Of a stretch of DNA of 64,000 bases, positions 1 to 64,000 are shown one piece after another. Every line of letters starts with the position of its first letter. Position 1 is the stretch's first letter. A model generated the notes under the pieces. The model saw only the letters and a program-made list of their open reading frames with translations, searched no databases and had not been told where the DNA came from. This DNA comes from a virus (lineage: Duplodnaviria; Caudoviricetes), in IMG/VR virus record IMGVR_UViG_3300010352_000284, positions 16,443 to 80,442 of that record, one strand, 5' to 3'. A program made the translations under genes and the position numbers.

Positions 1-1
1 T

Positions 2-493
2 GATTTTAGAATTAATGGGAGAACTGGAAGCTCTGGAAAATTTGAAATTGATTCGTATAACGCAGGTTCTTATGTAGATACTCCTGTGACAATTGGAAAA
101 TTATCAACAAGTAATATTGATATAACTAGAAATGTAAATCTTCCAGCAGCTAGGATGGGAGTATTCACGATTCCAAGTTATGATTATACTCTTGAACAGG
201 GTAAATATTATTATGTTATACCAAAGACTCAATCAACAACAGCTACAGGTACAATTTATTTACCAGCATCTCCAACAGCAGGATGTTCTTTTATGATAAT
301 GGGTACTAATGGTGGGAGTTCGGGAAATCCAAATACATGTAATGTTAATGGACATGGTAAATCAATTATAATTACAAATAATAATACTACATCTCAAGCA
401 CACGGCACGGTTAATGAAATTCAATTATTAATGAACATGATATTTGTATATGATGGAACATATTGGTATGTTTTCAAATCAATACCTGGATAA
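2..493 (+). CDS. C-terminal part of a tail-fibre-like virion protein (5' partial)
   Basis: Frame is open from position 2; the track's start at 86 is an internal GTG. T/N/G-rich, with a fibre-tip-like IYLPASPTAG motif. Confidence 0.5.
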   Translation, partial: DFRINGRTGSSGKFEIDSYNAGSYVDTPVTIGKLSTSNIDITRNVNLPAARMGVFTIPSYDYTLEQGKYYYVIPKTQSTTATGTIYLPASPTAGCSFMIMGTNGGSSGNPNTCNVNGHGKSIIITNNNTTSQAHGTVNEIQLLMNMIFVYDGTYWYVFKSIPG

Positions 494-494
494 T

Positions 495-1358
495 ATGGAT
501 TTTAACACAATAACATTAATACATAATCAGGAGAAGAATCTAGCTCAATTGTTAGATTCGTATTCCTCACAATCTATCAAACCAAACAATTTTATATTTG
601 TTCTTGATAGATGTACTGACGATTCTGAAAATATGATAAATGATTTTTCCAACAAGTATAACACAACTATAATTAAAAATGAAAATGGCTCGGATTTTAT
701 GGCTGGGTATTGTAGAGATTTGGCATATTCAACATTTAATAATCTCCCTGTAATTTTTCTTGATGGTGATTGTATTCCTTCTCCTGATTTATTTCATCAG
801 TTTGCTTTGGAATTTGAAAGAAACAAAAATGGCATAGTAATTGGAAGTAGAAGATTAGAAGATAATAATGGCCATATTGATGAAGATAGAAGAGTAATTA
901 TTCCTTGGGTAAAAGGACTTATATTTAATGATGATAAAAATTTGGATATAACGAATTTATTTTTCGCTAAGAATGGTCTATTGACGATTTCTTGTTGTCT
1001 TGGAATTACACCATCCTCGGCTAATATCATTTCAAACATTAATGAAAAGATAACTGGGAATAGAAGAATATTTTCAAGTTCGTTTGATGGTAGATATGGT
1101 GGAGAAGATGATGTTGTTGGTTTGATTGCAATGTTTTACAATATTCAAATTTCTTCAATAGCAACAAATCATCACGTTCTTCATAAATGGCATGAAAATC
1201 ACATGAAGGAAGAATTTCAAGACCGAATAAATATTGAATATGAAAAAATAAAAGAACAGGCAATTAAAGATAATGCTCCAGGACTATATAATAAAGACAT
1301 TGATTTTTCTGAATATGTACAGAATTTTGTTTTTTCTCAAATGATGAACAGTAAATAG
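495..1358 (+). CDS. Family 2 (GT-A) glycosyltransferase
   Basis: FVLDRCTDDS, DxD motif FLDGDC, GGEDD. Likely start ATG495, 1 nt after the upstream stop. Confidence 0.8.
   Translation: MDFNTITLIHNQEKNLAQLLDSYSSQSIKPNNFIFVLDRCTDDSENMINDFSNKYNTTIIKNENGSDFMAGYCRDLAYSTFNNLPVIFLDGDCIPSPDLFHQFALEFERNKNGIVIGSRRLEDNNGHIDEDRRVIIPWVKGLIFNDDKNLDITNLFFAKNGLLTISCCLGITPSSANIISNINEKITGNRRIFSSSFDGRYGGEDDVVGLIAMFYNIQISSIATNHHVLHKWHENHMKEEFQDRINIEYEKIKEQAIKDNAPGLYNKDIDFSEYVQNFVFSQMMNSK
1352..1357 (+). promoter_or_regulatory. T4-like late promoter (TAAATA)
   Basis: gTAAATAg 16 nt before the ATG at 1374; the same motif precedes many structural genes. Confidence 0.55.
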
Positions 1359-1373
1359 TTTTAGAGGACTTTT

Positions 1374-1916
1374 ATGACAGACCCAATTTCAAAAGCATTA
1401 AATACATCGTTTGAATCAGAAATGGCATCAGCTAATCTTGAAATTGAAAAGATTAATGAAGAGATAACTGCGCTTGAGAAGACTAATGAAAAAGTCAGAA
1501 CAAAAGCGTATCGAATGGAAGATAAAGAATATATTGAATTTGAGCTTAAATCATTAATAGCATCAAATCAAAACATTAAAGCTAGATTAGAAGATGAATT
1601 AATGAAACAAGGAACGAAAGCGTCAATGTTTGAAGTGTATACATTGATTTGTAATGCTATTCATAATGCTCTTAGAGAATTGAGACAGTTGAATAGAGAT
1701 GTTGTTGATGTCGCGATTGCTGAAAGAAGAATGGTTGTTAGAGAAACAGAAACAGGAGTCAACAAGAATTCGTTCAATGGTCCAGTCACAGTGAACAATT
1801 CCTACGTGCTGAATTCGAATGATCTTGAAAAAATGATCTCGGACGCTAGACAGAATTCCCAATTGAACGAGATTGAAGTTGATTTTGAATCTGATAGGAA
1901 GAACATCAAAGCATGA
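1374..1916 (+). CDS. Terminase small subunit, T4 gp16-like
   Basis: Helical; ASMFEVY..L and TVNNSYVLNSNDLEKMI resemble the PRAYEV / VTNN..VGST.EL motifs of T4-like small terminases. Confidence 0.55.
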   Translation: MTDPISKALNTSFESEMASANLEIEKINEEITALEKTNEKVRTKAYRMEDKEYIEFELKSLIASNQNIKARLEDELMKQGTKASMFEVYTLICNAIHNALRELRQLNRDVVDVAIAERRMVVRETETGVNKNSFNGPVTVNNSYVLNSNDLEKMISDARQNSQLNEIEVDFESDRKNIKA

Positions 1917-2608
1917 ATTACGATGAATGGAGCGCATTACCAAACAATTTCTTCGTCAAATGTACTTCTGCGTATGATAATGAGAGGGAATTGTATGATG
2001 TGTTAGAAATGGAAGCATACAATCACGCAGCAGTTCCAATGAGATATTATGTTACTTCAATTTCGGCGGATACTTTGTATGGTGAAGATAATGCTAGAAC
2101 AATAACAAGAGCTTTTGATTATAATGCTCACTATGAATTGCCGAAAGAAGAGAAAACATATTCTTCTCTTGGTACTGTTGTAATTGATAATTTCCCAATC
2201 TATATCAACATGCTCCATTTTGCTGAAGCATCTAAATATGATTCTTTTGGAAATTCGGCAACATATCCTAGTTATGAACCGAAGATTGGTGATTTCGTGT
2301 ATGCTAGATATAATGACAAATTCTATTCAATCAACATGGTCAAACAAGAAGATGAAATATTCCTTCAAGGAAAACATACATGGACATTACATCTGATTGA
2401 AATGAAGAATAATGGGTATCTATTTGGGTCTGAGATAATTTCTGCTGGGGATTATATTACAACATCGGCATCTGGTATTGACGGGGTCGACATTTATGGA
2501 TTGAATGATGTGATTGATGAAGAGAAGGTTAATGTTTTGTATGAACCAGAAGTGACCGAATGCCCTCCCAATGACCCAGGAAATGATTGGTGGAGTGACA
2601 GGCTTTAG
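1913..2608 (+). CDS. Neck/head completion protein, T4 gp14-like
   Basis: DTLYGED..RAF motif, PKIGDFVY; position before gp15. Confidence 0.6.
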   Translation: MNYDEWSALPNNFFVKCTSAYDNERELYDVLEMEAYNHAAVPMRYYVTSISADTLYGEDNARTITRAFDYNAHYELPKEEKTYSSLGTVVIDNFPIYINMLHFAEASKYDSFGNSATYPSYEPKIGDFVYARYNDKFYSINMVKQEDEIFLQGKHTWTLHLIEMKNNGYLFGSEIISAGDYITTSASGIDGVDIYGLNDVIDEEKVNVLYEPEVTECPPNDPGNDWWSDRL

Positions 2609-2668
2609 TTGATGTCTAACGCTATTCTATTAAACATTCTTAATATGTTTTAATGAATTGTTAGTCGC

Positions 2669-2675
2669 ATAAATA
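2669..2675 (+). promoter_or_regulatory. T4-like late promoter (ATAAATA)
   Basis: Directly upstream of ATG2681. Confidence 0.55.
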
Positions 2676-2680
2676 CTAAT

Positions 2681-2908
2681 ATGAATATAAAATCAGTTCT
2701 TTATTTCCTTGAGTCTTCCTTTTCACGTGACGATTCTTTCATAGAGGAATTAAAATCTGAGATTGATACAGATTATAACAAGCTTGGAGAATTTATAACA
2801 TCCGAATTCTCAAGTATTAACATTTCTGACCTTGAAAAATACGAATCACAAATAGTAAAGCTTCGTCACATTCGTTCGCAGCTTAGAAAGATTTTAGAGG
2901 ACATTTAA
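2681..2908 (+). CDS. Hypothetical acidic protein
   Basis: 75-aa ORF behind a late promoter; TAATG overlap with gp15. Confidence 0.6.
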   Translation: MNIKSVLYFLESSFSRDDSFIEELKSEIDTDYNKLGEFITSEFSSINISDLEKYESQIVKLRHIRSQLRKILEDI

Positions 2909-3690
2909 TGCTTCAAGAATATTACTTCAAAGACGAAACTAGAAATGTCACAATCGCATTTTTAGATATGTTCAATGCTATCAAAGTTTATAGAAAAGAT
3001 AAAACAGGAACCATCATCAAAGTTATAGATGTTCCTGTGAAATTTGGCCCTGCTGAAAAATATTATCTATTCCAAGCACAGAGAGAATCCGGGAAGAAAT
3101 ATTATCCAACACTTCCAAGCATCCAAGTCGAACTCACTTCACTTTCATATGATTCTGACCGAGCTACCGGTGTGAATGAACTCAGGCAATTTTACGATCC
3201 AATCCTTCTGTCTGCGGCTGATGATTTTTGGTCCGATGTTCAACCAACTCCATACAATTTCAATTTCACGGTCCAAATCAAAACAGAATCAATCTCAGAT
3301 TTTTCTCAGATCATTGAAAACATCCTCCCTGGCTTCAATCCTTCACTTCAACTCAGAGTGAAAGAATTCAATTTCCTCAACATCGAACGAAATCTAAAAG
3401 TGATTCATTCCGGAGATGTTCCATTAGACTATCCTCAAGAAATGGGTGAAGAAGACCATCGTTACATCAACTCAAACCTAAATTTCACAGTCCATGGTTA
3501 TCTATATCGTCCAGTTTCTAAAGACTATATTATCAAATTCATTCATACAAACTATTTCTATAATAACGATACAATTAATAAAGAAACATACTCAACATCA
3601 GGAATGGATATCTCTGCCGCACCTCCAGAAAATTACCTATACAGTGAGTTGATTGACGGCAGAAAAAAATATGTCTCGGTTGAAGGGTAA
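2908..3690 (+). CDS. Tail sheath stabiliser/terminator, T4 gp15-like
   Basis: YF..ETR...AF.DMFN, VPVKFGP, LP.I..E.TSL.YD, PTPYNFNF, QIIENILPGFNP. Confidence 0.85.
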   Translation: MLQEYYFKDETRNVTIAFLDMFNAIKVYRKDKTGTIIKVIDVPVKFGPAEKYYLFQAQRESGKKYYPTLPSIQVELTSLSYDSDRATGVNELRQFYDPILLSAADDFWSDVQPTPYNFNFTVQIKTESISDFSQIIENILPGFNPSLQLRVKEFNFLNIERNLKVIHSGDVPLDYPQEMGEEDHRYINSNLNFTVHGYLYRPVSKDYIIKFIHTNYFYNNDTINKETYSTSGMDISAAPPENYLYSELIDGRKKYVSVEG

Positions 3691-3696
3691 TAAATA
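3690..3696 (+). promoter_or_regulatory. T4-like late promoter (ATAAATA)
   Basis: Directly upstream of ATG3702. Confidence 0.55.
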
Positions 3697-3701
3697 TTAA
3701 T

Positions 3702-4016
3702 ATGAGATTTAGAGAATATTACCAAGCGTCCATCCGGCAAACCAAACTTGATATTTTTGAACAAGTGTTTGATAAGTATTACACAAAAGGCTTCTACGGC
3801 TCATTACCAGAAACCGTGATAAAGAAACAACAAAAATCATGGTTCGAAAAATTCCTCATCATTCTTGAAAACAAAGACTCTGACGAAATCTTGTTCCACC
3901 TAGAAGACAGGCAAAACGTCGTCACAAGAGAATGGTTTTCCAGATTGTATGAAACTGATATTGTCGAAAAATCTAAAAAAGAAATTGAAGAAGTCCTGAA
4001 AACGAAGATTAAATGA
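3702..4016 (+). CDS. Hypothetical protein with a capsid-targeting-like N-terminus (MRFREYY)
   Basis: 104-aa ORF with a late promoter. Confidence 0.6.
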   Translation: MRFREYYQASIRQTKLDIFEQVFDKYYTKGFYGSLPETVIKKQQKSWFEKFLIILENKDSDEILFHLEDRQNVVTREWFSRLYETDIVEKSKKEIEEVLKTKIK

Positions 4017-4600
4017 ATGTCTATGAATACATTAACAAAATCTCACCATTCAGTCTAGCCGAGTTAGAAACAAAAACAAGTTACCCCGGCAGAATCCATT
4101 ATTGTAAATCCCGTCTCGAAACTCTAGCCCATGGTTCCGCAAGAGTCGTGTTCGTGCTTGGTGAAAACGTGATCAAAGTGGCAAAGAATGAAAAAGGGTT
4201 CGAACAAAATCTCATCGAATCCATCATCTCAGAATCAAACACCCACAACGTCGCAACTCTTGTAAAATCAGGGAATGGCATCTATAACGTGTTCAAAAAA
4301 GCATCAATGATAGATTTACCAATGTTTGAACAATTCACAAATATCAAAATGTGCGACTTACATACCTATCTTAAATATGAAAAAGATAAGAAAAAATATA
4401 ATATCAAACACGACTACTATAAAGAAAAAATAATAAATGAAAATGAATTCGTCGGAACTCTGTGTGGATTGATTCGAGATTATGACCTGTCCGTTGGCGA
4501 CCTTATACGAATTTCAAGCTGGGGAATCTATGAAAATGAAGCAGTCCTGATCGATTTCGGGCTGACCTCCACTATATATAAGAAATACTATAAAGGTTGA
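4013..4600 (+). CDS. Atypical protein-kinase-like protein
   Basis: Gly-loop AHGSARVVF, VIKVAK, alphaC Glu (NLIE), catalytic-loop-like GDLIRISSWG, LIDFG. Confidence 0.7.
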   Translation: MNVYEYINKISPFSLAELETKTSYPGRIHYCKSRLETLAHGSARVVFVLGENVIKVAKNEKGFEQNLIESIISESNTHNVATLVKSGNGIYNVFKKASMIDLPMFEQFTNIKMCDLHTYLKYEKDKKKYNIKHDYYKEKIINENEFVGTLCGLIRDYDLSVGDLIRISSWGIYENEAVLIDFGLTSTIYKKYYKG

Positions 4601-4604
4601 ACGC

Positions 4605-5381
4605 ATGAAATATTATATATACAAAACAACAAACTTAATAAATGGAAAGATTTATATTGGCTTACACAAATCAGAAAATATTGAGACTGACAAATATATA
4701 GGAACTGGTTGGGCTTTTACAGACGCGGTTAATAAATATGGCCGCGAAAACTTTAAGAGGGAAATACTATTCGAATTTGATACTCTTGAAGAAGCTAATG
4801 CGAAAGAATATGAATTAGTAAATGAAGAGTTTGTAAATAGAGACGATAACTATAATTTGCGGACTGGTGGAAATGTTGGAACCATGTCGGACGAAACAAA
4901 GAAACGATTGTCGGAAGCATTGAAAAATTCAGAAGTTCGCAAAGAAATGATGGCGGATCCTGAATATAGAAAACGTATTTCGGAACGACAGAAAGGGAAG
5001 TCGCATCCGTGGCAAGATAAAATTAATAAAAATCCAGAAAAGATAAGAAAAATGGCTGAGAAACATCGTGGAATGAAACGGTCAGAGGAAACATGTAAAC
5101 GAGTTTCAGAATCATTAAAAGGTAAGAAAAAAGGAACAGAAAGTAATTCGTTCAAAGGATATTGGGTAACTCCTTGGGGGAAATTTGACTCTTTGGAAGC
5201 GGCAGCAACAAAATTAGGAAACGGTTTTATAACTATACGAGACAGATGTTTAGCCAAAAATAACAATAAAGTAAATTCGTTTTCAGTTAACCATGATTCA
5301 AAATTAAACAAAACAATGATTGGAAAAACTTGGGCTGAACTTGGCTGGGGATTTGAACCAATGGAGAAGAAAAATGTTTGA
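4605..5381 (+). mobile_element. Free-standing GIY-YIG homing endonuclease with NUMOD3-like repeats
   Basis: YYIYKTTNLINGKIYIG..S, ENFKREIL, YN GIY-YIG signature; SDETKKRLSE and SEETCKRVSESLKG repeats. Confidence 0.85.
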
Positions 5382-6969
5382 TGGGAATAAACAATTACGA
5401 GCTGAAGGTGAAGCTTATGAATATAGTCAGGAAATGATTAATGAAGTTGTTAGATGTTCTGAAGATATTTTATATTTCGCATCCAGATATTTTTACATTC
5501 AGAATCTGGATGATGGTAAAATCAAAATACCGCTTTGGGAGTTTCAGAAGAAATTACTTAAAGTTATGACAAGCCCGCCCGATAATAAACGGCACGTTGT
5601 TGTTCTGTCAGCTCGTCAAATGTCAAAAACTACAGTATCTACAATTTTTATTCTTCATGAAATGTTGTTTAAGAAGGACTATAATATTTCAATTTTAGCA
5701 AATAATGAAAAAACTGCTAAAGGAATTTTATCAAGAATACAAATGGCGTATGCGATGCTTCCATTATGGCTTCAAAGAGGAGTTAAAGAATGGAATAAAA
5801 ACTCAGTAATTTTGGAAAATAGTGTTCGTGTATTTGCTGCTTCTACATCATCAAACTCCTCCAGGGGCGAGTCATGTAATTTGCTTTTTTTAGATGAATG
5901 CGCGTTTGTGTATGACCACATTTGGGAGGATTTTTATGCTTCTGTTATGCCGACAATTTCATCAGGCAAGACTTCGAAAATTATCATGGTATCTACACCT
6001 AATGGATTGAATCACTTTTACAACATTTACAAAAAGGCGGTTCTTGGTGAGTCTGATTTTTATGCTGTGAAGATTCCGTGGTATTATCATCCAGATCGAG
6101 ATGATGCTTGGAAGGATTCGATGATACGTAACACTTCGAAGCAGCAATTTGCTCAGGAGTTTGATTGTCAGTTTCTTGGGAGTTCAAACACGTTGATTCT
6201 TCCTGAAAAGCTTGAAACACTTATACCGAGAGAGCCGGACGACATTACAAAGTATTCGGGTGCTTTTCAGATTTACGAACATCCGAAAGAGGAATGTCAG
6301 TATGTGATTGGTGTTGACCCGAGTAAGGGAACTGGTTCGGACTACACGGTTATACAGGTATTGAAGCTTAACTCTGAGAACAATGTTGAGCAGGTAGCGG
6401 TATATCGTTCAAACTATACTAAGATTGAATTGATGCCGGATATTATAATGGGGATTTCACAATATTACAACAATTGTCAGGCGATGGTTGAGAGTAATGA
6501 CGTTGGTGAAGTTCTTTGTCGTGATTTATGGAACAAGTATAATTTTGATGGATTGTGTAATATAGATAAAGGGAAGCTTGGAATTAGATCGACCCGAAAA
6601 TCAAAGTTAGAGGGTAATTTATTATTAAAGCAGTATATTGACAATGGTTGGTTAGAAATTCATGACAAGCGGACGATATATGAGCTTTCTCGGTATGTTG
6701 AAGTTTCTCCGGATGTTTACCATGCTGAGGGGCAGAATGAAAATGATGATTGTGTGACTTCATTAATTTGGGCATTGTATTATTTGAAAACGGATTATTA
6801 TGACAGTGGTGCTACTTCGAAAGATGGTGGAAGTGTTGATTTTTCGTCATTTGCTATTCTTGATGGGAGTATAGTTGGGAATGGTTTTGGTGATTCGTCT
6901 ATCTATGAAAGTCCATTTGGAAATTCGGGATATGATGGGAATTTTTATCCAGGAAGTAATTTTTTCTAA
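5374..6969 (+). CDS. terL: Terminase large subunit, T4 gp17-like (531 aa)
   Basis: Walker A ARQMSKT, Walker B LLFLDE, STPNG, nuclease IGVDPSKG and DDCVTSL. Start ATG5374 with SD GGAG at 5363. Confidence 0.95.
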   Translation: MFDGNKQLRAEGEAYEYSQEMINEVVRCSEDILYFASRYFYIQNLDDGKIKIPLWEFQKKLLKVMTSPPDNKRHVVVLSARQMSKTTVSTIFILHEMLFKKDYNISILANNEKTAKGILSRIQMAYAMLPLWLQRGVKEWNKNSVILENSVRVFAASTSSNSSRGESCNLLFLDECAFVYDHIWEDFYASVMPTISSGKTSKIIMVSTPNGLNHFYNIYKKAVLGESDFYAVKIPWYYHPDRDDAWKDSMIRNTSKQQFAQEFDCQFLGSSNTLILPEKLETLIPREPDDITKYSGAFQIYEHPKEECQYVIGVDPSKGTGSDYTVIQVLKLNSENNVEQVAVYRSNYTKIELMPDIIMGISQYYNNCQAMVESNDVGEVLCRDLWNKYNFDGLCNIDKGKLGIRSTRKSKLEGNLLLKQYIDNGWLEIHDKRTIYELSRYVEVSPDVYHAEGQNENDDCVTSLIWALYYLKTDYYDSGATSKDGGSVDFSSFAILDGSIVGNGFGDSSIYESPFGNSGYDGNFYPGSNFF

Positions 6970-6972
6970 ATG

Positions 6973-6979
6973 ATAAATA
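6973..6979 (+). promoter_or_regulatory. T4-like late promoter (ATAAATA)
   Basis: Upstream of the sheath SD AAGGAG and ATG7007. Confidence 0.6.
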
Positions 6980-7006
6980 GTTTTAGATATAAGGAGAAAA
7001 TGACAC

Positions 7007-8752
7007 ATGGCATTAAATAGACTTCCTGGTATAGTGACCACTGAAGTAGACAATTCACAGGTTAATATTGTTGATAATACTACCGTGGTTGCTACTGTTG
7101 GTCTTGCCAGAAAAGGTATAGTTAATAGTAAAGTTCTTGTTTCGTCTGAACAGGACTTAATCACAAAATTTGGGGCTCCTCTAGTTTCTGGTGGAGTTCC
7201 TGGGACGCAGACGATTGATTATGGCATTTATGCGGCTCGTGAAGCATTGAAGGAATCCAACAATGTTTATTTCGTCCGTCTAACAAATGGAACAGAGGTT
7301 TACGCTGGTGTTGGATTGTCAGGCACCATTTCTGCTAGTTCTGTTTCACTTCCTGTCACTGCTACGGCGACTTCAGGAGTGACTTCAAATTATCCTGATG
7401 GTTATTCAGCAAATGATATTGGTGATTTTTCTTCCAACCCAACATCTGTTTTGGATGTTCATGCTATTGCTCCAGGTATTTGGGGAAATGATATTGCTAT
7501 TTCGGTTATCACTCCATCTCAGTCTGGCACAAATGGATTGGTTGATTGGAAATATAAGTATGATGACAACACTTCTGCGGCAAATGCTAAGTGGCGTTCA
7601 ATTTTCAAGCTCAATGTTTATGTGAAGAAGCCTACGGATACATTTGCGAACATTTGGTCTTCAATTTCTGCCACTCCTGATGAATCTTTCTATGTTTCTA
7701 ATGATTATGCTATTTTGGATAATTCTGGAAACACGATGTTTGTTGATGAAGTTGTTAATGGAAATTCTAACTACATTTATGTTAGGTCAAACACAGTAAT
7801 GCCCGGATATACTTCAACATATTTCCAGCTTGCGGGCGGTGTTGATACTAATTTCGCAACAGTTTCAACCGCGAGTTATCAGGCTGGTTGGGCATTTTTC
7901 TCAAACAAGTCTTCTGAAGCAATTGATTTGTTCAGCGTCACTCCGGTAAATGGAAATGCTTCAACAAACTTGGTTGATACAGGTTTTGCTTCAACTGTTG
8001 ACGGTGTTGTTGGAAAGAGGCTTGACGTTTTCGCAGTGACTAATGTTGGAAAAATTTCTGACAAGAACAAGACCCAAGTGATTGCGGCTGACTTTGCTGG
8101 CCCAGGTTCAGGAACGGTTTCAAATCCTTCCTATTGGGGCAAGTATGTTGGTTGGCAGCAGATTCTTGACCCATACAATTCTGTTCGTGTCTGGCTTCCA
8201 AACTCGGTTTTCGCAGTTGAAGCGATGGCTCGTGTTGACAGAGTTGCGAATCGTTGGGAAACTCCTGCGGGCATCGATTTTGGTGGAGTTCCTGCGGCGA
8301 AGCAAAATCTAGCTCTTTCTGATGCTGACATGGGAGATTTGTACGAAAACTACAACATCAACTCTGTCAAGCGGATCGGCGGCGTTCAGTACATTTGGGG
8401 TCAGAAGACTGCTCAATTGAAGAACACTGCTAGAGACAGAATAAATGTTCGTCGGATGCTATTGTATGTTGAGCGGAATGTTGAGAATATTCTTGCTGGA
8501 TTCTTGTTCAAAGGAAATTCTGACAAGTCCAGAGAGCGCATTTCAAGTTTGATTAACACTTTTATGGCTTCTGTAAAGACTGGTGAAGGTGTTCAGAGTT
8601 ATCGGGTTGTTTGTGATGGAACTAACAACACAGCTACCACAATCGCTCAGAATATCTTGAATGTCGATCTTTATATTCAACCAACATACGCGATTGAATA
8701 TATTAATTTGAAGGTTGTTATCACTGCCGACTCTGTATCGGTGGCTGAATAA
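7007..8752 (+). CDS. Contractile tail sheath, gp18-like
   Basis: PGIVTTEVD, W.TPAG, INSV, WGQKT, DRINVRRMLLYVE, YRVVCDGTNNT, IEYINL. Confidence 0.95.
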   Translation: MALNRLPGIVTTEVDNSQVNIVDNTTVVATVGLARKGIVNSKVLVSSEQDLITKFGAPLVSGGVPGTQTIDYGIYAAREALKESNNVYFVRLTNGTEVYAGVGLSGTISASSVSLPVTATATSGVTSNYPDGYSANDIGDFSSNPTSVLDVHAIAPGIWGNDIAISVITPSQSGTNGLVDWKYKYDDNTSAANAKWRSIFKLNVYVKKPTDTFANIWSSISATPDESFYVSNDYAILDNSGNTMFVDEVVNGNSNYIYVRSNTVMPGYTSTYFQLAGGVDTNFATVSTASYQAGWAFFSNKSSEAIDLFSVTPVNGNASTNLVDTGFASTVDGVVGKRLDVFAVTNVGKISDKNKTQVIAADFAGPGSGTVSNPSYWGKYVGWQQILDPYNSVRVWLPNSVFAVEAMARVDRVANRWETPAGIDFGGVPAAKQNLALSDADMGDLYENYNINSVKRIGGVQYIWGQKTAQLKNTARDRINVRRMLLYVERNVENILAGFLFKGNSDKSRERISSLINTFMASVKTGEGVQSYRVVCDGTNNTATTIAQNILNVDLYIQPTYAIEYINLKVVITADSVSVAE

Positions 8753-8762
8753 GGAGTAAAAA

Positions 8763-9422
8763 ATGGCAGACAAAGGACAAATGTATATAGAAGGACGGAA
8801 GATTAAGAATTTCGCGGATATTCAGCGTTCATTCTTATTTGAAGTTGAGATTGTGAATTTCACAAGTAAGCGGATTCCAGGAATGGAAGGTACCGCTCTT
8901 GGAACTAATTGGGAAAATGAAGATATTACTCTTCGGGCACGGACTTGTTCCCTACCATCTCGCGGAACTGATGCCATCGAATCAAACTTCGGTGCTATGA
9001 AACAGTTCTTCCCAGGAAAGCCAACATTTGAGAACACCACTCAGATAACTTTTGAGGAAACGGAATCTCAGGGTGTTGGAATTTTCCTTTACAATTGGGC
9101 ACAGATGATTTTTGACATCACCAAGGGGCACTCCAATTCTTCAAAGAAACGTGGCGCGGCGTTGACAGATGCTTACGTGGACATGATTAAAGTAACTCCA
9201 ATTCGTTATAATGGAGAGCCGTTCAAAAATTCTGTATACTTCTACAATTGCTGGCTACAGAATGTTGATTCTGTTTCTCTTGATTACACTACAAGCGAAT
9301 CTGTAAAATATAATGCTACATTCCAATTTGACTTCTGGCTTCTTGGCGAAACAAGCAAGAATCCGGCAATTGGTGAAGCTGGTCAAAAGCTCACACTCAA
9401 TGTTTCGGAGAATGCGAGCTAA
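8763..9422 (+). CDS. Tail tube protein, gp19-like
   Basis: Follows sheath; F.FEV, CSLPSR, ITF.E, YNCW...V..V.LDY, ATFQFD. Confidence 0.85.
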   Translation: MADKGQMYIEGRKIKNFADIQRSFLFEVEIVNFTSKRIPGMEGTALGTNWENEDITLRARTCSLPSRGTDAIESNFGAMKQFFPGKPTFENTTQITFEETESQGVGIFLYNWAQMIFDITKGHSNSSKKRGAALTDAYVDMIKVTPIRYNGEPFKNSVYFYNCWLQNVDSVSLDYTTSESVKYNATFQFDFWLLGETSKNPAIGEAGQKLTLNVSENAS

Positions 9423-9426
9423 GTAA

Positions 9427-10038
9427 ATGGGAAGTGCTGATGATAATCTTTTTTTGAGCGACGGCGGATCCTTGACAACGAGGACCGCCAACTTCTTCGA
9501 ACGAAAATCAATCCAACGTTCTTATAATTTCATGGTTTATTTTGACGAATCTGGGCTTGATACTGGATTAGCCAAAACTGATAGAACTGGAGTTTTTAGT
9601 GACATGGATGCTTTTCACGCTATTTCAGTTGAGCTTCCTAATTATGGATTTAAGAGAGAAGAAATGAATTATGGTCCATTCTTCAAGAAATTCCCGGTTC
9701 TTGACCATGATGGGTTTGAATTCACAATAAAGTTTGAGGAAGATGACGAAGGACGGGTGAAGAACATGATTCATAAGCTCGTCCGTCGTAATATTAGAAG
9801 TGATGGATATTTGAAACCTTATAGCGAAACGGTGATTCCGAATATTGTTGTGAGCACATATAGACCAGATGGAAAGAATGTTAACAAGACATATTTCAAG
9901 AACTGTTTTTATATGAAATCGTCCACTCCATCGTTTTCTTATGAGGATGGTAAGCAAATATTTTATGATGTAACGTTCAACGCCGACCACTATATATTTG
10001 TAGAGCATCAAGGCGCAGTGAATCAAACTGGTCGATAA
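9427..10038 (+). CDS. Tube-fold protein (gp19/gp54-like paralog)
   Basis: ISVELPNY, FTIKFEED, FKNCF...S...FSYE, VTFNADHY. Confidence 0.65.
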   Translation: MGSADDNLFLSDGGSLTTRTANFFERKSIQRSYNFMVYFDESGLDTGLAKTDRTGVFSDMDAFHAISVELPNYGFKREEMNYGPFFKKFPVLDHDGFEFTIKFEEDDEGRVKNMIHKLVRRNIRSDGYLKPYSETVIPNIVVSTYRPDGKNVNKTYFKNCFYMKSSTPSFSYEDGKQIFYDVTFNADHYIFVEHQGAVNQTGR

Positions 10039-10052
10039 ACGAAAGGTAAAAC

Positions 10053-10850
10053 ATGGCAGTTGAAAAGAAGAGAAGTCCTATTGTGAAGGATTTTGTTGAA
10101 CCGCAAGAACCTATCACAAAGAAGGATAATTATTATTTGATTGAGGGGATTCCAACAAAGTATCGGTTGTATCCTGAAGGTACGCAGATTTATGGTCGCC
10201 CTTTGACAGTTAAGGAAGTTCGGTTTTTAGCATCAATGACAGATTCGAATTATCAGTTTGTCATCAATGAAATTCTCAAGAATACAATTAAGGGTATTGA
10301 TATTCAGGAATTATATGTTGCTGATAAGGTATTCATTTTGTTTTGGCTAAGAGCGAACACATATAAGAATGAAGGGTATTCTACTGAGTTTACCTGCCGT
10401 CATTGTGGTCGGTCAAATCATTATCTTTTCACCATGGACAAGCTTAGGGTTGAATATCTTAAGGACGATTTTGTTGCGAATGATGATTTCAAGCTTCTGA
10501 CAACCGATGATGTTCTAAGAATTTCATTTCCAAAGGTTCGGGATGAAAATAAGGTTTCTCAGATTTTGAAGAATAAGACTTCTGTAGAATATGATGAAGA
10601 TATTTTGTCAGTTGCGGCTATGGTCAAATCTATAAATGGTACAGAGTATAATACAAAGTACGTTTATGATTATCTATTGTCTTTGAATCCTGAAGACTAT
10701 GCGTATCTTGAGACTTATATTTCTGACAACGAGATTGGTGTTTCTCCAGAAGTTTCAACCAATTGCCAGCATGAAGATTGTGGGGAGGAATCTCTTATTG
10801 AGGTACGATTTCAATCAGACTTCTTTCTTCCCAAGTATAAGTCAAGATGA
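10053..10850 (+). CDS. Tail assembly chaperone / T4 gp26-like hub assembly protein
   Basis: RPLTVKE, D..FILFWLRANT, CxxC..CxxxxC, ends QSDFF; lies just before tape-measure-like genes. Confidence 0.7.
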   Translation: MAVEKKRSPIVKDFVEPQEPITKKDNYYLIEGIPTKYRLYPEGTQIYGRPLTVKEVRFLASMTDSNYQFVINEILKNTIKGIDIQELYVADKVFILFWLRANTYKNEGYSTEFTCRHCGRSNHYLFTMDKLRVEYLKDDFVANDDFKLLTTDDVLRISFPKVRDENKVSQILKNKTSVEYDEDILSVAAMVKSINGTEYNTKYVYDYLLSLNPEDYAYLETYISDNEIGVSPEVSTNCQHEDCGEESLIEVRFQSDFFLPKYKSR

Positions 10851-11028
10851 TATTATTGATTTAGAATTCTCTTTAGCATATTATCTACACATTCCCGACA
10901 TTAATAATAGAGATTTTTATGAAGTGTTGGCATTAAAAGAACGGTTAGATGATATGTTAGAAAAGAGAAATGCTGCGCTTGGAAATGGGAATGTTGGATT
11001 GATGGATTTCATGCGCGGCGCTAAATAA
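10821..11028 (+). CDS. Frameshift-accessed C-terminal extension of the chaperone (GT/gpE'-like)
   Basis: The +1 frame is open through TTC TTT CTT CCC with no start of its own downstream; LAYYLHIP..NRDFYE resembles P2 gpE'. Confidence 0.55.
11021..11027 (+). promoter_or_regulatory. Late promoter (CTAAATA)
   Basis: Upstream of ATG11033. Confidence 0.5.
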
Positions 11029-11032
11029 TAAT

Positions 11033-12685
11033 ATGGCTACAAATCCGTCAGACATTACGAACATGTTGAATGAAGTCATGGGAGCGATGAACAAATTATC
11101 AAGCTCCCAAATGGCTTCTGTTCAAAAATTAAATGATGCTCAAGAGAATGCTTCTGAAAAGAGTAGGAAGCTTTCTCGTGTTATTCAGACAACCGTTCAG
11201 CAGTTTGACTTGTTTGAAAATATAAAAGAAAAGAAAGAGAAAAAGAAGAACGATCCGGTAGACAAGCTTTTGAAGATGACCACGGATTTGTTGAAAAAGA
11301 CAAACATCACCAAACCTGAAAAAAAGGCAACCAAGACAAAGGATGTTATAACTCCTGTCACAATAGAGAATTCAAATATCAATGTTCGTGGAAATTTGAT
11401 TATGAATTCGAAGTCATTGCCGAAGATTCTTGGACTTGGGACTGAAAAGAAATCACAGTCTCTTGAGAATTTTGACATGGCAGAACAAGACCCAATTTTG
11501 CTAGAAGAGTTGAAGTTATTGAAGAGCATCGAAACCAAACTCGGAACTCCTGGTGGGACTGGTGGAGGGTTGTTTGACGCATTGTTTGGAGGTCTTGGGA
11601 ATTTAATAAAAATGTTTACGGGGGGTGCTGCTGGTGAAGTTGGAGGATTGATGGCTGGAATGTTTGGCCTGAATAAATTTGCCAAACTAAAAAATCTGTT
11701 GAATCCGATTAAATCCATTCAAAAGAGTTTACCTAAGATTGCTTCGGCTGGGAAATTGCTGAAGAATCCAAAGATGCTGATTCCTGCCTTGGTGATTGGT
11801 GGTGCTGGAGCTATTTGGTCTGGGATGAAAATGTATGAAGGTGGAGTGTTCACAAAGCCATTGGACCAAATTGGAAACCCTGAAGAACTGAATGCTGAAC
11901 AGAGAGAAAAAGGTGGTTCGGTTTATTCAGGTAAGCCATACATTGTTGGTGAAAAAGGCCCAGAATTGTTCACCCCAAGAGAAACTGGAAAAATCGTCCC
12001 AAACAATCAATTACGTTCTCAGCGAGATGACAATACAACAACAAGCATTTTAGAATTGTTCAAAGACTATTCAAAATCATCTAACAAGGTATTTGATTAC
12101 TTTGTAGATAAGGTTAAAACAGTTTTCGATTTTATCAAGCCATCCAACATTCTTGACATGGTTCGGAAATTACTAGGGAAAGCTGCTGATAAGGTTGGAG
12201 ATGTTATTGATAAAACAAAAGAAGCGGCTGCAACGGCTGTTACAAATGTTTTTAATTTCGGAAAAGAGAATGTTAACAAAGTAACAAATGTTTTAGGATT
12301 GGGGAATGTTTTTAATATGACTGCATCGGAATCACCAGAAACCTCGAAGGTTCCACAGCCACAAATATCCGAACCATCAATATCAAATATTCCAAGAAGT
12401 TACAGAATTGGCTCATATTCAGTTCCTTCTGATGGGCCTTCGAAGGTTCACAAAGATGAGATGATAATTCCAGCAGCGCAAGCAGAACTTGTTAGAACTG
12501 CTGCGAAACTTCAAAACTCACAAGTAAGCATTCCAAGAACTCCTGAAGTTGTTTCAAATTCTCAATTGCCTAAAGAATTCTGGATGGAAGAGTTCGTGCC
12601 AAAATTCGCCAGTATGATAAAGACAAAGAAAACAAATGAGAGAATTAAAGAGTATACTATTGGCAATGTATTCGGGGCTGCTTGA
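11033..12685 (+). CDS. Tape-measure-like protein 1
   Basis: Gly/Leu-rich hydrophobic segments and the TMP-type motif KGGSV...YIVGEKGPELFTP. Confidence 0.65.
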   Translation: MATNPSDITNMLNEVMGAMNKLSSSQMASVQKLNDAQENASEKSRKLSRVIQTTVQQFDLFENIKEKKEKKKNDPVDKLLKMTTDLLKKTNITKPEKKATKTKDVITPVTIENSNINVRGNLIMNSKSLPKILGLGTEKKSQSLENFDMAEQDPILLEELKLLKSIETKLGTPGGTGGGLFDALFGGLGNLIKMFTGGAAGEVGGLMAGMFGLNKFAKLKNLLNPIKSIQKSLPKIASAGKLLKNPKMLIPALVIGGAGAIWSGMKMYEGGVFTKPLDQIGNPEELNAEQREKGGSVYSGKPYIVGEKGPELFTPRETGKIVPNNQLRSQRDDNTTTSILELFKDYSKSSNKVFDYFVDKVKTVFDFIKPSNILDMVRKLLGKAADKVGDVIDKTKEAAATAVTNVFNFGKENVNKVTNVLGLGNVFNMTASESPETSKVPQPQISEPSISNIPRSYRIGSYSVPSDGPSKVHKDEMIIPAAQAELVRTAAKLQNSQVSIPRTPEVVSNSQLPKEFWMEEFVPKFASMIKTKKTNERIKEYTIGNVFGAA

Positions 12686-15075
12686 TGGATATTCGTTCTT
12701 TTTTCAATTCAGAATATTCAAAGCTTCAAATATCTAACGAAAATACTGTTAGAGAAGCTGAGAAAACGAGTAGAATTCTTGATAGGCACATAAATGAATT
12801 TGAACAACTTAATAGAATTCTAAAAGGATTTCTTCAAGATAGTAATAAAGATGAAAAAAAGAATGTTACAAAAGAAGTCACAAAATTTAGAAACTATCAG
12901 AGAGAACTTGTATCTTCTGTAAAAAAGCTAATAACTCCTGAAAAGACAAAGACTGAAAAATTAACAGAAACAAAATTCAATAACAAGAAATTCGTTTTGT
13001 CTAATATTAAAATGTCCAAAGTCGAAATGAAAAATGTTGTTATTAAAATTTCAGGAATTGGACCAGTAGCTAAGACATCTCAATCATTACAGAATTATGA
13101 TACAACAGAACCAAATCCTTTAATGATGGACAAGATTACTATACTCAGACGAATTGATAAGAATCTGTCAAATCGTCCAGGGATGGGGTCAGGTGAAGCG
13201 GAAAAGGAATCCGAAGGTGGCGGTTTTGGAAACATTTCAGGAATCGTTTCAGGGCTTCTTGGTGGTTCATTGTTTTCAAAAATCTTCGGAAAATTGTTCC
13301 CTAAAGCATCTATGATGAGGGCAGGACTTAAGATATTTGGTAAGACTGGAATAAGAACGATACAAAAAGCTGGAAAAAAAGCAATTCCTGTCATTGGAGC
13401 CGTTTTCTCAGTTTACGATTTGTTTAAGACCATCAAATCAGGAATATCGGATTATAACAAATATACTCAAGCTGGTGATTATCAAGCCGCGTCAGGAGTG
13501 ATATCTTCTTCTTTAATGGGTGCTTTTGGAAATATTATAAACATTATTGGAGCATTTTTGCCGCCTCCTCTTGATATCGCGGCTATGGCTGTTGGAACGG
13601 GTATGGGACTTGTTTCTAACACAATGGCTTCAAAAAATGGTCGGACTTCTGGATTCATTGGAGATGCTCGAAACAAAACTGCGATTGCTAAAAAGACAAT
13701 TTCGGTTGAACAAGCCAAGGGAGAATTTGTAGAACTCCGGCCAAATTTCAAAAATCCATCAAACATTTATTGGGAATATAATAATGGGACTGATTGGATT
13801 CCTGCGAAAGATAGTGGGACTGGGAAAAATCTATCCGCAATGAAAGATAGAAATTCAATAATTCCAACAACCGATCCAAAGAAGCCAGGAATTCAAACAT
13901 ATCAAATCTCTACGAAACAAGGTGTTAGAGATATTGTGATGAAGAACGGACAATTGTTCATGAATGTTCCGAACGTTGGTCTTCTTCCATTATCAACAAG
14001 AAAGCAAGGCGGTTCTGTTGTAAAAAATAAAACGTACCTTGTTGGAGAGCATCGTGCTGAGACATATGTTCCTTCTAAGAAAAATGAAGAAATATTAAAT
14101 CTAAAAACAAAGATTAAAAAAGATAGCAAAAAATCAATTGAAAAGATAGACAATTCGTTTAAGCTTATTGATGATAGTATGTTGTCAATTAAGAATTTTT
14201 TGAAATCTGGCTCTAGTACAAAATCTCCAACACCAGCACCTTCGGATAATGTTTCAAATCAACAAGAGAATATTTCTGAACAAAAAACTAAAACAATGTC
14301 ATCTATCGGTGATAATTTTCAAAATGTAACTCCGCAACAAGCAATCATGTCATCTATAGGGATAAAAACAAATATATCTGAAATAGTTTCTTCGAATGGA
14401 CGAGAATTAACATTAAAAAGAAATGATGGTAGCACGGTTAAAAGAATTGGTAATATAAATTGGAGAGCAAACAATCCAGGAAATATTCGTCCTAATAAAT
14501 GGTCATTGCAATGGCCCGGAGTAGTTGGTTCTATTGATACTATGAATGGCGAGTTTTTAGTTTTCGAATCTTACGAATCGGGAAGAAATGCTCTATATAA
14601 GCAATTGTTTGAGCTAGATAGTTATAAAAACTTAACAATATCTAAAGCACTTCAAAGATATGCTCCGGCAGCGGATAAAAATGATCCGGTTGCTTATGCG
14701 AAATCTGTTATAGCGGTTGCTGGTCGAGATGGTATATTATCTTCATTTGACGAAACTACTCGTCAGAAAATTATAGATGCTTTCCAGAAAAAAGAAGGAT
14801 ACGTTCCAGGAAAAGAAATTATAAATTCATTTGATGTTGGTTCTTGGAAATTAGATTCGGACCAAGAAGCATTTATACACCAAGGGGAAATGATTATACC
14901 ACAATCCCCCGCGAATAAAATTAGGTCTTTAGCAAAATCTGGAAAAATGGAAATAAATATTCCTCAAATGATTTCTGAATATGATATTTATTCGGATGCT
15001 TCGTTCTGGATAAATACTTTCATGCCAGCTTTAGCGAATGTTGTTCTTTCTGAATTTGGAGAAGTAAATGGCTGA
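12685..15075 (+). CDS. Tape-measure-like protein 2 with a lysozyme-like (NNPGNI) domain
   Basis: TGATG overlap; shares motifs with TMP1; RANNPGNIRP...F.SYESG..AL...RYAP..KNDP.AY. Confidence 0.65.
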   Translation: MDIRSFFNSEYSKLQISNENTVREAEKTSRILDRHINEFEQLNRILKGFLQDSNKDEKKNVTKEVTKFRNYQRELVSSVKKLITPEKTKTEKLTETKFNNKKFVLSNIKMSKVEMKNVVIKISGIGPVAKTSQSLQNYDTTEPNPLMMDKITILRRIDKNLSNRPGMGSGEAEKESEGGGFGNISGIVSGLLGGSLFSKIFGKLFPKASMMRAGLKIFGKTGIRTIQKAGKKAIPVIGAVFSVYDLFKTIKSGISDYNKYTQAGDYQAASGVISSSLMGAFGNIINIIGAFLPPPLDIAAMAVGTGMGLVSNTMASKNGRTSGFIGDARNKTAIAKKTISVEQAKGEFVELRPNFKNPSNIYWEYNNGTDWIPAKDSGTGKNLSAMKDRNSIIPTTDPKKPGIQTYQISTKQGVRDIVMKNGQLFMNVPNVGLLPLSTRKQGGSVVKNKTYLVGEHRAETYVPSKKNEEILNLKTKIKKDSKKSIEKIDNSFKLIDDSMLSIKNFLKSGSSTKSPTPAPSDNVSNQQENISEQKTKTMSSIGDNFQNVTPQQAIMSSIGIKTNISEIVSSNGRELTLKRNDGSTVKRIGNINWRANNPGNIRPNKWSLQWPGVVGSIDTMNGEFLVFESYESGRNALYKQLFELDSYKNLTISKALQRYAPAADKNDPVAYAKSVIAVAGRDGILSSFDETTRQKIIDAFQKKEGYVPGKEIINSFDVGSWKLDSDQEAFIHQGEMIIPQSPANKIRSLAKSGKMEINIPQMISEYDIYSDASFWINTFMPALANVVLSEFGEVNG

Positions 15076-15994
15076 ATGGAGCATTTATAAAAATCATGGT
15101 TCTGATGGTAAAGGTGATTTGGTCGATCCGGCACAGTTACCCGCTGCTCAAGAACATAAAATAACAATTGATATTATACCCAATGCTAATGTGCCAAATG
15201 CGAAATCAATATACACACTTATTGGTTTTATGAAAGACCAATTTAGCTATTCAGTTGCTGCACAATATAATAAAATTAAAGATATTCCATCATTAGATGG
15301 GTTTGCGAGATATGGAAAAGACCTTATAAATTCTGATGCTTCTTATCATTCCGGGTTTTTCTCAAAGAAAATGTTTGAACCAGGAAATGCTTATTCTAAA
15401 TTAGACTTGAAATTTAGAATATACGATGACCCAACAATAACTAAAAAATGCGATTTGTTAATAGCATGTTGCTTGCCGATGATAGCTGGAGATAACCCAG
15501 TACTTAATACATCTGTTATCGCTGTAGGGTCGGATCTTTTTGGTAAAACGGTAGATGCTGCCGCCGAAGTCGCAGTAGCAGCCACTTCATTAAATGTTGG
15601 TACAACAATTGCCGCAGCTATGGATGCTATTATGAAGATTGGAACTACAAGAAAGCCGCCTCATCTAAATGTTAAAATTGGTTCGTATTTTTCAAAAACT
15701 GACATGGTTTTAACAAATGTTGAATTTACTTATTCAAAAGAATTTGTGTATAGTGAAAAATTAAAACAATCATATCCATTATACGCCGATTTTAACATTT
15801 CCCTTGAAAGCCTTTATTCGATGCTAGCTATGTCAGATACTACCGATGAAAATATTAAGAGGTTTGGAACAGGGTTTGAACAAAGTGGTATGGCCCGAGT
15901 TATTGTGAAAACGGCTCTTGATGAAAGACCTATAAAAACTATTATAAAATCCGCTGAGGAAGGATGGGGATATAAACCAGAGGTCAAAAAATGA
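15068..15994 (+). CDS. Baseplate/tube initiator-like protein (gp48/gp54-like)
   Basis: Position; VKIGSYFSKTDMVLTNVEFTYS..P.YADFNISL. Confidence 0.5.
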   Translation: MAEWSIYKNHGSDGKGDLVDPAQLPAAQEHKITIDIIPNANVPNAKSIYTLIGFMKDQFSYSVAAQYNKIKDIPSLDGFARYGKDLINSDASYHSGFFSKKMFEPGNAYSKLDLKFRIYDDPTITKKCDLLIACCLPMIAGDNPVLNTSVIAVGSDLFGKTVDAAAEVAVAATSLNVGTTIAAAMDAIMKIGTTRKPPHLNVKIGSYFSKTDMVLTNVEFTYSKEFVYSEKLKQSYPLYADFNISLESLYSMLAMSDTTDENIKRFGTGFEQSGMARVIVKTALDERPIKTIIKSAEEGWGYKPEVKK

Positions 15995-16350
15995 AAACTT
16001 CCCGTTCAAACTTTTTCAAAACAAACATGGTTGATGGCATTGCTGAACGTGATTTGATAAATGTAGCGTTTAATGACTATACTTTCAAATACGATTTCAC
16101 CAAGTATCGTCTTCAATATAATGATTACATGCGACCTGACCTTATATCTTTGAAATTTTATGGAACCTCTGATTATTGGTGGATTATTCTCAAATGCAAC
16201 CCATCAATTGAAGATATTTGGAATGATGTTGCTATTGAAGATGAACAGGAAGAGAAATACCCAGAGGCGATAACACTTCTAGAATATATAAACATCCCGG
16301 CGAAACAAGATATTGATGATTTCATAGCATTCTCAAAGAACTATAACTAA
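15991..16350 (+). CDS. Baseplate wedge protein, gp53-like (LysM-like)
   Basis: RPDLISLKFYGTSDYWWIILKCN. Confidence 0.85.
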   Translation: MKTSRSNFFKTNMVDGIAERDLINVAFNDYTFKYDFTKYRLQYNDYMRPDLISLKFYGTSDYWWIILKCNPSIEDIWNDVAIEDEQEEKYPEAITLLEYINIPAKQDIDDFIAFSKNYN

Positions 16351-16361
16351 ATATATTTAAG

Positions 16362-17618
16362 ATGGCATCAGACAATACTAACTTAGATGGCGCTCAGTAT
16401 TTTACTCGAGTTTTCATAGACGACCACGAACTTCCTAACAAGAGCATTCAATCACTTTCTATCAGAGAGTTTGTTCAAGATACTGCGTGTGAATTGGATT
16501 TGTTTTTCTTTGACAATGGTTTTTGTGTTGAACAATCCCCAATTGTTGATGGTTCCGTTGTCAAAGTAATTCTAGCAAAAGACAATGATGAAAAACCATT
16601 AGAGATGTCATTTGATGTCCTTGGTTCTAAAGTTGAAAAGAAAAATTCTCCAGGAAACACAATTTATTTCGTTGAGCTTGTTGGTATTACAAAAACCGAG
16701 AACCTTTTTGGTCCAGTTGCTCAGAGAGCTTTTGTTGGTCCATCTAATGAAGTTATTGGTCAAATTATCTCCGAAGAAAAAGATATAACTTATGTAGAAG
16801 AAGTGAAGTCAAATGATTCTCAGACATGGTTTCAGATTTCAATCAATAATTCGAACTTCGTGAAAAATATAATTCGTCGTTCATATTATCAAGACGAAGA
16901 CATGGCATTGATTTATTGTAATTCAAAGAACGTTTTTACATTTTCAACATTAAAGACGAAGGCTGCGAAATCTTCAAAATATATCGCGATTAATAATGAT
17001 TTAATGTCTCTTGATTCTGGAGATTATGATAAGGTTTTGAAGGATTTGAGAATTGACACAAAGAACAAGAATGTTTTGTTTTTCAGAACCAATTATACAT
17101 TTAATGATAATATGCCGATTGAAAACAGAACGGGTGGATATGGTTACGATTTCACTTATTTTGATGGTACGAATTTTTATGACCATGTGATAAATTTTGA
17201 TTATGCTCCTTTGACGAAATACATTAATAAGAAAAAAGGACACAATCTAAATTATGATAGTATTAATTACAACATGCAAAATTCAAATGTTCATGGTAAA
17301 TATATTTTAGCATACAATCAGAACAGTTATTTGTCTAGAACGTTCTTTTCAAATTTCACAACAATCACAATATCTCCAAACAACAAGATTGATTTGATGG
17401 ATAAGATTGATGTTCAGTTTTTGAAAATGGAAGATTCTGATTCTGGAGAAGTTTCGATTGATGCTGCTCACTCTGGAGAATATTTGGTTGCCGGAATATA
17501 TCACAACATTCAGCAAGGCGGTATTTACACAATGATTTTGATTCTTGCTAGGAATGGTTATAATATTGTTGAAGACCCGAAGATAAGTAAGGTTATGTTG
17601 GAGAAGGGAAATCTATGA
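16362..17618 (+). CDS. Baseplate hub protein, gp27/gpD-like
   Basis: Between gp53 and gp5; HSGEYLVAGIYH C-terminal motif. CTAAATA at 16347. Confidence 0.65.
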   Translation: MASDNTNLDGAQYFTRVFIDDHELPNKSIQSLSIREFVQDTACELDLFFFDNGFCVEQSPIVDGSVVKVILAKDNDEKPLEMSFDVLGSKVEKKNSPGNTIYFVELVGITKTENLFGPVAQRAFVGPSNEVIGQIISEEKDITYVEEVKSNDSQTWFQISINNSNFVKNIIRRSYYQDEDMALIYCNSKNVFTFSTLKTKAAKSSKYIAINNDLMSLDSGDYDKVLKDLRIDTKNKNVLFFRTNYTFNDNMPIENRTGGYGYDFTYFDGTNFYDHVINFDYAPLTKYINKKKGHNLNYDSINYNMQNSNVHGKYILAYNQNSYLSRTFFSNFTTITISPNNKIDLMDKIDVQFLKMEDSDSGEVSIDAAHSGEYLVAGIYHNIQQGGIYTMILILARNGYNIVEDPKISKVMLEKGNL

Positions 17619-19072
17619 AACAACAAATGGCGAAACCTTTAATTCAACAGATTAGAGAGTTTGTTGATTTCAAAGAAGAGAACATTTATGATGGCCGGTA
17701 TAATGGCGTAGTAGAAGATAACAATGACCCAGAACAAAATGGTCGTTGTCGAATCCGTGTCATGGGTCTTTATGATGGAATTGAAACAGAGCTTCTTCCT
17801 TGGGCTCTTCCAGATTTCTATTTTTCCGGTACTAAGAAAGGTTCATTCATAGTTCCTGAAATTGGCACAGTGGTTAATGTTTATTACGACGATAATGATA
17901 TTTACCAACCACGATATTATTCAAAGACGATGGACCTTCAGAATCAATCATTTCAGGCGGACAAAACAGAAGACTATCCAAACAGCATGATTTTTTGGGA
18001 AACTGAACAGGGAGATTATTATAAATTCAATAGAGCCAAAGGAGAGGCGACATTCAGAACTCATATGGGAGTTTTTGTCAAAGTCTTTCAGAATGGTAAT
18101 ATTGAAGTTTCTAATGATTCTACAGATGTTGGCTCAGTTAATTTGAATCTCAGAGGCAATTTCAACATTTCGAATCAATTTGGAAACATCAACATCTTCA
18201 CAAACAATTTCAATATCTCTGGTTTTGGAGACATGAATATTACGAATAATGGTTCGACACATATTAAAACATTACAAAACACCACAATACAGGCAAACGG
18301 AGACTGCGATATTACTACAGGTGGGGCGACAAAAATAACTGCGAAAGAATCGTGCTCAATCGAATCAATAAACTGTAATATCCTTTCAAACAATATTAAC
18401 TTTGATATTGCGACAGGCCCAGCAACAGTTTATAATACCAGCGGAACAATTGATACTGAAGACACTGCCCAAACATCTAAATTTGATATGTCTGTTGGTA
18501 GCGATTTAGGAGTTCCATTTATGGCAGTTGAACAGAGTCTTTTAGGAGGTCCATTCAATTGTATTATGTTCGATCCAATGACAGGGCAACCACACCAAGG
18601 AAGACATGTTACTGGCGCTGCTGTATTCAGGGACACTACAAAAGAAAAGACACTTCTAGCAAAAACTATCGCGTCTCTTAATATTTCAAGAACAAAAGAA
18701 ATAGCCGATGATACGAATGATATTATAAAGAAGTATGATTCTGTGACTGAGAAAACTAAGTTAATGTTATCTGGTCCTGCGGCAATAGCATTCACAGCAA
18801 AGAAAAAAGCTGAAGAAATTAACTCCGCTGTAGATTCAGTAAATAAGAAATATGATGCTTTGATTGTTGAAGCTGAACAAACATATGGGTCAAATATAAC
18901 AAGCCCTGTATTTGGAACCAATCTTGAACCAACATCTCCTCAAGGAAAGAGTTTGATTTGGAATTCTAAGAAGCCCGCAGCGGATATACAAGCAAATCTA
19001 GACCCAACTGGAAAGACCGCCTATTATGATTTGATAGGAATGTCTGATGGATTGATAAGTTCGGAGGAATGA
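17615..19072 (+). CDS. Baseplate central spike, gp5/VgrG-like
   Basis: YNGVVEDNNDPEQNGRCRIRV..LPWALP OB-fold, then beta-helix-like repeats. Confidence 0.85.
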   Translation: MKQQMAKPLIQQIREFVDFKEENIYDGRYNGVVEDNNDPEQNGRCRIRVMGLYDGIETELLPWALPDFYFSGTKKGSFIVPEIGTVVNVYYDDNDIYQPRYYSKTMDLQNQSFQADKTEDYPNSMIFWETEQGDYYKFNRAKGEATFRTHMGVFVKVFQNGNIEVSNDSTDVGSVNLNLRGNFNISNQFGNINIFTNNFNISGFGDMNITNNGSTHIKTLQNTTIQANGDCDITTGGATKITAKESCSIESINCNILSNNINFDIATGPATVYNTSGTIDTEDTAQTSKFDMSVGSDLGVPFMAVEQSLLGGPFNCIMFDPMTGQPHQGRHVTGAAVFRDTTKEKTLLAKTIASLNISRTKEIADDTNDIIKKYDSVTEKTKLMLSGPAAIAFTAKKKAEEINSAVDSVNKKYDALIVEAEQTYGSNITSPVFGTNLEPTSPQGKSLIWNSKKPAADIQANLDPTGKTAYYDLIGMSDGLISSEE

Positions 19073-19572
19073 TGGTAAACTTAGATTCGGTAGTTAGTCG
19101 GTATAATGCTAAGAATCCTGTATATGAAGACATTATTAAAAATCTGGTTGCTTCTGGACTTTATTCAGAATTTCTTGCCCCAGGTTCTAAAGCAGTGGAT
19201 CCAACAGTTGAAGGAAACATTCTTCAATATAAAAATGGTGCTTCTGTTGAAAATGCGGCTGTAGCTCTTGAAGTTCTTGCTGATGGAATTTCAAAAGCTA
19301 TTCTAAAACAATTGCGGGATGGATTTTCGGGTTCTTTTGATTCGGCTATTAATGTAAACTTGAGCGCAACAGATTGTGTGAATGTTAATATATCTACAGA
19401 TAATAATGTTCATGCTGCTCTTATTAAATTAGCGAATGAAGTTTCTATTTTACATACGACAGTTGCTACAGTATTAACATCTCTTGGGTTTGCGGCTAAT
19501 GTTGCTCAAATGGAAACCGAAATAGCAACGGCAAATGCTTTGGTTCAAACAAATACCAAGATTGCCTTATAG
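19069..19572 (+). CDS. Hypothetical virion protein
   Basis: ATGA-coupled to gp5. Confidence 0.6.
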   Translation: MMVNLDSVVSRYNAKNPVYEDIIKNLVASGLYSEFLAPGSKAVDPTVEGNILQYKNGASVENAAVALEVLADGISKAILKQLRDGFSGSFDSAINVNLSATDCVNVNISTDNNVHAALIKLANEVSILHTTVATVLTSLGFAANVAQMETEIATANALVQTNTKIAL

Positions 19573-19586
19573 TTCTAAATAATAAT

Positions 19587-20606
19587 ATGGCTACTGCTGA
19601 ACAAAATGTATGTAATTTATTAAGAGACACTTGGATGTCTTTAGTTACATTGATTGAAAATCTTGCGGATATTCCTAAAAGAGTATTAGACCAGATAAGA
19701 CAATTGCTTCAAAAACTAAAAAACATCATTCTAAATTCTTTGGTTGACCATGCTAAAGAAATTATGGACATGATTAAATCATATTTGAAACTTAGAAATA
19801 TTGATGGAACAAAAGCAAGACAATCGTTTTGCTCATTGTTATATGCCTGTACGCCAGCAATAAACAAATTAGTTGAGTATAATATTCTTCCAAAGTCGTT
19901 ATCCGATGCTATTTTTGGTTCGTCGCTTGTATCAGAAGACACACTAAAAACATTTGGATTTCAGAATGTCCAATTTAATAGTAATTTTGAATTATTTGAA
20001 TATCTTGCTTGCCGGTTATCTATGACATCATTATTAAATTCTTTTATTGATAGACTTATAAATTCTTTGATTGAATATTTGAGCCAGTTTGAAAAATATT
20101 TTGATTTGGATTTCTGGCTGAACAATCATTATATTGGTAGATTGATAAAAAGAAAGATTGCGGAATATGAAGCTTTAATGTCAGAAATCTTAAGAATAAT
20201 AAATGAAGATTTACAGCCATTCATGGATTGTGCTTTTGCTACATGCGATTTTGCAGTTTCAACAAAAAATTTCATGGAAGCATTTGGCTTGAAGCATCCA
20301 ATTGAAAGCACTCCAGTCACAGGAAACACCAAGGCCGAATCTTGGAAAGTTAGTAAAGACAAGATGTTTTCTGAGTTCAACAGTTCTTTAGAAAATACAA
20401 AACAAATTTTCATGCAAATAAAACATAACTCTGATGATGTTCAAGAAAATTATTCAAAAGCGAAGACAAAGATAACAAAAACTAATACTAACAATGAATT
20501 GGTTTCAGATGTAGTTACTCCTAAAGCGTATTCTGCTAAAAAGAAAACAGACCAATATCATAGAGAGATAATTTTTATAAGCACTACAACAAGTGAGATT
20601 GCCTAA
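19587..20606 (+). CDS. Hypothetical helical protein
   Basis: 339-aa ORF; CTAAATA at 19575. Confidence 0.6.
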   Translation: MATAEQNVCNLLRDTWMSLVTLIENLADIPKRVLDQIRQLLQKLKNIILNSLVDHAKEIMDMIKSYLKLRNIDGTKARQSFCSLLYACTPAINKLVEYNILPKSLSDAIFGSSLVSEDTLKTFGFQNVQFNSNFELFEYLACRLSMTSLLNSFIDRLINSLIEYLSQFEKYFDLDFWLNNHYIGRLIKRKIAEYEALMSEILRIINEDLQPFMDCAFATCDFAVSTKNFMEAFGLKHPIESTPVTGNTKAESWKVSKDKMFSEFNSSLENTKQIFMQIKHNSDDVQENYSKAKTKITKTNTNNELVSDVVTPKAYSAKKKTDQYHREIIFISTTTSEIA

Positions 20607-20980
20607 TGAGCGAATTATTTATAAATGGGTATGCTATAGATTTGTCAAAGAATTCGTTAACTGATTCGGATGTATATGATGCCAAAGCTTTGATACAATC
20701 TGTTGAAAATATTCTTCTAACTATTCCTGGAGAGCGTGTGTTTGAGCCGGGATTTGGTTCTCCTTTGATGGCAACAGTTTTCAAAAATCTCAACACGGAA
20801 TCTGGCGAAAAATTGTTAGACTCTTTAATTTCATCGATAAATAGATTTGAGCCGAGAGTTAGAGTTCTTCCTAAACAATGTGGCCTTGAGATAAATCAAG
20901 CTCAGAATAAATTGACTATAAGTATTGTATTTATCGCATTAAAAACTGGAAATGTAATAACTTATAGAAAAACTGTTTAA
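20606..20980 (+). CDS. Baseplate wedge protein, gp25-like
   Basis: IQSVENILLTIPGERVFEPGFGS, FEPRV. Confidence 0.9.
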   Translation: MSELFINGYAIDLSKNSLTDSDVYDAKALIQSVENILLTIPGERVFEPGFGSPLMATVFKNLNTESGEKLLDSLISSINRFEPRVRVLPKQCGLEINQAQNKLTISIVFIALKTGNVITYRKTV

Positions 20981-20991
20981 GAAAGGGATTT

Positions 20992-22179
20992 ATGAACATT
21001 GTAATAGTTCCTTCTCACAATCAAGCTGAGAATATTGATAAGATTATAGCTGGATATGATAAGCAAACAGTTCCTCCAGATTTGTTGATATTTGTTCTTG
21101 ATAGATGCACCGACAATTCAAGAGAGGTTTTTTCAAGAAAGCAAAGCAAGATTCGGAAAGTCTGTCTTATAAAAAATTCAGGAGATAATTTTACAGCGGG
21201 AGCAACAAGAGATTATGGATTATCTTATGTTGAAGAGAACTATCCAGAATATACAAATGTGATTTTTACAGATGGCGATTGTGTGCCTTGCGAAAAACTT
21301 GTAGAAATTCATTTAGATTGTTTGTCTCAGTCATCAAAACCAGCAGTATCTTGCGGTATGAGAATAATGGTTCAGCAGGATGGGTCAGAGAAACAAGATG
21401 AACGACTTGATGAATCTTGGACAAATGATTATTCGTTCACTGACAAGAATGCGAGATTGTTAATATCCTCAAGAGTTACATTAGAGAGTATTTTCACATA
21501 TTCTTGTAATTTTGCGTTTAACAAATCAGCAATTTTATTAATAAAGAAAATAAACAAACAGTTATCAAATAAATCTAGACTATTCAACCCTGAGTTCGAT
21601 GGAAGTTGGGGAGGTGAAGATAATTTTATTTCGGATTGTTTGTATAGAACAGGAAATAACATTTTACTAACATCAAAAGAATGTTATGTGAAACATCAAT
21701 GGCATAAAGAAGCTGATAAATCCGATATTGGGAAGAAACGACATATTGTAATCAGATTATCGGAACGTTTGAAATCTTTAATTTTGAAAGAACAAATTCC
21801 TGGAGAATTTTCTATATTTGAGAAAAACCGAAATATTTTATTACCTACAAAATTCATTCATCAAGAACTTAGTAATATAAAAAAAATTGTAAAAGCCGAA
21901 TCGGGCTTAAGTATTATTGATGAAATTAAATACCCTTTTGAGATTTATGGAGATGATATATTAACAATAAAATATATGTTGTCTAGGAATAAAATAACAA
22001 TCGCTGCTACAGAATTTAATGGTCCTAAATATGTTGAATATACTAGAACAGATTTCTTAACAGATTTCTTAACACATATTAAAATATATTTACGAAATGA
22101 TTCTTTTGAAATTGATTCTTCGTTCAAACCTATGAAATCTCTAAATAATATCATGAGGACTCAATCGTGGACAATTTGA
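20992..22179 (+). CDS. Family 2 glycosyltransferase (paralog of 495..1358)
   Basis: HNQ, FVLDRCTDNS, FTDGDCVP, WGGEDN. Confidence 0.8.
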   Translation: MNIVIVPSHNQAENIDKIIAGYDKQTVPPDLLIFVLDRCTDNSREVFSRKQSKIRKVCLIKNSGDNFTAGATRDYGLSYVEENYPEYTNVIFTDGDCVPCEKLVEIHLDCLSQSSKPAVSCGMRIMVQQDGSEKQDERLDESWTNDYSFTDKNARLLISSRVTLESIFTYSCNFAFNKSAILLIKKINKQLSNKSRLFNPEFDGSWGGEDNFISDCLYRTGNNILLTSKECYVKHQWHKEADKSDIGKKRHIVIRLSERLKSLILKEQIPGEFSIFEKNRNILLPTKFIHQELSNIKKIVKAESGLSIIDEIKYPFEIYGDDILTIKYMLSRNKITIAATEFNGPKYVEYTRTDFLTDFLTHIKIYLRNDSFEIDSSFKPMKSLNNIMRTQSWTI

Positions 22180-24767
22180 ACTATACGAATCTAACTTATA
22201 CTGAATTAAAGCAGGGTCTTGTTTCGAGAATGTCACAAGACCCGAGGTTTTCAAATTTCACAGAATCAGAATTAAATACAGTATTATTAGAAATATTCGC
22301 AGCTACTACGGATTTCACAAACTATTATATTGGTCGCCGTGCGGAAGAATCTTTCTTAGATTCTGCCAAGCTTAGAAGTTCGGTTGTAATGCTTTCTAAG
22401 ATGCTTGGTTATGTTGTTCAAAGACCAATTCCATCAACCACATCGATTCAGGTTAAAATCAAATCAGGAACTCTTGGGCAAATATTTACATTACCAAAAG
22501 GAACTTCATTTTCTTACAACGGTAATAGTTATGTACTAAAAGATACAATATCATATACAATAACTCAAGACGATGTTAATAATTTTGCAACAGATCCTTC
22601 ATATGTTATTATTCTTGAGTTCTATGATATTAATGACAAAGGAATATTAAAAGCTTCAGATGAGATTGAAGATTCCAATAAGATTCCAGTTTATCTAATT
22701 CAAGGTGAGTTTAAGACGTTTGAAGTGGCTCCTACTAATAACAATCAATTAAACACCAGATTCCAAACATATAAGATTTTTGATAAAGACTTTTCAAACG
22801 TGTTTGGTACCGAAGATTATGGATATGACAATTCAACAGGATATATCGATGTAACTTCAAATTATACAAGAGTTGGTGTTGGTGAAAATGAATCAGAAGC
22901 ATTTGCTGATGATATGTCTGTTTTTGGAGCTTCAGGGGAATTTTATATTGACCGCCGTTCTTTCTTAAATGATGCTACAATAAACATGCTATCTGCTACA
23001 GGAACAGGGGCGACTACAAAATACTGTGTTGTCAGAACTGCGATTGATGATAATGTAGAAATTTTATTTGCCGATGATAGCATTGGTAAAATTGGTCCAA
23101 AGAATAACGAATCATTATTTGTTAGATATTTCTCAACAAAAGGTTCATTTGCTAATGAAGTAGGTGCTGCTGGAAAGATGATTCAATGTCAGTCCTCCAA
23201 TTTCGGCACTGGATTTGGAACAGCAAATGTTGATTTTTATCTCCGAAAAAATATAACTGGAGGAGCAGATAAAGAAAGCATAGAATCTATTAAGGTCAAT
23301 TCCCCAGGCATTTTCTATTCATTGGATCGATGCGTTTCTTCAAAAGACTATGTTAATTTTTTGAAGACTTTAACATCTCCTATAAATGTGAAGAATGCGA
23401 TTGCTTGGGGTGAACAGGAAGAAACCAAAGATGGAAATGTTTCAAACTTAAAGATGTTCAATGTTGTTCTATTCAGCATCCTTGGAGAAATGTATCATAA
23501 AGACCAAGACGTTTATACAAGATTGTCAAATTCAACAGATTCTTACACATTGACAGCAAATAATCAATGGTTTAATTTATTAGTTGCTAGTGATTCAGTT
23601 ACTCCTTTGAGAGATGATAACTTTGATGCGGAACAAGATGTTGGTTTGGTATATTCTAAATTAAAAAATCGTTCCCAAGTTACTGTTAAAAATGTTTATA
23701 TTAGTCCAATCATAAAAGATTTGAAGATAACAGGATATATTTATTTGAATCCTCTTGCTGATAGAATTAAAACGAATCAGAAAATAACTGATGCGGTGTA
23801 TGGGTATCTAAATGAAAATGCAGACTTTGACACAAGAGTTTATATTTCTAAATTAATTGAAATCATAGAATCCTTCTCAGAAGTAAAACATGCTGATATT
23901 AAATTAATATCAAATCTTGAGAATTATCAAGACGCAGATTCTTTTTATGTTACATCCGATTCTTTAGCATTCTCAGCAACATCAGCATCATATTCAACGG
24001 ACCCTATTGGAAAGGTTTATAATTCTAAAATAAACGAACGGGAAGTTTCGTCTCCAGAACTTGTATCGTGCTATTCATTATATCTCTCTCAATTATCAAA
24101 ATTCACATCTGCTTATTCTGATGGAACTAAGCAGGCAATTATAATGGCAATGCCAGGGTTGGAAACCAAAACATTCAAGATTGATCCAGCTTTGAATGGA
24201 AATCAAAATTTTGTTAGAACTGAACTTGTGTGGCCATCAAATAATATATGGAATAAAAAAAATTGTAGTTATGGAAGTGTGATAGATTCTTCAACAGACA
24301 TTATAACAAATTTTGTACCTTCTGAGAGAAATTTTTATATTGGAATGATGAAATGTGTATATGAAAAACTTAAATCTTTAGGTATTTCGCAGGATTCAGT
24401 AAATACAATAAATAAAAAACTTGAAGCGTATTATTCAAACAGCAGCCAATGTGTTGGATGCTCTCTTAGAACAATTCAAAACGAAGTAACTCATTCCTCA
24501 TCAAATTTAAGTTGGGAACATTTCCATCGTTGGTTTCTTCCTGTTCACCCCAAGCAATCGCATGTTTATAATTCAAATCCTATTGAAATACAGGATTTTT
24601 TGGATACACATTTTGAAATTGTATGTGATATGTTTAGAAATTCTTTTATAAATAGTCTTCAAAATTCAGTTCTTGATGCATATTCAAATGCTTCGATATT
24701 CTCTATGAAAAATGAAATTGTCAGAATAAAAGCTCCAGATTTGTCACAATATATTTATTATAAATAA
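22167..24767 (+). CDS. Baseplate wedge protein, gp6-like
   Basis: ESFLDSAKLRSSV..L.K.LGY, GGADKESIESIK..SP, RCVS..DY. GTG start with GAGG. Confidence 0.85.
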   Translation: MDNLNYTNLTYTELKQGLVSRMSQDPRFSNFTESELNTVLLEIFAATTDFTNYYIGRRAEESFLDSAKLRSSVVMLSKMLGYVVQRPIPSTTSIQVKIKSGTLGQIFTLPKGTSFSYNGNSYVLKDTISYTITQDDVNNFATDPSYVIILEFYDINDKGILKASDEIEDSNKIPVYLIQGEFKTFEVAPTNNNQLNTRFQTYKIFDKDFSNVFGTEDYGYDNSTGYIDVTSNYTRVGVGENESEAFADDMSVFGASGEFYIDRRSFLNDATINMLSATGTGATTKYCVVRTAIDDNVEILFADDSIGKIGPKNNESLFVRYFSTKGSFANEVGAAGKMIQCQSSNFGTGFGTANVDFYLRKNITGGADKESIESIKVNSPGIFYSLDRCVSSKDYVNFLKTLTSPINVKNAIAWGEQEETKDGNVSNLKMFNVVLFSILGEMYHKDQDVYTRLSNSTDSYTLTANNQWFNLLVASDSVTPLRDDNFDAEQDVGLVYSKLKNRSQVTVKNVYISPIIKDLKITGYIYLNPLADRIKTNQKITDAVYGYLNENADFDTRVYISKLIEIIESFSEVKHADIKLISNLENYQDADSFYVTSDSLAFSATSASYSTDPIGKVYNSKINEREVSSPELVSCYSLYLSQLSKFTSAYSDGTKQAIIMAMPGLETKTFKIDPALNGNQNFVRTELVWPSNNIWNKKNCSYGSVIDSSTDIITNFVPSERNFYIGMMKCVYEKLKSLGISQDSVNTINKKLEAYYSNSSQCVGCSLRTIQNEVTHSSSNLSWEHFHRWFLPVHPKQSHVYNSNPIEIQDFLDTHFEIVCDMFRNSFINSLQNSVLDAYSNASIFSMKNEIVRIKAPDLSQYIYYK
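24759..24766 (+). promoter_or_regulatory. Late promoter (TATAAATA, exact T4 consensus)
   Basis: Upstream of SD GGAG and ATG24785. Confidence 0.6.
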
Positions 24768-24784
24768 CTTTGACGGAGAATATT

Positions 24785-27700
24785 ATGTCAAAGATAGATT
24801 TGCGTGTTACTAAAGGCCAGAATTATAATGATAATTCTTTATATTCATTAAGCTTTGAACTACAAAACAATGATACCTCGGCTGTAAGTTTGTCGGGTAT
24901 TAGAATTGTAGGAAACTTTTGGTCACAATCTCCATCATATTCAAATTTAACTTCCGGAATTTATAGTAATGGTATTATTAAGCAAATTGTTAGTGCTTCA
25001 TCTGACAATTCTTCTCAAACCGGTATTGTTCAATTATCCAATACTCAATCAGTGTATCGTGTAAACCATCAAATGATAGACAGTTCAAAAATAGCACCAA
25101 TTGTTACTTTAAATATACCAGCAAATGGATATTACATTTCTCCCGTTAGTGTTACAAACCGAACAGATTTTTACTTTGACATTATTTTAACTGAAATTCC
25201 ACCATCAAATAATTATTCGGTTTCGTGGTTTATACCAAATACTGCGGAAACTTATTCTGGAATTACAACGGCAGTCGATAGCCCAAAAATTTCTTTCATA
25301 TCAGCAGCACCATCAGTACGTGTTGATTCTAGAAGAAGTGACTCAAAATTTATCATCGGTTGGGCAGATTCAAAAAGCATACCATCTAACTGCGCGTTGA
25401 TAAGTGCTAATTATTATATTAAACCAACTTCCGGAAACTTTTTTTATTCATCAAAACCTAATAATCATTGGTATAGCAAACTTTCAGATTCTACGATTTG
25501 CATAGATGACTCGTTCTTTTCTTTAGAACAATGGAACGGATCAGCCTGGATGCCAGTTTCGGAATATAATGAATATGGTATGATTGATTCAGGCATGGTA
25601 TACGGACCCACAATGTCTAACCAATTAACATATATTTCAACGTCCGCCGATTATTCTGTTTATATTCAAAGTGGTTCAAGCAATCCATTATCGGCAAATA
25701 AAAGTGATAAGAATATTTTAAAATTAAACAGCACAGGAGCAGCAAAGGCACGTTCATTAATAAAATTTAATAGTCTAAATATTCCAACATCAGCAACTTC
25801 TATCAGAAACGCAGTCCTCAGAATAACAACAAATGCCATTTCGAATGGATGGACTTATACAGGAACTTCTGGTAACGTATCGGTACATCGTATCACAAGA
25901 GATTGGAATCCATCAGAAGCAACTTGGACTTCAGCCACAGTATTTTCTCCATGGACATCCCAGGGAGGAGATTTTGAAGATTCGTCAAATATTTGGATTG
26001 GAAATACTAACTTAAACAATTCTTTTACATCGGCTAGCTCAAATTCAGCTTTTTATGTTGATGTTAATGTTACGGATATTGTTGAATATTGGAGGCAAAA
26101 TCCATCAGAAAATTATGGGTTTGCTGTTAAATTAAATCCAGCAATTCAGGAAAATAGTATTTCAGCAGTATCATATTCCATTAATTCTTCAAGATCAACT
26201 TCAGGAACACCAACATTATTTGTAGCATATAACTCTCCAAATAGCAATGGCCCAGTACCAAATGTTACAATTGAATCACCATCAAGCAATTCGTCTATTA
26301 TTAATAGTTGCGATTTTGTAGTTTCTACGAATATTCTGGCAGGAGCAGTTTCGGATGTAAAGATATATCAGCAAACAGATTCTATGAATAATGTGTATAT
26401 CGGTTCTTTGAAATATACTAGCAATAATATGTGGACTGGAACATTGCCCCTAAATGTATCAGCAACGACTATAAAATTGTTTGCTAGGGCGGAATCTGAT
26501 CTCGGTGTATATGGATTTAGTGATATTATTCAGTACACCGTTGTAAATGTATCAAATCCTATTATAAATCCTATGGGAATATTTTGTTATTCTGACGATT
26601 TTAATGTTAGTGGATCATATTTTCAATCAGCGCCAAACTCAATATTAGTCGAATATTCAGGGAATTATATACCCGATACTTTGAAAATAAACAAAATTGT
26701 GGAAGATAAAATTTTTCCAAACGTTATATGGTTTACAACTTCTAATAATGGTCTTTGGAGATATGATCCGGCTACAGGAGTTGCTAAAAATTATAATACA
26801 CAAAATTCGCCAATACTGAGTGACAATATATATGCCATTGCAACAAAATATGATGGAAACATTTATATTGGTTGTCGTCAACTAGATTCGGTAATTGGTA
26901 TAGGAATTGTAAGATTTGATGGAAATAATTGGAATTCGTTTACTGATAATGATTGGGAGATTTTTGATAAATCTAATTCAACATTAACGGACTTCTCAAA
27001 TATTGATGTTTCGTCAATTATAGTTGATTCGAGCGATAATGTTTGGTTTGGCTTTTCTTGGCAGACCGCACAAAATATTTTAAGAATGGTTGGCAATAAT
27101 ATAAACAGCCCATTTATTCAAAAATATACTGCGGATAATTCTGGTATAAACAACATGAAATATGAAAATGGAAAGCTTGTTGTTTGTCATCAGAATACAT
27201 CAATAAGCTTATATTCGTCTGCTTCAAATAATTTTTCTACAATTACAAATTCATATTCAAATGCACGAGATATTTCAGTAGATTCTTCTGGAAACTTGTG
27301 GGTTTGTAATGATGGCGGATTATCATTTTATAAAACCTCGACATCGACATGGACATACGCAAATGATACAAATACTCCAGCTTGGCCTAATGGATTGAAT
27401 GGTAATTCTACACATTTTAGAAATAATTCATGTAACTTTATAATTCTTAGTGGAACGAATAAATATTTTGGATTTGATACTGGAAATTCAAACCAATATA
27501 ATGGGGGACTTGTTAAATATACAGGAACTACATTTGATTTGAGTGCTACATCAAGTACAAATAATTGGTCGGTTATTGATAAAGATACTACAATTTCTTT
27601 CTTATCAAATAAAACAAAATCTGGAGTAATTACCACAAATGGAACTTTATGGGTTTCAACTGATACTGGTATTACTAAATTAAATTCCGTATGGAGTTCT

Positions 27701-30700
27701 CCTAGCAAAAAGAAAATAATTCAAACATCTGCCGTCAATAATGGGAATTGGTCTTCCACAATTTCGGATATTCAATATTCTACACCAATTAATATAGATG
27801 TTAAATTTGACTATGATAATTATGTTTTATCAGCATCTACCATACTTAGCGCGGGAAGGAATCCAATAATTACAAGAGTATATCCAACCCAATCAGACAT
27901 TTCTATATATAGCAACGATAGTAAATTGTTTGAATTTTCTGTGTCTGGGGTTGATTTTACTCATGGAGAAACCGCAACATATGAAGTTTATAAAAGCGCA
28001 GATAATATTAATTGGTTTTTATTTGATGCGGCTTCCGTTACAAAAAATATCACAATATATGATACTCCAACTTCAGGACAATCGGTTTGGTATTATGTAA
28101 ATGTAGTTTCAAATTATGGATGCTCAGCAACATCACAAAAAGTATTAGCTTATGGAAATATTGCACCAACAATAACAATTTCGTCACAATCGTCAGCATA
28201 TAATACATCAACATCTGCTACAATTTCTGGAACATTTTATGATTTAGATTTTGGGAAAACTATTACTATTAATTCTTCTTCTAGATATGATTCTGTTAGC
28301 GCAATAACAGTTTCATCTGATAAAGGATATATAGGAAATGCCAATATTGTATATCAGCAAACAGGGGCCATTCCAGGGATGTGGAATTTAATTTGGAATA
28401 ATCCAACTGCTTCAGCTACAAAAATATCAGCAACAATATATGATACTTTTGGCAAAAATTCAACAGCATCATCTTCAATTTCTTCTGTAAAAACAGCTCC
28501 AATAATTACTTTATTGAATCCACCAACATCCGGAATTTTTTCATATCAAGCAAACCCTGTAACAGTTAGTGCAACGGTTTTTGGAACGTCTAATATTTCG
28601 GCAGTTGATTTTTACTTATCCGGAACAACATCGACATTAATAGGAGCCGCATCTTTATCAGGTTCAACTTGGTACAAAACATTTAATGTTAGTGCTGTTT
28701 TGTCCTCTTTTAATAATATTGGTGGAACTTATGGAATTTTCGCGTCAGCAATTGATTCAAATAGTTTGACGGCGATCTCGGAAGTTCATCCAATATCAGC
28801 AAACAATCTTCCACAATTCTTTCTAACAAACCCTGTTGGCCAATCTTGTCATTCAGGAACTATTGTTATTGAAGGAAATGTTTCAGATAAGGATAATTCA
28901 AATGAAAATCTTGTTGAAATGTATGTCGGTGGTACGAAAATAACAAGCGCAATGACAACTGCGAAGAAGTTTTTATATTCGTGGACAAATCCAACAACAG
29001 GAATATTTGATATCACCTTCACCACTCGAGATTCTGCATTGTCTGCCGATTATTCAAATACCACTTATACGTTATCTGCTGGTCAGAAACCAACAATTAC
29101 CGTGTATGATAACTATACGCATGGAATAAAAAATGATTCAACTGTGATTCCATATATTAATGTTGTAGGAACTTCGGCAATAGTATCCGCAAGTTCGTCT
29201 TCGGCTGATTCATATTCTATAAACTATTGGTATTGTGATAGTTCCGAAGCAAAAACAACATTAATATCTGCTAATACAACATCAGCAAACGTTACATTCC
29301 AAAAATCATTTGGAAGCACAACAAACATTTTGGTAGAAACTGTTACGATTGCTGGATGCTCTGATGCTCGTATTCTAAAATTTTATACACTTCAGCCAAT
29401 AGTTGAACTTGAAAATTTTAATAATTGCTCTGAGAAAATAAGAATAGCCGGAACATTAGATTTTGATGGTATAATTGGAACAAATTCTTTAATAGATACA
29501 ACATTTATAGCTAAATTATACGCTGATGATGTATATATTTCAGATTTAACACTTTCTCAATATGGGGCAAAATATAGATTTGATTATTTGTGGGAAACCC
29601 CAATTGTTGGTACATCTAGTTTGAAATTTGAATGTGCTACTTCTTATGGAAATTACAGCACAACTAAGCAAATTCTCCCAATAATGCCAAGCACAGTAAT
29701 TAATCAAATAGTCCCATCAGAATTTATATCAAATTATAACAACATTTATATCGTGTCAGCTAATTCGATTCAGTTAAGTTCTTCTATTTTAGATGTTGCT
29801 ACAAATCAAATAATTATAGAAACTGAGAACTCGATTAATGTAGCTTATTCAAATTCAAGTTCAGCTATTATTGGATTGAAAAAAGATATTCTTTATAATA
29901 TCAAATCAATAATTACGACAAATGGTGGATGTCAATTGATTTCCGATTACATCACTATTATTAGAACAGATTATTCTCAAAAAATAACAAATGTCGCGTC
30001 GGTTGGCTGTAGCAATTCGTTGATGAGCGTCGCTGGATATATTGGAAAACTAAGAAATATAACTGGAAACTATGATTCATCAGCAACTCCAAATATTTTA
30101 ATTACCGAAACAATTAATAGTGATGTTTATGAGCAGCCATCAAATACGTTAATATATTCGGTTTCAGCAGACTCATTAAATAATTATCAAGATGTTAATT
30201 CTATTGGATTTGTATTTGATTATTATCCGTCTGTTGGTACGAGTTCGATTCAATTATCATCAAATTCATCCTTGTTTAATTCTTATACAACCAGCATTGT
30301 TATACCTACAATTGTTTCAGCACAGGCGGTTAATTTAACAGCAGCATCAACTACAGTTGCTATAGGAAATTCCTTATCAATAGGAATACAGGATTATTCA
30401 AATTTAGCAAGTTGCATTATTTATGCGAATGATAATATTATAGCATCTTCATTTACAACATCATGGATTCCTATGTATCCAGGAATTTATAATATTGTAG
30501 CAAAAACAAAAAATATTAATGGGTGCCCAATCAATTCTAATATCTTAACAATAACAGTTACATCAATGCCTGTTGGAGTAATTACAACACCCGCAAATAA
30601 TTCCTATATAATGTCAGGAACTCAGTTTGATGTATCTGTTCTAACATCTCCAAGTTATTATGGAAATATAAGTGCTGTTGAATTTTATGACAGTACTAAC

Positions 30701-32203
30701 ACGTTAATAGATTATGGAACAAATATTGGAAATGTTTGGACTGTTACTGGAGTATCAAATATATCTGGAGTTTATGCTAAAATTTATGATACTTCTTTGT
30801 TAAGCGCGACTACCAATAACGTACATATTAATTTAATAATGCCAACAACTACAACAATTTCAGCATCTTCAGCGAGTTATAATATGTATGATAATGTCGT
30901 GGTAGCTGTTTCGGGATATTCTCCAAATACAGGAATATCAACAATTGAAATATACGAAGTTGTTGGTACATCATTGGTTTATATTTCTGCTACAAATTCT
31001 GAATTGATTATACCAGCGAGTATCTTCGGTCAAGGAAACCACACATTAAGAGCAAAAACGATTGATTATTATGGAGCATATTCATATTCCCAAGACATTT
31101 CATTCTCAGTTATACCAGCTAGCAAAAACACATTCCCAAAAATTACATATGTTTCTTCTAATCCTGAAACAAAAATTTCTGAATATGGTAATGAAATTGT
31201 TTCAATATTTACAATTTCTGATAACTCTTATGGAATATTAAGTGCTTCAATCGGGGTTGATAATGGAACAGTTAAGAGCATTACCTCGTTAAATGGGCAA
31301 AACAAATACCAGATTGAAGTTGGGGTTTCTGGAACTTGTAATTTAACAGTTTCCGCGACGAATAAATTAAATAATACTAAAACCGAGACAATTTATAATT
31401 ATATTTTCTCGTGTCAAGATAATCGAGATATAAATCTAACAAATTATATTCCAAATCACTTAGCATTTGATGACTCTGGTAATACTTCGGAATTTTTCAC
31501 TTTAACGAAATTCTATGAATATTATTTGAACACACTTTACACAAATTTGGATGAACCATGTTCTATTGGTGTCCTGGAAAAAACTTCACGTCTAAGAAAT
31601 CTCCACGATCCCGATAAAATGGAACTGGATTATATTCAATATTTCGCAAATTACTTGGGATATAATGTAGATGTCAATAAAGCAGAACTTGGAGGGTTTA
31701 CAACGTCTCCCAATAGCTCTTCCTACAATGACGGCCCGGACAATTCGGAAATTTTTAGCGAATATCAGAAAAAAGCATTGCGATTTGTAGTTAGAAATCT
31801 TCCAAACTGGTATTCAATTAAAACCACCAGAAATTCGATCAAAATGCTACTGTTATCATTTGGAATTTTTGGAGATTTGCTGGAAGTTTATACAAATGAT
31901 TATACAAACGACTGGTTTATAAATTCTATACCCCCAGGAACTTATGTTGCTGACGATATGATTATTGATAGATATCCAACTCCGCACATGTTTGTTGAAA
32001 TAGATATTAATAGTACGAATTTGAATTACATATATGGTTCTGAACAAAATCTAACATCATTATACAAAAGTTTTGATTCGATACGGCCAGCAAACGTAGT
32101 ATTTGAAGGCATTCTTGGTAAAACTGAGAATTCAACTCAACCAATATATACTGTAAATGCTGCTTGTATGATGGAAAAGGACTATTTTATTTCAAACCTC
32201 TAA
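24785..32203 (+). CDS. Giant S/T/N-rich virion protein: DNRLRE-like domain, beta-propeller, Ig-like repeats, C-terminal gp7-like baseplate domain
   Basis: ARSLIKF..RITRDW..SEATW; SDNIYAIAT..DGNIYIG-type blades; P.ITI repeats; DPDKMELDYIQYFANYLGY..KTTRNSI. Confidence 0.65.
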   Translation: MSKIDLRVTKGQNYNDNSLYSLSFELQNNDTSAVSLSGIRIVGNFWSQSPSYSNLTSGIYSNGIIKQIVSASSDNSSQTGIVQLSNTQSVYRVNHQMIDSSKIAPIVTLNIPANGYYISPVSVTNRTDFYFDIILTEIPPSNNYSVSWFIPNTAETYSGITTAVDSPKISFISAAPSVRVDSRRSDSKFIIGWADSKSIPSNCALISANYYIKPTSGNFFYSSKPNNHWYSKLSDSTICIDDSFFSLEQWNGSAWMPVSEYNEYGMIDSGMVYGPTMSNQLTYISTSADYSVYIQSGSSNPLSANKSDKNILKLNSTGAAKARSLIKFNSLNIPTSATSIRNAVLRITTNAISNGWTYTGTSGNVSVHRITRDWNPSEATWTSATVFSPWTSQGGDFEDSSNIWIGNTNLNNSFTSASSNSAFYVDVNVTDIVEYWRQNPSENYGFAVKLNPAIQENSISAVSYSINSSRSTSGTPTLFVAYNSPNSNGPVPNVTIESPSSNSSIINSCDFVVSTNILAGAVSDVKIYQQTDSMNNVYIGSLKYTSNNMWTGTLPLNVSATTIKLFARAESDLGVYGFSDIIQYTVVNVSNPIINPMGIFCYSDDFNVSGSYFQSAPNSILVEYSGNYIPDTLKINKIVEDKIFPNVIWFTTSNNGLWRYDPATGVAKNYNTQNSPILSDNIYAIATKYDGNIYIGCRQLDSVIGIGIVRFDGNNWNSFTDNDWEIFDKSNSTLTDFSNIDVSSIIVDSSDNVWFGFSWQTAQNILRMVGNNINSPFIQKYTADNSGINNMKYENGKLVVCHQNTSISLYSSASNNFSTITNSYSNARDISVDSSGNLWVCNDGGLSFYKTSTSTWTYANDTNTPAWPNGLNGNSTHFRNNSCNFIILSGTNKYFGFDTGNSNQYNGGLVKYTGTTFDLSATSSTNNWSVIDKDTTISFLSNKTKSGVITTNGTLWVSTDTGITKLNSVWSSPSKKKIIQTSAVNNGNWSSTISDIQYSTPINIDVKFDYDNYVLSASTILSAGRNPIITRVYPTQSDISIYSNDSKLFEFSVSGVDFTHGETATYEVYKSADNINWFLFDAASVTKNITIYDTPTSGQSVWYYVNVVSNYGCSATSQKVLAYGNIAPTITISSQSSAYNTSTSATISGTFYDLDFGKTITINSSSRYDSVSAITVSSDKGYIGNANIVYQQTGAIPGMWNLIWNNPTASATKISATIYDTFGKNSTASSSISSVKTAPIITLLNPPTSGIFSYQANPVTVSATVFGTSNISAVDFYLSGTTSTLIGAASLSGSTWYKTFNVSAVLSSFNNIGGTYGIFASAIDSNSLTAISEVHPISANNLPQFFLTNPVGQSCHSGTIVIEGNVSDKDNSNENLVEMYVGGTKITSAMTTAKKFLYSWTNPTTGIFDITFTTRDSALSADYSNTTYTLSAGQKPTITVYDNYTHGIKNDSTVIPYINVVGTSAIVSASSSSADSYSINYWYCDSSEAKTTLISANTTSANVTFQKSFGSTTNILVETVTIAGCSDARILKFYTLQPIVELENFNNCSEKIRIAGTLDFDGIIGTNSLIDTTFIAKLYADDVYISDLTLSQYGAKYRFDYLWETPIVGTSSLKFECATSYGNYSTTKQILPIMPSTVINQIVPSEFISNYNNIYIVSANSIQLSSSILDVATNQIIIETENSINVAYSNSSSAIIGLKKDILYNIKSIITTNGGCQLISDYITIIRTDYSQKITNVASVGCSNSLMSVAGYIGKLRNITGNYDSSATPNILITETINSDVYEQPSNTLIYSVSADSLNNYQDVNSIGFVFDYYPSVGTSSIQLSSNSSLFNSYTTSIVIPTIVSAQAVNLTAASTTVAIGNSLSIGIQDYSNLASCIIYANDNIIASSFTTSWIPMYPGIYNIVAKTKNINGCPINSNILTITVTSMPVGVITTPANNSYIMSGTQFDVSVLTSPSYYGNISAVEFYDSTNTLIDYGTNIGNVWTVTGVSNISGVYAKIYDTSLLSATTNNVHINLIMPTTTTISASSASYNMYDNVVVAVSGYSPNTGISTIEIYEVVGTSLVYISATNSELIIPASIFGQGNHTLRAKTIDYYGAYSYSQDISFSVIPASKNTFPKITYVSSNPETKISEYGNEIVSIFTISDNSYGILSASIGVDNGTVKSITSLNGQNKYQIEVGVSGTCNLTVSATNKLNNTKTETIYNYIFSCQDNRDINLTNYIPNHLAFDDSGNTSEFFTLTKFYEYYLNTLYTNLDEPCSIGVLEKTSRLRNLHDPDKMELDYIQYFANYLGYNVDVNKAELGGFTTSPNSSSYNDGPDNSEIFSEYQKKALRFVVRNLPNWYSIKTTRNSIKMLLLSFGIFGDLLEVYTNDYTNDWFINSIPPGTYVADDMIIDRYPTPHMFVEIDINSTNLNYIYGSEQNLTSLYKSFDSIRPANVVFEGILGKTENSTQPIYTVNAACMMEKDYFISNL

Positions 32204-32233
32204 ATAGTTTAGTAAATAAATGATGAGGCATAA

Positions 32234-35200
32234 ATGTCGAATTTGAATAGTTATACATATATTTGTTCTGCTGGATTAGCTTCTGTAACGTCAGCGGGTT
32301 CTCTCGGACCATATTTTTCGTTAACTCACTTCTTACCAATCTATGACTTTAGACTTGATAAGAATATATGTGATACTTCAGCAATTAATGTTAGTTCATT
32401 AAATTATACATCAGCAACACATTCTTCTTTGAGTGGTTTCGAAACAATATATAACAATTCAGAGTTGTCAGGTTTTGGTTCATATGAAATAAAAGAATTC
32501 AATGCTTTATATTATAAAAATGTTAGTGGTACTGGACCTTTATTCACGGGAAGCCTACAGAAAACAGGATCCAATAAAGTAAATTCACTTTCTGGAAAAG
32601 TTCTTCAGCCTCTTGTTTCGGCTACGTCATTCATAAGCACTACGGCACCAGGAAATCTTAGCGCAGTTGGTTCTTATCAACTTCTTACTAATGGTAATGT
32701 TTTGTCTTGGAACCCATTATCTGCTAGCTCAACTTCATGGAATTTTAGAAATTTGTATCGAGTAGTTTCATATTCTCCAAATGCAAATACTACTCCAGGA
32801 ATATGTAAAGGAAATTATAAATGCCGCATCCCAGCAGGAACAGGCTCTTTCAAATTTAACATGCTCGCAATATATGCGACAAGAGTTAATGAATATGGAT
32901 ATTATGATCCAGGAGTTGTTGGTTCTCCTTACAATCCAACATTATTTGCAATAGTATGCTTTGATACTCCTCAAGAAAAATATGATGCTGCGGGTTCAAT
33001 GAATGCTTTTGAAGCGAATGTTGAACTACAATTTTCATTACAATCTTCAGCAGCTTCTCCAGTTTATTTAAATACAGATTATTTTACAAGAATTCCAACA
33101 TCAAACGTTACATCTGCTTATGCTTTGAATTATGATGGAGATGTTGTTATTTCTTGCTCAGCCAATCCAGGATCTTGGGTTCCTAAAGCAAAACTAACAG
33201 TTACAGATTCTGAAAAAAATCAACTTCATTTGGCGTATGATGGTTTAAGATATACTGATATAACAACAAAAAGTTTTGCACCATATCCAACATATCCTCC
33301 AACAGCAAATATGTCAGTTTTAGATATTGATACAGCTTGCCCAGATGACGCTCTGATACAAGCTGGCCCAAATTGTGAAGCTACGGGAATTAAATCAATT
33401 GCTCTTGGGTGCTATTCATCAGCAACAGGATATGCGGACAATACTCCAATCGATTTCGGAAATACTGAACCGGATCCAATAACATTGTATCAAAGTGGTA
33501 GAGGTGGATATACATTCGCATATGGTGTTGAAAACTTATCACAGGGATTAGCATCTACAACATTTGGTTATGGTAACAGTGCTATTGGTTTTGGATCATT
33601 TGCAGGAGGACATTTATCATTAGCTTCTTCTGATATGAATTCTGTCAGCATTTATTATTCTGCTCCATCCGATGGTTTGAATTTCGCATATGGTTTCAAA
33701 ACATCAGCGGTTGGGGATTCTGATAATATAAATCCCGATGGCACAAGTTTATCAAGTATTTGGACTTGGCTAAATAATGTTTCAATTTACGGAGGCAATG
33801 CTGCATTAAATGTTCAAACGTTAGCAAAAGGAAATGCGAACGTTTCTTTGAACATGAATACAACGACTTATGGAACTTGTAATTTTGCAACAGGTTTCAG
33901 AACATCAGCAATTGGTAATATAAACGTTGCTACAGGAATAAATACGCTTGCAAAAAATATTTTATCACAGGCTCATGGTGATAGTACATCGGCTTTAAGT
34001 ATAATGTCTTATGCGTATGCTGGAAATGCAATTGCTGATGAAAAAGCAAAAGGTTCGTTTACATTTGGCGGTCCATCAATTCAAGGATCAGGCAATGAAA
34101 CATATTCAATAATAATTCCGGGATACAGATATATATCAATTAGTAATGGCGAAGATAGTGTTCAGGATTTTAGTCATTATAGTATTTCAATTTCTCAATA
34201 TGAAAAAACATATAATAACTCTGTTGGCAGTTTTGTATTTGGATTAGCATCATCTGCAACAGACACATCAAATCATTCAATACTATTTGGAATTAAAAAT
34301 AAAATATCTGGGCAAAATTCGAAAGTATTTGGAAATATGAACGATGTGTCATATTCTTCAGACTATTCCAGCATATTTGGCGAATCTAATGCATTATCAT
34401 ATACAAGTTATTCGCATATTATTGGATCTCTTAATAGTGAAACATACTCATCATTTTCAAATATTGTTGGTAATCGTAATATTTTAACAGCATCCCAATA
34501 CAATACTATTCTTGGGTTTACAAATCAGTTAACAAATTCAGATCAAATAAATGTTCTTGGTTCTAATAATATAGCTTCGGATGATATACGTTCAACTTAC
34601 ATAGGATTTAATAATATAGGGTCTCAAAATAATTATTCATACACTCTTGGACGAAATAACTCAATAATATCAGCCACAAATTGTTATACTGTTGGAGTTG
34701 GTAACACAATTTATAATAGTGTAAATTCCTTCGCGATTGGAAATTCTGTTACGGCTGCAAATGTTACGAATTCTGTTAGTATTGGTTTTGGTTCAGTTTC
34801 GACCGTTTCAAATTCCGTAAATATCGGTTCTTGCAATCTATCGGAACTTAATTTAAAATCCCCGGTAATCAATATTGACGCAAAATCTTGTAATCTTGGA
34901 ACCAGTACTTCAATCTCTATCAAAGCCGACAAAATTACTCTTGATGGCTATACTGGAAATATCGAAAAGTATAAATACGCTGTTGGATACAGTAGATATC
35001 GTTTTCCGCAAGGAAGCGAGGCTAATATAAAAATTTGTAAAATGCGATGTGATGAATTCTCTGGAAAAGTTGAAACTTGCTGGTTGAACATTTCTCACGA
35101 ACCTGGAAAACAATTTTATTGCTTTATTACAAACGATCCTTCTGCAATAAGGCCGTCGACTCCAACATCTCCATTTTCTTATGACCTAGTTAAGTATGTC

Positions 35201-35692
35201 ATGTTCAATCCAACAACATTTAAATTTTTTATAGGTACGGATGATTCGAATATGGATGAATACTTTAAAAATGGATATGTATTATTAATGTATTCTGAAA
35301 CGAATGTTCTTGACCCAATAGTTGATTATTATTTATTTAATGATGTTAATAAATTTTATGGATATGTGATAGCTAAAGATTCAAGCAATGATACTCATGA
35401 TTATATTCATTCGACATGTAAATTTAATGAAAATGGGCAATCATTTACATCTGATGCTGAATTTAATATTGTCACTGTTACTGACACCGCTAGGGATGTA
35501 TATTTAACATTTATTTCACGGTCTGGTCAAACACAAACGTCTGATACAATTGGACATGGGAATTTTTCAGATTATCGTATATTTACAACGTCGAATGGAT
35601 GTTATATAAATTATCTGTCTGGAAAACGGTCGAAGGATTGGGATGCTTTCTCAAATAATAGTACTATTAGAGCCGGAATGCTTCTTGGATAA
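32234..35692 (+). CDS. Tail fibre with YadA/Hia-like head repeats
   Basis: Runs of S.A.G..S.A.G and N.I.G..N repeats. Confidence 0.65.
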   Translation: MSNLNSYTYICSAGLASVTSAGSLGPYFSLTHFLPIYDFRLDKNICDTSAINVSSLNYTSATHSSLSGFETIYNNSELSGFGSYEIKEFNALYYKNVSGTGPLFTGSLQKTGSNKVNSLSGKVLQPLVSATSFISTTAPGNLSAVGSYQLLTNGNVLSWNPLSASSTSWNFRNLYRVVSYSPNANTTPGICKGNYKCRIPAGTGSFKFNMLAIYATRVNEYGYYDPGVVGSPYNPTLFAIVCFDTPQEKYDAAGSMNAFEANVELQFSLQSSAASPVYLNTDYFTRIPTSNVTSAYALNYDGDVVISCSANPGSWVPKAKLTVTDSEKNQLHLAYDGLRYTDITTKSFAPYPTYPPTANMSVLDIDTACPDDALIQAGPNCEATGIKSIALGCYSSATGYADNTPIDFGNTEPDPITLYQSGRGGYTFAYGVENLSQGLASTTFGYGNSAIGFGSFAGGHLSLASSDMNSVSIYYSAPSDGLNFAYGFKTSAVGDSDNINPDGTSLSSIWTWLNNVSIYGGNAALNVQTLAKGNANVSLNMNTTTYGTCNFATGFRTSAIGNINVATGINTLAKNILSQAHGDSTSALSIMSYAYAGNAIADEKAKGSFTFGGPSIQGSGNETYSIIIPGYRYISISNGEDSVQDFSHYSISISQYEKTYNNSVGSFVFGLASSATDTSNHSILFGIKNKISGQNSKVFGNMNDVSYSSDYSSIFGESNALSYTSYSHIIGSLNSETYSSFSNIVGNRNILTASQYNTILGFTNQLTNSDQINVLGSNNIASDDIRSTYIGFNNIGSQNNYSYTLGRNNSIISATNCYTVGVGNTIYNSVNSFAIGNSVTAANVTNSVSIGFGSVSTVSNSVNIGSCNLSELNLKSPVINIDAKSCNLGTSTSISIKADKITLDGYTGNIEKYKYAVGYSRYRFPQGSEANIKICKMRCDEFSGKVETCWLNISHEPGKQFYCFITNDPSAIRPSTPTSPFSYDLVKYVMFNPTTFKFFIGTDDSNMDEYFKNGYVLLMYSETNVLDPIVDYYLFNDVNKFYGYVIAKDSSNDTHDYIHSTCKFNENGQSFTSDAEFNIVTVTDTARDVYLTFISRSGQTQTSDTIGHGNFSDYRIFTTSNGCYINYLSGKRSKDWDAFSNNSTIRAGMLLG

Positions 35693-35694
35693 TT

Positions 35695-36141
35695 ATGACT
35701 TATAAAAAATTAGAAATATTGATACAGGTATTGAAAAAAATAAAATTGTCAGGCCCACCACAAAAAAGATTGGTAATTTTAAATGTTTTGTCAGAATTAG
35801 AAAATACGAAAACTATTTATGATTCATTGAAAAAAACATATGAAACCGATGAATTTATTGCTATGGAACAAAACAAATACAATTTTGTAAAAAAATATGA
35901 ATCCGAAATAGGAGTTCGAATATATGGCATAACGGTATCCGAAGCAGATGTAAATATTGTTCTAGAATATATAAACGAAATGAACATGACCAAAATTTAC
36001 AAAGAATATGAGGAGTTTGTTAATTTTTCAGAAACGGCCTTAGTTCCTGTGTCTCTTATAAAAATAGAAGATGTTCCTGATGACATTTTTGAAAATTTGG
36101 AACCTAATGAAATAGAAATACTATCGGAAATAATATCATAA
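35695..36141 (+). CDS. Hypothetical coiled-coil protein, possible fibre chaperone
   Basis: Follows the fibre; similar to the next ORF. Confidence 0.5.
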   Translation: MTYKKLEILIQVLKKIKLSGPPQKRLVILNVLSELENTKTIYDSLKKTYETDEFIAMEQNKYNFVKKYESEIGVRIYGITVSEADVNIVLEYINEMNMTKIYKEYEEFVNFSETALVPVSLIKIEDVPDDIFENLEPNEIEILSEIIS

Positions 36142-36160
36142 ATACAATAAACTGAAAGGG

Positions 36161-36649
36161 ATGCTTATGAAGCGTGTTGAATTGGTTGACCTATATAAGA
36201 AAATTGAAAAATTGCCAGCAAAGAATTACAACAAATATCTTTTACTTTCTATTATGAAAACAAAGATTCTTTTTAACCCGGAAATTAATAAGATAGTTGA
36301 TAAAGAACGAGAATTATATTTTGATGAACGATTTAATGAATTTGAGCAAAAACGTATCGTAATAGTTCAATCGTATTCAGAAAAAACTGAGGATGGTACT
36401 TATAAAATTGATAATGGACAATATGTTATACGTCCAGAAAGTAATAATGATGCTCAGGAAAAAATCCGAGACTTGAAAAAAGAATATTCTGAAGTTTTAT
36501 CTGAACACGATAGAAAAATATCGGAATACAATACTTTTATTAATGCTGATATTGATATAGAAATTGTCAAAACTTCATTCGAGAATCTTCCAACAGACAT
36601 GACTCCAGACGAATTTGAATTTTTATCAAGATTTGTTAAGGAAGAATAA
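36161..36649 (+). CDS. Hypothetical coiled-coil protein, possible fibre chaperone
   Basis: IVQSYSEKTEDG.YKI; ATAAATA at 36138. Confidence 0.5.
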   Translation: MLMKRVELVDLYKKIEKLPAKNYNKYLLLSIMKTKILFNPEINKIVDKERELYFDERFNEFEQKRIVIVQSYSEKTEDGTYKIDNGQYVIRPESNNDAQEKIRDLKKEYSEVLSEHDRKISEYNTFINADIDIEIVKTSFENLPTDMTPDEFEFLSRFVKEE

Positions 36650-37176
36650 TGTTACCAAACGTCCAACATTCTGATAAGTGGCGGGTTATTTTTAGCAACA
36701 TCCCCGGATTTATTCCTGGAAGCTATAACAATTTTACTAATTTTGATTTGTATGAATTGTATATTAAAACTATAAATTTCCCGTCGTTGGATGTTCAGTT
36801 TGTAGAATCTGATTTTAAAAACTATCATATAAATCATCCAATTTCAAAAATAAATAATGATTTATCAGATATTACCATAACATTCAAACTTTCGGAGGAT
36901 ATGTTAAATTATCATTACATTTATAATTGGATGAAGGGTTTAAGGAATCAGATAAATATAAACTCCGAAAAATACTTTAGGCAAAACTTTATAGATGAAT
37001 TTAAAATAATATTTTTGGACAATGAAAAGCGACCAAATGTAAAATACACTTATAAAAATTGTTTCGTGTCAAATATTAGTTCTTTGAATTTGACTCAAGG
37101 AATATCAGATGAATTGACCTTTGATGTAACGTTAATATATGAAGACTACGATGTTCAATTTGTGGAACCTTGTTAA
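36649..37176 (+). CDS. Tail completion protein, T4 gp3-like
   Basis: INFPSL, ITITFKLSEDMLNYHYIYNW, YKNCF..NIS.L, FDVTL.Y. Confidence 0.7.
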   Translation: MLPNVQHSDKWRVIFSNIPGFIPGSYNNFTNFDLYELYIKTINFPSLDVQFVESDFKNYHINHPISKINNDLSDITITFKLSEDMLNYHYIYNWMKGLRNQININSEKYFRQNFIDEFKIIFLDNEKRPNVKYTYKNCFVSNISSLNLTQGISDELTFDVTLIYEDYDVQFVEPC

Positions 37177-37189
37177 TATAAATATTCCT

Positions 37190-37702
37190 ATGAAGTGGTT
37201 ATTGATTATTAGCGCATGTTTGTTAGTTTGTTCAATTCTTCTAAATGTATTGTTTGTAAATGAAAAACCTGTAATAAAAATTCAAAGAGAAATTCATTAC
37301 ATTCAAACAACCAGACACTCACAAAGTAAAAAATCGGATAGTTTAGTTACTTCAAATATAAGCAAATACAAAGTCAAAAAACAGCAATTAGAAACAATGA
37401 CTCCAAATGAAATAGAATCAACATTTGTTTCAGAAATCAAAGATACTAATGAACTTGAAATAATGAAAACTTGTTTAGAATACAAATATCAACATGAACA
37501 AGATTCTGCTAATTTTGAAATAATTAAAACTGATAGAGATAGCTGTAATGAGCAATTAGATAATATTGTTTCAAAATCTGATGCTCTCGTTAAAGAATCA
37601 CAAAAGAATTCTCAAAAAAATTATTTGAAGGGAATTCTTCACGGCTCAGTTATAACGGGTGGAATTTTTGGACTTATTAAAATTGGATTGTTTATACTTT
37701 AA
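37190..37702 (+). CDS. Membrane-anchored coiled-coil protein (possible spanin)
   Basis: N- and C-terminal hydrophobic segments; TATAAATA at 37177 favours ATG37190. Confidence 0.45.
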   Translation: MKWLLIISACLLVCSILLNVLFVNEKPVIKIQREIHYIQTTRHSQSKKSDSLVTSNISKYKVKKQQLETMTPNEIESTFVSEIKDTNELEIMKTCLEYKYQHEQDSANFEIIKTDRDSCNEQLDNIVSKSDALVKESQKNSQKNYLKGILHGSVITGGIFGLIKIGLFIL

Positions 37703-37722
37703 TTCTTTGGAGACACACTTAT

Positions 37723-37872
37723 ATGAAGGACACTGAAGACATAAATTGGAGAAACGATGACTCTGAATTTGGTTTTGAAGAACTAAGTGCTTGGAGGTCA
37801 TTGGACGATTATCCTGAAAGAGAAACAATATTCTTAGATGACCCAGAGGATTTGGAACAGGATTTTTTTTGA
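37723..37872 (+). CDS. 49-aa highly acidic peptide (not in the ORF track)
   Basis: SD GGAG at 37709; MKDTEDINWRNDDSEFGFEELSAWRSLDDYPERETIFLDDPEDLEQDFF. Confidence 0.5.
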   Translation: MKDTEDINWRNDDSEFGFEELSAWRSLDDYPERETIFLDDPEDLEQDFF

Positions 37873-37957
37873 AAAACTTATTATGACGAATGCTAATTAA
37901 AGAAGAATGGACCAATATCCAATTCTTCTTTTTTGTTTTCACCCAAAAGGAACCACC

Positions 37958-38938
37958 ATGGCGAAGCAACCGATAAAGAAAAATAAAAAAGAACAGAAGA
38001 TTGATGAAATAAAAGTCACACCATCTGTTACGTATGTTGCTGATATTGATTTAATGAGATTCTTATGTCCTGAAGATGTTGTTAAAATTAAGAAAACGTT
38101 TGATGTCAAAATTGATATAAAAAATGAACGGTTCTATATAACCTCTGACAATATTAGAAATTGCCGAAAAGCAGCCAACGTCCTTGAAAAACTATTTGAT
38201 TGGTTTGATTCTGACGTGTTTGTGGAAGCTGAGGCTGTAGACGACCTGATAGATGAATACCTGCCTAAAATATATTCTGAAACAAAATACAAGAATATTT
38301 TCACGACTGTTGATGGACGCGAAATCTCCCCAAGAACAATTAATCAAGAACGTGTTGTCAAAACCATCAAGAACAAGAAGATTTCGATCATTGGCGGCTG
38401 TGCCGGAGGTGGAAAGACATTGTTTGCCTTGACTCTTGGATTGAAGTTCTTGTTTGATGGTCGGTTCAATCAATTGGTCATCACTCGTCCAATTTCAACA
38501 GTTGGAAATTCTCTTGGTTATATGCCAGGAGATGTTGATGAAAAAATCCAGCTTTATTACGAAACAATCTACGCAGAATTGTTTAATCTTGTCGGGGATA
38601 AAGTTCTTGCCCAAATGATCACAGAAAAGAAAATCGTGTTCACACCAGTTAGCTTCCTTCGAGGAGCAACGATGGATGATTCTTATATTGTGATTGATGA
38701 AGTTCAGAACCTTACGGAGCATGAACTGAAGACAATTTTAACAAGACTTGGAATTAATTCAAAGATTGTTCTCACGGGTGATAGTAGCCAAGTAGATATT
38801 AAGAATGTGAAAGACACTGCGCTTGATATTGCTATTGAAAAACTATCAGACCTTGAAGATGTTGGTGTTGTCAAGATGACTGAACACGACATTCAGAGGT
38901 CCAAACTTGTAGCAGATATTGTTAGGATGTTTGACTAA
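37958..38938 (+). CDS. phoH: PhoH-family ATPase
   Basis: GCAGGGKT, ITRP, LGYMPGD, LRGAT..DEVQN, GDSSQVD. Confidence 0.92.
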   Translation: MAKQPIKKNKKEQKIDEIKVTPSVTYVADIDLMRFLCPEDVVKIKKTFDVKIDIKNERFYITSDNIRNCRKAANVLEKLFDWFDSDVFVEAEAVDDLIDEYLPKIYSETKYKNIFTTVDGREISPRTINQERVVKTIKNKKISIIGGCAGGGKTLFALTLGLKFLFDGRFNQLVITRPISTVGNSLGYMPGDVDEKIQLYYETIYAELFNLVGDKVLAQMITEKKIVFTPVSFLRGATMDDSYIVIDEVQNLTEHELKTILTRLGINSKIVLTGDSSQVDIKNVKDTALDIAIEKLSDLEDVGVVKMTEHDIQRSKLVADIVRMFD

Positions 38939-39555
38939 TGATTCAAATAAACACTGGCAATGAATTCGTTGATGATTTTATTGCCCATGTTGATTCGCAG
39001 CTCAAAAAATCGAAGAACACTTTGGTTTTTCATCTTGGAGATAATTTGGAGATTGACGGCTCTGATGTTGATGGGTATTATTGCGAAGACGAAAAACAAT
39101 TAGCAATCTCGTATGATAGTGGGTTGTCTTTCGTTGGAGTTCTCGCCCACGAATTTAATCATTTTATTCAAGCCAAAACAAAAACAACAAAGTGGCTCAA
39201 TTTGAATTATAATGGTAACAATTGCTATGAGCTTTGGTGGGATTGGCTGAACAACGTGATTGAATTGTCTGATGATGATTTAGAACAAGTTGTCAGAAGA
39301 GTCCAAGATGTTGAGTGGGAATGTGAAAATATGACTATTCCAATGTTAGAAAAATTCAATCTCCCTGTTGATAAAGAAAAGTATATTGGTTCCGCAAACT
39401 CATATATTTTGTTTTTTCAATATGCCAAAACAACAAGGCGATGGTATGAACAAGGCGATGGACCAGATAACGAAAACATAATTCGCTATTTACCAAAAGA
39501 AAAAATGGTAGATGAATACTATCACCTACCATTTGGTCTTGAACTATTGTTTTGA
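38938..39555 (+). CDS. Putative zincin metallopeptidase
   Basis: LAHEFNH (HExxH) and a downstream EWECE. Confidence 0.55.
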   Translation: MIQINTGNEFVDDFIAHVDSQLKKSKNTLVFHLGDNLEIDGSDVDGYYCEDEKQLAISYDSGLSFVGVLAHEFNHFIQAKTKTTKWLNLNYNGNNCYELWWDWLNNVIELSDDDLEQVVRRVQDVEWECENMTIPMLEKFNLPVDKEKYIGSANSYILFFQYAKTTRRWYEQGDGPDNENIIRYLPKEKMVDEYYHLPFGLELLF

Positions 39556-39556
39556 T

Positions 39557-39940
39557 TTAGCCATTAAGGAGAGTTATTGGACTTGCTCCTACCTTTTGAA
39601 CATGGTCGGAGCACTTCTTCAATTCCTTCTCAATATTTTCTTTGGTCAATAGAAGCTGCTTTTGAGAAATCTTGAACACTGCTTCGTTGCTCTTAGAATC
39701 TCGGATCTTGAAAATCACATCAGTTCCAAGTGTTTCGATGTAAAGGTAGTCTCCAAACTCATTGCGAACACCACCAAGAATATCAGCAGAATTGAACGTA
39801 ACAGTCTCCATTAGGGATTTGTCCTTTGTTGAATGGGGTTTGAGTCCTTGACCATGAGCAATTATAGAAGGCTTAGCAATAGATGGTGCAGGTGCTACTC
39901 CTCCAGAGATAAAGTTCCCTTCTTTAATTGGATTCGTCAT
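39557..39940 (-). CDS. Hypothetical protein
   Basis: SD AGGAG; own sigma70-like promoter at 39963-39991. Confidence 0.6.
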   Translation of the reverse strand: MTNPIKEGNFISGGVAPAPSIAKPSIIAHGQGLKPHSTKDKSLMETVTFNSADILGGVRNEFGDYLYIETLGTDVIFKIRDSKSNEAVFKISQKQLLLTKENIEKELKKCSDHVQKVGASPITLLNG

Positions 39941-39962
39941 AGAAACTCCTTCGTGGGCAACT

Positions 39963-39991
39963 AATGTACTCAATTAATTCTTCCAAGTCAA
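39963..39991 (-). promoter_or_regulatory. sigma70-like promoter TTGACT-17-TACATT
   Basis: Exact 17-nt spacer beginning TGGAAGAA. Confidence 0.65.
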
Positions 39992-39997
39992 GCCCAA

Positions 39998-41815
39998 TCA
40001 TCCAATCATTTTCAAAAAGTCGTTCAATGATACTACTTTGACTCCGAGACTTTTTGCCTTTTTTGATTTTTCGCTGTTTGAATTCACATCCTTCACAACG
40101 AGAATGTCAAGATTTTTGCTCACTCCACTTTTCTCTTCCCATCCAGCATTCTTGGCTTTTTGCTTTTGTTCTTCATTCAACCGAACTCCAGTGATACAAA
40201 ATTTCTTATCACCAACAGTTTCAACTTCATCATAAATTTCCAGAATTTCACACGCATTAGATATCATTTCCAGCTTATCATGAAGTTCTTGAATGATGTT
40301 TGAATTGAAGTTTGATAGTGATTCTAGATTTGAAAATTCCCCTGTCCCATTTACATAATTCTCAAACTTGAACCCAGAATTCACAATAGCTCTTGATGCT
40401 CGTTCTCCACATCCGTTTAAGAATGTTTTGTAAATCACTTTTGAATTGATTGGATTGTACATAGCATCAAACAACATATCAATCAATTCCACCTTATCAG
40501 AGCCTATTCCTGGAATTTGTGAAAAATCAACCTCATCATCAAACAGAACCAAATCCAGAACAGAATGAATGTCAAAATAATCAAAAACCTTTTCCAGAGT
40601 CTTTTCCTTCAATCCTTCTGGGGCAATTAAATTACAGAACTTATACAAATATTCATGTTCAATGTTTGGGCATTCTGGATTGACACAAAACATGTGAGCG
40701 CCGTTGAACTGAGCAAGAGAATCGCAAACAGGGCAACGAATTTCCGAAAGAACGACCTCATCCCCGGAAGAAATGACCTCAGTGATGACAGGGATGATTT
40801 CCCCACTCCGAACCACCTTGACTCTGTTGTTCTTTTTCAGAGGAAATAATCCAAGCAATTTGGCGACAGACATCGACCCAAGAGACGCACGGGAAATCAA
40901 ACTGCCTGACAAATTCACAGGGTCCAGAGCGGCAACTGGAGTCAGTCTTTGAGCCGTTCCAATTTCAATCTCCAAATTCAAAACTTCAGTCTCAGCAAAT
41001 TCGTCCTCAAACTTGAACGCAAACAATTCACCAGTTTCCGAATTCCTGAACACAATTCCATCACACTCGTATTGAGAATTCTCAACAAGATGCTTCAAAT
41101 ATTCCAATGTTACAGGAACACCATTGGCAAACACCGGCTTCTGAGATTCGACTGGATAATACTTGCTCCAATCATAATCATATAAATTCTCACCAGTGTC
41201 GCAATCAATAAACGTGTACTTGACAGAATCAACATGCTTCAACACTTCTTGATAATCTGTCTTCCTCGAAATGGCTCCAGCAACAGCATTCCGGCTCGCC
41301 TTCTCAATATTAAATCCATTCTCAGTTGTGTATTTTGATTTTGGTAGCACTACTTCACCACGAACAGCAACCAGTCTTCTCTCTTTTAGGAAATCAATCT
41401 TGTTTGGAACTTTATCACATTCGACAAATCTCTTGGTTCGAATGATTCCAATATTATCCGAACCACGAGTAACAATGTTTTGTAATACACCATATTCAAA
41501 ATAATCAACAGTCGAATTTCCATCAAGCTTCAAAGCAAATGTCGCATTCTGGTCAAGCTTGGAAATCACTTCATCCAAATCCCTATACTTGTCAATACTT
41601 CCAACTTCAATAGGGTGTTTGAACTTTTCTTTCTCATCATCCGAAACAGAATATCCTTTTCCACAAGTTCCAAAAATCTCGTTACTTGGATCGAGAGACT
41701 TTAATTCATTGTAGAAAACATCATATTGCTGGTCAGACAAATCCGAAGAACCATTCTCATAGTAATCCTGAGACGCTTTCTTTAAGATTTCAGTTAGTTC
41801 ATTAATTCTTGACAT
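39998..41815 (-). CDS. ligA: NAD+-dependent DNA ligase
   Basis: Y..G...SD.QYD, KLDG, TRG, VRGE, DGIV, AFKF, CPVC..C..C zinc finger, C-terminal BRCT. Confidence 0.92.
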   Translation of the reverse strand: MSRINELTEILKKASQDYYENGSSDLSDQQYDVFYNELKSLDPSNEIFGTCGKGYSVSDDEKEKFKHPIEVGSIDKYRDLDEVISKLDQNATFALKLDGNSTVDYFEYGVLQNIVTRGSDNIGIIRTKRFVECDKVPNKIDFLKERRLVAVRGEVVLPKSKYTTENGFNIEKASRNAVAGAISRKTDYQEVLKHVDSVKYTFIDCDTGENLYDYDWSKYYPVESQKPVFANGVPVTLEYLKHLVENSQYECDGIVFRNSETGELFAFKFEDEFAETEVLNLEIEIGTAQRLTPVAALDPVNLSGSLISRASLGSMSVAKLLGLFPLKKNNRVKVVRSGEIIPVITEVISSGDEVVLSEIRCPVCDSLAQFNGAHMFCVNPECPNIEHEYLYKFCNLIAPEGLKEKTLEKVFDYFDIHSVLDLVLFDDEVDFSQIPGIGSDKVELIDMLFDAMYNPINSKVIYKTFLNGCGERASRAIVNSGFKFENYVNGTGEFSNLESLSNFNSNIIQELHDKLEMISNACEILEIYDEVETVGDKKFCITGVRLNEEQKQKAKNAGWEEKSGVSKNLDILVVKDVNSNSEKSKKAKSLGVKVVSLNDFLKMIG

Positions 41816-41824
41816 GGTATCCTC

Positions 41825-41831
41825 CTAAATA
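41825..41831 (+). promoter_or_regulatory. Late promoter (CTAAATA)
   Basis: Upstream of ATG41837, divergent from ligA. Confidence 0.5.
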
Positions 41832-41836
41832 GTAAT

Positions 41837-42787
41837 ATGAAACTGACAGACGAACAAAAACAATTATATTCAATTTGGAAGAAGCTTATCAACATGAGTG
41901 CTTCTGAGATTGAGAAATTCCTTGATTCTGATGAAGGAAAGGCTGCTGGATTGTCGCGGCAAGAAGCTCGGACTGCTGGCGCTGGTGGGAAGAAAATCAA
42001 ATCAGGTAGGGATTCCGCAAGAGCAATCATTCGAATGTTAGAAACTAAGAAAGAAGATTGGACTGAGAATGATTGGGCCTGGGCAAAACGTCAAGTATCG
42101 TTCCTAAAAAGAATGTTAGGAGTCAAAGCACCATTGATGAAAGATGACAAAAAGACAAGAAAAACTTTGGCATTGATGGTTTGGGGTCATAATCCATTAA
42201 AAGAGTCTGTTGATGAAATCCTAAATATTATAGAGGACATAGAAATGACTTTTGAAGAAGAACTTGAATTGTTTGAAGCTGAAGAAGAAATAGAATCTAA
42301 GAGAGAAATCATTCCTACAGACAGAGAAATAATGTGGCAGAAGTTTGTTGAATTGACCAACGTTACTGCTGCGGATCTTCGGTCATTTCTAAAGTCTGAA
42401 GCTGCGAAAGATGTTGGTTGGACTAAAGCAGAAGCGGAAAAAGAAAGCGTTAATGGTCAGAATTATGGACAAAAGGAAGGTGAATTAATTGCTGGTATTT
42501 TGTCCAAGACTTCAAAATTTAGAAATGGAACTAAGGCTCCAGATAATTTGAGTGATGCTGAATGGAATTCGATAGGCCGCATGTGTAGGTTTGTTTCTAG
42601 GTTCCGCGAGTTGCCGGGAGACCTAAAAGACTCTGAAGGGAAACCAACTCCAAAATATCTTGCTATGTATATGAGAGGCCACGATGCTTCTAAGTATAAG
42701 AAATCAGTTCCGTCAACACAAGAAATCAAAAAAGAATTAAAAGACAAACTAAACGAATCTTATAGAATTGCTAACTGGCTTCTTTAA
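41837..42787 (+). CDS. Protein with two tandem DUF3140-like domains
   Basis: LINMSASEIEKFL..GRDSARAI..W.....W.....F..R..WGHNP, repeated as LTNVTAADLRSFL..RGHDA. Confidence 0.6.
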   Translation: MKLTDEQKQLYSIWKKLINMSASEIEKFLDSDEGKAAGLSRQEARTAGAGGKKIKSGRDSARAIIRMLETKKEDWTENDWAWAKRQVSFLKRMLGVKAPLMKDDKKTRKTLALMVWGHNPLKESVDEILNIIEDIEMTFEEELELFEAEEEIESKREIIPTDREIMWQKFVELTNVTAADLRSFLKSEAAKDVGWTKAEAEKESVNGQNYGQKEGELIAGILSKTSKFRNGTKAPDNLSDAEWNSIGRMCRFVSRFRELPGDLKDSEGKPTPKYLAMYMRGHDASKYKKSVPSTQEIKKELKDKLNESYRIANWLL

Positions 42788-42831
42788 AATATCTTCCCGG
42801 TAGGCTGTTTGGTTTCGTTATCATATTCGCG

Positions 42832-43539
42832 TCATTCATCAACTCCAATAACTTCAATTTTATCGGACATGATTCTTAGGTATTCGATTTTATAGTCATC
42901 TCCGCCAATTGGAACGAAACGACATGCGAGTTTTCTTTTATCATTTCTTCTGAGTTTGAAACATTCGACATCTACAAACAGTTCAACATCATTTACAGCA
43001 TCCAGAACAATTTTCCCAATCTCGTTTCCAAAATATTCCGTGACGACTATCAATTCATTCTCTATTCCAAAAACATGAATTGGATGTTTCTTTTCGATTG
43101 AAAGCCATCCGACAGAGTTTTCCAATGGTTCTGATAGCGTTATGATTTGAGAACTAAACGTGACGTGCTTCGGAGGGTGACAAAAATCTGAGGTCAGCGC
43201 CATCATTGCTTTATCAAAATCTACATAGTTTTCCAAAGGTTCTGATGGATTGTGTGAGATTTTTGGAAAATTATCCCCATTCATTTCAATTTCTTTCTCA
43301 TTATTTGTTTCAATTGGTTCTTCATGCTTAAACAATAGAAACGCGATGTAGAAATAAGCAAATGGAATGAGCCCGTAAAAATTAGGCAATACAAAAAAGC
43401 TTAATAGCATAGGGATTGCTACAATGATGGTTCTTATTCGCGAGCGGTTTATATTATCGCAATTTCGGGTAGTATAATAAATTAAATGGATTGGATAGCA
43501 AAAATATTTAATAACAATTTCAATCATTCGAATCCTCAT
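42832..43539 (-). CDS. Hypothetical membrane protein
   Basis: Hydrophobic N-terminal segments. Confidence 0.55.
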   Translation of the reverse strand: MRIRMIEIVIKYFCYPIHLIYYTTRNCDNINRSRIRTIIVAIPMLLSFFVLPNFYGLIPFAYFYIAFLLFKHEEPIETNNEKEIEMNGDNFPKISHNPSEPLENYVDFDKAMMALTSDFCHPPKHVTFSSQIITLSEPLENSVGWLSIEKKHPIHVFGIENELIVVTEYFGNEIGKIVLDAVNDVELFVDVECFKLRRNDKRKLACRFVPIGGDDYKIEYLRIMSDKIEVIGVDE

Positions 43540-43801
43540 TTACTTGTCGTTCAAACTTTTTATATTTCTTTTCAATCATATCAGTTAGTTCAAAATCAGA
43601 GATGTTTAGCATTTCTTTCAAGCAGTCGAACATGATTATAACATCTGCCATTTCTTCAACAACATCGTCTTTACCAACTCTTCCTCTTCGATATTGAGAA
43701 AGTTTGGCAAGCAATTCTCCAACTTCTTCAGATGTTTGAATATATTGTTGAGCTTCGCCGTAAATTTGGATTGCTTTTTGAACAACATCTTTATTGAGCA
43801 T
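43520..43801 (-). CDS. MazG-like nucleotide pyrophosphohydrolase
   Basis: SEEVGELL...EEMADV. Confidence 0.75.
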   Translation of the reverse strand: MLNKDVVQKAIQIYGEAQQYIQTSEEVGELLAKLSQYRRGRVGKDDVVEEMADVIIMFDCLKEMLNISDFELTDMIEKKYKKFERQVNEDSND

Positions 43802-43820
43802 TTTTGTTCCTCAAGATATG

Positions 43821-43850
43821 ATTATAGAAAAACTCTTTAAGAATTGTTAA
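43821..43850 (-). promoter_or_regulatory. Possible sigma70-like promoter TTAACA-18-TATAAT
   Basis: Upstream of the MazG-like gene SD GAGG. Confidence 0.4.
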
Positions 43851-43861
43851 AAATTTATTCA

Positions 43862-44050
43862 TCATTCTCTCTTTAATTTTAGACGACGAATTAGAGTTTC
43901 ATAAGCGTTCTTTTGTAAACTTTCTTTCGGAATATAAACGGGTTCATCTAGGTCAATCTCAAAATCACATAGATAAACTTCAGTTTCTAAGTTATCAAAA
44001 TCGCCAAACAAAATTCCACCATCATCATCAACAGTCATTTGAATTTTCAT
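43862..44050 (-). CDS. MKI...KRL microprotein
   Basis: MKIQMTV...LIRRLKLKRE. Confidence 0.6.
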   Translation of the reverse strand: MKIQMTVDDDGGILFGDFDNLETEVYLCDFEIDLDEPVYIPKESLQKNAYETLIRRLKLKRE

Positions 44051-44235
44051 AGCAGTTTCAATCTCTTTATAATTCGTCTATATTCAGTTTTCCGGTTTGA
44101 CCAATTAGGGATTTCGCAAGGAGTTTCTTTGTTTAGTTCTTTATAATTAAAATATAGTTCATTATCTTCCGCATTAATATTATCGTATGGAAGAAAATGA
44201 ACCCCAGATCGCACCAACCTAATTGTAACTTTCAA
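44047..44235 (-). CDS. MKI...KRL microprotein
   Basis: MKVTIRL...IIKRLKLL; ATGA overlap. Confidence 0.6.
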   Translation of the reverse strand: MKVTIRLVRSGVHFLPYDNINAEDNELYFNYKELNKETPCEIPNWSNRKTEYRRIIKRLKLL

Positions 44236-44570
44236 ATTTCAACCCCCGCGACAATGAGCAATCTTCTAATTTCAACCAATTCTGCCAGCATTTCGTTCTT
44301 GCTGTATAGAAGGAATGTTGTGCTATCTTTCATGAAATTTTCAGCATCTTCATCGGACTGGAATGGAGTGATTTCAAAATTTACCAAGATGGAAATATAG
44401 TAATAGTCTTTGAAATTATCGCATATCATTATTACTGAGAGATTGTTTAGAAATTCTGTGGGAACCGATTTCTTTAATTTGAAATATTGTTCTTTTGATA
44501 GAGCAATGTCGTACTTATAGGATATTAAATACGTGCCTACAAGAATCTTTTTGAATTTTAGTTCATTCAT
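44232..44570 (-). CDS. Hypothetical protein
   Basis: Start moved to ATG44570, overlapping the upstream gene end. Confidence 0.55.
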   Translation of the reverse strand: MNELKFKKILVGTYLISYKYDIALSKEQYFKLKKSVPTEFLNNLSVIMICDNFKDYYYISILVNFEITPFQSDEDAENFMKDSTTFLLYSKNEMLAELVEIRRLLIVAGVEI

Positions 44571-45021
44571 CAAACTCAAACTCTCCCGCACCAAACAATT
44601 CCTCAGTCTTGATGAATTCTTCCTTGTCGAAATATTTGATTTTCATCCCGGCAAACTTAGCAATCAATTCATCTGAGTGACGAATGTATAACAATGCCAT
44701 GGTGTCAGTGTCATCCATGATTTCGTTGATCGCTGTTTTCAAATCAGATTCTTTTGTCTGTGTTGGAATTGTTCGGAATAGAAGAACTCCTGTAGACGAA
44801 TCAAGTTCATAAGTTTTGCTAGCAGTGATTAGAACATCTTTGAATTCGGTTAACATTGTCTTCACCTTTTCCATTTGCTCTACAGGGAAGACGAAATTGA
44901 AAAGGTATGTGTCTCCAGAACTTGAACCAATGTTTTGAACCATTGCCTTGATAGCATTGATCGAGATTCCAAGGTCATCCGATTCTTTCTCAAACTTTTC
45001 AAGAACAAACTTAATTTTCAT
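44563..45021 (-). CDS. Hypothetical acidic protein with an MKIKFV start
   Basis: 152 aa; first 18 nt identical to the upstream microprotein. Confidence 0.6.
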   Translation of the reverse strand: MKIKFVLEKFEKESDDLGISINAIKAMVQNIGSSSGDTYLFNFVFPVEQMEKVKTMLTEFKDVLITASKTYELDSSTGVLLFRTIPTQTKESDLKTAINEIMDDTDTMALLYIRHSDELIAKFAGMKIKYFDKEEFIKTEELFGAGEFEFDE

Positions 45022-45184
45022 ATTTGAGCCTTTTCAATATTTTATGTTCTATGATTGGTTCTTGTTGAACATATGAATTTGTGAAAATTTCACCATGGCA
45101 ACTAACATATCCAACTTCATTCGGGGACGTACCAAAAATCCAACATTCTTCAGAATATTCTCTAATTACAAACTTAATTTTCAT
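45011..45184 (-). CDS. MKI...KRL microprotein (57 aa, not in track)
   Basis: MKIKFVIREY...IEHKILKRLKYEN. Confidence 0.6.
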   Translation of the reverse strand: MKIKFVIREYSEECWIFGTSPNEVGYVSCHGEIFTNSYVQQEPIIEHKILKRLKYEN

Positions 45185-45395
45185 ATATTTTTAGTTTCAT
45201 TCTGTTTGCGAATTTCTTATAAGATGGGACGGCTAATCCAGACACAGGAATTATAAAGTTATCAACTCCACATAATTCATCAAATGTTGCAATGATGTGG
45301 TTTTCAATTTTTTCCCAATTTTCATCATTTGAAAAAGAAAACCCTAACGGAATTTGTTTTTCTCCATCCATATAGACGCGCATTCCAATTTTCAT
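45174..45395 (-). CDS. MKI...KRL microprotein
   Basis: MKIGMRV...NRMKLKIYEN. Confidence 0.6.
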   Translation of the reverse strand: MKIGMRVYMDGEKQIPLGFSFSNDENWEKIENHIIATFDELCGVDNFIIPVSGLAVPSYKKFANRMKLKIYEN

Positions 45396-45625
45396 ATCGC
45401 CTCGTCTGTGATTTCTTTAATAATTTTCAAACGTTTACATACTTTAATATAACTCTGGAAAATATGTGGTTTATAGTCGCACTCGTTTAAGACAACTACT
45501 TTGTTTAGGAATTCATTATAATAAAATAAAACTTGTTTAGTCCAATTAAATTTTACCCCCTCTGCGCGATAACCAACGGAACCAAAAGAAATCACATCAT
45601 CCGTTACAATTAGTTTTAGTTTCAT
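45392..45625 (-). CDS. MKI...KRL microprotein
   Basis: MKLKLIV..SFGSVG...KRLKII. Confidence 0.6.
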   Translation of the reverse strand: MKLKLIVTDDVISFGSVGYRAEGVKFNWTKQVLFYYNEFLNKVVVLNECDYKPHIFQSYIKVCKRLKIIKEITDEAI

Positions 45626-45852
45626 TAGTCCTCAAGAACAATGGTTTTTATTTTCAAACGTTTTAAAAATTTCCTATAACTTTTGAAAATATTTGTTTCA
45701 TATTTATTTTTACAAATTATGATAGCACCCTCACCAAATTCGGTATAAAATATTGAAACTTGTTGGTCCCATCCGAAATCAATAAAGTTTCTAATGACTC
45801 CGATAGAACCAAACGCGATTCCATTTTTTGCTACATTAGCAGTTATTTTCAT
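45625..45852 (-). CDS. MKI...KRL microprotein (close paralog of 45392..45625)
   Basis: MKITANV..AFGSIG...IFKSY..KRLKIK. Confidence 0.6.
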   Translation of the reverse strand: MKITANVAKNGIAFGSIGVIRNFIDFGWDQQVSIFYTEFGEGAIIICKNKYETNIFKSYRKFLKRLKIKTIVLED

Positions 45853-46262
45853 TCGATTGACTTTAGAGTGATGTGTGTTGGATTGTCCTTGTCGCGAAGA
45901 TAATGCCCAACGAAACCAGCCTTCTCAACATCCGCAGTTTCAAACGTAATCAGAAGTTCGCAAACATTATCCTTCTTATTCTTTCGTTCAATCTTATTAA
46001 TCACAGACACTAGAGAAGTTTCGTTGATAATAAGTTCATAGCTTCCAACTCTCTGACCCCAAGAACAAGAATCGTATGAGATAGAATCCGCAATTGTATT
46101 ATCATCACCTACGAGAATATCATCAAGCATTCCATCTTGGTAATCAATCTTCACCTTTATTTGTGAGACGCGAACAACTTCCTTTGGGTCGGAATCAATA
46201 ATAGTCCGGGTTGCGCTGGAGTGCTTTACAATCTGGCAGGTGTATTCAGTATCGAGCTTCAT
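45849..46262 (-). CDS. Hypothetical protein
   Basis: 137 aa, first gene after the promoter at 46284. Confidence 0.6.
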   Translation of the reverse strand: MKLDTEYTCQIVKHSSATRTIIDSDPKEVVRVSQIKVKIDYQDGMLDDILVGDDNTIADSISYDSCSWGQRVGSYELIINETSLVSVINKIERKNKKDNVCELLITFETADVEKAGFVGHYLRDKDNPTHITLKSIE

Positions 46263-46283
46263 TATAAGCCTTTCGTTTCATAA

Positions 46284-46312
46284 AGTATAGCATATTTATT
46301 CTTCCAAGTCAA
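46284..46312 (-). promoter_or_regulatory. sigma70-like promoter TTGACT-17-TATACT
   Basis: Near-consensus; spacer begins TGGAAGAA. Confidence 0.75.
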
Positions 46313-46329
46313 GCAGTTTCTTTCTATTA

Positions 46330-46369
46330 AAATGAAAAATGGCTCATTAACAACAATGCTAATGAGCCA
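46330..46369 (-). terminator. Intrinsic terminator
   Basis: 10-bp stem TGGCTCATTA/TAATGAGCCA followed by a T-run on the - strand. Confidence 0.7.
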
Positions 46370-46382
46370 CGTACTTATAAAA

Positions 46383-47228
46383 TTAATAAGTCTTTCCTAA
46401 ATAAAGTCCACCATGTTTAGAACCGACTGAACGAGACATAACTTCTTTAGCAGCGTCTCTGATAGGTGCCATAGCTGTACCGGATTCTCTCTTATCTTCT
46501 GCATGAATTACATTTCGAAGATTCTTTTCGATCTTGTTGTATATTTCACCCTTTGTCTTTGGATTGATAATGAGTCTTGGAGCAGCTTTCTTCATTTCAG
46601 CAATAATGTCATTGACAAAAGCGTCCATCTTATCAGAATCTTTCAAAAGTTCAACAATCTGTTTTCTTGGCATTTCTCTGAATCGGTTTAATAGGTCATC
46701 AGGCTTTGGTGCTGGAGTGCTGGATTTATCATCTCCGAGTCCAAAATAATTCTTCTCAACAGCAATCTTATAAATTGAAGGAATTGCCAGCCCGATGAGA
46801 GGAGCCAATCCAGACACGAGAGTTGCGATTGCCAAGGATTCTTCTAGCTCAATTTCTTCAGCGCCTTTGATGATTGATTCGATGGTGTCTTTCATATCTT
46901 TCATCGCAGCTTTACAAGAATCAAGCTTTGCGTAAGAAACATCATCTTCATCAGGGTTCTCTGCCTTCATCTTTCCAACAAGTTCATCACCATCAAACAC
47001 TGAGACTGAGATCGAAAGCTTAACATCTTCATTCTTCTTAGCTGTGACAATTGCCTTATATTCCTTTTCAGCAGTTTCATCATCAACAACAAGGACGAAT
47101 TTCTTCCCATCCATTTCAGAGAACTTGAATGCTCCAAACTTTGTCTTGACATCAAATCCATTTTCCGCTTTTTCCTTTAGAGCAGTGAGCGGGTCAACAC
47201 TTTCATACAACCAATTTTTGAAATTCAT
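46383..47228 (-). CDS. Late acidic protein with a capsid-targeting-like N-terminus (MNFKNWLYES)
   Basis: SD GGAG; ATAAATA at 47252-47258 on the - strand. Confidence 0.6.
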   Translation of the reverse strand: MNFKNWLYESVDPLTALKEKAENGFDVKTKFGAFKFSEMDGKKFVLVVDDETAEKEYKAIVTAKKNEDVKLSISVSVFDGDELVGKMKAENPDEDDVSYAKLDSCKAAMKDMKDTIESIIKGAEEIELEESLAIATLVSGLAPLIGLAIPSIYKIAVEKNYFGLGDDKSSTPAPKPDDLLNRFREMPRKQIVELLKDSDKMDAFVNDIIAEMKKAAPRLIINPKTKGEIYNKIEKNLRNVIHAEDKRESGTAMAPIRDAAKEVMSRSVGSKHGGLYLGKTY

Positions 47229-47254
47229 ATTTATCTCCAATTATCTAACATTAT

Positions 47255-47434
47255 TTATCTTATTTGGCTCGGATGGTTCCAATGAAAATAATGAAGACCT
47301 TTTGCCGCGAAGTTTTCATTTGGGAATAATTGAGAACTGAAGAATGGAGTTATTTCGTTTCCAGCATAGCAACGAATTACATAATAAGTTTCAACTTGCT
47401 CATATTCTTGAGTTATCTTGAATATTATTTTCAA
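47255..47434 (-). CDS. MKI-type microprotein (TTG start, 59 aa, not in track)
   Basis: LKIIFKITQEY...PSQIR. Confidence 0.45.
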   Translation of the reverse strand: MKIIFKITQEYEQVETYYVIRCYAGNEITPFFSSQLFPNENFAAKGLHYFHWNHPSQIR

Positions 47435-47625
47435 CGATTTAATCTTTCAATGATATGTTTTTCGATTTCATAATAAGGCTGGCATGGGAAATGGTTTGTT
47501 ACGAGATGGCCAATATATGTTACAAAATATAAAGATGGACAGTCTAAGAGTTTTTCATATGTCGTAGGACCAATTGTAAAACAGTCTTTATTTTTACTCC
47601 AAGATAATTGTAACCTAATTTTCAT
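47431..47625 (-). CDS. MKI...KRL microprotein
   Basis: MKIRLQL...IIERLNR. Confidence 0.6.
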   Translation of the reverse strand: MKIRLQLSWSKNKDCFTIGPTTYEKLLDCPSLYFVTYIGHLVTNHFPCQPYYEIEKHIIERLNR

Positions 47626-47822
47626 AATTTCAACCTTTTCATTATTCTTTCTTCTTTTTGTTGAAGTGGATTTTTATTATTCCAGTGATTTGTTTCTAAT
47701 CCAACATCTCCAATAAAAGAATAAAACAAACTCACTTCGTCCGGGTCATCTTTCGAACCAAATATCATAACAAACGCATCTTTGTCTTCATCGCTCCATT
47801 CTATTCTAAATTTAATTTTCAT
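47622..47822 (-). CDS. MKI...KRL microprotein
   Basis: MKIKFRI...IMKRLKL; ATGA overlap. Confidence 0.6.
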   Translation of the reverse strand: MKIKFRIEWSDEDKDAFVMIFGSKDDPDEVSLFYSFIGDVGLETNHWNNKNPLQQKEERIMKRLKL

Positions 47823-47986
47823 AGTCTGCTCCATCGAATCGGTAAGAAAATCTGTTCCCATTGACTGACGTAAACATTTTTCCCGACATAATAAGAATAT
47901 TCTGGTTTTATGAACTGTAAATCGGAATTGATAACTATAAGATGAAGAATTTTGTAACGGTGAACTAATTTAAATTTAACTTTCAT
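47819..47986 (-). CDS. MKI-type microprotein (55 aa, not in track)
   Basis: MKVKFKL...IRWSRL. Confidence 0.55.
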   Translation of the reverse strand: MKVKFKLVHRYKILHLIVINSDLQFIKPEYSYYVGKNVYVSQWEQIFLPIRWSRL

Positions 47987-48135
47987 TTGATTCTTTTTCC
48001 ATTAAAATTTCCAGGACAATATATGTAAATAATTTCTTCTATTTTATCTCCTACAATTTCATCAAGATAGGAAAGTCGGTCTTCCTGGCTAAAATGAAAG
48101 TAATTGTTCGAAAATATTCTAAGTTTTATTTTCAT
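47983..48135 (-). CDS. MKI-type microprotein (50 aa, not in track)
   Basis: MKIKLRI...GKRIK. Confidence 0.55.
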   Translation of the reverse strand: MKIKLRIFSNNYFHFSQEDRLSYLDEIVGDKIEEIIYIYCPGNFNGKRIK

Positions 48136-48322
48136 ATCCAAGCCTTTTTAATATTTTCAATTGTTGTTTTCTTTTTTCTCCGCCGATATTACAAGAATTT
48201 GGTTCAGCGTATCCATAATGATGCACAAATCCGTGGCTAATATCATTTCCTTTTGAATCAATACGAATTCCAAAAAAGAAACTTCCCTTCACATATTCTT
48301 CAACAGAGTAACGAACTTTCAT
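48119..48322 (-). CDS. MKI...KRL microprotein
   Basis: MKVRYSVEEY...LKILKRLGYENKT. Confidence 0.6.
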   Translation of the reverse strand: MKVRYSVEEYVKGSFFFGIRIDSKGNDISHGFVHHYGYAEPNSCNIGGEKRKQQLKILKRLGYENKT

Positions 48323-48374
48323 ATGATTCAGTTCATCGCAAATCTCGTCCTTCAGGTTTTGTAACAAAGATATA

Positions 48375-48416
48375 TTAGTTGTCTACATATTCTTCTATTT
48401 TATAACGAACTTTCAT
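48375..48416 (-). pseudogene. Truncated microprotein copy (MKVRYKIEEYVDN*)
   Basis: Near-duplicate of the 48322 N-terminus; stops after 13 aa. Confidence 0.4.
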
Positions 48417-48425
48417 TTTGACTCC

Positions 48426-48433
48426 TATAAATA
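48426..48433 (+). promoter_or_regulatory. Late promoter (TATAAATA)
   Basis: Upstream of SD GAGG and ATG48454. Confidence 0.65.
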
Positions 48434-48453
48434 GTTTGAAGAGGACTAATACT

Positions 48454-48753
48454 ATGGAATTTAGAGAATTTGTAGAAAAGGATATGGAAGCTCTTCGCCT
48501 TGATGAAGCTCGAATCAATTTCAGCAAGGTGACAGAACTGATGGACAAACTTCTGAAGACTGGAAAGAAATTTGATGGCCTTTATGAAGATGGTGTGAAA
48601 GTTTTGGCATATGTTTCTCATTTGAAGGCTGCTGGTGGTAAGGCAAAATTGGCATCCGACACTCTTGGAGTTTCTTTACCAACACTTCAAGGAAACAATG
48701 ATAAGAATGTTTTGAAAGCATACAACGTCCCAGAGGAGCTTTGGAAGAAATGA
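48454..48753 (+). CDS. Late protein with a capsid-targeting-like N-terminus (MEFREFVE)
   Basis: Antisense island within the array. Confidence 0.6.
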   Translation: MEFREFVEKDMEALRLDEARINFSKVTELMDKLLKTGKKFDGLYEDGVKVLAYVSHLKAAGGKAKLASDTLGVSLPTLQGNNDKNVLKAYNVPEELWKK

Positions 48754-49274
48754 TAGACTTTAAGACTTACGTAGAACAGACAATGCTAACAGAAATGGCA
48801 CGGAGAACTGATCTAATTAATTTCGGCAAGATTGGAGATGCTTTGAAGACAATAGAATCTGCGGGAATTGATTTGTCTAAGTATTCTTTGAACGAAATCC
48901 AAGCAGCATTTTTCAATTTTTATGAAGAGATTGTTGGTGGAGATATGGAAACGGTTGACGGTCGTATAAAACACGCTGCTGGAGTTATGGCTTATTGGAA
49001 ACCTTCTGCTTCAGGTAAAGAACAAACTATTGGAAAATCTGGTATTGTTCGAGGAACTACTGATTGGAATTACAGAGGATATAAAGAGAAGTATACTGAT
49101 ATGTCTAAGCATGGTATTGAAGCTATTACAGATGTTATTGCTGCTGATAAAAAGAAGCACACGGTTTCATTCTCAGAACTAAAGAAATCAAGACACGCAA
49201 ACCCAGAATTCGCAAAAGAACAGAAATTGGGAACGGTTAAGAAAAAAGAACAAAAAGACGAAGATGATGAATAA
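48750..49274 (+). CDS. Late protein with a capsid-targeting-like N-terminus (MIDFKTYVE..LTE)
   Basis: ATGA-coupled to the previous gene. Confidence 0.6.
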   Translation: MIDFKTYVEQTMLTEMARRTDLINFGKIGDALKTIESAGIDLSKYSLNEIQAAFFNFYEEIVGGDMETVDGRIKHAAGVMAYWKPSASGKEQTIGKSGIVRGTTDWNYRGYKEKYTDMSKHGIEAITDVIAADKKKHTVSFSELKKSRHANPEFAKEQKLGTVKKKEQKDEDDE

Positions 49275-49310
49275 AAAGAAGCCTCGAGAAAATCGGGGCT
49301 TTTTCTTTAT
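49273..49310. terminator. Bidirectional intrinsic terminator
   Basis: AAGCCTCGA-gaaaa-TCGGGGCTT flanked by A- and T-runs between convergent genes. Confidence 0.7.
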
Positions 49311-49597
49311 CTTGGTATATATGATTTCATTGTGGTTTTACGAATCAGTGGACGATGATGCTCTGGTGTCGCATGTTCAATCCAAAGTTTTCCGCAACCA
49401 CAGGAGCAAAACAAAATTTTAGTAGGACCGAAAGAATTCAAATTAATCGAATATGATTCTTGGACTTTTGATGTACTTTTTTCCATATATGTTGATGAAT
49501 ATGAGCAAGACCCACAGCCAGGACATGTGAATTGTTCTTGGAGAATTTCGTCAGTTTCTCCAATCATTAATTGCTTAGAGCGTTCGTCAAAATTCAT
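49307..49597 (-). CDS. Putative zinc-ribbon protein
   Basis: CPGCGSC...CSCGCG. Confidence 0.55.
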   Translation of the reverse strand: MNFDERSKQLMIGETDEILQEQFTCPGCGSCSYSSTYMEKSTSKVQESYSINLNSFGPTKILFCSCGCGKLWIEHATPEHHRPLIRKTTMKSYIPR

Positions 49598-49645
49598 TTT
49601 TCCTCCTAGTTTGATATTTGTTGTTAACTCAAGAAAATTGGATTT

Positions 49646-49834
49646 TTAGTTCCATTTCAATATTCGTTTATTACAGGTCCAGCGAGAATATATAGCATTA
49701 ATCATAACAGTTACCCATTTTGATTCGTTAATAAAATTTCCGCGATAATATTGTTGACGAGAACAAATTCCAAACCTATTGACGGTCCCTAGTGATGAAT
49801 GACGGGAATTATAATACAAAACTACCTTTGCCAT
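49646..49834 (-). CDS. Microprotein, MAK subtype
   Basis: MAKVVLYY...NKRILKWN. Confidence 0.55.
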   Translation of the reverse strand: MAKVVLYYNSRHSSLGTVNRFGICSRQQYYRGNFINESKWVTVMINAIYSRWTCNKRILKWN

Positions 49835-49992
49835 TTCTTTATCCTTTTAGGAATGAATGTTGAATATTTCCCATTAACAAGTTTAACAATAGGACAACGA
49901 TAAACATAAACATCAGAATCCAAAATAAATGATTGGTGAACATTTCCAATTATTGTTGTAATTTCAAAATATTGTAGAACTAATTTACTCAT
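49822..49992 (-). CDS. Microprotein, MAK subtype
   Basis: MSKLVLQY...NGKYS...KRIKKWQR. Confidence 0.55.
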   Translation of the reverse strand: MSKLVLQYFEITTIIGNVHQSFILDSDVYVYRCPIVKLVNGKYSTFIPKRIKKWQR

Positions 49993-50194
49993 ATTTTCTA
50001 ACTCGTTTATTAGAAGCATATTTCGAGAACTTCCCGTTAAAAATCGTAGTTACTCGTCTTTCGGAGAATCGTTTTCTCTTTGGAAATTTTAATTCTTCTT
50101 CAGGGCATATATAAAAACATTTGTAATTTCCAAAAGGTAAGAAAAGAGAAGGGCTTTCGGTTGAGTCTGAATAATACAAAACTGCCTTTGCCAT
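49985..50194 (-). CDS. Microprotein, MAK subtype
   Basis: MAKAVLYY...NGKFS...KRVRKYE. Confidence 0.55.
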   Translation of the reverse strand: MAKAVLYYSDSTESPSLFLPFGNYKCFYICPEEELKFPKRKRFSERRVTTIFNGKFSKYASNKRVRKYE

Positions 50195-50634
50195 TTCTTC
50201 ATCCTTTTAGAAAAATTATCTCCAGCAACAACTACAGGCACAACTTCATTTTTCAAAACTTGCTTTAACCCTTTACGCAAATCACAGGTAAGTAATGTTC
50301 TTTTTTGAATTTTCTTTTTCCAAATCGCTCTAATCAAGTAATTCGAATGTTCTAGAAATTCATCAATGTCGCCGCTTTCATAAGGAATGAATGTGGCAAA
50401 TGAAAAAACTACAAATAATAAAGATAAAATTGTGAATATTGGACTTTTAAAAATATAAAATGAAACTATAAGCGGGCCTAAAAAAAATAATGAAACTACC
50501 GTACCGTAAACACTACAAAACAAAATAGTCATCCCATCATTGCTACAACGGCTCGTTCCCCAAGATGCTCCTTTCAAAACATATTTCATAAAAAACAATA
50601 TTGGATATTTAAGCAGCATTAAAACGGCCTTCAT
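50089..50634 (-). CDS. Membrane protein with a basic C-terminal module (KRMKKW)
   Basis: Two hydrophobic segments; reads through the junction into the next gene. Confidence 0.55.
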   Translation of the reverse strand: MKAVLMLLKYPILFFMKYVLKGASWGTSRCSNDGMTILFCSVYGTVVSLFFLGPLIVSFYIFKSPIFTILSLLFVVFSFATFIPYESGDIDEFLEHSNYLIRAIWKKKIQKRTLLTCDLRKGLKQVLKNEVVPVVVAGDNFSKRMKKWQRQFCIIQTQPKALLFSYLLEITNVFIYALKKN

Positions 50635-50795
50635 TTCAACCTCTTCAAAAGTTTTAGATTGTTAGAATTTTTATTTTTATCATCAACCGCGAGGATCGAC
50701 ATTTTATCAGAATTTATATGTTTATAATTTCCAAAAACAAAGAAACTAATACTGTTCTGATATTTGTCTTTTAAGATTCCCATTTGTATTTTCAT
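50631..50795 (-). CDS. MKI...KRL microprotein (54 aa, not in track)
   Basis: MKIQMGI...LKLLKRLK. Confidence 0.6.
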   Translation of the reverse strand: MKIQMGILKDKYQNSISFFVFGNYKHINSDKMSILAVDDKNKNSNNLKLLKRLK

Positions 50796-51157
50796 AGACC
50801 ATCCTTTACTATTTCAAAAACGTCTACAATTTTAGGGTCTTCAAAAATTTCAATACAACACTCATCTTTTAACAATTTAGCGACAACATCATAGACTTTA
50901 TAATCAATAATGCCATAAAATTTTTGTCCATTCAATTCGAGATAACGTTTACTTGATTTCAACATATTCGTCATCGCTGAATTGAATGCTCCTTTTGAAC
51001 TCCACGTTTTTCCTGTTTTTGACCAACGTTTAGCAGCATCCTTCTCGTTGGTTTGAATACCCCAATGACCCGATAATCCAGAAATGTAAAAAGGAATTTC
51101 TCCTCCGCCAATCCAATATAACCCTGTCTTTTTGTTTTTCAATTTATAGACAGCCAT
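50792..51157 (-). CDS. Hypothetical phage protein
   Basis: VYKLKNKKTGLY...WSKTGKTW. Confidence 0.6.
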   Translation of the reverse strand: MAVYKLKNKKTGLYWIGGGEIPFYISGLSGHWGIQTNEKDAAKRWSKTGKTWSSKGAFNSAMTNMLKSSKRYLELNGQKFYGIIDYKVYDVVAKLLKDECCIEIFEDPKIVDVFEIVKDGL

Positions 51158-51179
51158 GAAGACTCCGATTGAAAATAAT

Positions 51180-51341
51180 TTAACGACACTTTTCCATTCG
51201 TTTTCTATTGAATTTTAAGTAAGGAGAACTGTATGTATTGTTATTCGGGAATATTTGCCGTAATATGTTCATTTGTTCCCCATCGGAATAATGAGATATG
51301 CAAACCGAATAACCATTACGTACACACAATTTAATTTTCAT
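51180..51341 (-). CDS. MKI-type microprotein (53 aa, not in track)
   Basis: MKIKLCV...RKRMEKCR. Confidence 0.55.
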   Translation of the reverse strand: MKIKLCVRNGYSVCISHYSDGEQMNILRQIFPNNNTYSSPYLKFNRKRMEKCR

Positions 51342-51562
51342 AAGTATTTCCGAATCAATTCTTTATATTGTTTGAAATTTGTCCGTTTTAGAAATCTCAG
51401 ATTATAATGGATTATAGCAGTTATACAAGATTTGTTATCAATGTCACAGTTCTTTGGGTAAATATCTGTGCCGTTTTTGAAACAGACAAAATTGATATTC
51501 CCATCAGGTGTGAAATTAAATTCACCTGTTGGGTCGTGATATATTTTTGCGACAACCTTCAT
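51338..51562 (-). CDS. Microprotein
   Basis: MKVVAKI...LIRKYL. Confidence 0.55.
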   Translation of the reverse strand: MKVVAKIYHDPTGEFNFTPDGNINFVCFKNGTDIYPKNCDIDNKSCITAIIHYNLRFLKRTNFKQYKELIRKYL

Positions 51563-51758
51563 GAAAACCTCCGGTGCATTCTAGAAGCAAATTTTTTATT
51601 TAACAAACTAAATCCCGAAATGAATATGTAATAAGAGGTGTTTTGAATTTCTTCTAAAGCATCAAGACGAACTATTTTTGTATATTCTTTTCGGTTCTCG
51701 CAAGTAAAAACATATCATTGTATGAATCGGGCGGTGTTATGCGAAATCTCACAACCAT
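51559..51758 (-). pseudogene. Frameshifted microprotein
   Basis: MVVRFRI... stops after 28 aa; the -1 frame continues to ...SRMHRRFS* and couples to the next ATG. Confidence 0.4.
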
Positions 51759-51937
51759 TTATAAATCCTTTTGGCGAATATACGATTTTCATAATTAAAA
51801 GCTAATATCCATGGATTAAGTGAAATATGATCATCCCACCGAAAATCTTCAATCAACAAGCTTTCGCGATTGTTTACACTTCTTACAAATCTTGCTGTAA
51901 ATAATCCCGGTTTTTTATACTTCAATCTGATTTTCAT
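51749..51937 (-). CDS. MKI-type microprotein
   Basis: MKIRLKY...KRIYKWL. Confidence 0.6.
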   Translation of the reverse strand: MKIRLKYKKPGLFTARFVRSVNNRESLLIEDFRWDDHISLNPWILAFNYENRIFAKRIYKWL

Positions 51938-52172
51938 TGTCGCGAAACCTCTTTTTCACAAGTTCCAGGTATCCTTCGAAAATTGAATTTATCCACACAA
52001 ATATAGTAAAACTAAATCGCCCTGTAAAGCCCATTTTATCGGACTTTGACAGTATTTGTCTATCCACATTTTATACACATTTTTGAACGTATCCACAATC
52101 TATCAACATAGGTAAAAATAGGTATATTCACCCCTTTAATCGATTGAGAAAAACATATGCTGAAAATATGAA

Positions 52173-52358
52173 TTATTTCTTCACAGACTTCATAATCAAT
52201 GTGAGTTTTCTAAGTTTGTTGATTTTTGGTTTATTAGATAATACAAGTCCACCATCCCGAACTATGAATATTGGATTTGTGTCATCGAATACTCGTCATG
52301 CCCGAAATGTTGGGTAATATATCGATTGTGTTGGAAAATATTTCATTACAATTTTCAT
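52173..52358 (-). pseudogene. MKI-type microprotein with an in-frame TGA at codon 21
   Basis: MKIVMKYFPTQSIYYPTFRA*RVFDDTNP...KLRKLTLIMKSVKK; TGA at 52296-52298. Confidence 0.5.
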
Positions 52359-53373
52359 AGTCCCTCAATCTGCTGTTCGTTGTTCGTTGAAACTCTGTCG
52401 CCACCAAGAATCAGATTCCCACAAGTCACTGCTCCTTTTTCTTCATCCATTGAGGGAACGAAGACAAGAACATCAAATCCATTGTCTTCAAATTTTGTTC
52501 AACTGATTCATAAGGGGTGTAGGAAGAATATCCATCAACAGTTTCAATTCCATTTTTCCGACATTCTTTATTGTTATGGATTGGAGTGATTTTTATCATG
52601 AACTTATTGCTATCAAACAACGACTTCAAACGGCTACCATCAATCTTAAATGTTGAAGCATATGCGAAATTCAAACAATATTTTCTTCCAACTGGTTCTG
52701 GTAAACGCTCTCCGATTTTACTCAATTGTTCAAGAGTTATTGCCTTATTAGAAAACATATATTGCCGCTGGTCTTCATCAGTCGAATTGATGCTGAATTG
52801 AAGTCCTGCTTGCCCATTATACATTTCATTCTTAATGTCGCACCATTGGAGAATTCGAGATTCCAAATCGTTCAAATAGTTTGGAAGGGATGTTGTTAGA
52901 ACTGGATGTAGAACTTCAATTCTCAAATCCAATTCTTCTTGAAGCTGTCGTTTATTTTGGTGTAAATATTCCGCAAACTTGAAAACGGCCTTGTTGAAAA
53001 TAGGCTCTCCACACCGTGCAAAATGAAGATTCAAACGTTCTGAATATTTGACATTAGGGAACAGATTCCTAGCATTCTTGAATTGAGAGAACAAATCGTC
53101 AAACGAGCAATTGCCACGGAACGGAATGTTTGGACATGAGCAGAAGACGCATGATTGAGAACATCCTCGCTGAGTTGAAACCGTTATCACCCATTTGCTC
53201 TGAATAGGCTCGCAAATTCCGTTAGAAACTCCATTCAGAGGTTTTGAAAGTCCAAGAAAATCGGCTTTGACATTCTTTGACTTCCCATAATCTCCAATTG
53301 ATAATGTTTCTAATTGATAGTTCTTATAATCTTCAATGAACAAATACCCTGTAGGAATTTTAATGATTTTCAT
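52355..53373 (-). CDS. RlmN/Cfr-like radical SAM enzyme, split by a -1 frameshift at about 52489-52495
   Basis: STQRGCSQSCVFC, ARCGEP, LQFSINSTDE.QR. The 0 frame stops at 52426; the -1 frame supplies GFDVLVFVPS.DEE...TCGNL and ends at 52355. Confidence 0.75.
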
Positions 53374-53548
53374 ATTTCCCTCTTTTGATTAGTGTTGGTT
53401 TTCTTGAATTTTCGATCATGTAAATAGTTTCAAAGTTTCCATTTACCTTACATGAAAGAAATTGGAGTCGGTTACAATCGTTTGGATAATATAACCTAAA
53501 CATGTGATGCCCCCATTTATCTTTTTCATATTTTAGAGTAAGTTTCAT
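53360..53548 (-). CDS. MKI-type microprotein
   Basis: MKLTLKY...LIKRGKYENH. Confidence 0.55.
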   Translation of the reverse strand: MKLTLKYEKDKWGHHMFRLYYPNDCNRLQFLSCKVNGNFETIYMIENSRKPTLIKRGKYENH

Positions 53549-53742
53549 TGAGACCTCTTGCACCCAAACGGAGTTCTTTTTATCTTATCTTTGTTATAAA
53601 TTAAACCAACATTACTAACCCAGAACAGTAAATATTCATTAGCATATTCGAATCTTACAGGTTTATATGTTTTGTAATCACAGTTAATAAACCTAACATA
53701 AAAATTGGATGTTTCAGGTAAGCATCTTAAGATAATTTTCAT
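53545..53742 (-). CDS. MKI-type microprotein
   Basis: MKIILRC...DKIKRT. Confidence 0.55.
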   Translation of the reverse strand: MKIILRCLPETSNFYVRFINCDYKTYKPVRFEYANEYLLFWVSNVGLIYNKDKIKRTPFGCKRSQ

Positions 53743-53924
53743 AGAGCCGCCCTTATCTTGTCAAAAAATATAACGTTTCTTGTACTCTTTGTGAAATACT
53801 GACTTTCTCCGAGATTATTGCTCCAGAAAGGCATTTTGTAATTGTGTGGATTTTCGTGATTAATAAGAATAAAGCAATGCCAGACAGAATCTTCTTCATG
53901 CTTATATTTCAATCCAATTTTCAT
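53739..53924 (-). CDS. MKI-type microprotein (tandem duplicate)
   Basis: MKIGLKY...VIFFDKIRAAL. Confidence 0.6.
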   Translation of the reverse strand: MKIGLKYKHEEDSVWHCFILINHENPHNYKMPFWSNNLGESQYFTKSTRNVIFFDKIRAAL

Positions 53925-54103
53925 AGAGCCGCCCTTATCTTATCAAAAAATATAACTTTCCTACTGAGTCTATTTGTATAATACTTACTTTTCCTATTAT
54001 TGCACCAGAAAACCAGTTTGTACATGTTTAGATTATAATCAACTATATCAAACATATGCCATGCCAAATTTTTGTCATAATTATATCTCAACCCTATTTT
54101 CAT
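53921..54103 (-). CDS. MKI-type microprotein (tandem duplicate)
   Basis: MKIGLRY...VIFFDKIRAAL. Confidence 0.6.
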   Translation of the reverse strand: MKIGLRYNYDKNLAWHMFDIVDYNLNMYKLVFWCNNRKSKYYTNRLSRKVIFFDKIRAAL

Positions 54104-54127
54104 ATAACCGAATTCTTAAACTTATCT

Positions 54128-54298
54128 TCAAACCAACCTCTTTATCTTCAAGCGTTTGGCAATCTTAATATATCTTTTATTATCTCCTCCTGAAAAATAT
54201 AATGTGAACCAATCTGTCGAAAAACAAAAACTACCATAATTAGTAATATATCCATAGTCTGATTCAAAATCTTTAGAACATCGTAATCGTATCTTCAT
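54128..54298 (-). CDS. MKI...KRL microprotein
   Basis: MKIRLRC...IAKRLKIKRLV. Confidence 0.6.
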   Translation of the reverse strand: MKIRLRCSKDFESDYGYITNYGSFCFSTDWFTLYFSGGDNKRYIKIAKRLKIKRLV

Positions 54299-54459
54299 TT
54301 CGTTCCCCATCTTTTCAGTCTTTTATGATAGTATTCGACAACATTATCATTTGCCGCAACCAGGGAATACTTTTTACTCTCAATGAAATAAAAAGAACCA
54401 AATTTAGTTATTCTCAAAGCTTTCTTGATTTTCACATTTCTTCCAATCTTCAAAACCAT
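54295..54459 (-). CDS. Microprotein (54 aa, not in track)
   Basis: MVLKIGRNVKIK...HKRLKRWGTK. Confidence 0.5.
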   Translation of the reverse strand: MVLKIGRNVKIKKALRITKFGSFYFIESKKYSLVAANDNVVEYYHKRLKRWGTK

Positions 54460-54477
54460 TCATCCAACATCAGATGA

Positions 54478-54506
54478 AATATAATCAATTTTTTCTTCCA
54501 AGGCAA
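54478..54506 (-). promoter_or_regulatory. sigma70-like promoter TTGCCT-17-TATATT
   Basis: Spacer again begins TGGAAGAA. Confidence 0.6.
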
Positions 54507-54507
54507 G

Positions 54508-54732
54508 TCAACCCATCTTATAAAATTCATCGCCTGTTATAATTTTTATCCTCATACGTTTACAGAATTTTACTAATATTGGGCATCTTTTTATTTGTTC
54601 GTCTGTAGTCATTAAATAAAACTTAGACACAAAGCACCAGTCTGAAATGCCTCTTCCTTCCTCAAATCCAAGATAAAAACTAAAATCATCATCACCTTCA
54701 TTATCTTTCTTAACTTTCAAAACAATCTTCAC
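54508..54732 (-). CDS. MKI...KRL microprotein
   Basis: MKIVLKV...CKRMRIK. Confidence 0.6.
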   Translation of the reverse strand: MKIVLKVKKDNEGDDDFSFYLGFEEGRGISDWCFVSKFYLMTTDEQIKRCPILVKFCKRMRIKIITGDEFYKMG

Positions 54733-54911
54733 GATTTTTCTCCCCAGCGTTTTATCATTCGGTTCAAGATTTTGTGATTTACAGATTTACAACAACCTCG
54801 TTCACCATGAGCAACCCAATATCCTACAAAATCATAATTATCCCATTGCTGGTCTAACCTAAATTGGAAAACTGTCGCATCGTTGTCAAAAACTTTCATG
54901 TACATTTTCAT
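54729..54911 (-). CDS. MKI-type microprotein
   Basis: MKMYMKV...ILNRMIKRW. Confidence 0.6.
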   Translation of the reverse strand: MKMYMKVFDNDATVFQFRLDQQWDNYDFVGYWVAHGERGCCKSVNHKILNRMIKRWGEKS

Positions 54912-55093
54912 TTGATTCTACTCTTTCCAAAACGTTTATGAAGATTTATATTCCCCTCATTCTTTCCATATGAGCTAACATAATCTTCATAAACATAGTA
55001 ACGATCATCATAATCTGTATTGAAAGATATTCTTACGCCTCGAGCTGTGTTATAGCTGCCCGCGAATATATGCATTCTAACTTTCATCTCCAT
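54908..55093 (-). CDS. MKI-type microprotein
   Basis: MKVRMHI...HKRFGKSRIK. Confidence 0.55.
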   Translation of the reverse strand: MEMKVRMHIFAGSYNTARGVRISFNTDYDDRYYVYEDYVSSYGKNEGNINLHKRFGKSRIK

Positions 55094-55518
55094 TTCTCCA
55101 ATCTCTGAAAAAATCGGCTGCCCATTGGTTCAATACGAATTCCTTTGATGTTTGCTGTTACCATTCTTATGCTACATTCATTAAGTCCCATTCTTATTAT
55201 TTTCCGCTTTCTTATTTTTGAATACAAGCATTTCAATCCAAACTTACAACTTGGAATGAAATTACCGGTTATACAAATACGGTTATTGAAATAAGGTAAG
55301 ACTAGGGCAATGCTACAAATCAATCCAATCACCGGAACAAAATAAATTAACAAGCCTCCCGTAATTAAAAGACTCGCCGTAATTCCCCAACCATCATCAT
55401 CAAACAACCAGTCTGACAATTTTACAAATATGAATAATAATGGAAGACTACAGAATACAAAACTCCAAACAATCAGAGTAGGAATTACATACCACCAAGA
55501 AAATGACAACAACTTCAT
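55084..55518 (-). CDS. Membrane protein with a basic C-terminal module (RLEKWR)
   Basis: Two or three TM segments, then KFG...KRKIIR. Confidence 0.6.
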   Translation of the reverse strand: MKLLSFSWWYVIPTLIVWSFVFCSLPLLFIFVKLSDWLFDDDGWGITASLLITGGLLIYFVPVIGLICSIALVLPYFNNRICITGNFIPSCKFGLKCLYSKIRKRKIIRMGLNECSIRMVTANIKGIRIEPMGSRFFQRLEKWR

Positions 55519-55691
55519 CGTTCTATCCTTTTCAAAATTTTCAGTTCAATTTTTCTTTCTCTGCTACTGTTATTCATATGGTTTGGAATTAATTTAGCAT
55601 TTCGTACAACTAAACAAATATCATCGTTCGTATTATTCATTCCAAAAACCCACATTTCTGCATGCTTATAAACTTCATATCGTATTTTCAT
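55515..55691 (-). CDS. MKI...KRL microprotein
   Basis: MKIRYEV...LKILKRIER. Confidence 0.6.
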   Translation of the reverse strand: MKIRYEVYKHAEMWVFGMNNTNDDICLVVRNAKLIPNHMNNSSRERKIELKILKRIER

Positions 55692-56029
55692 TGCCACCTC
55701 TTCATTCTGTTTTCGTATTTCTTCCCAGGCGACATCTGCGAGCAGCATTTCCAATTCGTTTCTAGCAAATTAAAATCTCCTGTTCTTTTCATTGTAAGAC
55801 GGACAACTTTCCTACGTTTGAACAATTGTCTAACTCCGAATTTTACTATTTTTGGCTTGATAGGTTCTGCTAAATCAAAATAGAACACAACAATCAAATA
55901 TAATGTTACTGGAATTATGATGAATGGATAATAAAACAGCCCAATTATAAGCGTAGCGAGAGATGAATATGATAGCAAGTCCGCCTCGTCGACGAACCCA
56001 GGAACAATTTTGACCAATATGAGAGACAT
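55688..56029 (-). CDS. Membrane protein with a basic C-terminal module (RMKRWQ)
   Basis: TM segments, then KFG...RRKVVR; the 5' end may be degraded. Confidence 0.5.
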   Translation of the reverse strand: MSLILVKIVPGFVDEADLLSYSSLATLIIGLFYYPFIIIPVTLYLIVVFYFDLAEPIKPKIVKFGVRQLFKRRKVVRLTMKRTGDFNLLETNWKCCSQMSPGKKYENRMKRWQ

Positions 56030-56122
56030 TGCTATTGCTGGGATATACGGAATCGCACATACCCAATTATCAACGCGGCAAACATTCGAAACAATTTATA
56101 TTCCATCGTTACATATTTCCTC

Positions 56123-56314
56123 CTAAACTACAGGTCTCTTAAGTCTTCTCTTATATGTTTCTTTTATCCTGACATATTTCGACCCTGAAAAATCATTCCA
56201 AAGTCCTACAAGTCCAGACTCATAAAATCTAGATACTCCACAAAACCGTCCACAAAGCAGTCTCATTTCAGCAAATCCACCACGTATTCCAAACTTCAAT
56301 CTAATTTTTGCCAT
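56123..56314 (-). CDS. MKI...KRL microprotein
   Basis: MAKIRLKF...YKRRLKR. Confidence 0.6.
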   Translation of the reverse strand: MAKIRLKFGIRGGFAEMRLLCGRFCGVSRFYESGLVGLWNDFSGSKYVRIKETYKRRLKRPVV

Positions 56315-56321
56315 ATGTTCC

Positions 56322-56513
56322 TCACTGTTCTTTCAATCCAAGCCGACGTAGAATCTTATATTCTTTTTCAACGTATGGATGCTCTTAGTGAAATGATTGT
56401 AATACAGTATCCCCAATGTAGCAAAATAAACGAATACCGCAATACGAGGGATTTCCAAACGTGTAATATCTACCAACCGTATTTTTGTACTTAACACAAT
56501 ATCTAATTTTCAA
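56322..56513 (-). pseudogene. MKI...KRL microprotein with an in-frame TAA at codon 43
   Basis: LKIRYCVKY...QSFH*EHPYVEKEYKILRRLGLKEQ; TAA at 56385-56387. Confidence 0.55.
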
Positions 56514-56644
56514 ACCTCTCTCCTTTTTAATCTTTTTTGAAACTTTTCACGGTAATAATCTGAATAATATTTCCCATGAACCGAAACTTTATCAGAATAT
56601 AGCGCATACATATTAATATCTTTCACAAACATTGATATCTTCAT
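56510..56644 (-). CDS. MKI...KRL microprotein (44 aa, not in track)
   Basis: MKISMFV...FQKRLKRREV. Confidence 0.55.
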   Translation of the reverse strand: MKISMFVKDINMYALYSDKVSVHGKYYSDYYREKFQKRLKRREV

Positions 56645-56823
56645 TTTATCCCTAACCTCCTCAAAATGTTCTGTTCAATTTGGTACTTTGGATGGGATTT
56701 TTGATGATTCGCGACGATACGATTTTCAAAAATTCTGTAAAACAAACTGGCGTCCTTATAATTATTCCCACCAATAGCAAAATTCCCAGAACTGTTGATT
56801 CTAACTCTATATACAATCTTCAT
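56641..56823 (-). CDS. MKI...KRL microprotein
   Basis: MKIVYRV...NILRRLGIK. Confidence 0.6.
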   Translation of the reverse strand: MKIVYRVRINSSGNFAIGGNNYKDASLFYRIFENRIVANHQKSHPKYQIEQNILRRLGIK

Positions 56824-56954
56824 TTCCTAATCCTTTCATCCAAATCAAAACAAACATCATAACTATAATTCAACCAAACTATAAACTTACGACAATTCTT
56901 ACTAACAGTTTTATGCCACACATCACACGACTTCCAATTAATCCTATGAATCAT
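56820..56954 (-). CDS. Microprotein (44 aa, not in track)
   Basis: MIHRINW...DERIRK; ATGA overlaps at both ends. Confidence 0.5.
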   Translation of the reverse strand: MIHRINWKSCDVWHKTVSKNCRKFIVWLNYSYDVCFDLDERIRK

Positions 56955-57136
56955 ATAATACTCTTCTTTCCAAATCTCCTGTAATTAACCGTCATATAAC
57001 ATCCAAGACACGAATTAATATTATTCTTATTGATGTAATACTCTCCATAAAAATCATCAGCCTTAATAATTATCCTCGCACACAAATCCGTTATCCCAGA
57101 CACCCCCCATTCACAAATCTTATATCTAATCTTCAT
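56951..57136 (-). CDS. MKI-type microprotein
   Basis: MKIRYKI...YRRFGKK. Confidence 0.6.
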   Translation of the reverse strand: MKIRYKICEWGVSGITDLCARIIIKADDFYGEYYINKNNINSCLGCYMTVNYRRFGKKSII

Positions 57137-57345
57137 CTCTTCCTCCTACCATTCAAAGCGTTCATTCTCAAATCATCACTTATCCCATCCCAAATAACTT
57201 CCAGTCTATTATAAACAAAATTTAGCATTTCATCTTCAACTCTGTCAAATATTTTTCCCCGCTTCTTCCTAATATTATAATCAACATCATCATATAAATG
57301 CCTGTTAATATAACGGATTTCACAAAAATTAATTTCACGAATCAT
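57133..57345 (-). CDS. Hypothetical small protein
   Basis: MIREINF...; SD GGAGG. Confidence 0.5.
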   Translation of the reverse strand: MIREINFCEIRYINRHLYDDVDYNIRKKRGKIFDRVEDEMLNFVYNRLEVIWDGISDDLRMNALNGRRKR

Positions 57346-57514
57346 ACTCAACCTCCGTTCCCAAATCCTCATTAACAAACCAACGATAATTCTCAGCTTG
57401 ACTTATCTCAGCAAAACTCCGAGCAACAATCCGACGAATCCCAGCATCACATCGCCTCATAATAAAATCCCGAAACTCAGTATATAAATCGGATTTCCTA
57501 ACTTCATGTATCAT
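57335..57514 (-). CDS. Hypothetical small protein (59 aa, not in track)
   Basis: MIHEVRK...; loosely similar to the downstream ORF. Confidence 0.45.
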   Translation of the reverse strand: MIHEVRKSDLYTEFRDFIMRRCDAGIRRIVARSFAEISQAENYRWFVNEDLGTEVEYDS

Positions 57515-58496
57515 TCACACACCTCCCAACAAAAGAATTCTCAGCATCAAATTTATTATTATACTTTACAATACAATCTAAACAATTATTCCGACATATA
57601 TTATCAGAATGAATGTCGTGCCGCTTCACCCATTCAAATCTCTCTTCTCTCATTCTTTCACCAACCTGGCCAATTGGCTCTCCACCCTCACGCATGTATA
57701 TCACACAAGGATAATGATGATCACCCGAAACAACCATGTCATCCAAAGCAATCCAACACTTCCGACAATCAGCCTCACTAACTCCACGAACATTAACACC
57801 ATTCATAACATTCTCAATCCGATACTTCAAAATAGGATACTTTCTATATATCTCTTCAGGAATATCTATGACAACATCTAATATCTGATTATATTGTGCC
57901 GCAGAAATAATCCGAATGTCCGAAACTCCTAGTCCAGAAGCAAATTCAATAACATCCCGCAATGTATGAACAGTCTCCTCAGTTACAACAATACCAACTG
58001 TCGTATACACCCGCTTAGAAACATGACGAATACATTCTACCACCTTCTCAAAAACTCCACTCCGTCCAGCCATCATGTCTCCATACGAAGAACAACAAGC
58101 ATCTAACGAAATGGAAAAATCATTCACCCCAGCTTCAATCAACTTGTCATAAACATCCAACCCCGCAGAACCGTTGGAAGAAATGGCAATCCGCGAAACA
58201 TTAGAATCCCGACAATGCGAAACTAACTTCTCCAATCCCGGCCATAAAGTCGGCTCACCTCCAGAAAAACGAACATTCTCCAATCCCTCAGAAATCCACA
58301 GGTCAACAATCCGCAACGCCTCAGAATAACTCAACGTCTTCTTCAAATCACTTCGCTGACCACGACAATACTTACACTTAAAATTACAAGCATCCGTCAA
58401 AATCAATTCACACCTCTTCAAATCACTCTCATTGGTAGCCGATACACAACGAGAATCCGAAAGAGTGTAAAATCCAATATCTTCAAGCTTCATCAC
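57504..58496 (-). CDS. Radical SAM enzyme (MoaA/SPASM-like)
   Basis: CNFKCKYC, GGEPTL, SISLD, C-terminal Cys cluster; SD GGAGG. Confidence 0.85.
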   Translation of the reverse strand: MMKLEDIGFYTLSDSRCVSATNESDLKRCELILTDACNFKCKYCRGQRSDLKKTLSYSEALRIVDLWISEGLENVRFSGGEPTLWPGLEKLVSHCRDSNVSRIAISSNGSAGLDVYDKLIEAGVNDFSISLDACCSSYGDMMAGRSGVFEKVVECIRHVSKRVYTTVGIVVTEETVHTLRDVIEFASGLGVSDIRIISAAQYNQILDVVIDIPEEIYRKYPILKYRIENVMNGVNVRGVSEADCRKCWIALDDMVVSGDHHYPCVIYMREGGEPIGQVGERMREERFEWVKRHDIHSDNICRNNCLDCIVKYNNKFDAENSFVGRCVNDT

Positions 58497-58509
58497 TCAC
58501 CTCCAGGAA

Positions 58510-58700
58510 AAATTAAAAAATAAATCAATCATAAACATACTCCAATGAAAACATAGATAAAGAAAATAAACAGGTGAAAATAATAATGAATAGAGAAAAA
58601 TAAGGAATGAAATAATAATGAATGAAAATGTGTGAAAAATAATGAAAGGAAATAATAAGGAAATACGAAAAACATGTGAAAATAATAATGAATAAAATTA
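58510..58700. repeat. Purine-rich low-complexity tract (AAAATAATAATGAAT-like units)
   Basis: Imperfect units, e.g. at about 58579, 58610 and 58680; no ORF. Confidence 0.6.
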
Positions 58701-58968
58701 TCTTTTCGAATAATACGTCTCGAAGTTTAACGCCCCCAGATCACGGTTTGGGGTAAAATACCGTTTTCGTAGCTTTTTGGCCTTTCCTACCCCCAACCCT
58801 ACTGTTTTCATGGTTTTCACTTTTCATCATGGTATTTTTCATTTCTTCTCATTTTGTTTTACTCAGCTTCATTTCGTCTCACACTCATCTATTCACAATC
58901 TATAAACACTGGTGGACACTCATACAACGTGACAGAGTTTCGTGGCAAGACATCATTACCCATGCTCC

Positions 58969-59015
58969 AATCTAATATTTCAAAACAGTCTGGTCAACTC
59001 AAACTTTTCCTCGAG
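58969..59015 (-). promoter_or_regulatory. Cassette promoter, leftward (half motif + TTGACC-17-TAGATT)
   Basis: CTCGAGGAAAAGTT, then 27 nt, then TAGATT on the - strand. Confidence 0.7.
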
Positions 59016-59046
59016 CCATTTCATTTGAACTCAACCAGCATCAGGC

Positions 59047-59093
59047 CTCGAGGAAAAGTTTCGCTTGCTATCAGACCAATCCCATAGTATATT
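59047..59093 (+). promoter_or_regulatory. Cassette promoter 1 (half motif + TTGCTA-17-TATATT)
   Basis: CTCGAGGAAAAGTT-27-TATATT. Confidence 0.7.
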
Positions 59094-59470
59094 GTCTATA
59101 GGAGCGTATATATCCGGCATAATGAGATATACAGGTATTCCGTTCTTAATGTTTCTGAATAGTATTGAATGTTAAAGTTAGTTTTGTTTTCTTCAGGGTA
59201 ATCATTTTAATTTTTGTTTCATGAAAATTAATTTGGCGATACTGAGATTGAGTCTGATGAGTTTGAATGAATTGAAATTACTTTTGTTGAGCGAATGAAT
59301 TTGGAATTGAATTTAAATATATTGAAATGAATTAAAGATAGCATGATGAAAAATAATGAAAATGAATTGAATTGAAAAGAAATTAATTTGGTGGAGGTGT
59401 GGTTGGATGAGTGGGGATGAAGATGATGAACATGGTGTTTGGAGGGGCTTGACGGTCTACCCCCGGTCGC

Positions 59471-59526
59471 CCTTTCAGATTCGAGGAAAAGTTTGGTTTG
59501 GTTTCTAAGGGGTTTTTGGTTATATT
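59471..59526 (+). promoter_or_regulatory. Cassette promoter 2
   Basis: CCTTTCAGATTCGAGGAAAAGTT-27-TATATT. Confidence 0.7.
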
Positions 59527-59574
59527 TAATGCTTGTTGATAGAGAGTGTTTCCATTAACCAAGGAGTAATTACC

Positions 59575-59829
59575 ATGAAGTATTTGATTTCTTTGTTTTC
59601 CGTATTTTTCATTTTTCTGTTGTCTTCCTGTTCCGATGCGGATGTTGCTTCTCGGAATTTGTCTCGTGATGCTGATTATTTCAACATTAATCGTCGCATA
59701 GTATTTTACAACGGGTTAGAAATGGTTCGTGTTTTCTTGTTGCGTCGGCCTTTCAGATTCGAGGAAAAGTTGGTGTTGTTTTCTCCAACTATATGTATTA
59801 GATTGTATATGTCTGAAGGAGGACGATGA
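59575..59829 (+). pseudogene. Phage lipoprotein, apparently truncated by the promoter cassette
   Basis: Lipobox LSSC, SDADVASRNLSRDADYFNINRRIVFYNG, after which the frame runs through promoter 3. Confidence 0.55.
59749..59804 (+). promoter_or_regulatory. Cassette promoter 3
   Basis: Motif-27-TAGATT. Confidence 0.7.
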
Positions 59830-59993
59830 TGCTCAAGATTTTCAACTATCAGAATGTGTTTTTCGTAACGTCTGCCTTGCTTCTTGGGGTATTGGTCATT
59901 CTTTCCTGTTCTTCGGTTCCTACTGGTCGGGTTTCTGTCTCGGTGGAATCTTGGGAGAATGATTTTATGATGATTGAATATGGTGGTCGTTAA
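59826..59993 (+). CDS. 55-aa membrane/lipoprotein-like peptide (not in track)
   Basis: SD AGGAGG; hydrophobic stretch ending ILSC. Confidence 0.5.
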   Translation: MMLKIFNYQNVFFVTSALLLGVLVILSCSSVPTGRVSVSVESWENDFMMIEYGGR

Positions 59994-60178
59994 CGAGGCC
60001 ATATAGGAGGTATTTTTGAAATATCTCTGTTGAAAAGAACTCTCACGAAGGAATTGAACTTTGAATAAAATGTTGAAGTAGCTGAATGGGAAACCAGATA
60101 GCGAAAAGACCAAAATGAAGGACGTGGAAGACATTTTCCCTTTGCTTTGAGTGTTTGAATCGTTTTTCATTTTGCTTA

Positions 60179-60208
60179 ACTCCCATAGGTGCAACTGTGG
60201 GAGTTTTG
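60179..60208 (+). terminator. Intrinsic terminator-like hairpin
   Basis: ACTCCCATAG/CTGTGGGAGT + TTT just before promoter 4. Confidence 0.55.
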
Positions 60209-60222
60209 ATTTAGAGAACTTG

Positions 60223-60278
60223 CCTTTCAGATTCGAGGGAAAGTTTGATTAGGAAAGATGGTCACAATACAGTATCTT
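60223..60278 (+). promoter_or_regulatory. Cassette promoter 4
   Basis: Motif (GAGGGAAAGTT variant)-27-TATCTT. Confidence 0.7.
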
Positions 60279-60323
60279 CAATGTGTGAGGAGAATGTTTC
60301 TTCCACGAATCAGGAAAACTCAA

Positions 60324-60620
60324 ATGAAGCTTGCAGAAATCTTTGCGGAAAAGGTTAAGGAGTTTGAAAGGAACACTCTGGAAACTCAAATTCAGGAAAA
60401 GAAGAATGAAATCGTAGCCAAGTGTTTAAAGATTGCCGAACAGGGAGGAAACAATATTCGGATTTTTGTTGAAATGATGGTTCCTCGTAGTTGGAATGGC
60501 GGTGAAGAGAGGTGTTCCGTCGTCCCTATTCTAATTCTTCCAGGGATTCTCGAATGGCTTTCTTTGGAAGGGTTTGAAGCGATTGAACTACCTAACAACG
60601 GTATTGCGGTTTCCTGGTGA
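60324..60620 (+). CDS. Hypothetical protein
   Basis: MKLAEIFAE...; AGGA upstream. Confidence 0.55.
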   Translation: MKLAEIFAEKVKEFERNTLETQIQEKKNEIVAKCLKIAEQGGNNIRIFVEMMVPRSWNGGEERCSVVPILILPGILEWLSLEGFEAIELPNNGIAVSW

Positions 60621-60670
60621 TTTCAATATGGAGGGATTTGATTCTCTCCATTTTTCTTTTTTCGGTTCGG

Positions 60671-60726
60671 CCTTTCAGATTCGAGGAAAAGTTTGTCTTC
60701 CATCATTCCTATTTTCACCATATATT
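60671..60726 (+). promoter_or_regulatory. Cassette promoter 5
   Basis: Motif-27-TATATT. Confidence 0.7.
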
Positions 60727-60732
60727 AAGACT

Positions 60733-61017
60733 ATGAAATACATCATCACTTTAGTTCTTGGCGTCATTCTCGGTTGGTATCTTTGCTCTCATTTCAACAA
60801 GCTCAAGCACTCTGTTGAAAAGAAGAGGGAAGCGATTGTATCTTCTGTGGTGACTTCTGTTGTCTCTGAGATGGCTAATGGAAGTCTTGAATCTGTTGGA
60901 AAAGGGGTAGACCAGTTTGGAAAGAAGATGATTGATGATAGTTTTGAAAATGTTGGGAATGCGAGAATCAAGATTGACACGAACAAGGTGATTGAGCTTT
61001 CGGAATTGGGGGAATAA
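60733..61017 (+). CDS. Small membrane-anchored protein (probably leaderless)
   Basis: MKYIITLVLGVILGWYL; ATG 6 nt after the -10 box. Confidence 0.55.
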   Translation: MKYIITLVLGVILGWYLCSHFNKLKHSVEKKREAIVSSVVTSVVSEMANGSLESVGKGVDQFGKKMIDDSFENVGNARIKIDTNKVIELSELGE

Positions 61018-61020
61018 GAA

Positions 61021-61287
61021 ATGAACACCGTCACAACTTTACATAATGGCAAGAGTAAGGAAGTGAAAAATTTAGGTTGGTTTTTGCGCCATTCTAAATA
61101 TGTTACATACATTCAATTCAAGAAGATTGCGGGAATGCGGTATGATGGAATTTTGATTGTTACATTTTCCATTGGTTCAAATGTTCCGACTCATGAATAT
61201 CGTTCTGAATTTGGAAGTTTTGAATTGTTAAAAGATTTGATTCAACGTAGTCAGTGGCTTCGCGGAATGGACATTGTTGAAATCTGA
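61021..61287 (+). CDS. Hypothetical protein
   Basis: 88-aa ORF following the previous gene. Confidence 0.55.
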   Translation: MNTVTTLHNGKSKEVKNLGWFLRHSKYVTYIQFKKIAGMRYDGILIVTFSIGSNVPTHEYRSEFGSFELLKDLIQRSQWLRGMDIVEI

Positions 61288-61595
61288 AATAGGGAAATGT
61301 TAAAACCATGATATTAAAAACGAGGCTAACAATGAAAACAATTAAGTATCGTATCACTTGAAATTTTCCTGGTTGTCCCATTTCGCGAAGGAAGTTGGAA
61401 AATGGGCATTCTTTCATTTCTCAGATTCGGCAGAGATGTTTGGATTTGGGTGGTAAGAATGAAAAAAGAGAATCGTTGCTTCGGACTTGAATTATATTGG
61501 TGAATGGAATTTCCCAGAACCCGATATTGAAGAAATCAAAGAATTGTTGGAAGATTGTGGATACGAGATTCATTTGATTTGAACGAGGCCATATA

Positions 61596-61625
61596 GGAGG
61601 TGATTTGGATTCGCCTCCTTTTCAA
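61596..61625 (+). terminator. Hairpin terminator of the composite cassette boundary
   Basis: GGAGGTGA...TCGCCTCC + TTTT; a near copy lies at about 62070-62100. Confidence 0.6.
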
Positions 61626-61636
61626 ATGACTCTCAG

Positions 61637-61692
61637 CCTTTCAAACTCGAGGGAAAGTTTGCCTTCTCATGTTCAACAAAATATCGTATCTT
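61637..61692 (+). promoter_or_regulatory. Cassette promoter 6
   Basis: CCTTTCAAACTCGAGGGAAAGTT-27-TATCTT. Confidence 0.7.
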
Positions 61693-61716
61693 CTATATGT
61701 CTGAAGGAGGACAACA

Positions 61717-61980
61717 ATGCCAGCAAGTTACAAATCAGAAATTGTGAATTTTGAAACCGCGTCAAAGTTTCTTGGAATGAAAGACGAACGACTGCTTCCG
61801 AGGTGCAAGAATCTTCGCATCTGCCGAGAGTCTGGAAATATCGTCGTCCGGCTCTATGGTTCGACTATCGCAACATTTTTTCAAGACGGTACAGTAGACT
61901 ATTCATGCCAAAGTCAATACAGAAATTCAAAAACTACGAAGAGACATCGCGCCGCCTTTGGTGGTCCTTGGGAAATCTAA
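61717..61980 (+). CDS. Hypothetical protein
   Basis: SD AGGAGG; same TATATGTCTGAAGGAGGAC leader as 59826. Confidence 0.6.
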   Translation: MPASYKSEIVNFETASKFLGMKDERLLPRCKNLRICRESGNIVVRLYGSTIATFFQDGTVDYSCQSQYRNSKTTKRHRAAFGGPWEI

Positions 61981-62111
61981 ACTTTTCATATAATAATGTT
62001 CATAATTAGGAAATGTTATTCCAAAGCAAATATCACAATAAGAATTTTGATAGCTTTTCAATGAGCAATAGGAGGTGATTCGTGTTTGCCTCCTTTTCAA
62101 ACGACTCTCAG

Positions 62112-62167
62112 CCTTTCAGATTCGAGGAAAAGTTCGTCTTCTCATAGGGCAAGTTTCAAGTTATATT
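62112..62167 (+). promoter_or_regulatory. Cassette promoter 7
   Basis: Motif-27-TATATT. Confidence 0.7.
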
Positions 62168-62190
62168 CAATACATCAAGGAGACGTTCCA

Positions 62191-62394
62191 ATGTGGTCAA
62201 ATCAAGACGACGGTATTCTCAGACCATTCCACTACCTTGTGAATGTGGTTTGTTTTGACGGAACTTTCACCCAACGTAGGGAAACCATCTTCGTCATATC
62301 AGAAACCATTGGAATCAAACTTCTGGCAAATTGGAATCATGTATCCAATCTTCAGAAAACCATGCTCCCTTTGTACGAATATAGGAAGGCTTGA
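62191..62394 (+). CDS. Hypothetical protein
   Basis: SD AAGGAG, ATG62191. Confidence 0.55.
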   Translation: MWSNQDDGILRPFHYLVNVVCFDGTFTQRRETIFVISETIGIKLLANWNHVSNLQKTMLPLYEYRKA

Positions 62395-62396
62395 AC

Positions 62397-62543
62397 ATGA
62401 AGACGTATATTCATTTGAAGTCCGAGCGCGAAGATTGTTTTCAGACTCTTTCTCTCCAATTCAAGTTTGCGAAGAGGGACGGAGTTTCAAACGGAGCAAA
62501 TCCCAAATTCGTCCTTTTCAATTCTCGGAAAAGTATGGAATGA
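62397..62543 (+). CDS. 48-aa hypothetical protein (not in track)
   Basis: MKTYIHLK...; AGGAAGG upstream. Confidence 0.4.
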   Translation: MKTYIHLKSEREDCFQTLSLQFKFAKRDGVSNGANPKFVLFNSRKSME

Positions 62544-62618
62544 CAATGTGGATTCTGTGTTTGATTTTGAATATCATATCTACCTTGACTTGTTTTTTGA
62601 AGTAAGGAGAAAATAGAA

Positions 62619-62837
62619 ATGTATGTTGTGGTAAATGAAAAGAATCAGGGATTGAATGGATTTGACCAACATTCCGGCTATCCTGAATTCGTGACAGTGG
62701 AAAAGATGGATACGAGCATCAACATCAACATCTATTTCTCTGAACATGACGCGATTGTGGATGTGAATATGTGCCGTTGTCCTTGGTCAATTCCAGCAAA
62801 GGTAATTCTCCTTTCTGAATGGATTGAATCTCGGTAA
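62619..62837 (+). CDS. Hypothetical protein
   Basis: SD AAGGAG. Confidence 0.55.
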   Translation: MYVVVNEKNQGLNGFDQHSGYPEFVTVEKMDTSININIYFSEHDAIVDVNMCRCPWSIPAKVILLSEWIESR

Positions 62838-63087
62838 TAAAAACGAGGCCATATAGGGAGAATTTTAGAATGAGGTAGACCGAAAAATCTATCTCATTTC
62901 TTCATTTTCTATTTTCTAATTTTACCATACCCAAATGATATAAATTCGAGTTTCATTTTTCCCCAATTCCGTTCAAACCCGCATGAATACTGGCTTAGAA
63001 CAGATTTTGAGCATCGCATTTTTACCCCCATTTTTGTCACTTTCTGTCGTTCAAAATCAAAAATTTGGCATATTTTTTCGTTATCCG

Positions 63088-63143
63088 CCTTTCAGATTCG
63101 AGGAAAAGTTTGAATAGGTATTTTTGAAAGAGTGAAGTATATT
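63088..63143 (+). promoter_or_regulatory. Cassette promoter 8
   Basis: Motif-27-TATATT. Confidence 0.7.
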
Positions 63144-63183
63144 AAATCTGTAGGGAACGACCACCCTAAGAGGAGATATACAA

Positions 63184-63504
63184 ATGGATGCTACGCCTGA
63201 TAAGATCGTTGTTCAAGGAGTGACCTACGTTCCGGAGAGTTCGGTTGTCCAGACCGGCACCAAGAAGATTCTGGTGCTTCCCCGAGGCTGGGTCGTCATC
63301 GGAGACGTGTCTGAGAACAAGGAGACTGGGCTTGTTGAAGTCCGGAACGCCAGCACGATCCGTCGTTGGGGAACCACGAAGGGTCTCGGGGAACTGGTGA
63401 ACGGGCCAACGTCCAACACGGTGCTGGACAAGATTCCCGGACTTGTTGAAGTTCACCCGCTCAACATCATTCAGAGGATCACTGTCAATGCTAGCAAGTG
63501 GTGA
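63184..63504 (+). CDS. Conserved-looking phage protein (RGWVVIG..IRRWGTTKGLGEL..GP)
   Basis: SD GAGGAG; GC-richer codon usage than its neighbours. Confidence 0.7.
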   Translation: MDATPDKIVVQGVTYVPESSVVQTGTKKILVLPRGWVVIGDVSENKETGLVEVRNASTIRRWGTTKGLGELVNGPTSNTVLDKIPGLVEVHPLNIIQRITVNASKW

Positions 63505-63835
63505 TTTTGGCGAGTTTGACTCGGTGACCTTCGCCAAGGATGGCGATGGCTCTGGCTTTGGCTATGGCTCTGGCGATGGCTCTGGCTTTGGCTATGGCTC
63601 TGGCGATGGCTCTGGCGATGGCTCTGGCTCTGGCTCTGGCTATGGCTCTGGCTATGGCGATGGCTCTGGCTATGGCGATGGCTCTGGCTATGGCGATGGC
63701 TCTGGCTATGGCGATGGCTCTGGCGATGGCTCTGGCTATGGCGATGGCTATGGCTATGGCTCTGGCTATGGCGATGGCTCTGGCTTTGGCTATGGCTCTG
63801 GCGATGGCTCTGGCTATGGCGATGGCTCTGGCTAA
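63488..63835 (+). CDS. Gly/Ser/Asp/Tyr-repeat protein (GDGSGY)n
   Basis: 6/12/18-nt units such as GGCGATGGCTCTGGCTAT; overlaps the upstream stop by 17 nt. Confidence 0.6.
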   Translation: MLASGDFGEFDSVTFAKDGDGSGFGYGSGDGSGFGYGSGDGSGDGSGSGSGYGSGYGDGSGYGDGSGYGDGSGYGDGSGDGSGYGDGYGYGSGYGDGSGFGYGSGDGSGYGDGSG

Positions 63836-63840
63836 GAATT

Positions 63841-63866
63841 TGGACCTTCGGGTCCATTTTCTTTTC
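63841..63866 (+). terminator. Intrinsic terminator with a C(UUCG)G tetraloop
   Basis: TGGACC-TTCG-GGTCCA + TTTTCTTTT. Confidence 0.85.
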
Positions 63867-63874
63867 GTTATCAG

Positions 63875-63930
63875 CCTTTCAGATTCGAGGAAAAGTTTGA
63901 ATAGGTATTTTTGAAAGAGTGAAGTATATT
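63875..63930 (+). promoter_or_regulatory. Cassette promoter 9
   Basis: Motif-27-TATATT; start of the duplicated unit. Confidence 0.7.
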
Positions 63931-64000
63931 AAATCTGTAGGGAACGACCACCCTAAGAGGAGATATACAAATGGATGCTACGCCTGATAAGATCGTTGTT

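Follow-up and report, generated by a model that had tools for sequence, protein, structure and literature searches.

The region at positions 43862-57136 of the window, the 64,000-nt stretch of viral DNA analyzed here, is best explained as a lineage-specific accessory array of small genes, probably expressed early, that turns over by recombination at its gene junctions. We assign this reading a probability of about one half. As judged by sequence comparison, most of the array is made up of one protein family that is specific to this phage lineage.

Array architecture and family membership

The source phage is a T4-like myovirus from wastewater/sludge, with a terminase about 40% identical to those of T4-like phages. 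Its terminase, sheath, and baseplate genes are on the plus strand, where the structural module spans positions 1-39555, and a ligase gene (39998-41815) lies on the minus strand. The array occupies about 13 kb of the minus strand, tiled with about 35 ORFs of 42-77 aa with almost no intergenic DNA. When each ORF is started at its MK motif, overlaps are seen at 29 of 35 junctions, 23 of them being 4-nt ATGA overlaps and six spanning 1-106 nt; this agrees with the ATGA-type tiling described in the first-pass annotation and would suit translational coupling. The nine ORFs that this annotation had placed below the cutoff of its ORF list are all present, at 45011 (57 aa), 47255 (59), 47819 (55), 47983 (50-52), 50631 (54), 51180 (53), 54295 (54), 56510 (44), and 56820 (44). 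A search for terminator-like sites gave five where 7.5 were expected, none of them at a member junction, and no stem-loops were detected at the array gene boundaries. Weak sigma-70-like sites lie upstream of the array, which, with the lack of a T4-type late promoter on this strand, is in keeping with early expression; a radical SAM gene and a promoter-rich region are found beyond 57504. An RNA library contained only short array contigs, which could be DNA.

Homology was assessed by leave-one-out profile searches, from which relatives above 35% identity were removed, in the presence of 1861 decoys. All decoys were outscored by 23 of the 36 sequences, including 17 of the 29 from the window, which, together with the predicted sheet and helix, supports the earlier proposal that a single family built on a small scaffold has expanded. 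In total, 17 ORFs of the window pass this test, three are added by other tests, and the remainder comprises 13 probable and two doubtful members. The middles had been described as unrelated and, except between neighbors, unalignable by eye; this does not hold, as 13 pairs of end-stripped sequences reach a score of 35 or higher, compared to 2.5 ± 1.8 for shuffles, the middles by themselves lie 4.4 SD above shuffles, and one six-member subfamily can be aligned end to end. At least about 20 array ORFs are thus homologous by these comparisons. For about 15 others, the link to the family consists only of short end motifs and of profile scores that are raised as a group. The initial estimate of 35-40 members is a count of motif-bearing ORFs. 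No homologues outside this phage lineage were found among 1.84 billion representatives, Pfam, PHROGs, PADLOC, and PDB sequences; the only matches among the 1.84 billion representatives are the lineage's own proteins.

The core members (all genes of the array being on the minus strand) begin with 43862-44050 (62 aa, acidic middle; leave-one-out E 7e-5, above all 1861 decoys) and its paralogue 44047-44235 (62 aa, TTG start; E 8e-4), followed by 45011-45184 (57 aa; E 5e-6), 45174-45395 (73 aa; E 4e-5), and the adjacent paralogues 45392-45625 (77 aa) and 45625-45852 (75 aa), which both pass the test and match each other with a phmmer E of 6e-13. Further along are 47431-47625 (64 aa; E 2e-6), 47622-47822 (66 aa from an inner MK start, in ATGA overlap with 47819-47986; E 5.5e-7), 47983-48135 (50 aa; E 1e-5), 48119-48322 (67 aa; E 2e-4), 50631-50795 (54 aa; E 3e-6), and 51338-51562 (74 aa; E 4e-4). 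The remaining core members are 54128-54298 (56 aa; E 6e-7) and 54295-54459 (54 aa; E 0.017), both above all decoys, 54508-54732 (74 aa, GTG start; E 2e-5), 55515-55691 (58 aa from an inner MK start; E 6e-7), and 56641-56823 (60 aa; E 6e-7). Sequences held out of the profile match it with E-values of 0.003-0.004. One of them is 53739-53924 (61 aa; E 0.003, above all decoys), which forms with 53921-54103 (60 aa) a paralogue pair that differs at the C-terminus (phmmer E 3e-17).

Peripheral groups were compared to the core with hhalign, and 13 of 15 score 8.9-18.2, with shuffles at 1.6-4.2. Both end motifs are present in 51180-51341 (53 aa; hhalign 18.2, leave-one-out E 1.1), 51749-51937 (62 aa; 14.1), 56510-56644 (44 aa; 17.3), and 56951-57136 (61 aa; 13.2), the first gene of the array. 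Only the N-terminal motif is seen in 47255-47434 (59 aa, TTG start, degraded C-terminal motif; 10.4), and 47819-47986 (55 aa; 8.9) has no C-terminal motif. The N-terminal motif is also found in 53360-53548 (62 aa; 16.8) and 53545-53742 (65 aa; 12.7), which fail the leave-one-out test, as do 54729-54911 (60 aa; 17.7) and 54908-55087 (59 aa; 17.9). Three further peripheral members with MAK/MSK starts, 49646-49834, 49822-49992, and 49985-50194, fail it as well, with a phmmer E of 6e-5 between the first and the third. Two ORFs are doubtful: 56123-56314 (63 aa, MAK start, RRLK end) has the motifs only and fails both leave-one-out and hhalign, and 56820-56954 (44 aa) has no N-terminal motif and fails all tests.

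The array also contains decayed copies. At 48375-48416, a 13-codon remnant carries a second copy of the N-terminus encoded by 48119-48322 (81% over 32 nt, direct repeat D15). A broken member at 56322-56513 is interrupted by an in-frame TAA (56385-56387), beyond which the frame continues to an ILRRLG-type end; its N-terminal part, held out of the profile, matches with E 0.004. The ORF at 52173-52358, a possible decayed member, begins with MKIVMK and shares an ATGA overlap with a radical SAM gene; it contains an in-frame stop (52296-52298), past which its frame runs to a KLRKL-type end.

Predicted fold of the family

The AlphaFold (AF2) model of the 57-aa product of 45011-45184 displays four strands and a C-terminal helix with a pLDDT of 71. 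In a second member, modeled at an overall pLDDT of 61, the helix likewise received the highest confidence. It spans residues 43-52 of 57 and 53-65 of 75 in the two models, and the alignment suggests that it is amphipathic, with hydrophobic positions at i, i+3/4, and i+7. The 45011 model has the helix packed on the sheet and the N-terminus as a core strand. The fold prediction is only moderately confident, and neither Foldseek (best E 0.28) nor VIA (best Z 4.6, to unrelated folds) matched the model to a known fold. Small DNA binders of the SH3-like/Sso7d type, in which an SH3-like barrel is combined with a C-terminal helix, were considered as well; SH3 and chromo entries were listed by Foldseek only at E about 1. 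The members have a mean pI of 9.0 and a mean net charge of +4.5, concentrated at both ends, where 6-7 N-terminal and about eight C-terminal residues are conserved. They contain 1.5 Cys on average, and no conserved Cys, Ser, or Thr pattern appears in the alignment.

A variant of the accessory-array reading, which we consider unlikely, is that the basic C-terminal helix acts as a membrane-targeting sequence as in MinD and FtsA, placing the family at the inner face of the membrane. The predicted amphipathicity is consistent with this, and the family helix presumably resembles that of MinD in sequence. MinD binds membranes via a C-terminal amphipathic helix (PMC6803595). Moreover, three membrane proteins encoded within the array carry variants of the C-terminal family motif: a 181-aa protein (50089-50634) with hydrophobic segments in its translation, in which KRMKKWQR is internal and followed by a 35-aa extension, a 144-aa protein (55084-55518) with QRLEKWR at its end, and a 113-aa protein (55688-56029) ending in NRMKRWQ, the last two likewise assigned from their translations. 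However, the helix is part of the predicted fold, and the three membrane proteins have no detectable homology to the family profile.

Conserved ends and turnover between strains

The fixed ends reported in the first-pass annotation were confirmed using strict definitions, MK(I/V)-x-hydrophobic-(K/R) at the N-terminus and (K/R)R(L/I/M/F)x at the C-terminus. Of 31 small minus-strand array ORFs, 14 carry the former and 18 the latter, compared to none of the 76 genes elsewhere on the 80-kb contig. Position 2 is Lys in 29 of 35 sequences, and position 3 is I, V, L, or M in 30 of 35. In seven other phage loci, one of them at 31% GC, 0-1 motif-bearing ORF was found per locus among 66-139 small ORFs.

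These ends could alternatively be by-products of expression signals in unrelated ORFans packed in one operon, with an A-rich initiation region giving rise to the MKI start and with the KR codons serving as Shine-Dalgarno site for the coupled gene that follows. In favor of this, GGAG/AAGG sites are in use elsewhere in the phage, six of the seven AGG motif codons are located at Shine-Dalgarno distance, 7-9 nt before the next ATG, and several C-terminal tails (YEN-stop, KWQR-stop) are the MKI/MAK start of the next gene in another frame. The caveat raised earlier on this point was worthwhile, but it accounts for only part of the pattern. Its Arg codons are AGG (7), AGA (6), CGT (5), CGA (2), and CGC (1), so that eight of 21 are CGN and without Shine-Dalgarno value, and both TTR and CTN codons are used for Leu. 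The distance from motif to stop varies between 0 and 39 nt; in 45392-45625 and 45625-45852 a KRLK motif with CGT lies 24-30 nt from the stop, and in 54508-54732 KRMR, also with CGT, lies 39 nt away. At distances of 24-39 nt the motif is retained although the downstream neighbor is equipped with a separate Shine-Dalgarno site, and only about six copies of the motif double as such a site. The CGN codons, the variable distance, and the few doublings show selection on the C-terminal motif at the protein level, and the conserved ends as a whole are under selection as amino acids. The 76 motif-free genes include coupled ones, an AT-rich phage locus has no such motif, and the similarity runs through the middles, all of which argues against an origin of the ends in expression signals and makes this explanation improbable.

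As suggested by the first-pass annotation, the array was compared across related strains, here from sludge, wastewater, and sediment. Between strains, whole cassettes are gained, lost, or exchanged and some middles are replaced, and the breakpoints fall at gene boundaries. In strains L006 and L007, 45174-45395 is exchanged for another member, and the replacement is bounded at both ends by a ATGAAAATT start. Strain X3 joins 49824 to 50185, omitting 360 nt between 43-nt junction repeats (D5, 93% identical) that delimit a unit within 49646-50194, and has a replaced middle (43904>43995) in 43862-44050. In strain X6, the joint 47410>47612 omits 201 nt and removes 47431-47625. Gene order differs in strain L015, where 55515-55691 has another upstream neighbor. 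These differences start and stop at conserved boundaries, and direct DNA repeats of 81-94% identity link some junctions or N-termini. In addition to D5 and D15, these include D1 at the junction of 53739-53924 and 53921-54103 (94% over 47 nt) and D11, an 85% repeat shared by the junctions of 48119-48322 and 45011. A junction copy also lies in 50089-50634, with CAG in place of the TAG stop of the paralogous junction. The junction homology is short (9-47 nt), and a similar pattern could arise without recombination from ancient alleles whose ends are under selection.

Orthologues remain open at 45-87% identity with omega values of 0.16-0.71. Examples are those of 45011-45184 (64-72% identity, identical ends), the L015 orthologue of 56641-56823 (45% identity), and the L016 orthologue of 55084-55518 (omega 0.38). 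The array genes are real and under purifying selection on this evidence, and with omega at 0.16-0.71 in the middles as well, there is no sign of positive selection. The dS values are 0.85-2.3 for the middles, 0.16-0.65 for the ends, and 0.02-0.29 for flanking genes. The lower dS at the ends than in the middles is what expression signals would also produce. The middles exceed flanking genes 3-15 fold, suggesting that older alleles were imported and that the middles were not altered in situ. The array is identical (99.98%) in three independent samples, and therefore turnover within one strain is not rapid. The proposed diversification of the family is thus supported as fast turnover between strains, but not as positive selection on the middles.

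Proposed reading and relation to known phage systems

T4 internal proteins are small and basic, share a short capsid-targeting N-terminus on otherwise unrelated bodies, and are encoded at a polymorphic locus. The array proteins could be similarly packaged in the capsid and injected with the DNA against host defenses, like T4 IPI-III, the conserved N-terminal signal loading them into the prohead. The phage is T4-like, and its array proteins also combine small size and basic charge with a constant N-terminus and bodies that vary. However, the alignments contain no consistent Leu/Ile-x-Glu cleavage site, the T4 consensus, after the N-terminal motif, no T4-type late promoter was found on the array strand, and in the predicted fold the N-terminus forms a core strand. 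Such packaging would also leave the conserved C-terminal helix motif without explanation, and the array has far more copies; we regard it as quite improbable. The two radical SAM genes, 52354-53373 inside the array and 57504-58496 adjoining it, together with the abundance of small ORFs whose ends are constant and whose interiors vary, could suggest RiPP precursors matured by these enzymes, but this is highly improbable, as the first enzyme is nearest to RlmN/Cfr-type models and the second to generic MoaA-type cores with only a weak full-length match to PapB-type peptide-maturase models (E 1e-12, far under the cut-off), the conserved N-terminus has only 6-7 residues, neither Cys nor any other target residue is conserved, a fold is predicted for the members, and phage loci with homologues of either enzyme (48-63% identical in one set) lack such ORFs.

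In the accessory-array reading, the region would have been filled by tandem birth-and-death expansion of one ~60-residue, mostly basic protein family. Each boundary sequence would encode the C-terminal helix of one gene together with the Shine-Dalgarno site and MKI start of the next, being read in two frames in several cases, and would provide the homology through which cassettes recombine, both inside the array and between relatives that infect together. Each protein would fold as a small β-sheet packed against a C-terminal amphipathic helix, with the Lys/Arg alternation in strand 1 and the helical Lys-Arg pair conserved and the remaining surface variable. Members would then share a basic face that docks to nucleic acid, to the surface of the membrane, or to one partner common to all, while their other contacts would differ. 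We tentatively suggest that they interact with the host, are produced early in infection, and are dispensable. A repertoire of binders of host or anti-defense targets, as put forward in the first-pass annotation, would be a conjectural role.

Among known systems, the cyanophage S-PM2 'ORFanage' (Puxty et al. 2015, PMC4503421) is likewise a T4-like phage locus packed with homologue-less ORFs. It is dispensable and variable in populations; a single large deletion and a fitness cost are reported for it, and the abstract does not mention one family with fixed termini. The array also resembles the hyperplastic regions of T4-type phages with their PeSL-mediated modular shuffling (Arbiol et al. 2010, PMC2839356; Comeau et al. 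2014, PMC4122927): its homologue-less small genes form a block between the conserved core gene modules of a T4-like genome, their presence varies among close relatives, and insertions, deletions, and replacements occur at short conserved gene-flanking sequences. PeSLs are intergenic cassettes of a promoter and a stem-loop terminator (PMC2839356, PMC4122927), and no such sigma-70 promoter and terminator cassettes were found around the array genes. In contrast to hyperplastic regions, whose genes are unrelated, the array consists largely of one paralogous family, and its boundary is coding sequence read by both neighbors.

Layout of the array and its end motifs

The contig from which the window comes (positions 16443-80442) is 80.4 kb long, and three other assemblies contain the same sequence at 99.98% identity. 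Sequencing runs of 11 studies, on activated sludge, wastewater and sediment, contain related sequence. A T4-type structural module with large terminase, tail sheath, and baseplate hub and wedge lies on the plus strand; its terminase shares about 40% identity with the phiM9, Melnitz and HTVC008M enzymes. The array is on the minus strand, as are genes for an NAD-dependent ligase, a MazG-like protein and two radical SAM proteins. Ahead of the window, about 5 kb (11267-16443 of the genome contig) hold no ORF of at least 100 aa, the longest having 95 aa; the final 700 nt extend into the next gene, which ends as window ORF 2-493.

The array comprises about 35 ORFs of 42-77 aa tiled on the minus strand at 43862-57136. 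When starts are taken at the MK motif, ATGA overlaps account for 23 of the 35 junctions, with another 6 overlapping by 1-106 nt; Lys occupies position 2 in 29/35 ORFs and I/V/L/M position 3 in 30/35. The strict N-terminal motif, MK(I/V)-x-hydrophobic-(K/R), occurs in 14 of the 31 small array ORFs and the strict C-terminal motif, (K/R)R(L/I/M/F)x, in 18, compared with none of the 76 other genes of the contig for either. In each of seven unrelated phage loci used as controls, one of them with 31% GC and 75 small ORFs, at most one ORF bears the motifs. The microprotein tiling with recurrent ends reported by the first-pass annotation is real and beyond chance, and the end motifs do not belong to coupled AT-rich phage ORFs in general.

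The same annotation cautioned that the KR codons may act as the Shine-Dalgarno sequence of the next gene, so that coupling could account for part of the C-terminal conservation. The ribosome-binding sites of this phage are of the GGAG/AAGG type, and AGG motif codons indeed lie 7-9 nt ahead of the next ATG in 6/7 cases. However, the motif Arg is encoded by CGT, CGA or CGC in 8/21 cases, the motif can be up to 39 nt away from the stop, and the genes downstream of 45392, 45625 and 54508 have a GAGG site of their own. Both TTR and CTN codons are used for the motif Leu. That the amino acids stay constant across synonymous codon families points to selection on the protein.

Some residues after the C-terminal motif are constrained by dual coding: TATGAAAATTAA encodes Y-E-N-stop and, in the next frame, M-K-I-K; AAATGGCAAAGGTAG likewise gives K-W-Q-R-stop and M-A-K-V. 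Copies of these two-frame junctions form DNA repeats, 21-53 nt long and 64-94% identical. Two larger non-family genes of the array, 44563-45021 and 52354-53373, also begin with an MKI-type N-terminal motif and are joined to the microprotein before them by this type of junction, so the boundary sequence is not limited to the family.

Homology and predicted structure of the microproteins

In single-sequence searches, links are confined to neighbours and a small number of distant pairs. Six members (45011, 47431, 47622, 48119, 55515 and 56641) align over their full length and share F-G, N-H and I-E-x-K-I-L-K-R-L features. Profile iteration within the window from this subfamily stalled, the next matches being array ORFs at E-values of 0.03-0.07. 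In a leave-one-out profile analysis, where relatives more than 35% identical to the tested sequence were also dropped, 23/36 sequences, and 17/29 of those from the window, beat all 1861 decoys. Two members kept out of the profile scored above all decoys (E 0.003 and 0.004), and one further member is linked via its paralogue. With hhalign, 13 of the 15 remaining groups align colinearly over their full length at scores of 8.9-18 (shuffles 1.6-4.2), no group being significant singly. ORFs 56123 and 56820 fail all homology tests.

Taken together, these results give good support to a single expanded family, as had been proposed. The proposed membership of 35-40 is a motif count; by sequence comparison homology is demonstrable for about 20, probable for about 13 and doubtful for 2. 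The middles, previously described as unrelated, do not behave as such: after trimming 7 residues from the start and 14 from the end, all-against-all local alignment yields 13 pairs scoring at least 35, compared with 2.5 +/- 1.8 in shuffles, with a mean 4.4 SD higher, and the six-member subfamily aligns throughout. A fusion involving the membrane proteins with the same C-terminal motif was considered and abandoned because the family profile does not match them.

Searching 1.84 billion representative proteins with the 36-sequence profile returned 15 matches, all of them the phage's own proteins or strain variants, and a word-indexed search gave the same picture. No family match was found in Pfam, PHROGs, PADLOC or PDB sequences, none in 50,697 phage records compared with the array by megablast, no usable match in the ESM Atlas, and nothing among viral contigs searched with the 285-aa array gene. 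Loci retrieved via the two radical SAM proteins belong to unrelated phages without arrays and serve as negative controls only. The nearest viral-contig homologue (63%) of the radical SAM gene at 57504-58496 lies on IMGVR_UViG_3300030673_000004, a contig of jumbo-phage size (375 kb) with no microprotein array near this homologue. The other radical SAM gene, 52354-53373, is broken near 52486, where an A-run is 1 nt shorter (TTGAAGAC) than in contigs from two other samples (TTGAAAGAC in L003 and L005). There the ORF runs uninterrupted for 339 aa up to an ATGA overlap, making an indel or assembly variant more likely than programmed -1 frameshifting.

AlphaFold2, given an 11-sequence alignment of the subfamily, predicts strands at 5-11, 14-19, 25-29 and 32-35 followed by a helix at 43-52 (pLDDT 71). 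The model of a 75-aa member (26-sequence alignment) has strands and the same C-terminal helix at a pLDDT of 61, too weak to prove a common fold. Neither Foldseek against PDB and BFVD nor a wide VIA search found a match rising above background, which says nothing on fold novelty. Most family proteins are basic (mean pI 9.0, mean net charge +4.5), with positive charge concentrated at both termini and neutral or acidic middles.

Strain comparison and cassette-wise turnover

Among the contigs compared, which have 90-95% identity, the 152-aa and MazG-like genes are nearly unchanged (dN 0.004-0.006, dS 0.02-0.16). Microprotein orthologues are 45-87% identical, with identical or almost identical ends and diverged middles: dS is 0.16-0.65 in the ends and 0.85-2.3 in the middles, where dN is 0.27-0.57 and omega 0.16-0.71. 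An omega below 1 shows that the products matter, and the suggested diversification, if read as positive selection, is not seen. Since dS is raised several-fold only in the middles, a purely local speed-up does not account for the divergence; import of older alleles by recombination within the conserved ends would explain it better.

Array content also differs among relatives. In L006 and L007, two of the compared contigs, gene 45174-45395 is exchanged for a different family member, identity ending just after one ATGAAAATT and resuming at the next ATGAAAATT, and in L015 the neighbour order around the 55515 orthologue differs. In strain contigs, a 360-nt unit lying between 43-nt junction repeats is missing (49824 joined to 50185), as is one member (47410 joined to 47612), and 43862 and 44047 have replaced middles. 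Joints 55104>56970 and 56790>57133, with sides below 30 nt, were left out of the count. Cassette-wise turnover is well supported.

Decay is visible as an in-frame TAA at 56385-56387 within an otherwise complete member, a 13-codon remnant at 48375-48416 and a protein extended by a lost stop at 50089-50634; 52173-52358 is a probable second case of a member with an in-frame stop. The array offers a clear case of birth-and-death microprotein evolution in a virus, even if its products are not binders of host or defence proteins.

Strain contigs from two studies precisely lack a 96-aa non-family ORF with two Cys pairs (49307-49597); their joint, 49299>49643, skips 343 nt.

Expression and possible roles

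No T4-type late promoter was found on the array strand. Promoter-like sites were noted upstream of the array in a scan whose totals were close to background (promoter-like sites, 100 against 72 +/- 10; terminator-like sites, 5 against 7.5). Contigs from the RNA library X21 cover pieces of the array, which cannot show transcription, and the parts uncovered in that run are uninformative. Inside the array, two plus-strand genes of 111 and 177 aa without family match (48418-49274) are headed by TATAAATA at 48426-48433, its only copy in the region, and end at a 12-bp stem terminator (49276-49304) common to the converging minus-strand gene; the pair is possibly a late-expressed insert.

The array may be a phage repertoire of binder microproteins built on one scaffold, with a shared basic docking face, variable target surfaces and traded cassettes, a reading to which we give roughly one chance in five. 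The conserved basic face (strand 1 and the C-terminal helix) would dock all members to one cellular structure, and each variable surface would disable a different host protein or defence. Co-infecting phages would exchange single cassettes via the dual-coding gene boundaries, and the set would be re-dealt among strains, akin to tail-fibre modules. The predicted C-terminal helix may have a membrane-targeting role. Internal proteins of the T4 type would be another reading of these ORFs, but the cleavage site is missing and so is a late promoter. A reading as RiPP precursors fails, both on the features expected of precursors and on co-occurrence with the radical SAM enzymes.

Small early phage genes are hard to study because most of them are isolated ORFans. 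One scaffold in 20 to 35 natural variants, with swaps and losses among strains, is a ready comparative series for microprotein function, and should the proteins bind host or defence targets, the array would amount to a compact collection of natural inhibitors.

In its position and strand, its tight coupling and the absence of T4-type late promoters from its strand, the array fits early accessory genes of T4-like hyperplastic regions (PMC2839356, PMC4122927). A comparable dispensable ORFan block in S-PM2 (PMC4503421) agrees with this as well. In T4-like accessory regions, cassette exchange has so far been described at intergenic promoter-terminator cassettes, whereas here it appears to take place at coding, two-frame gene boundaries.
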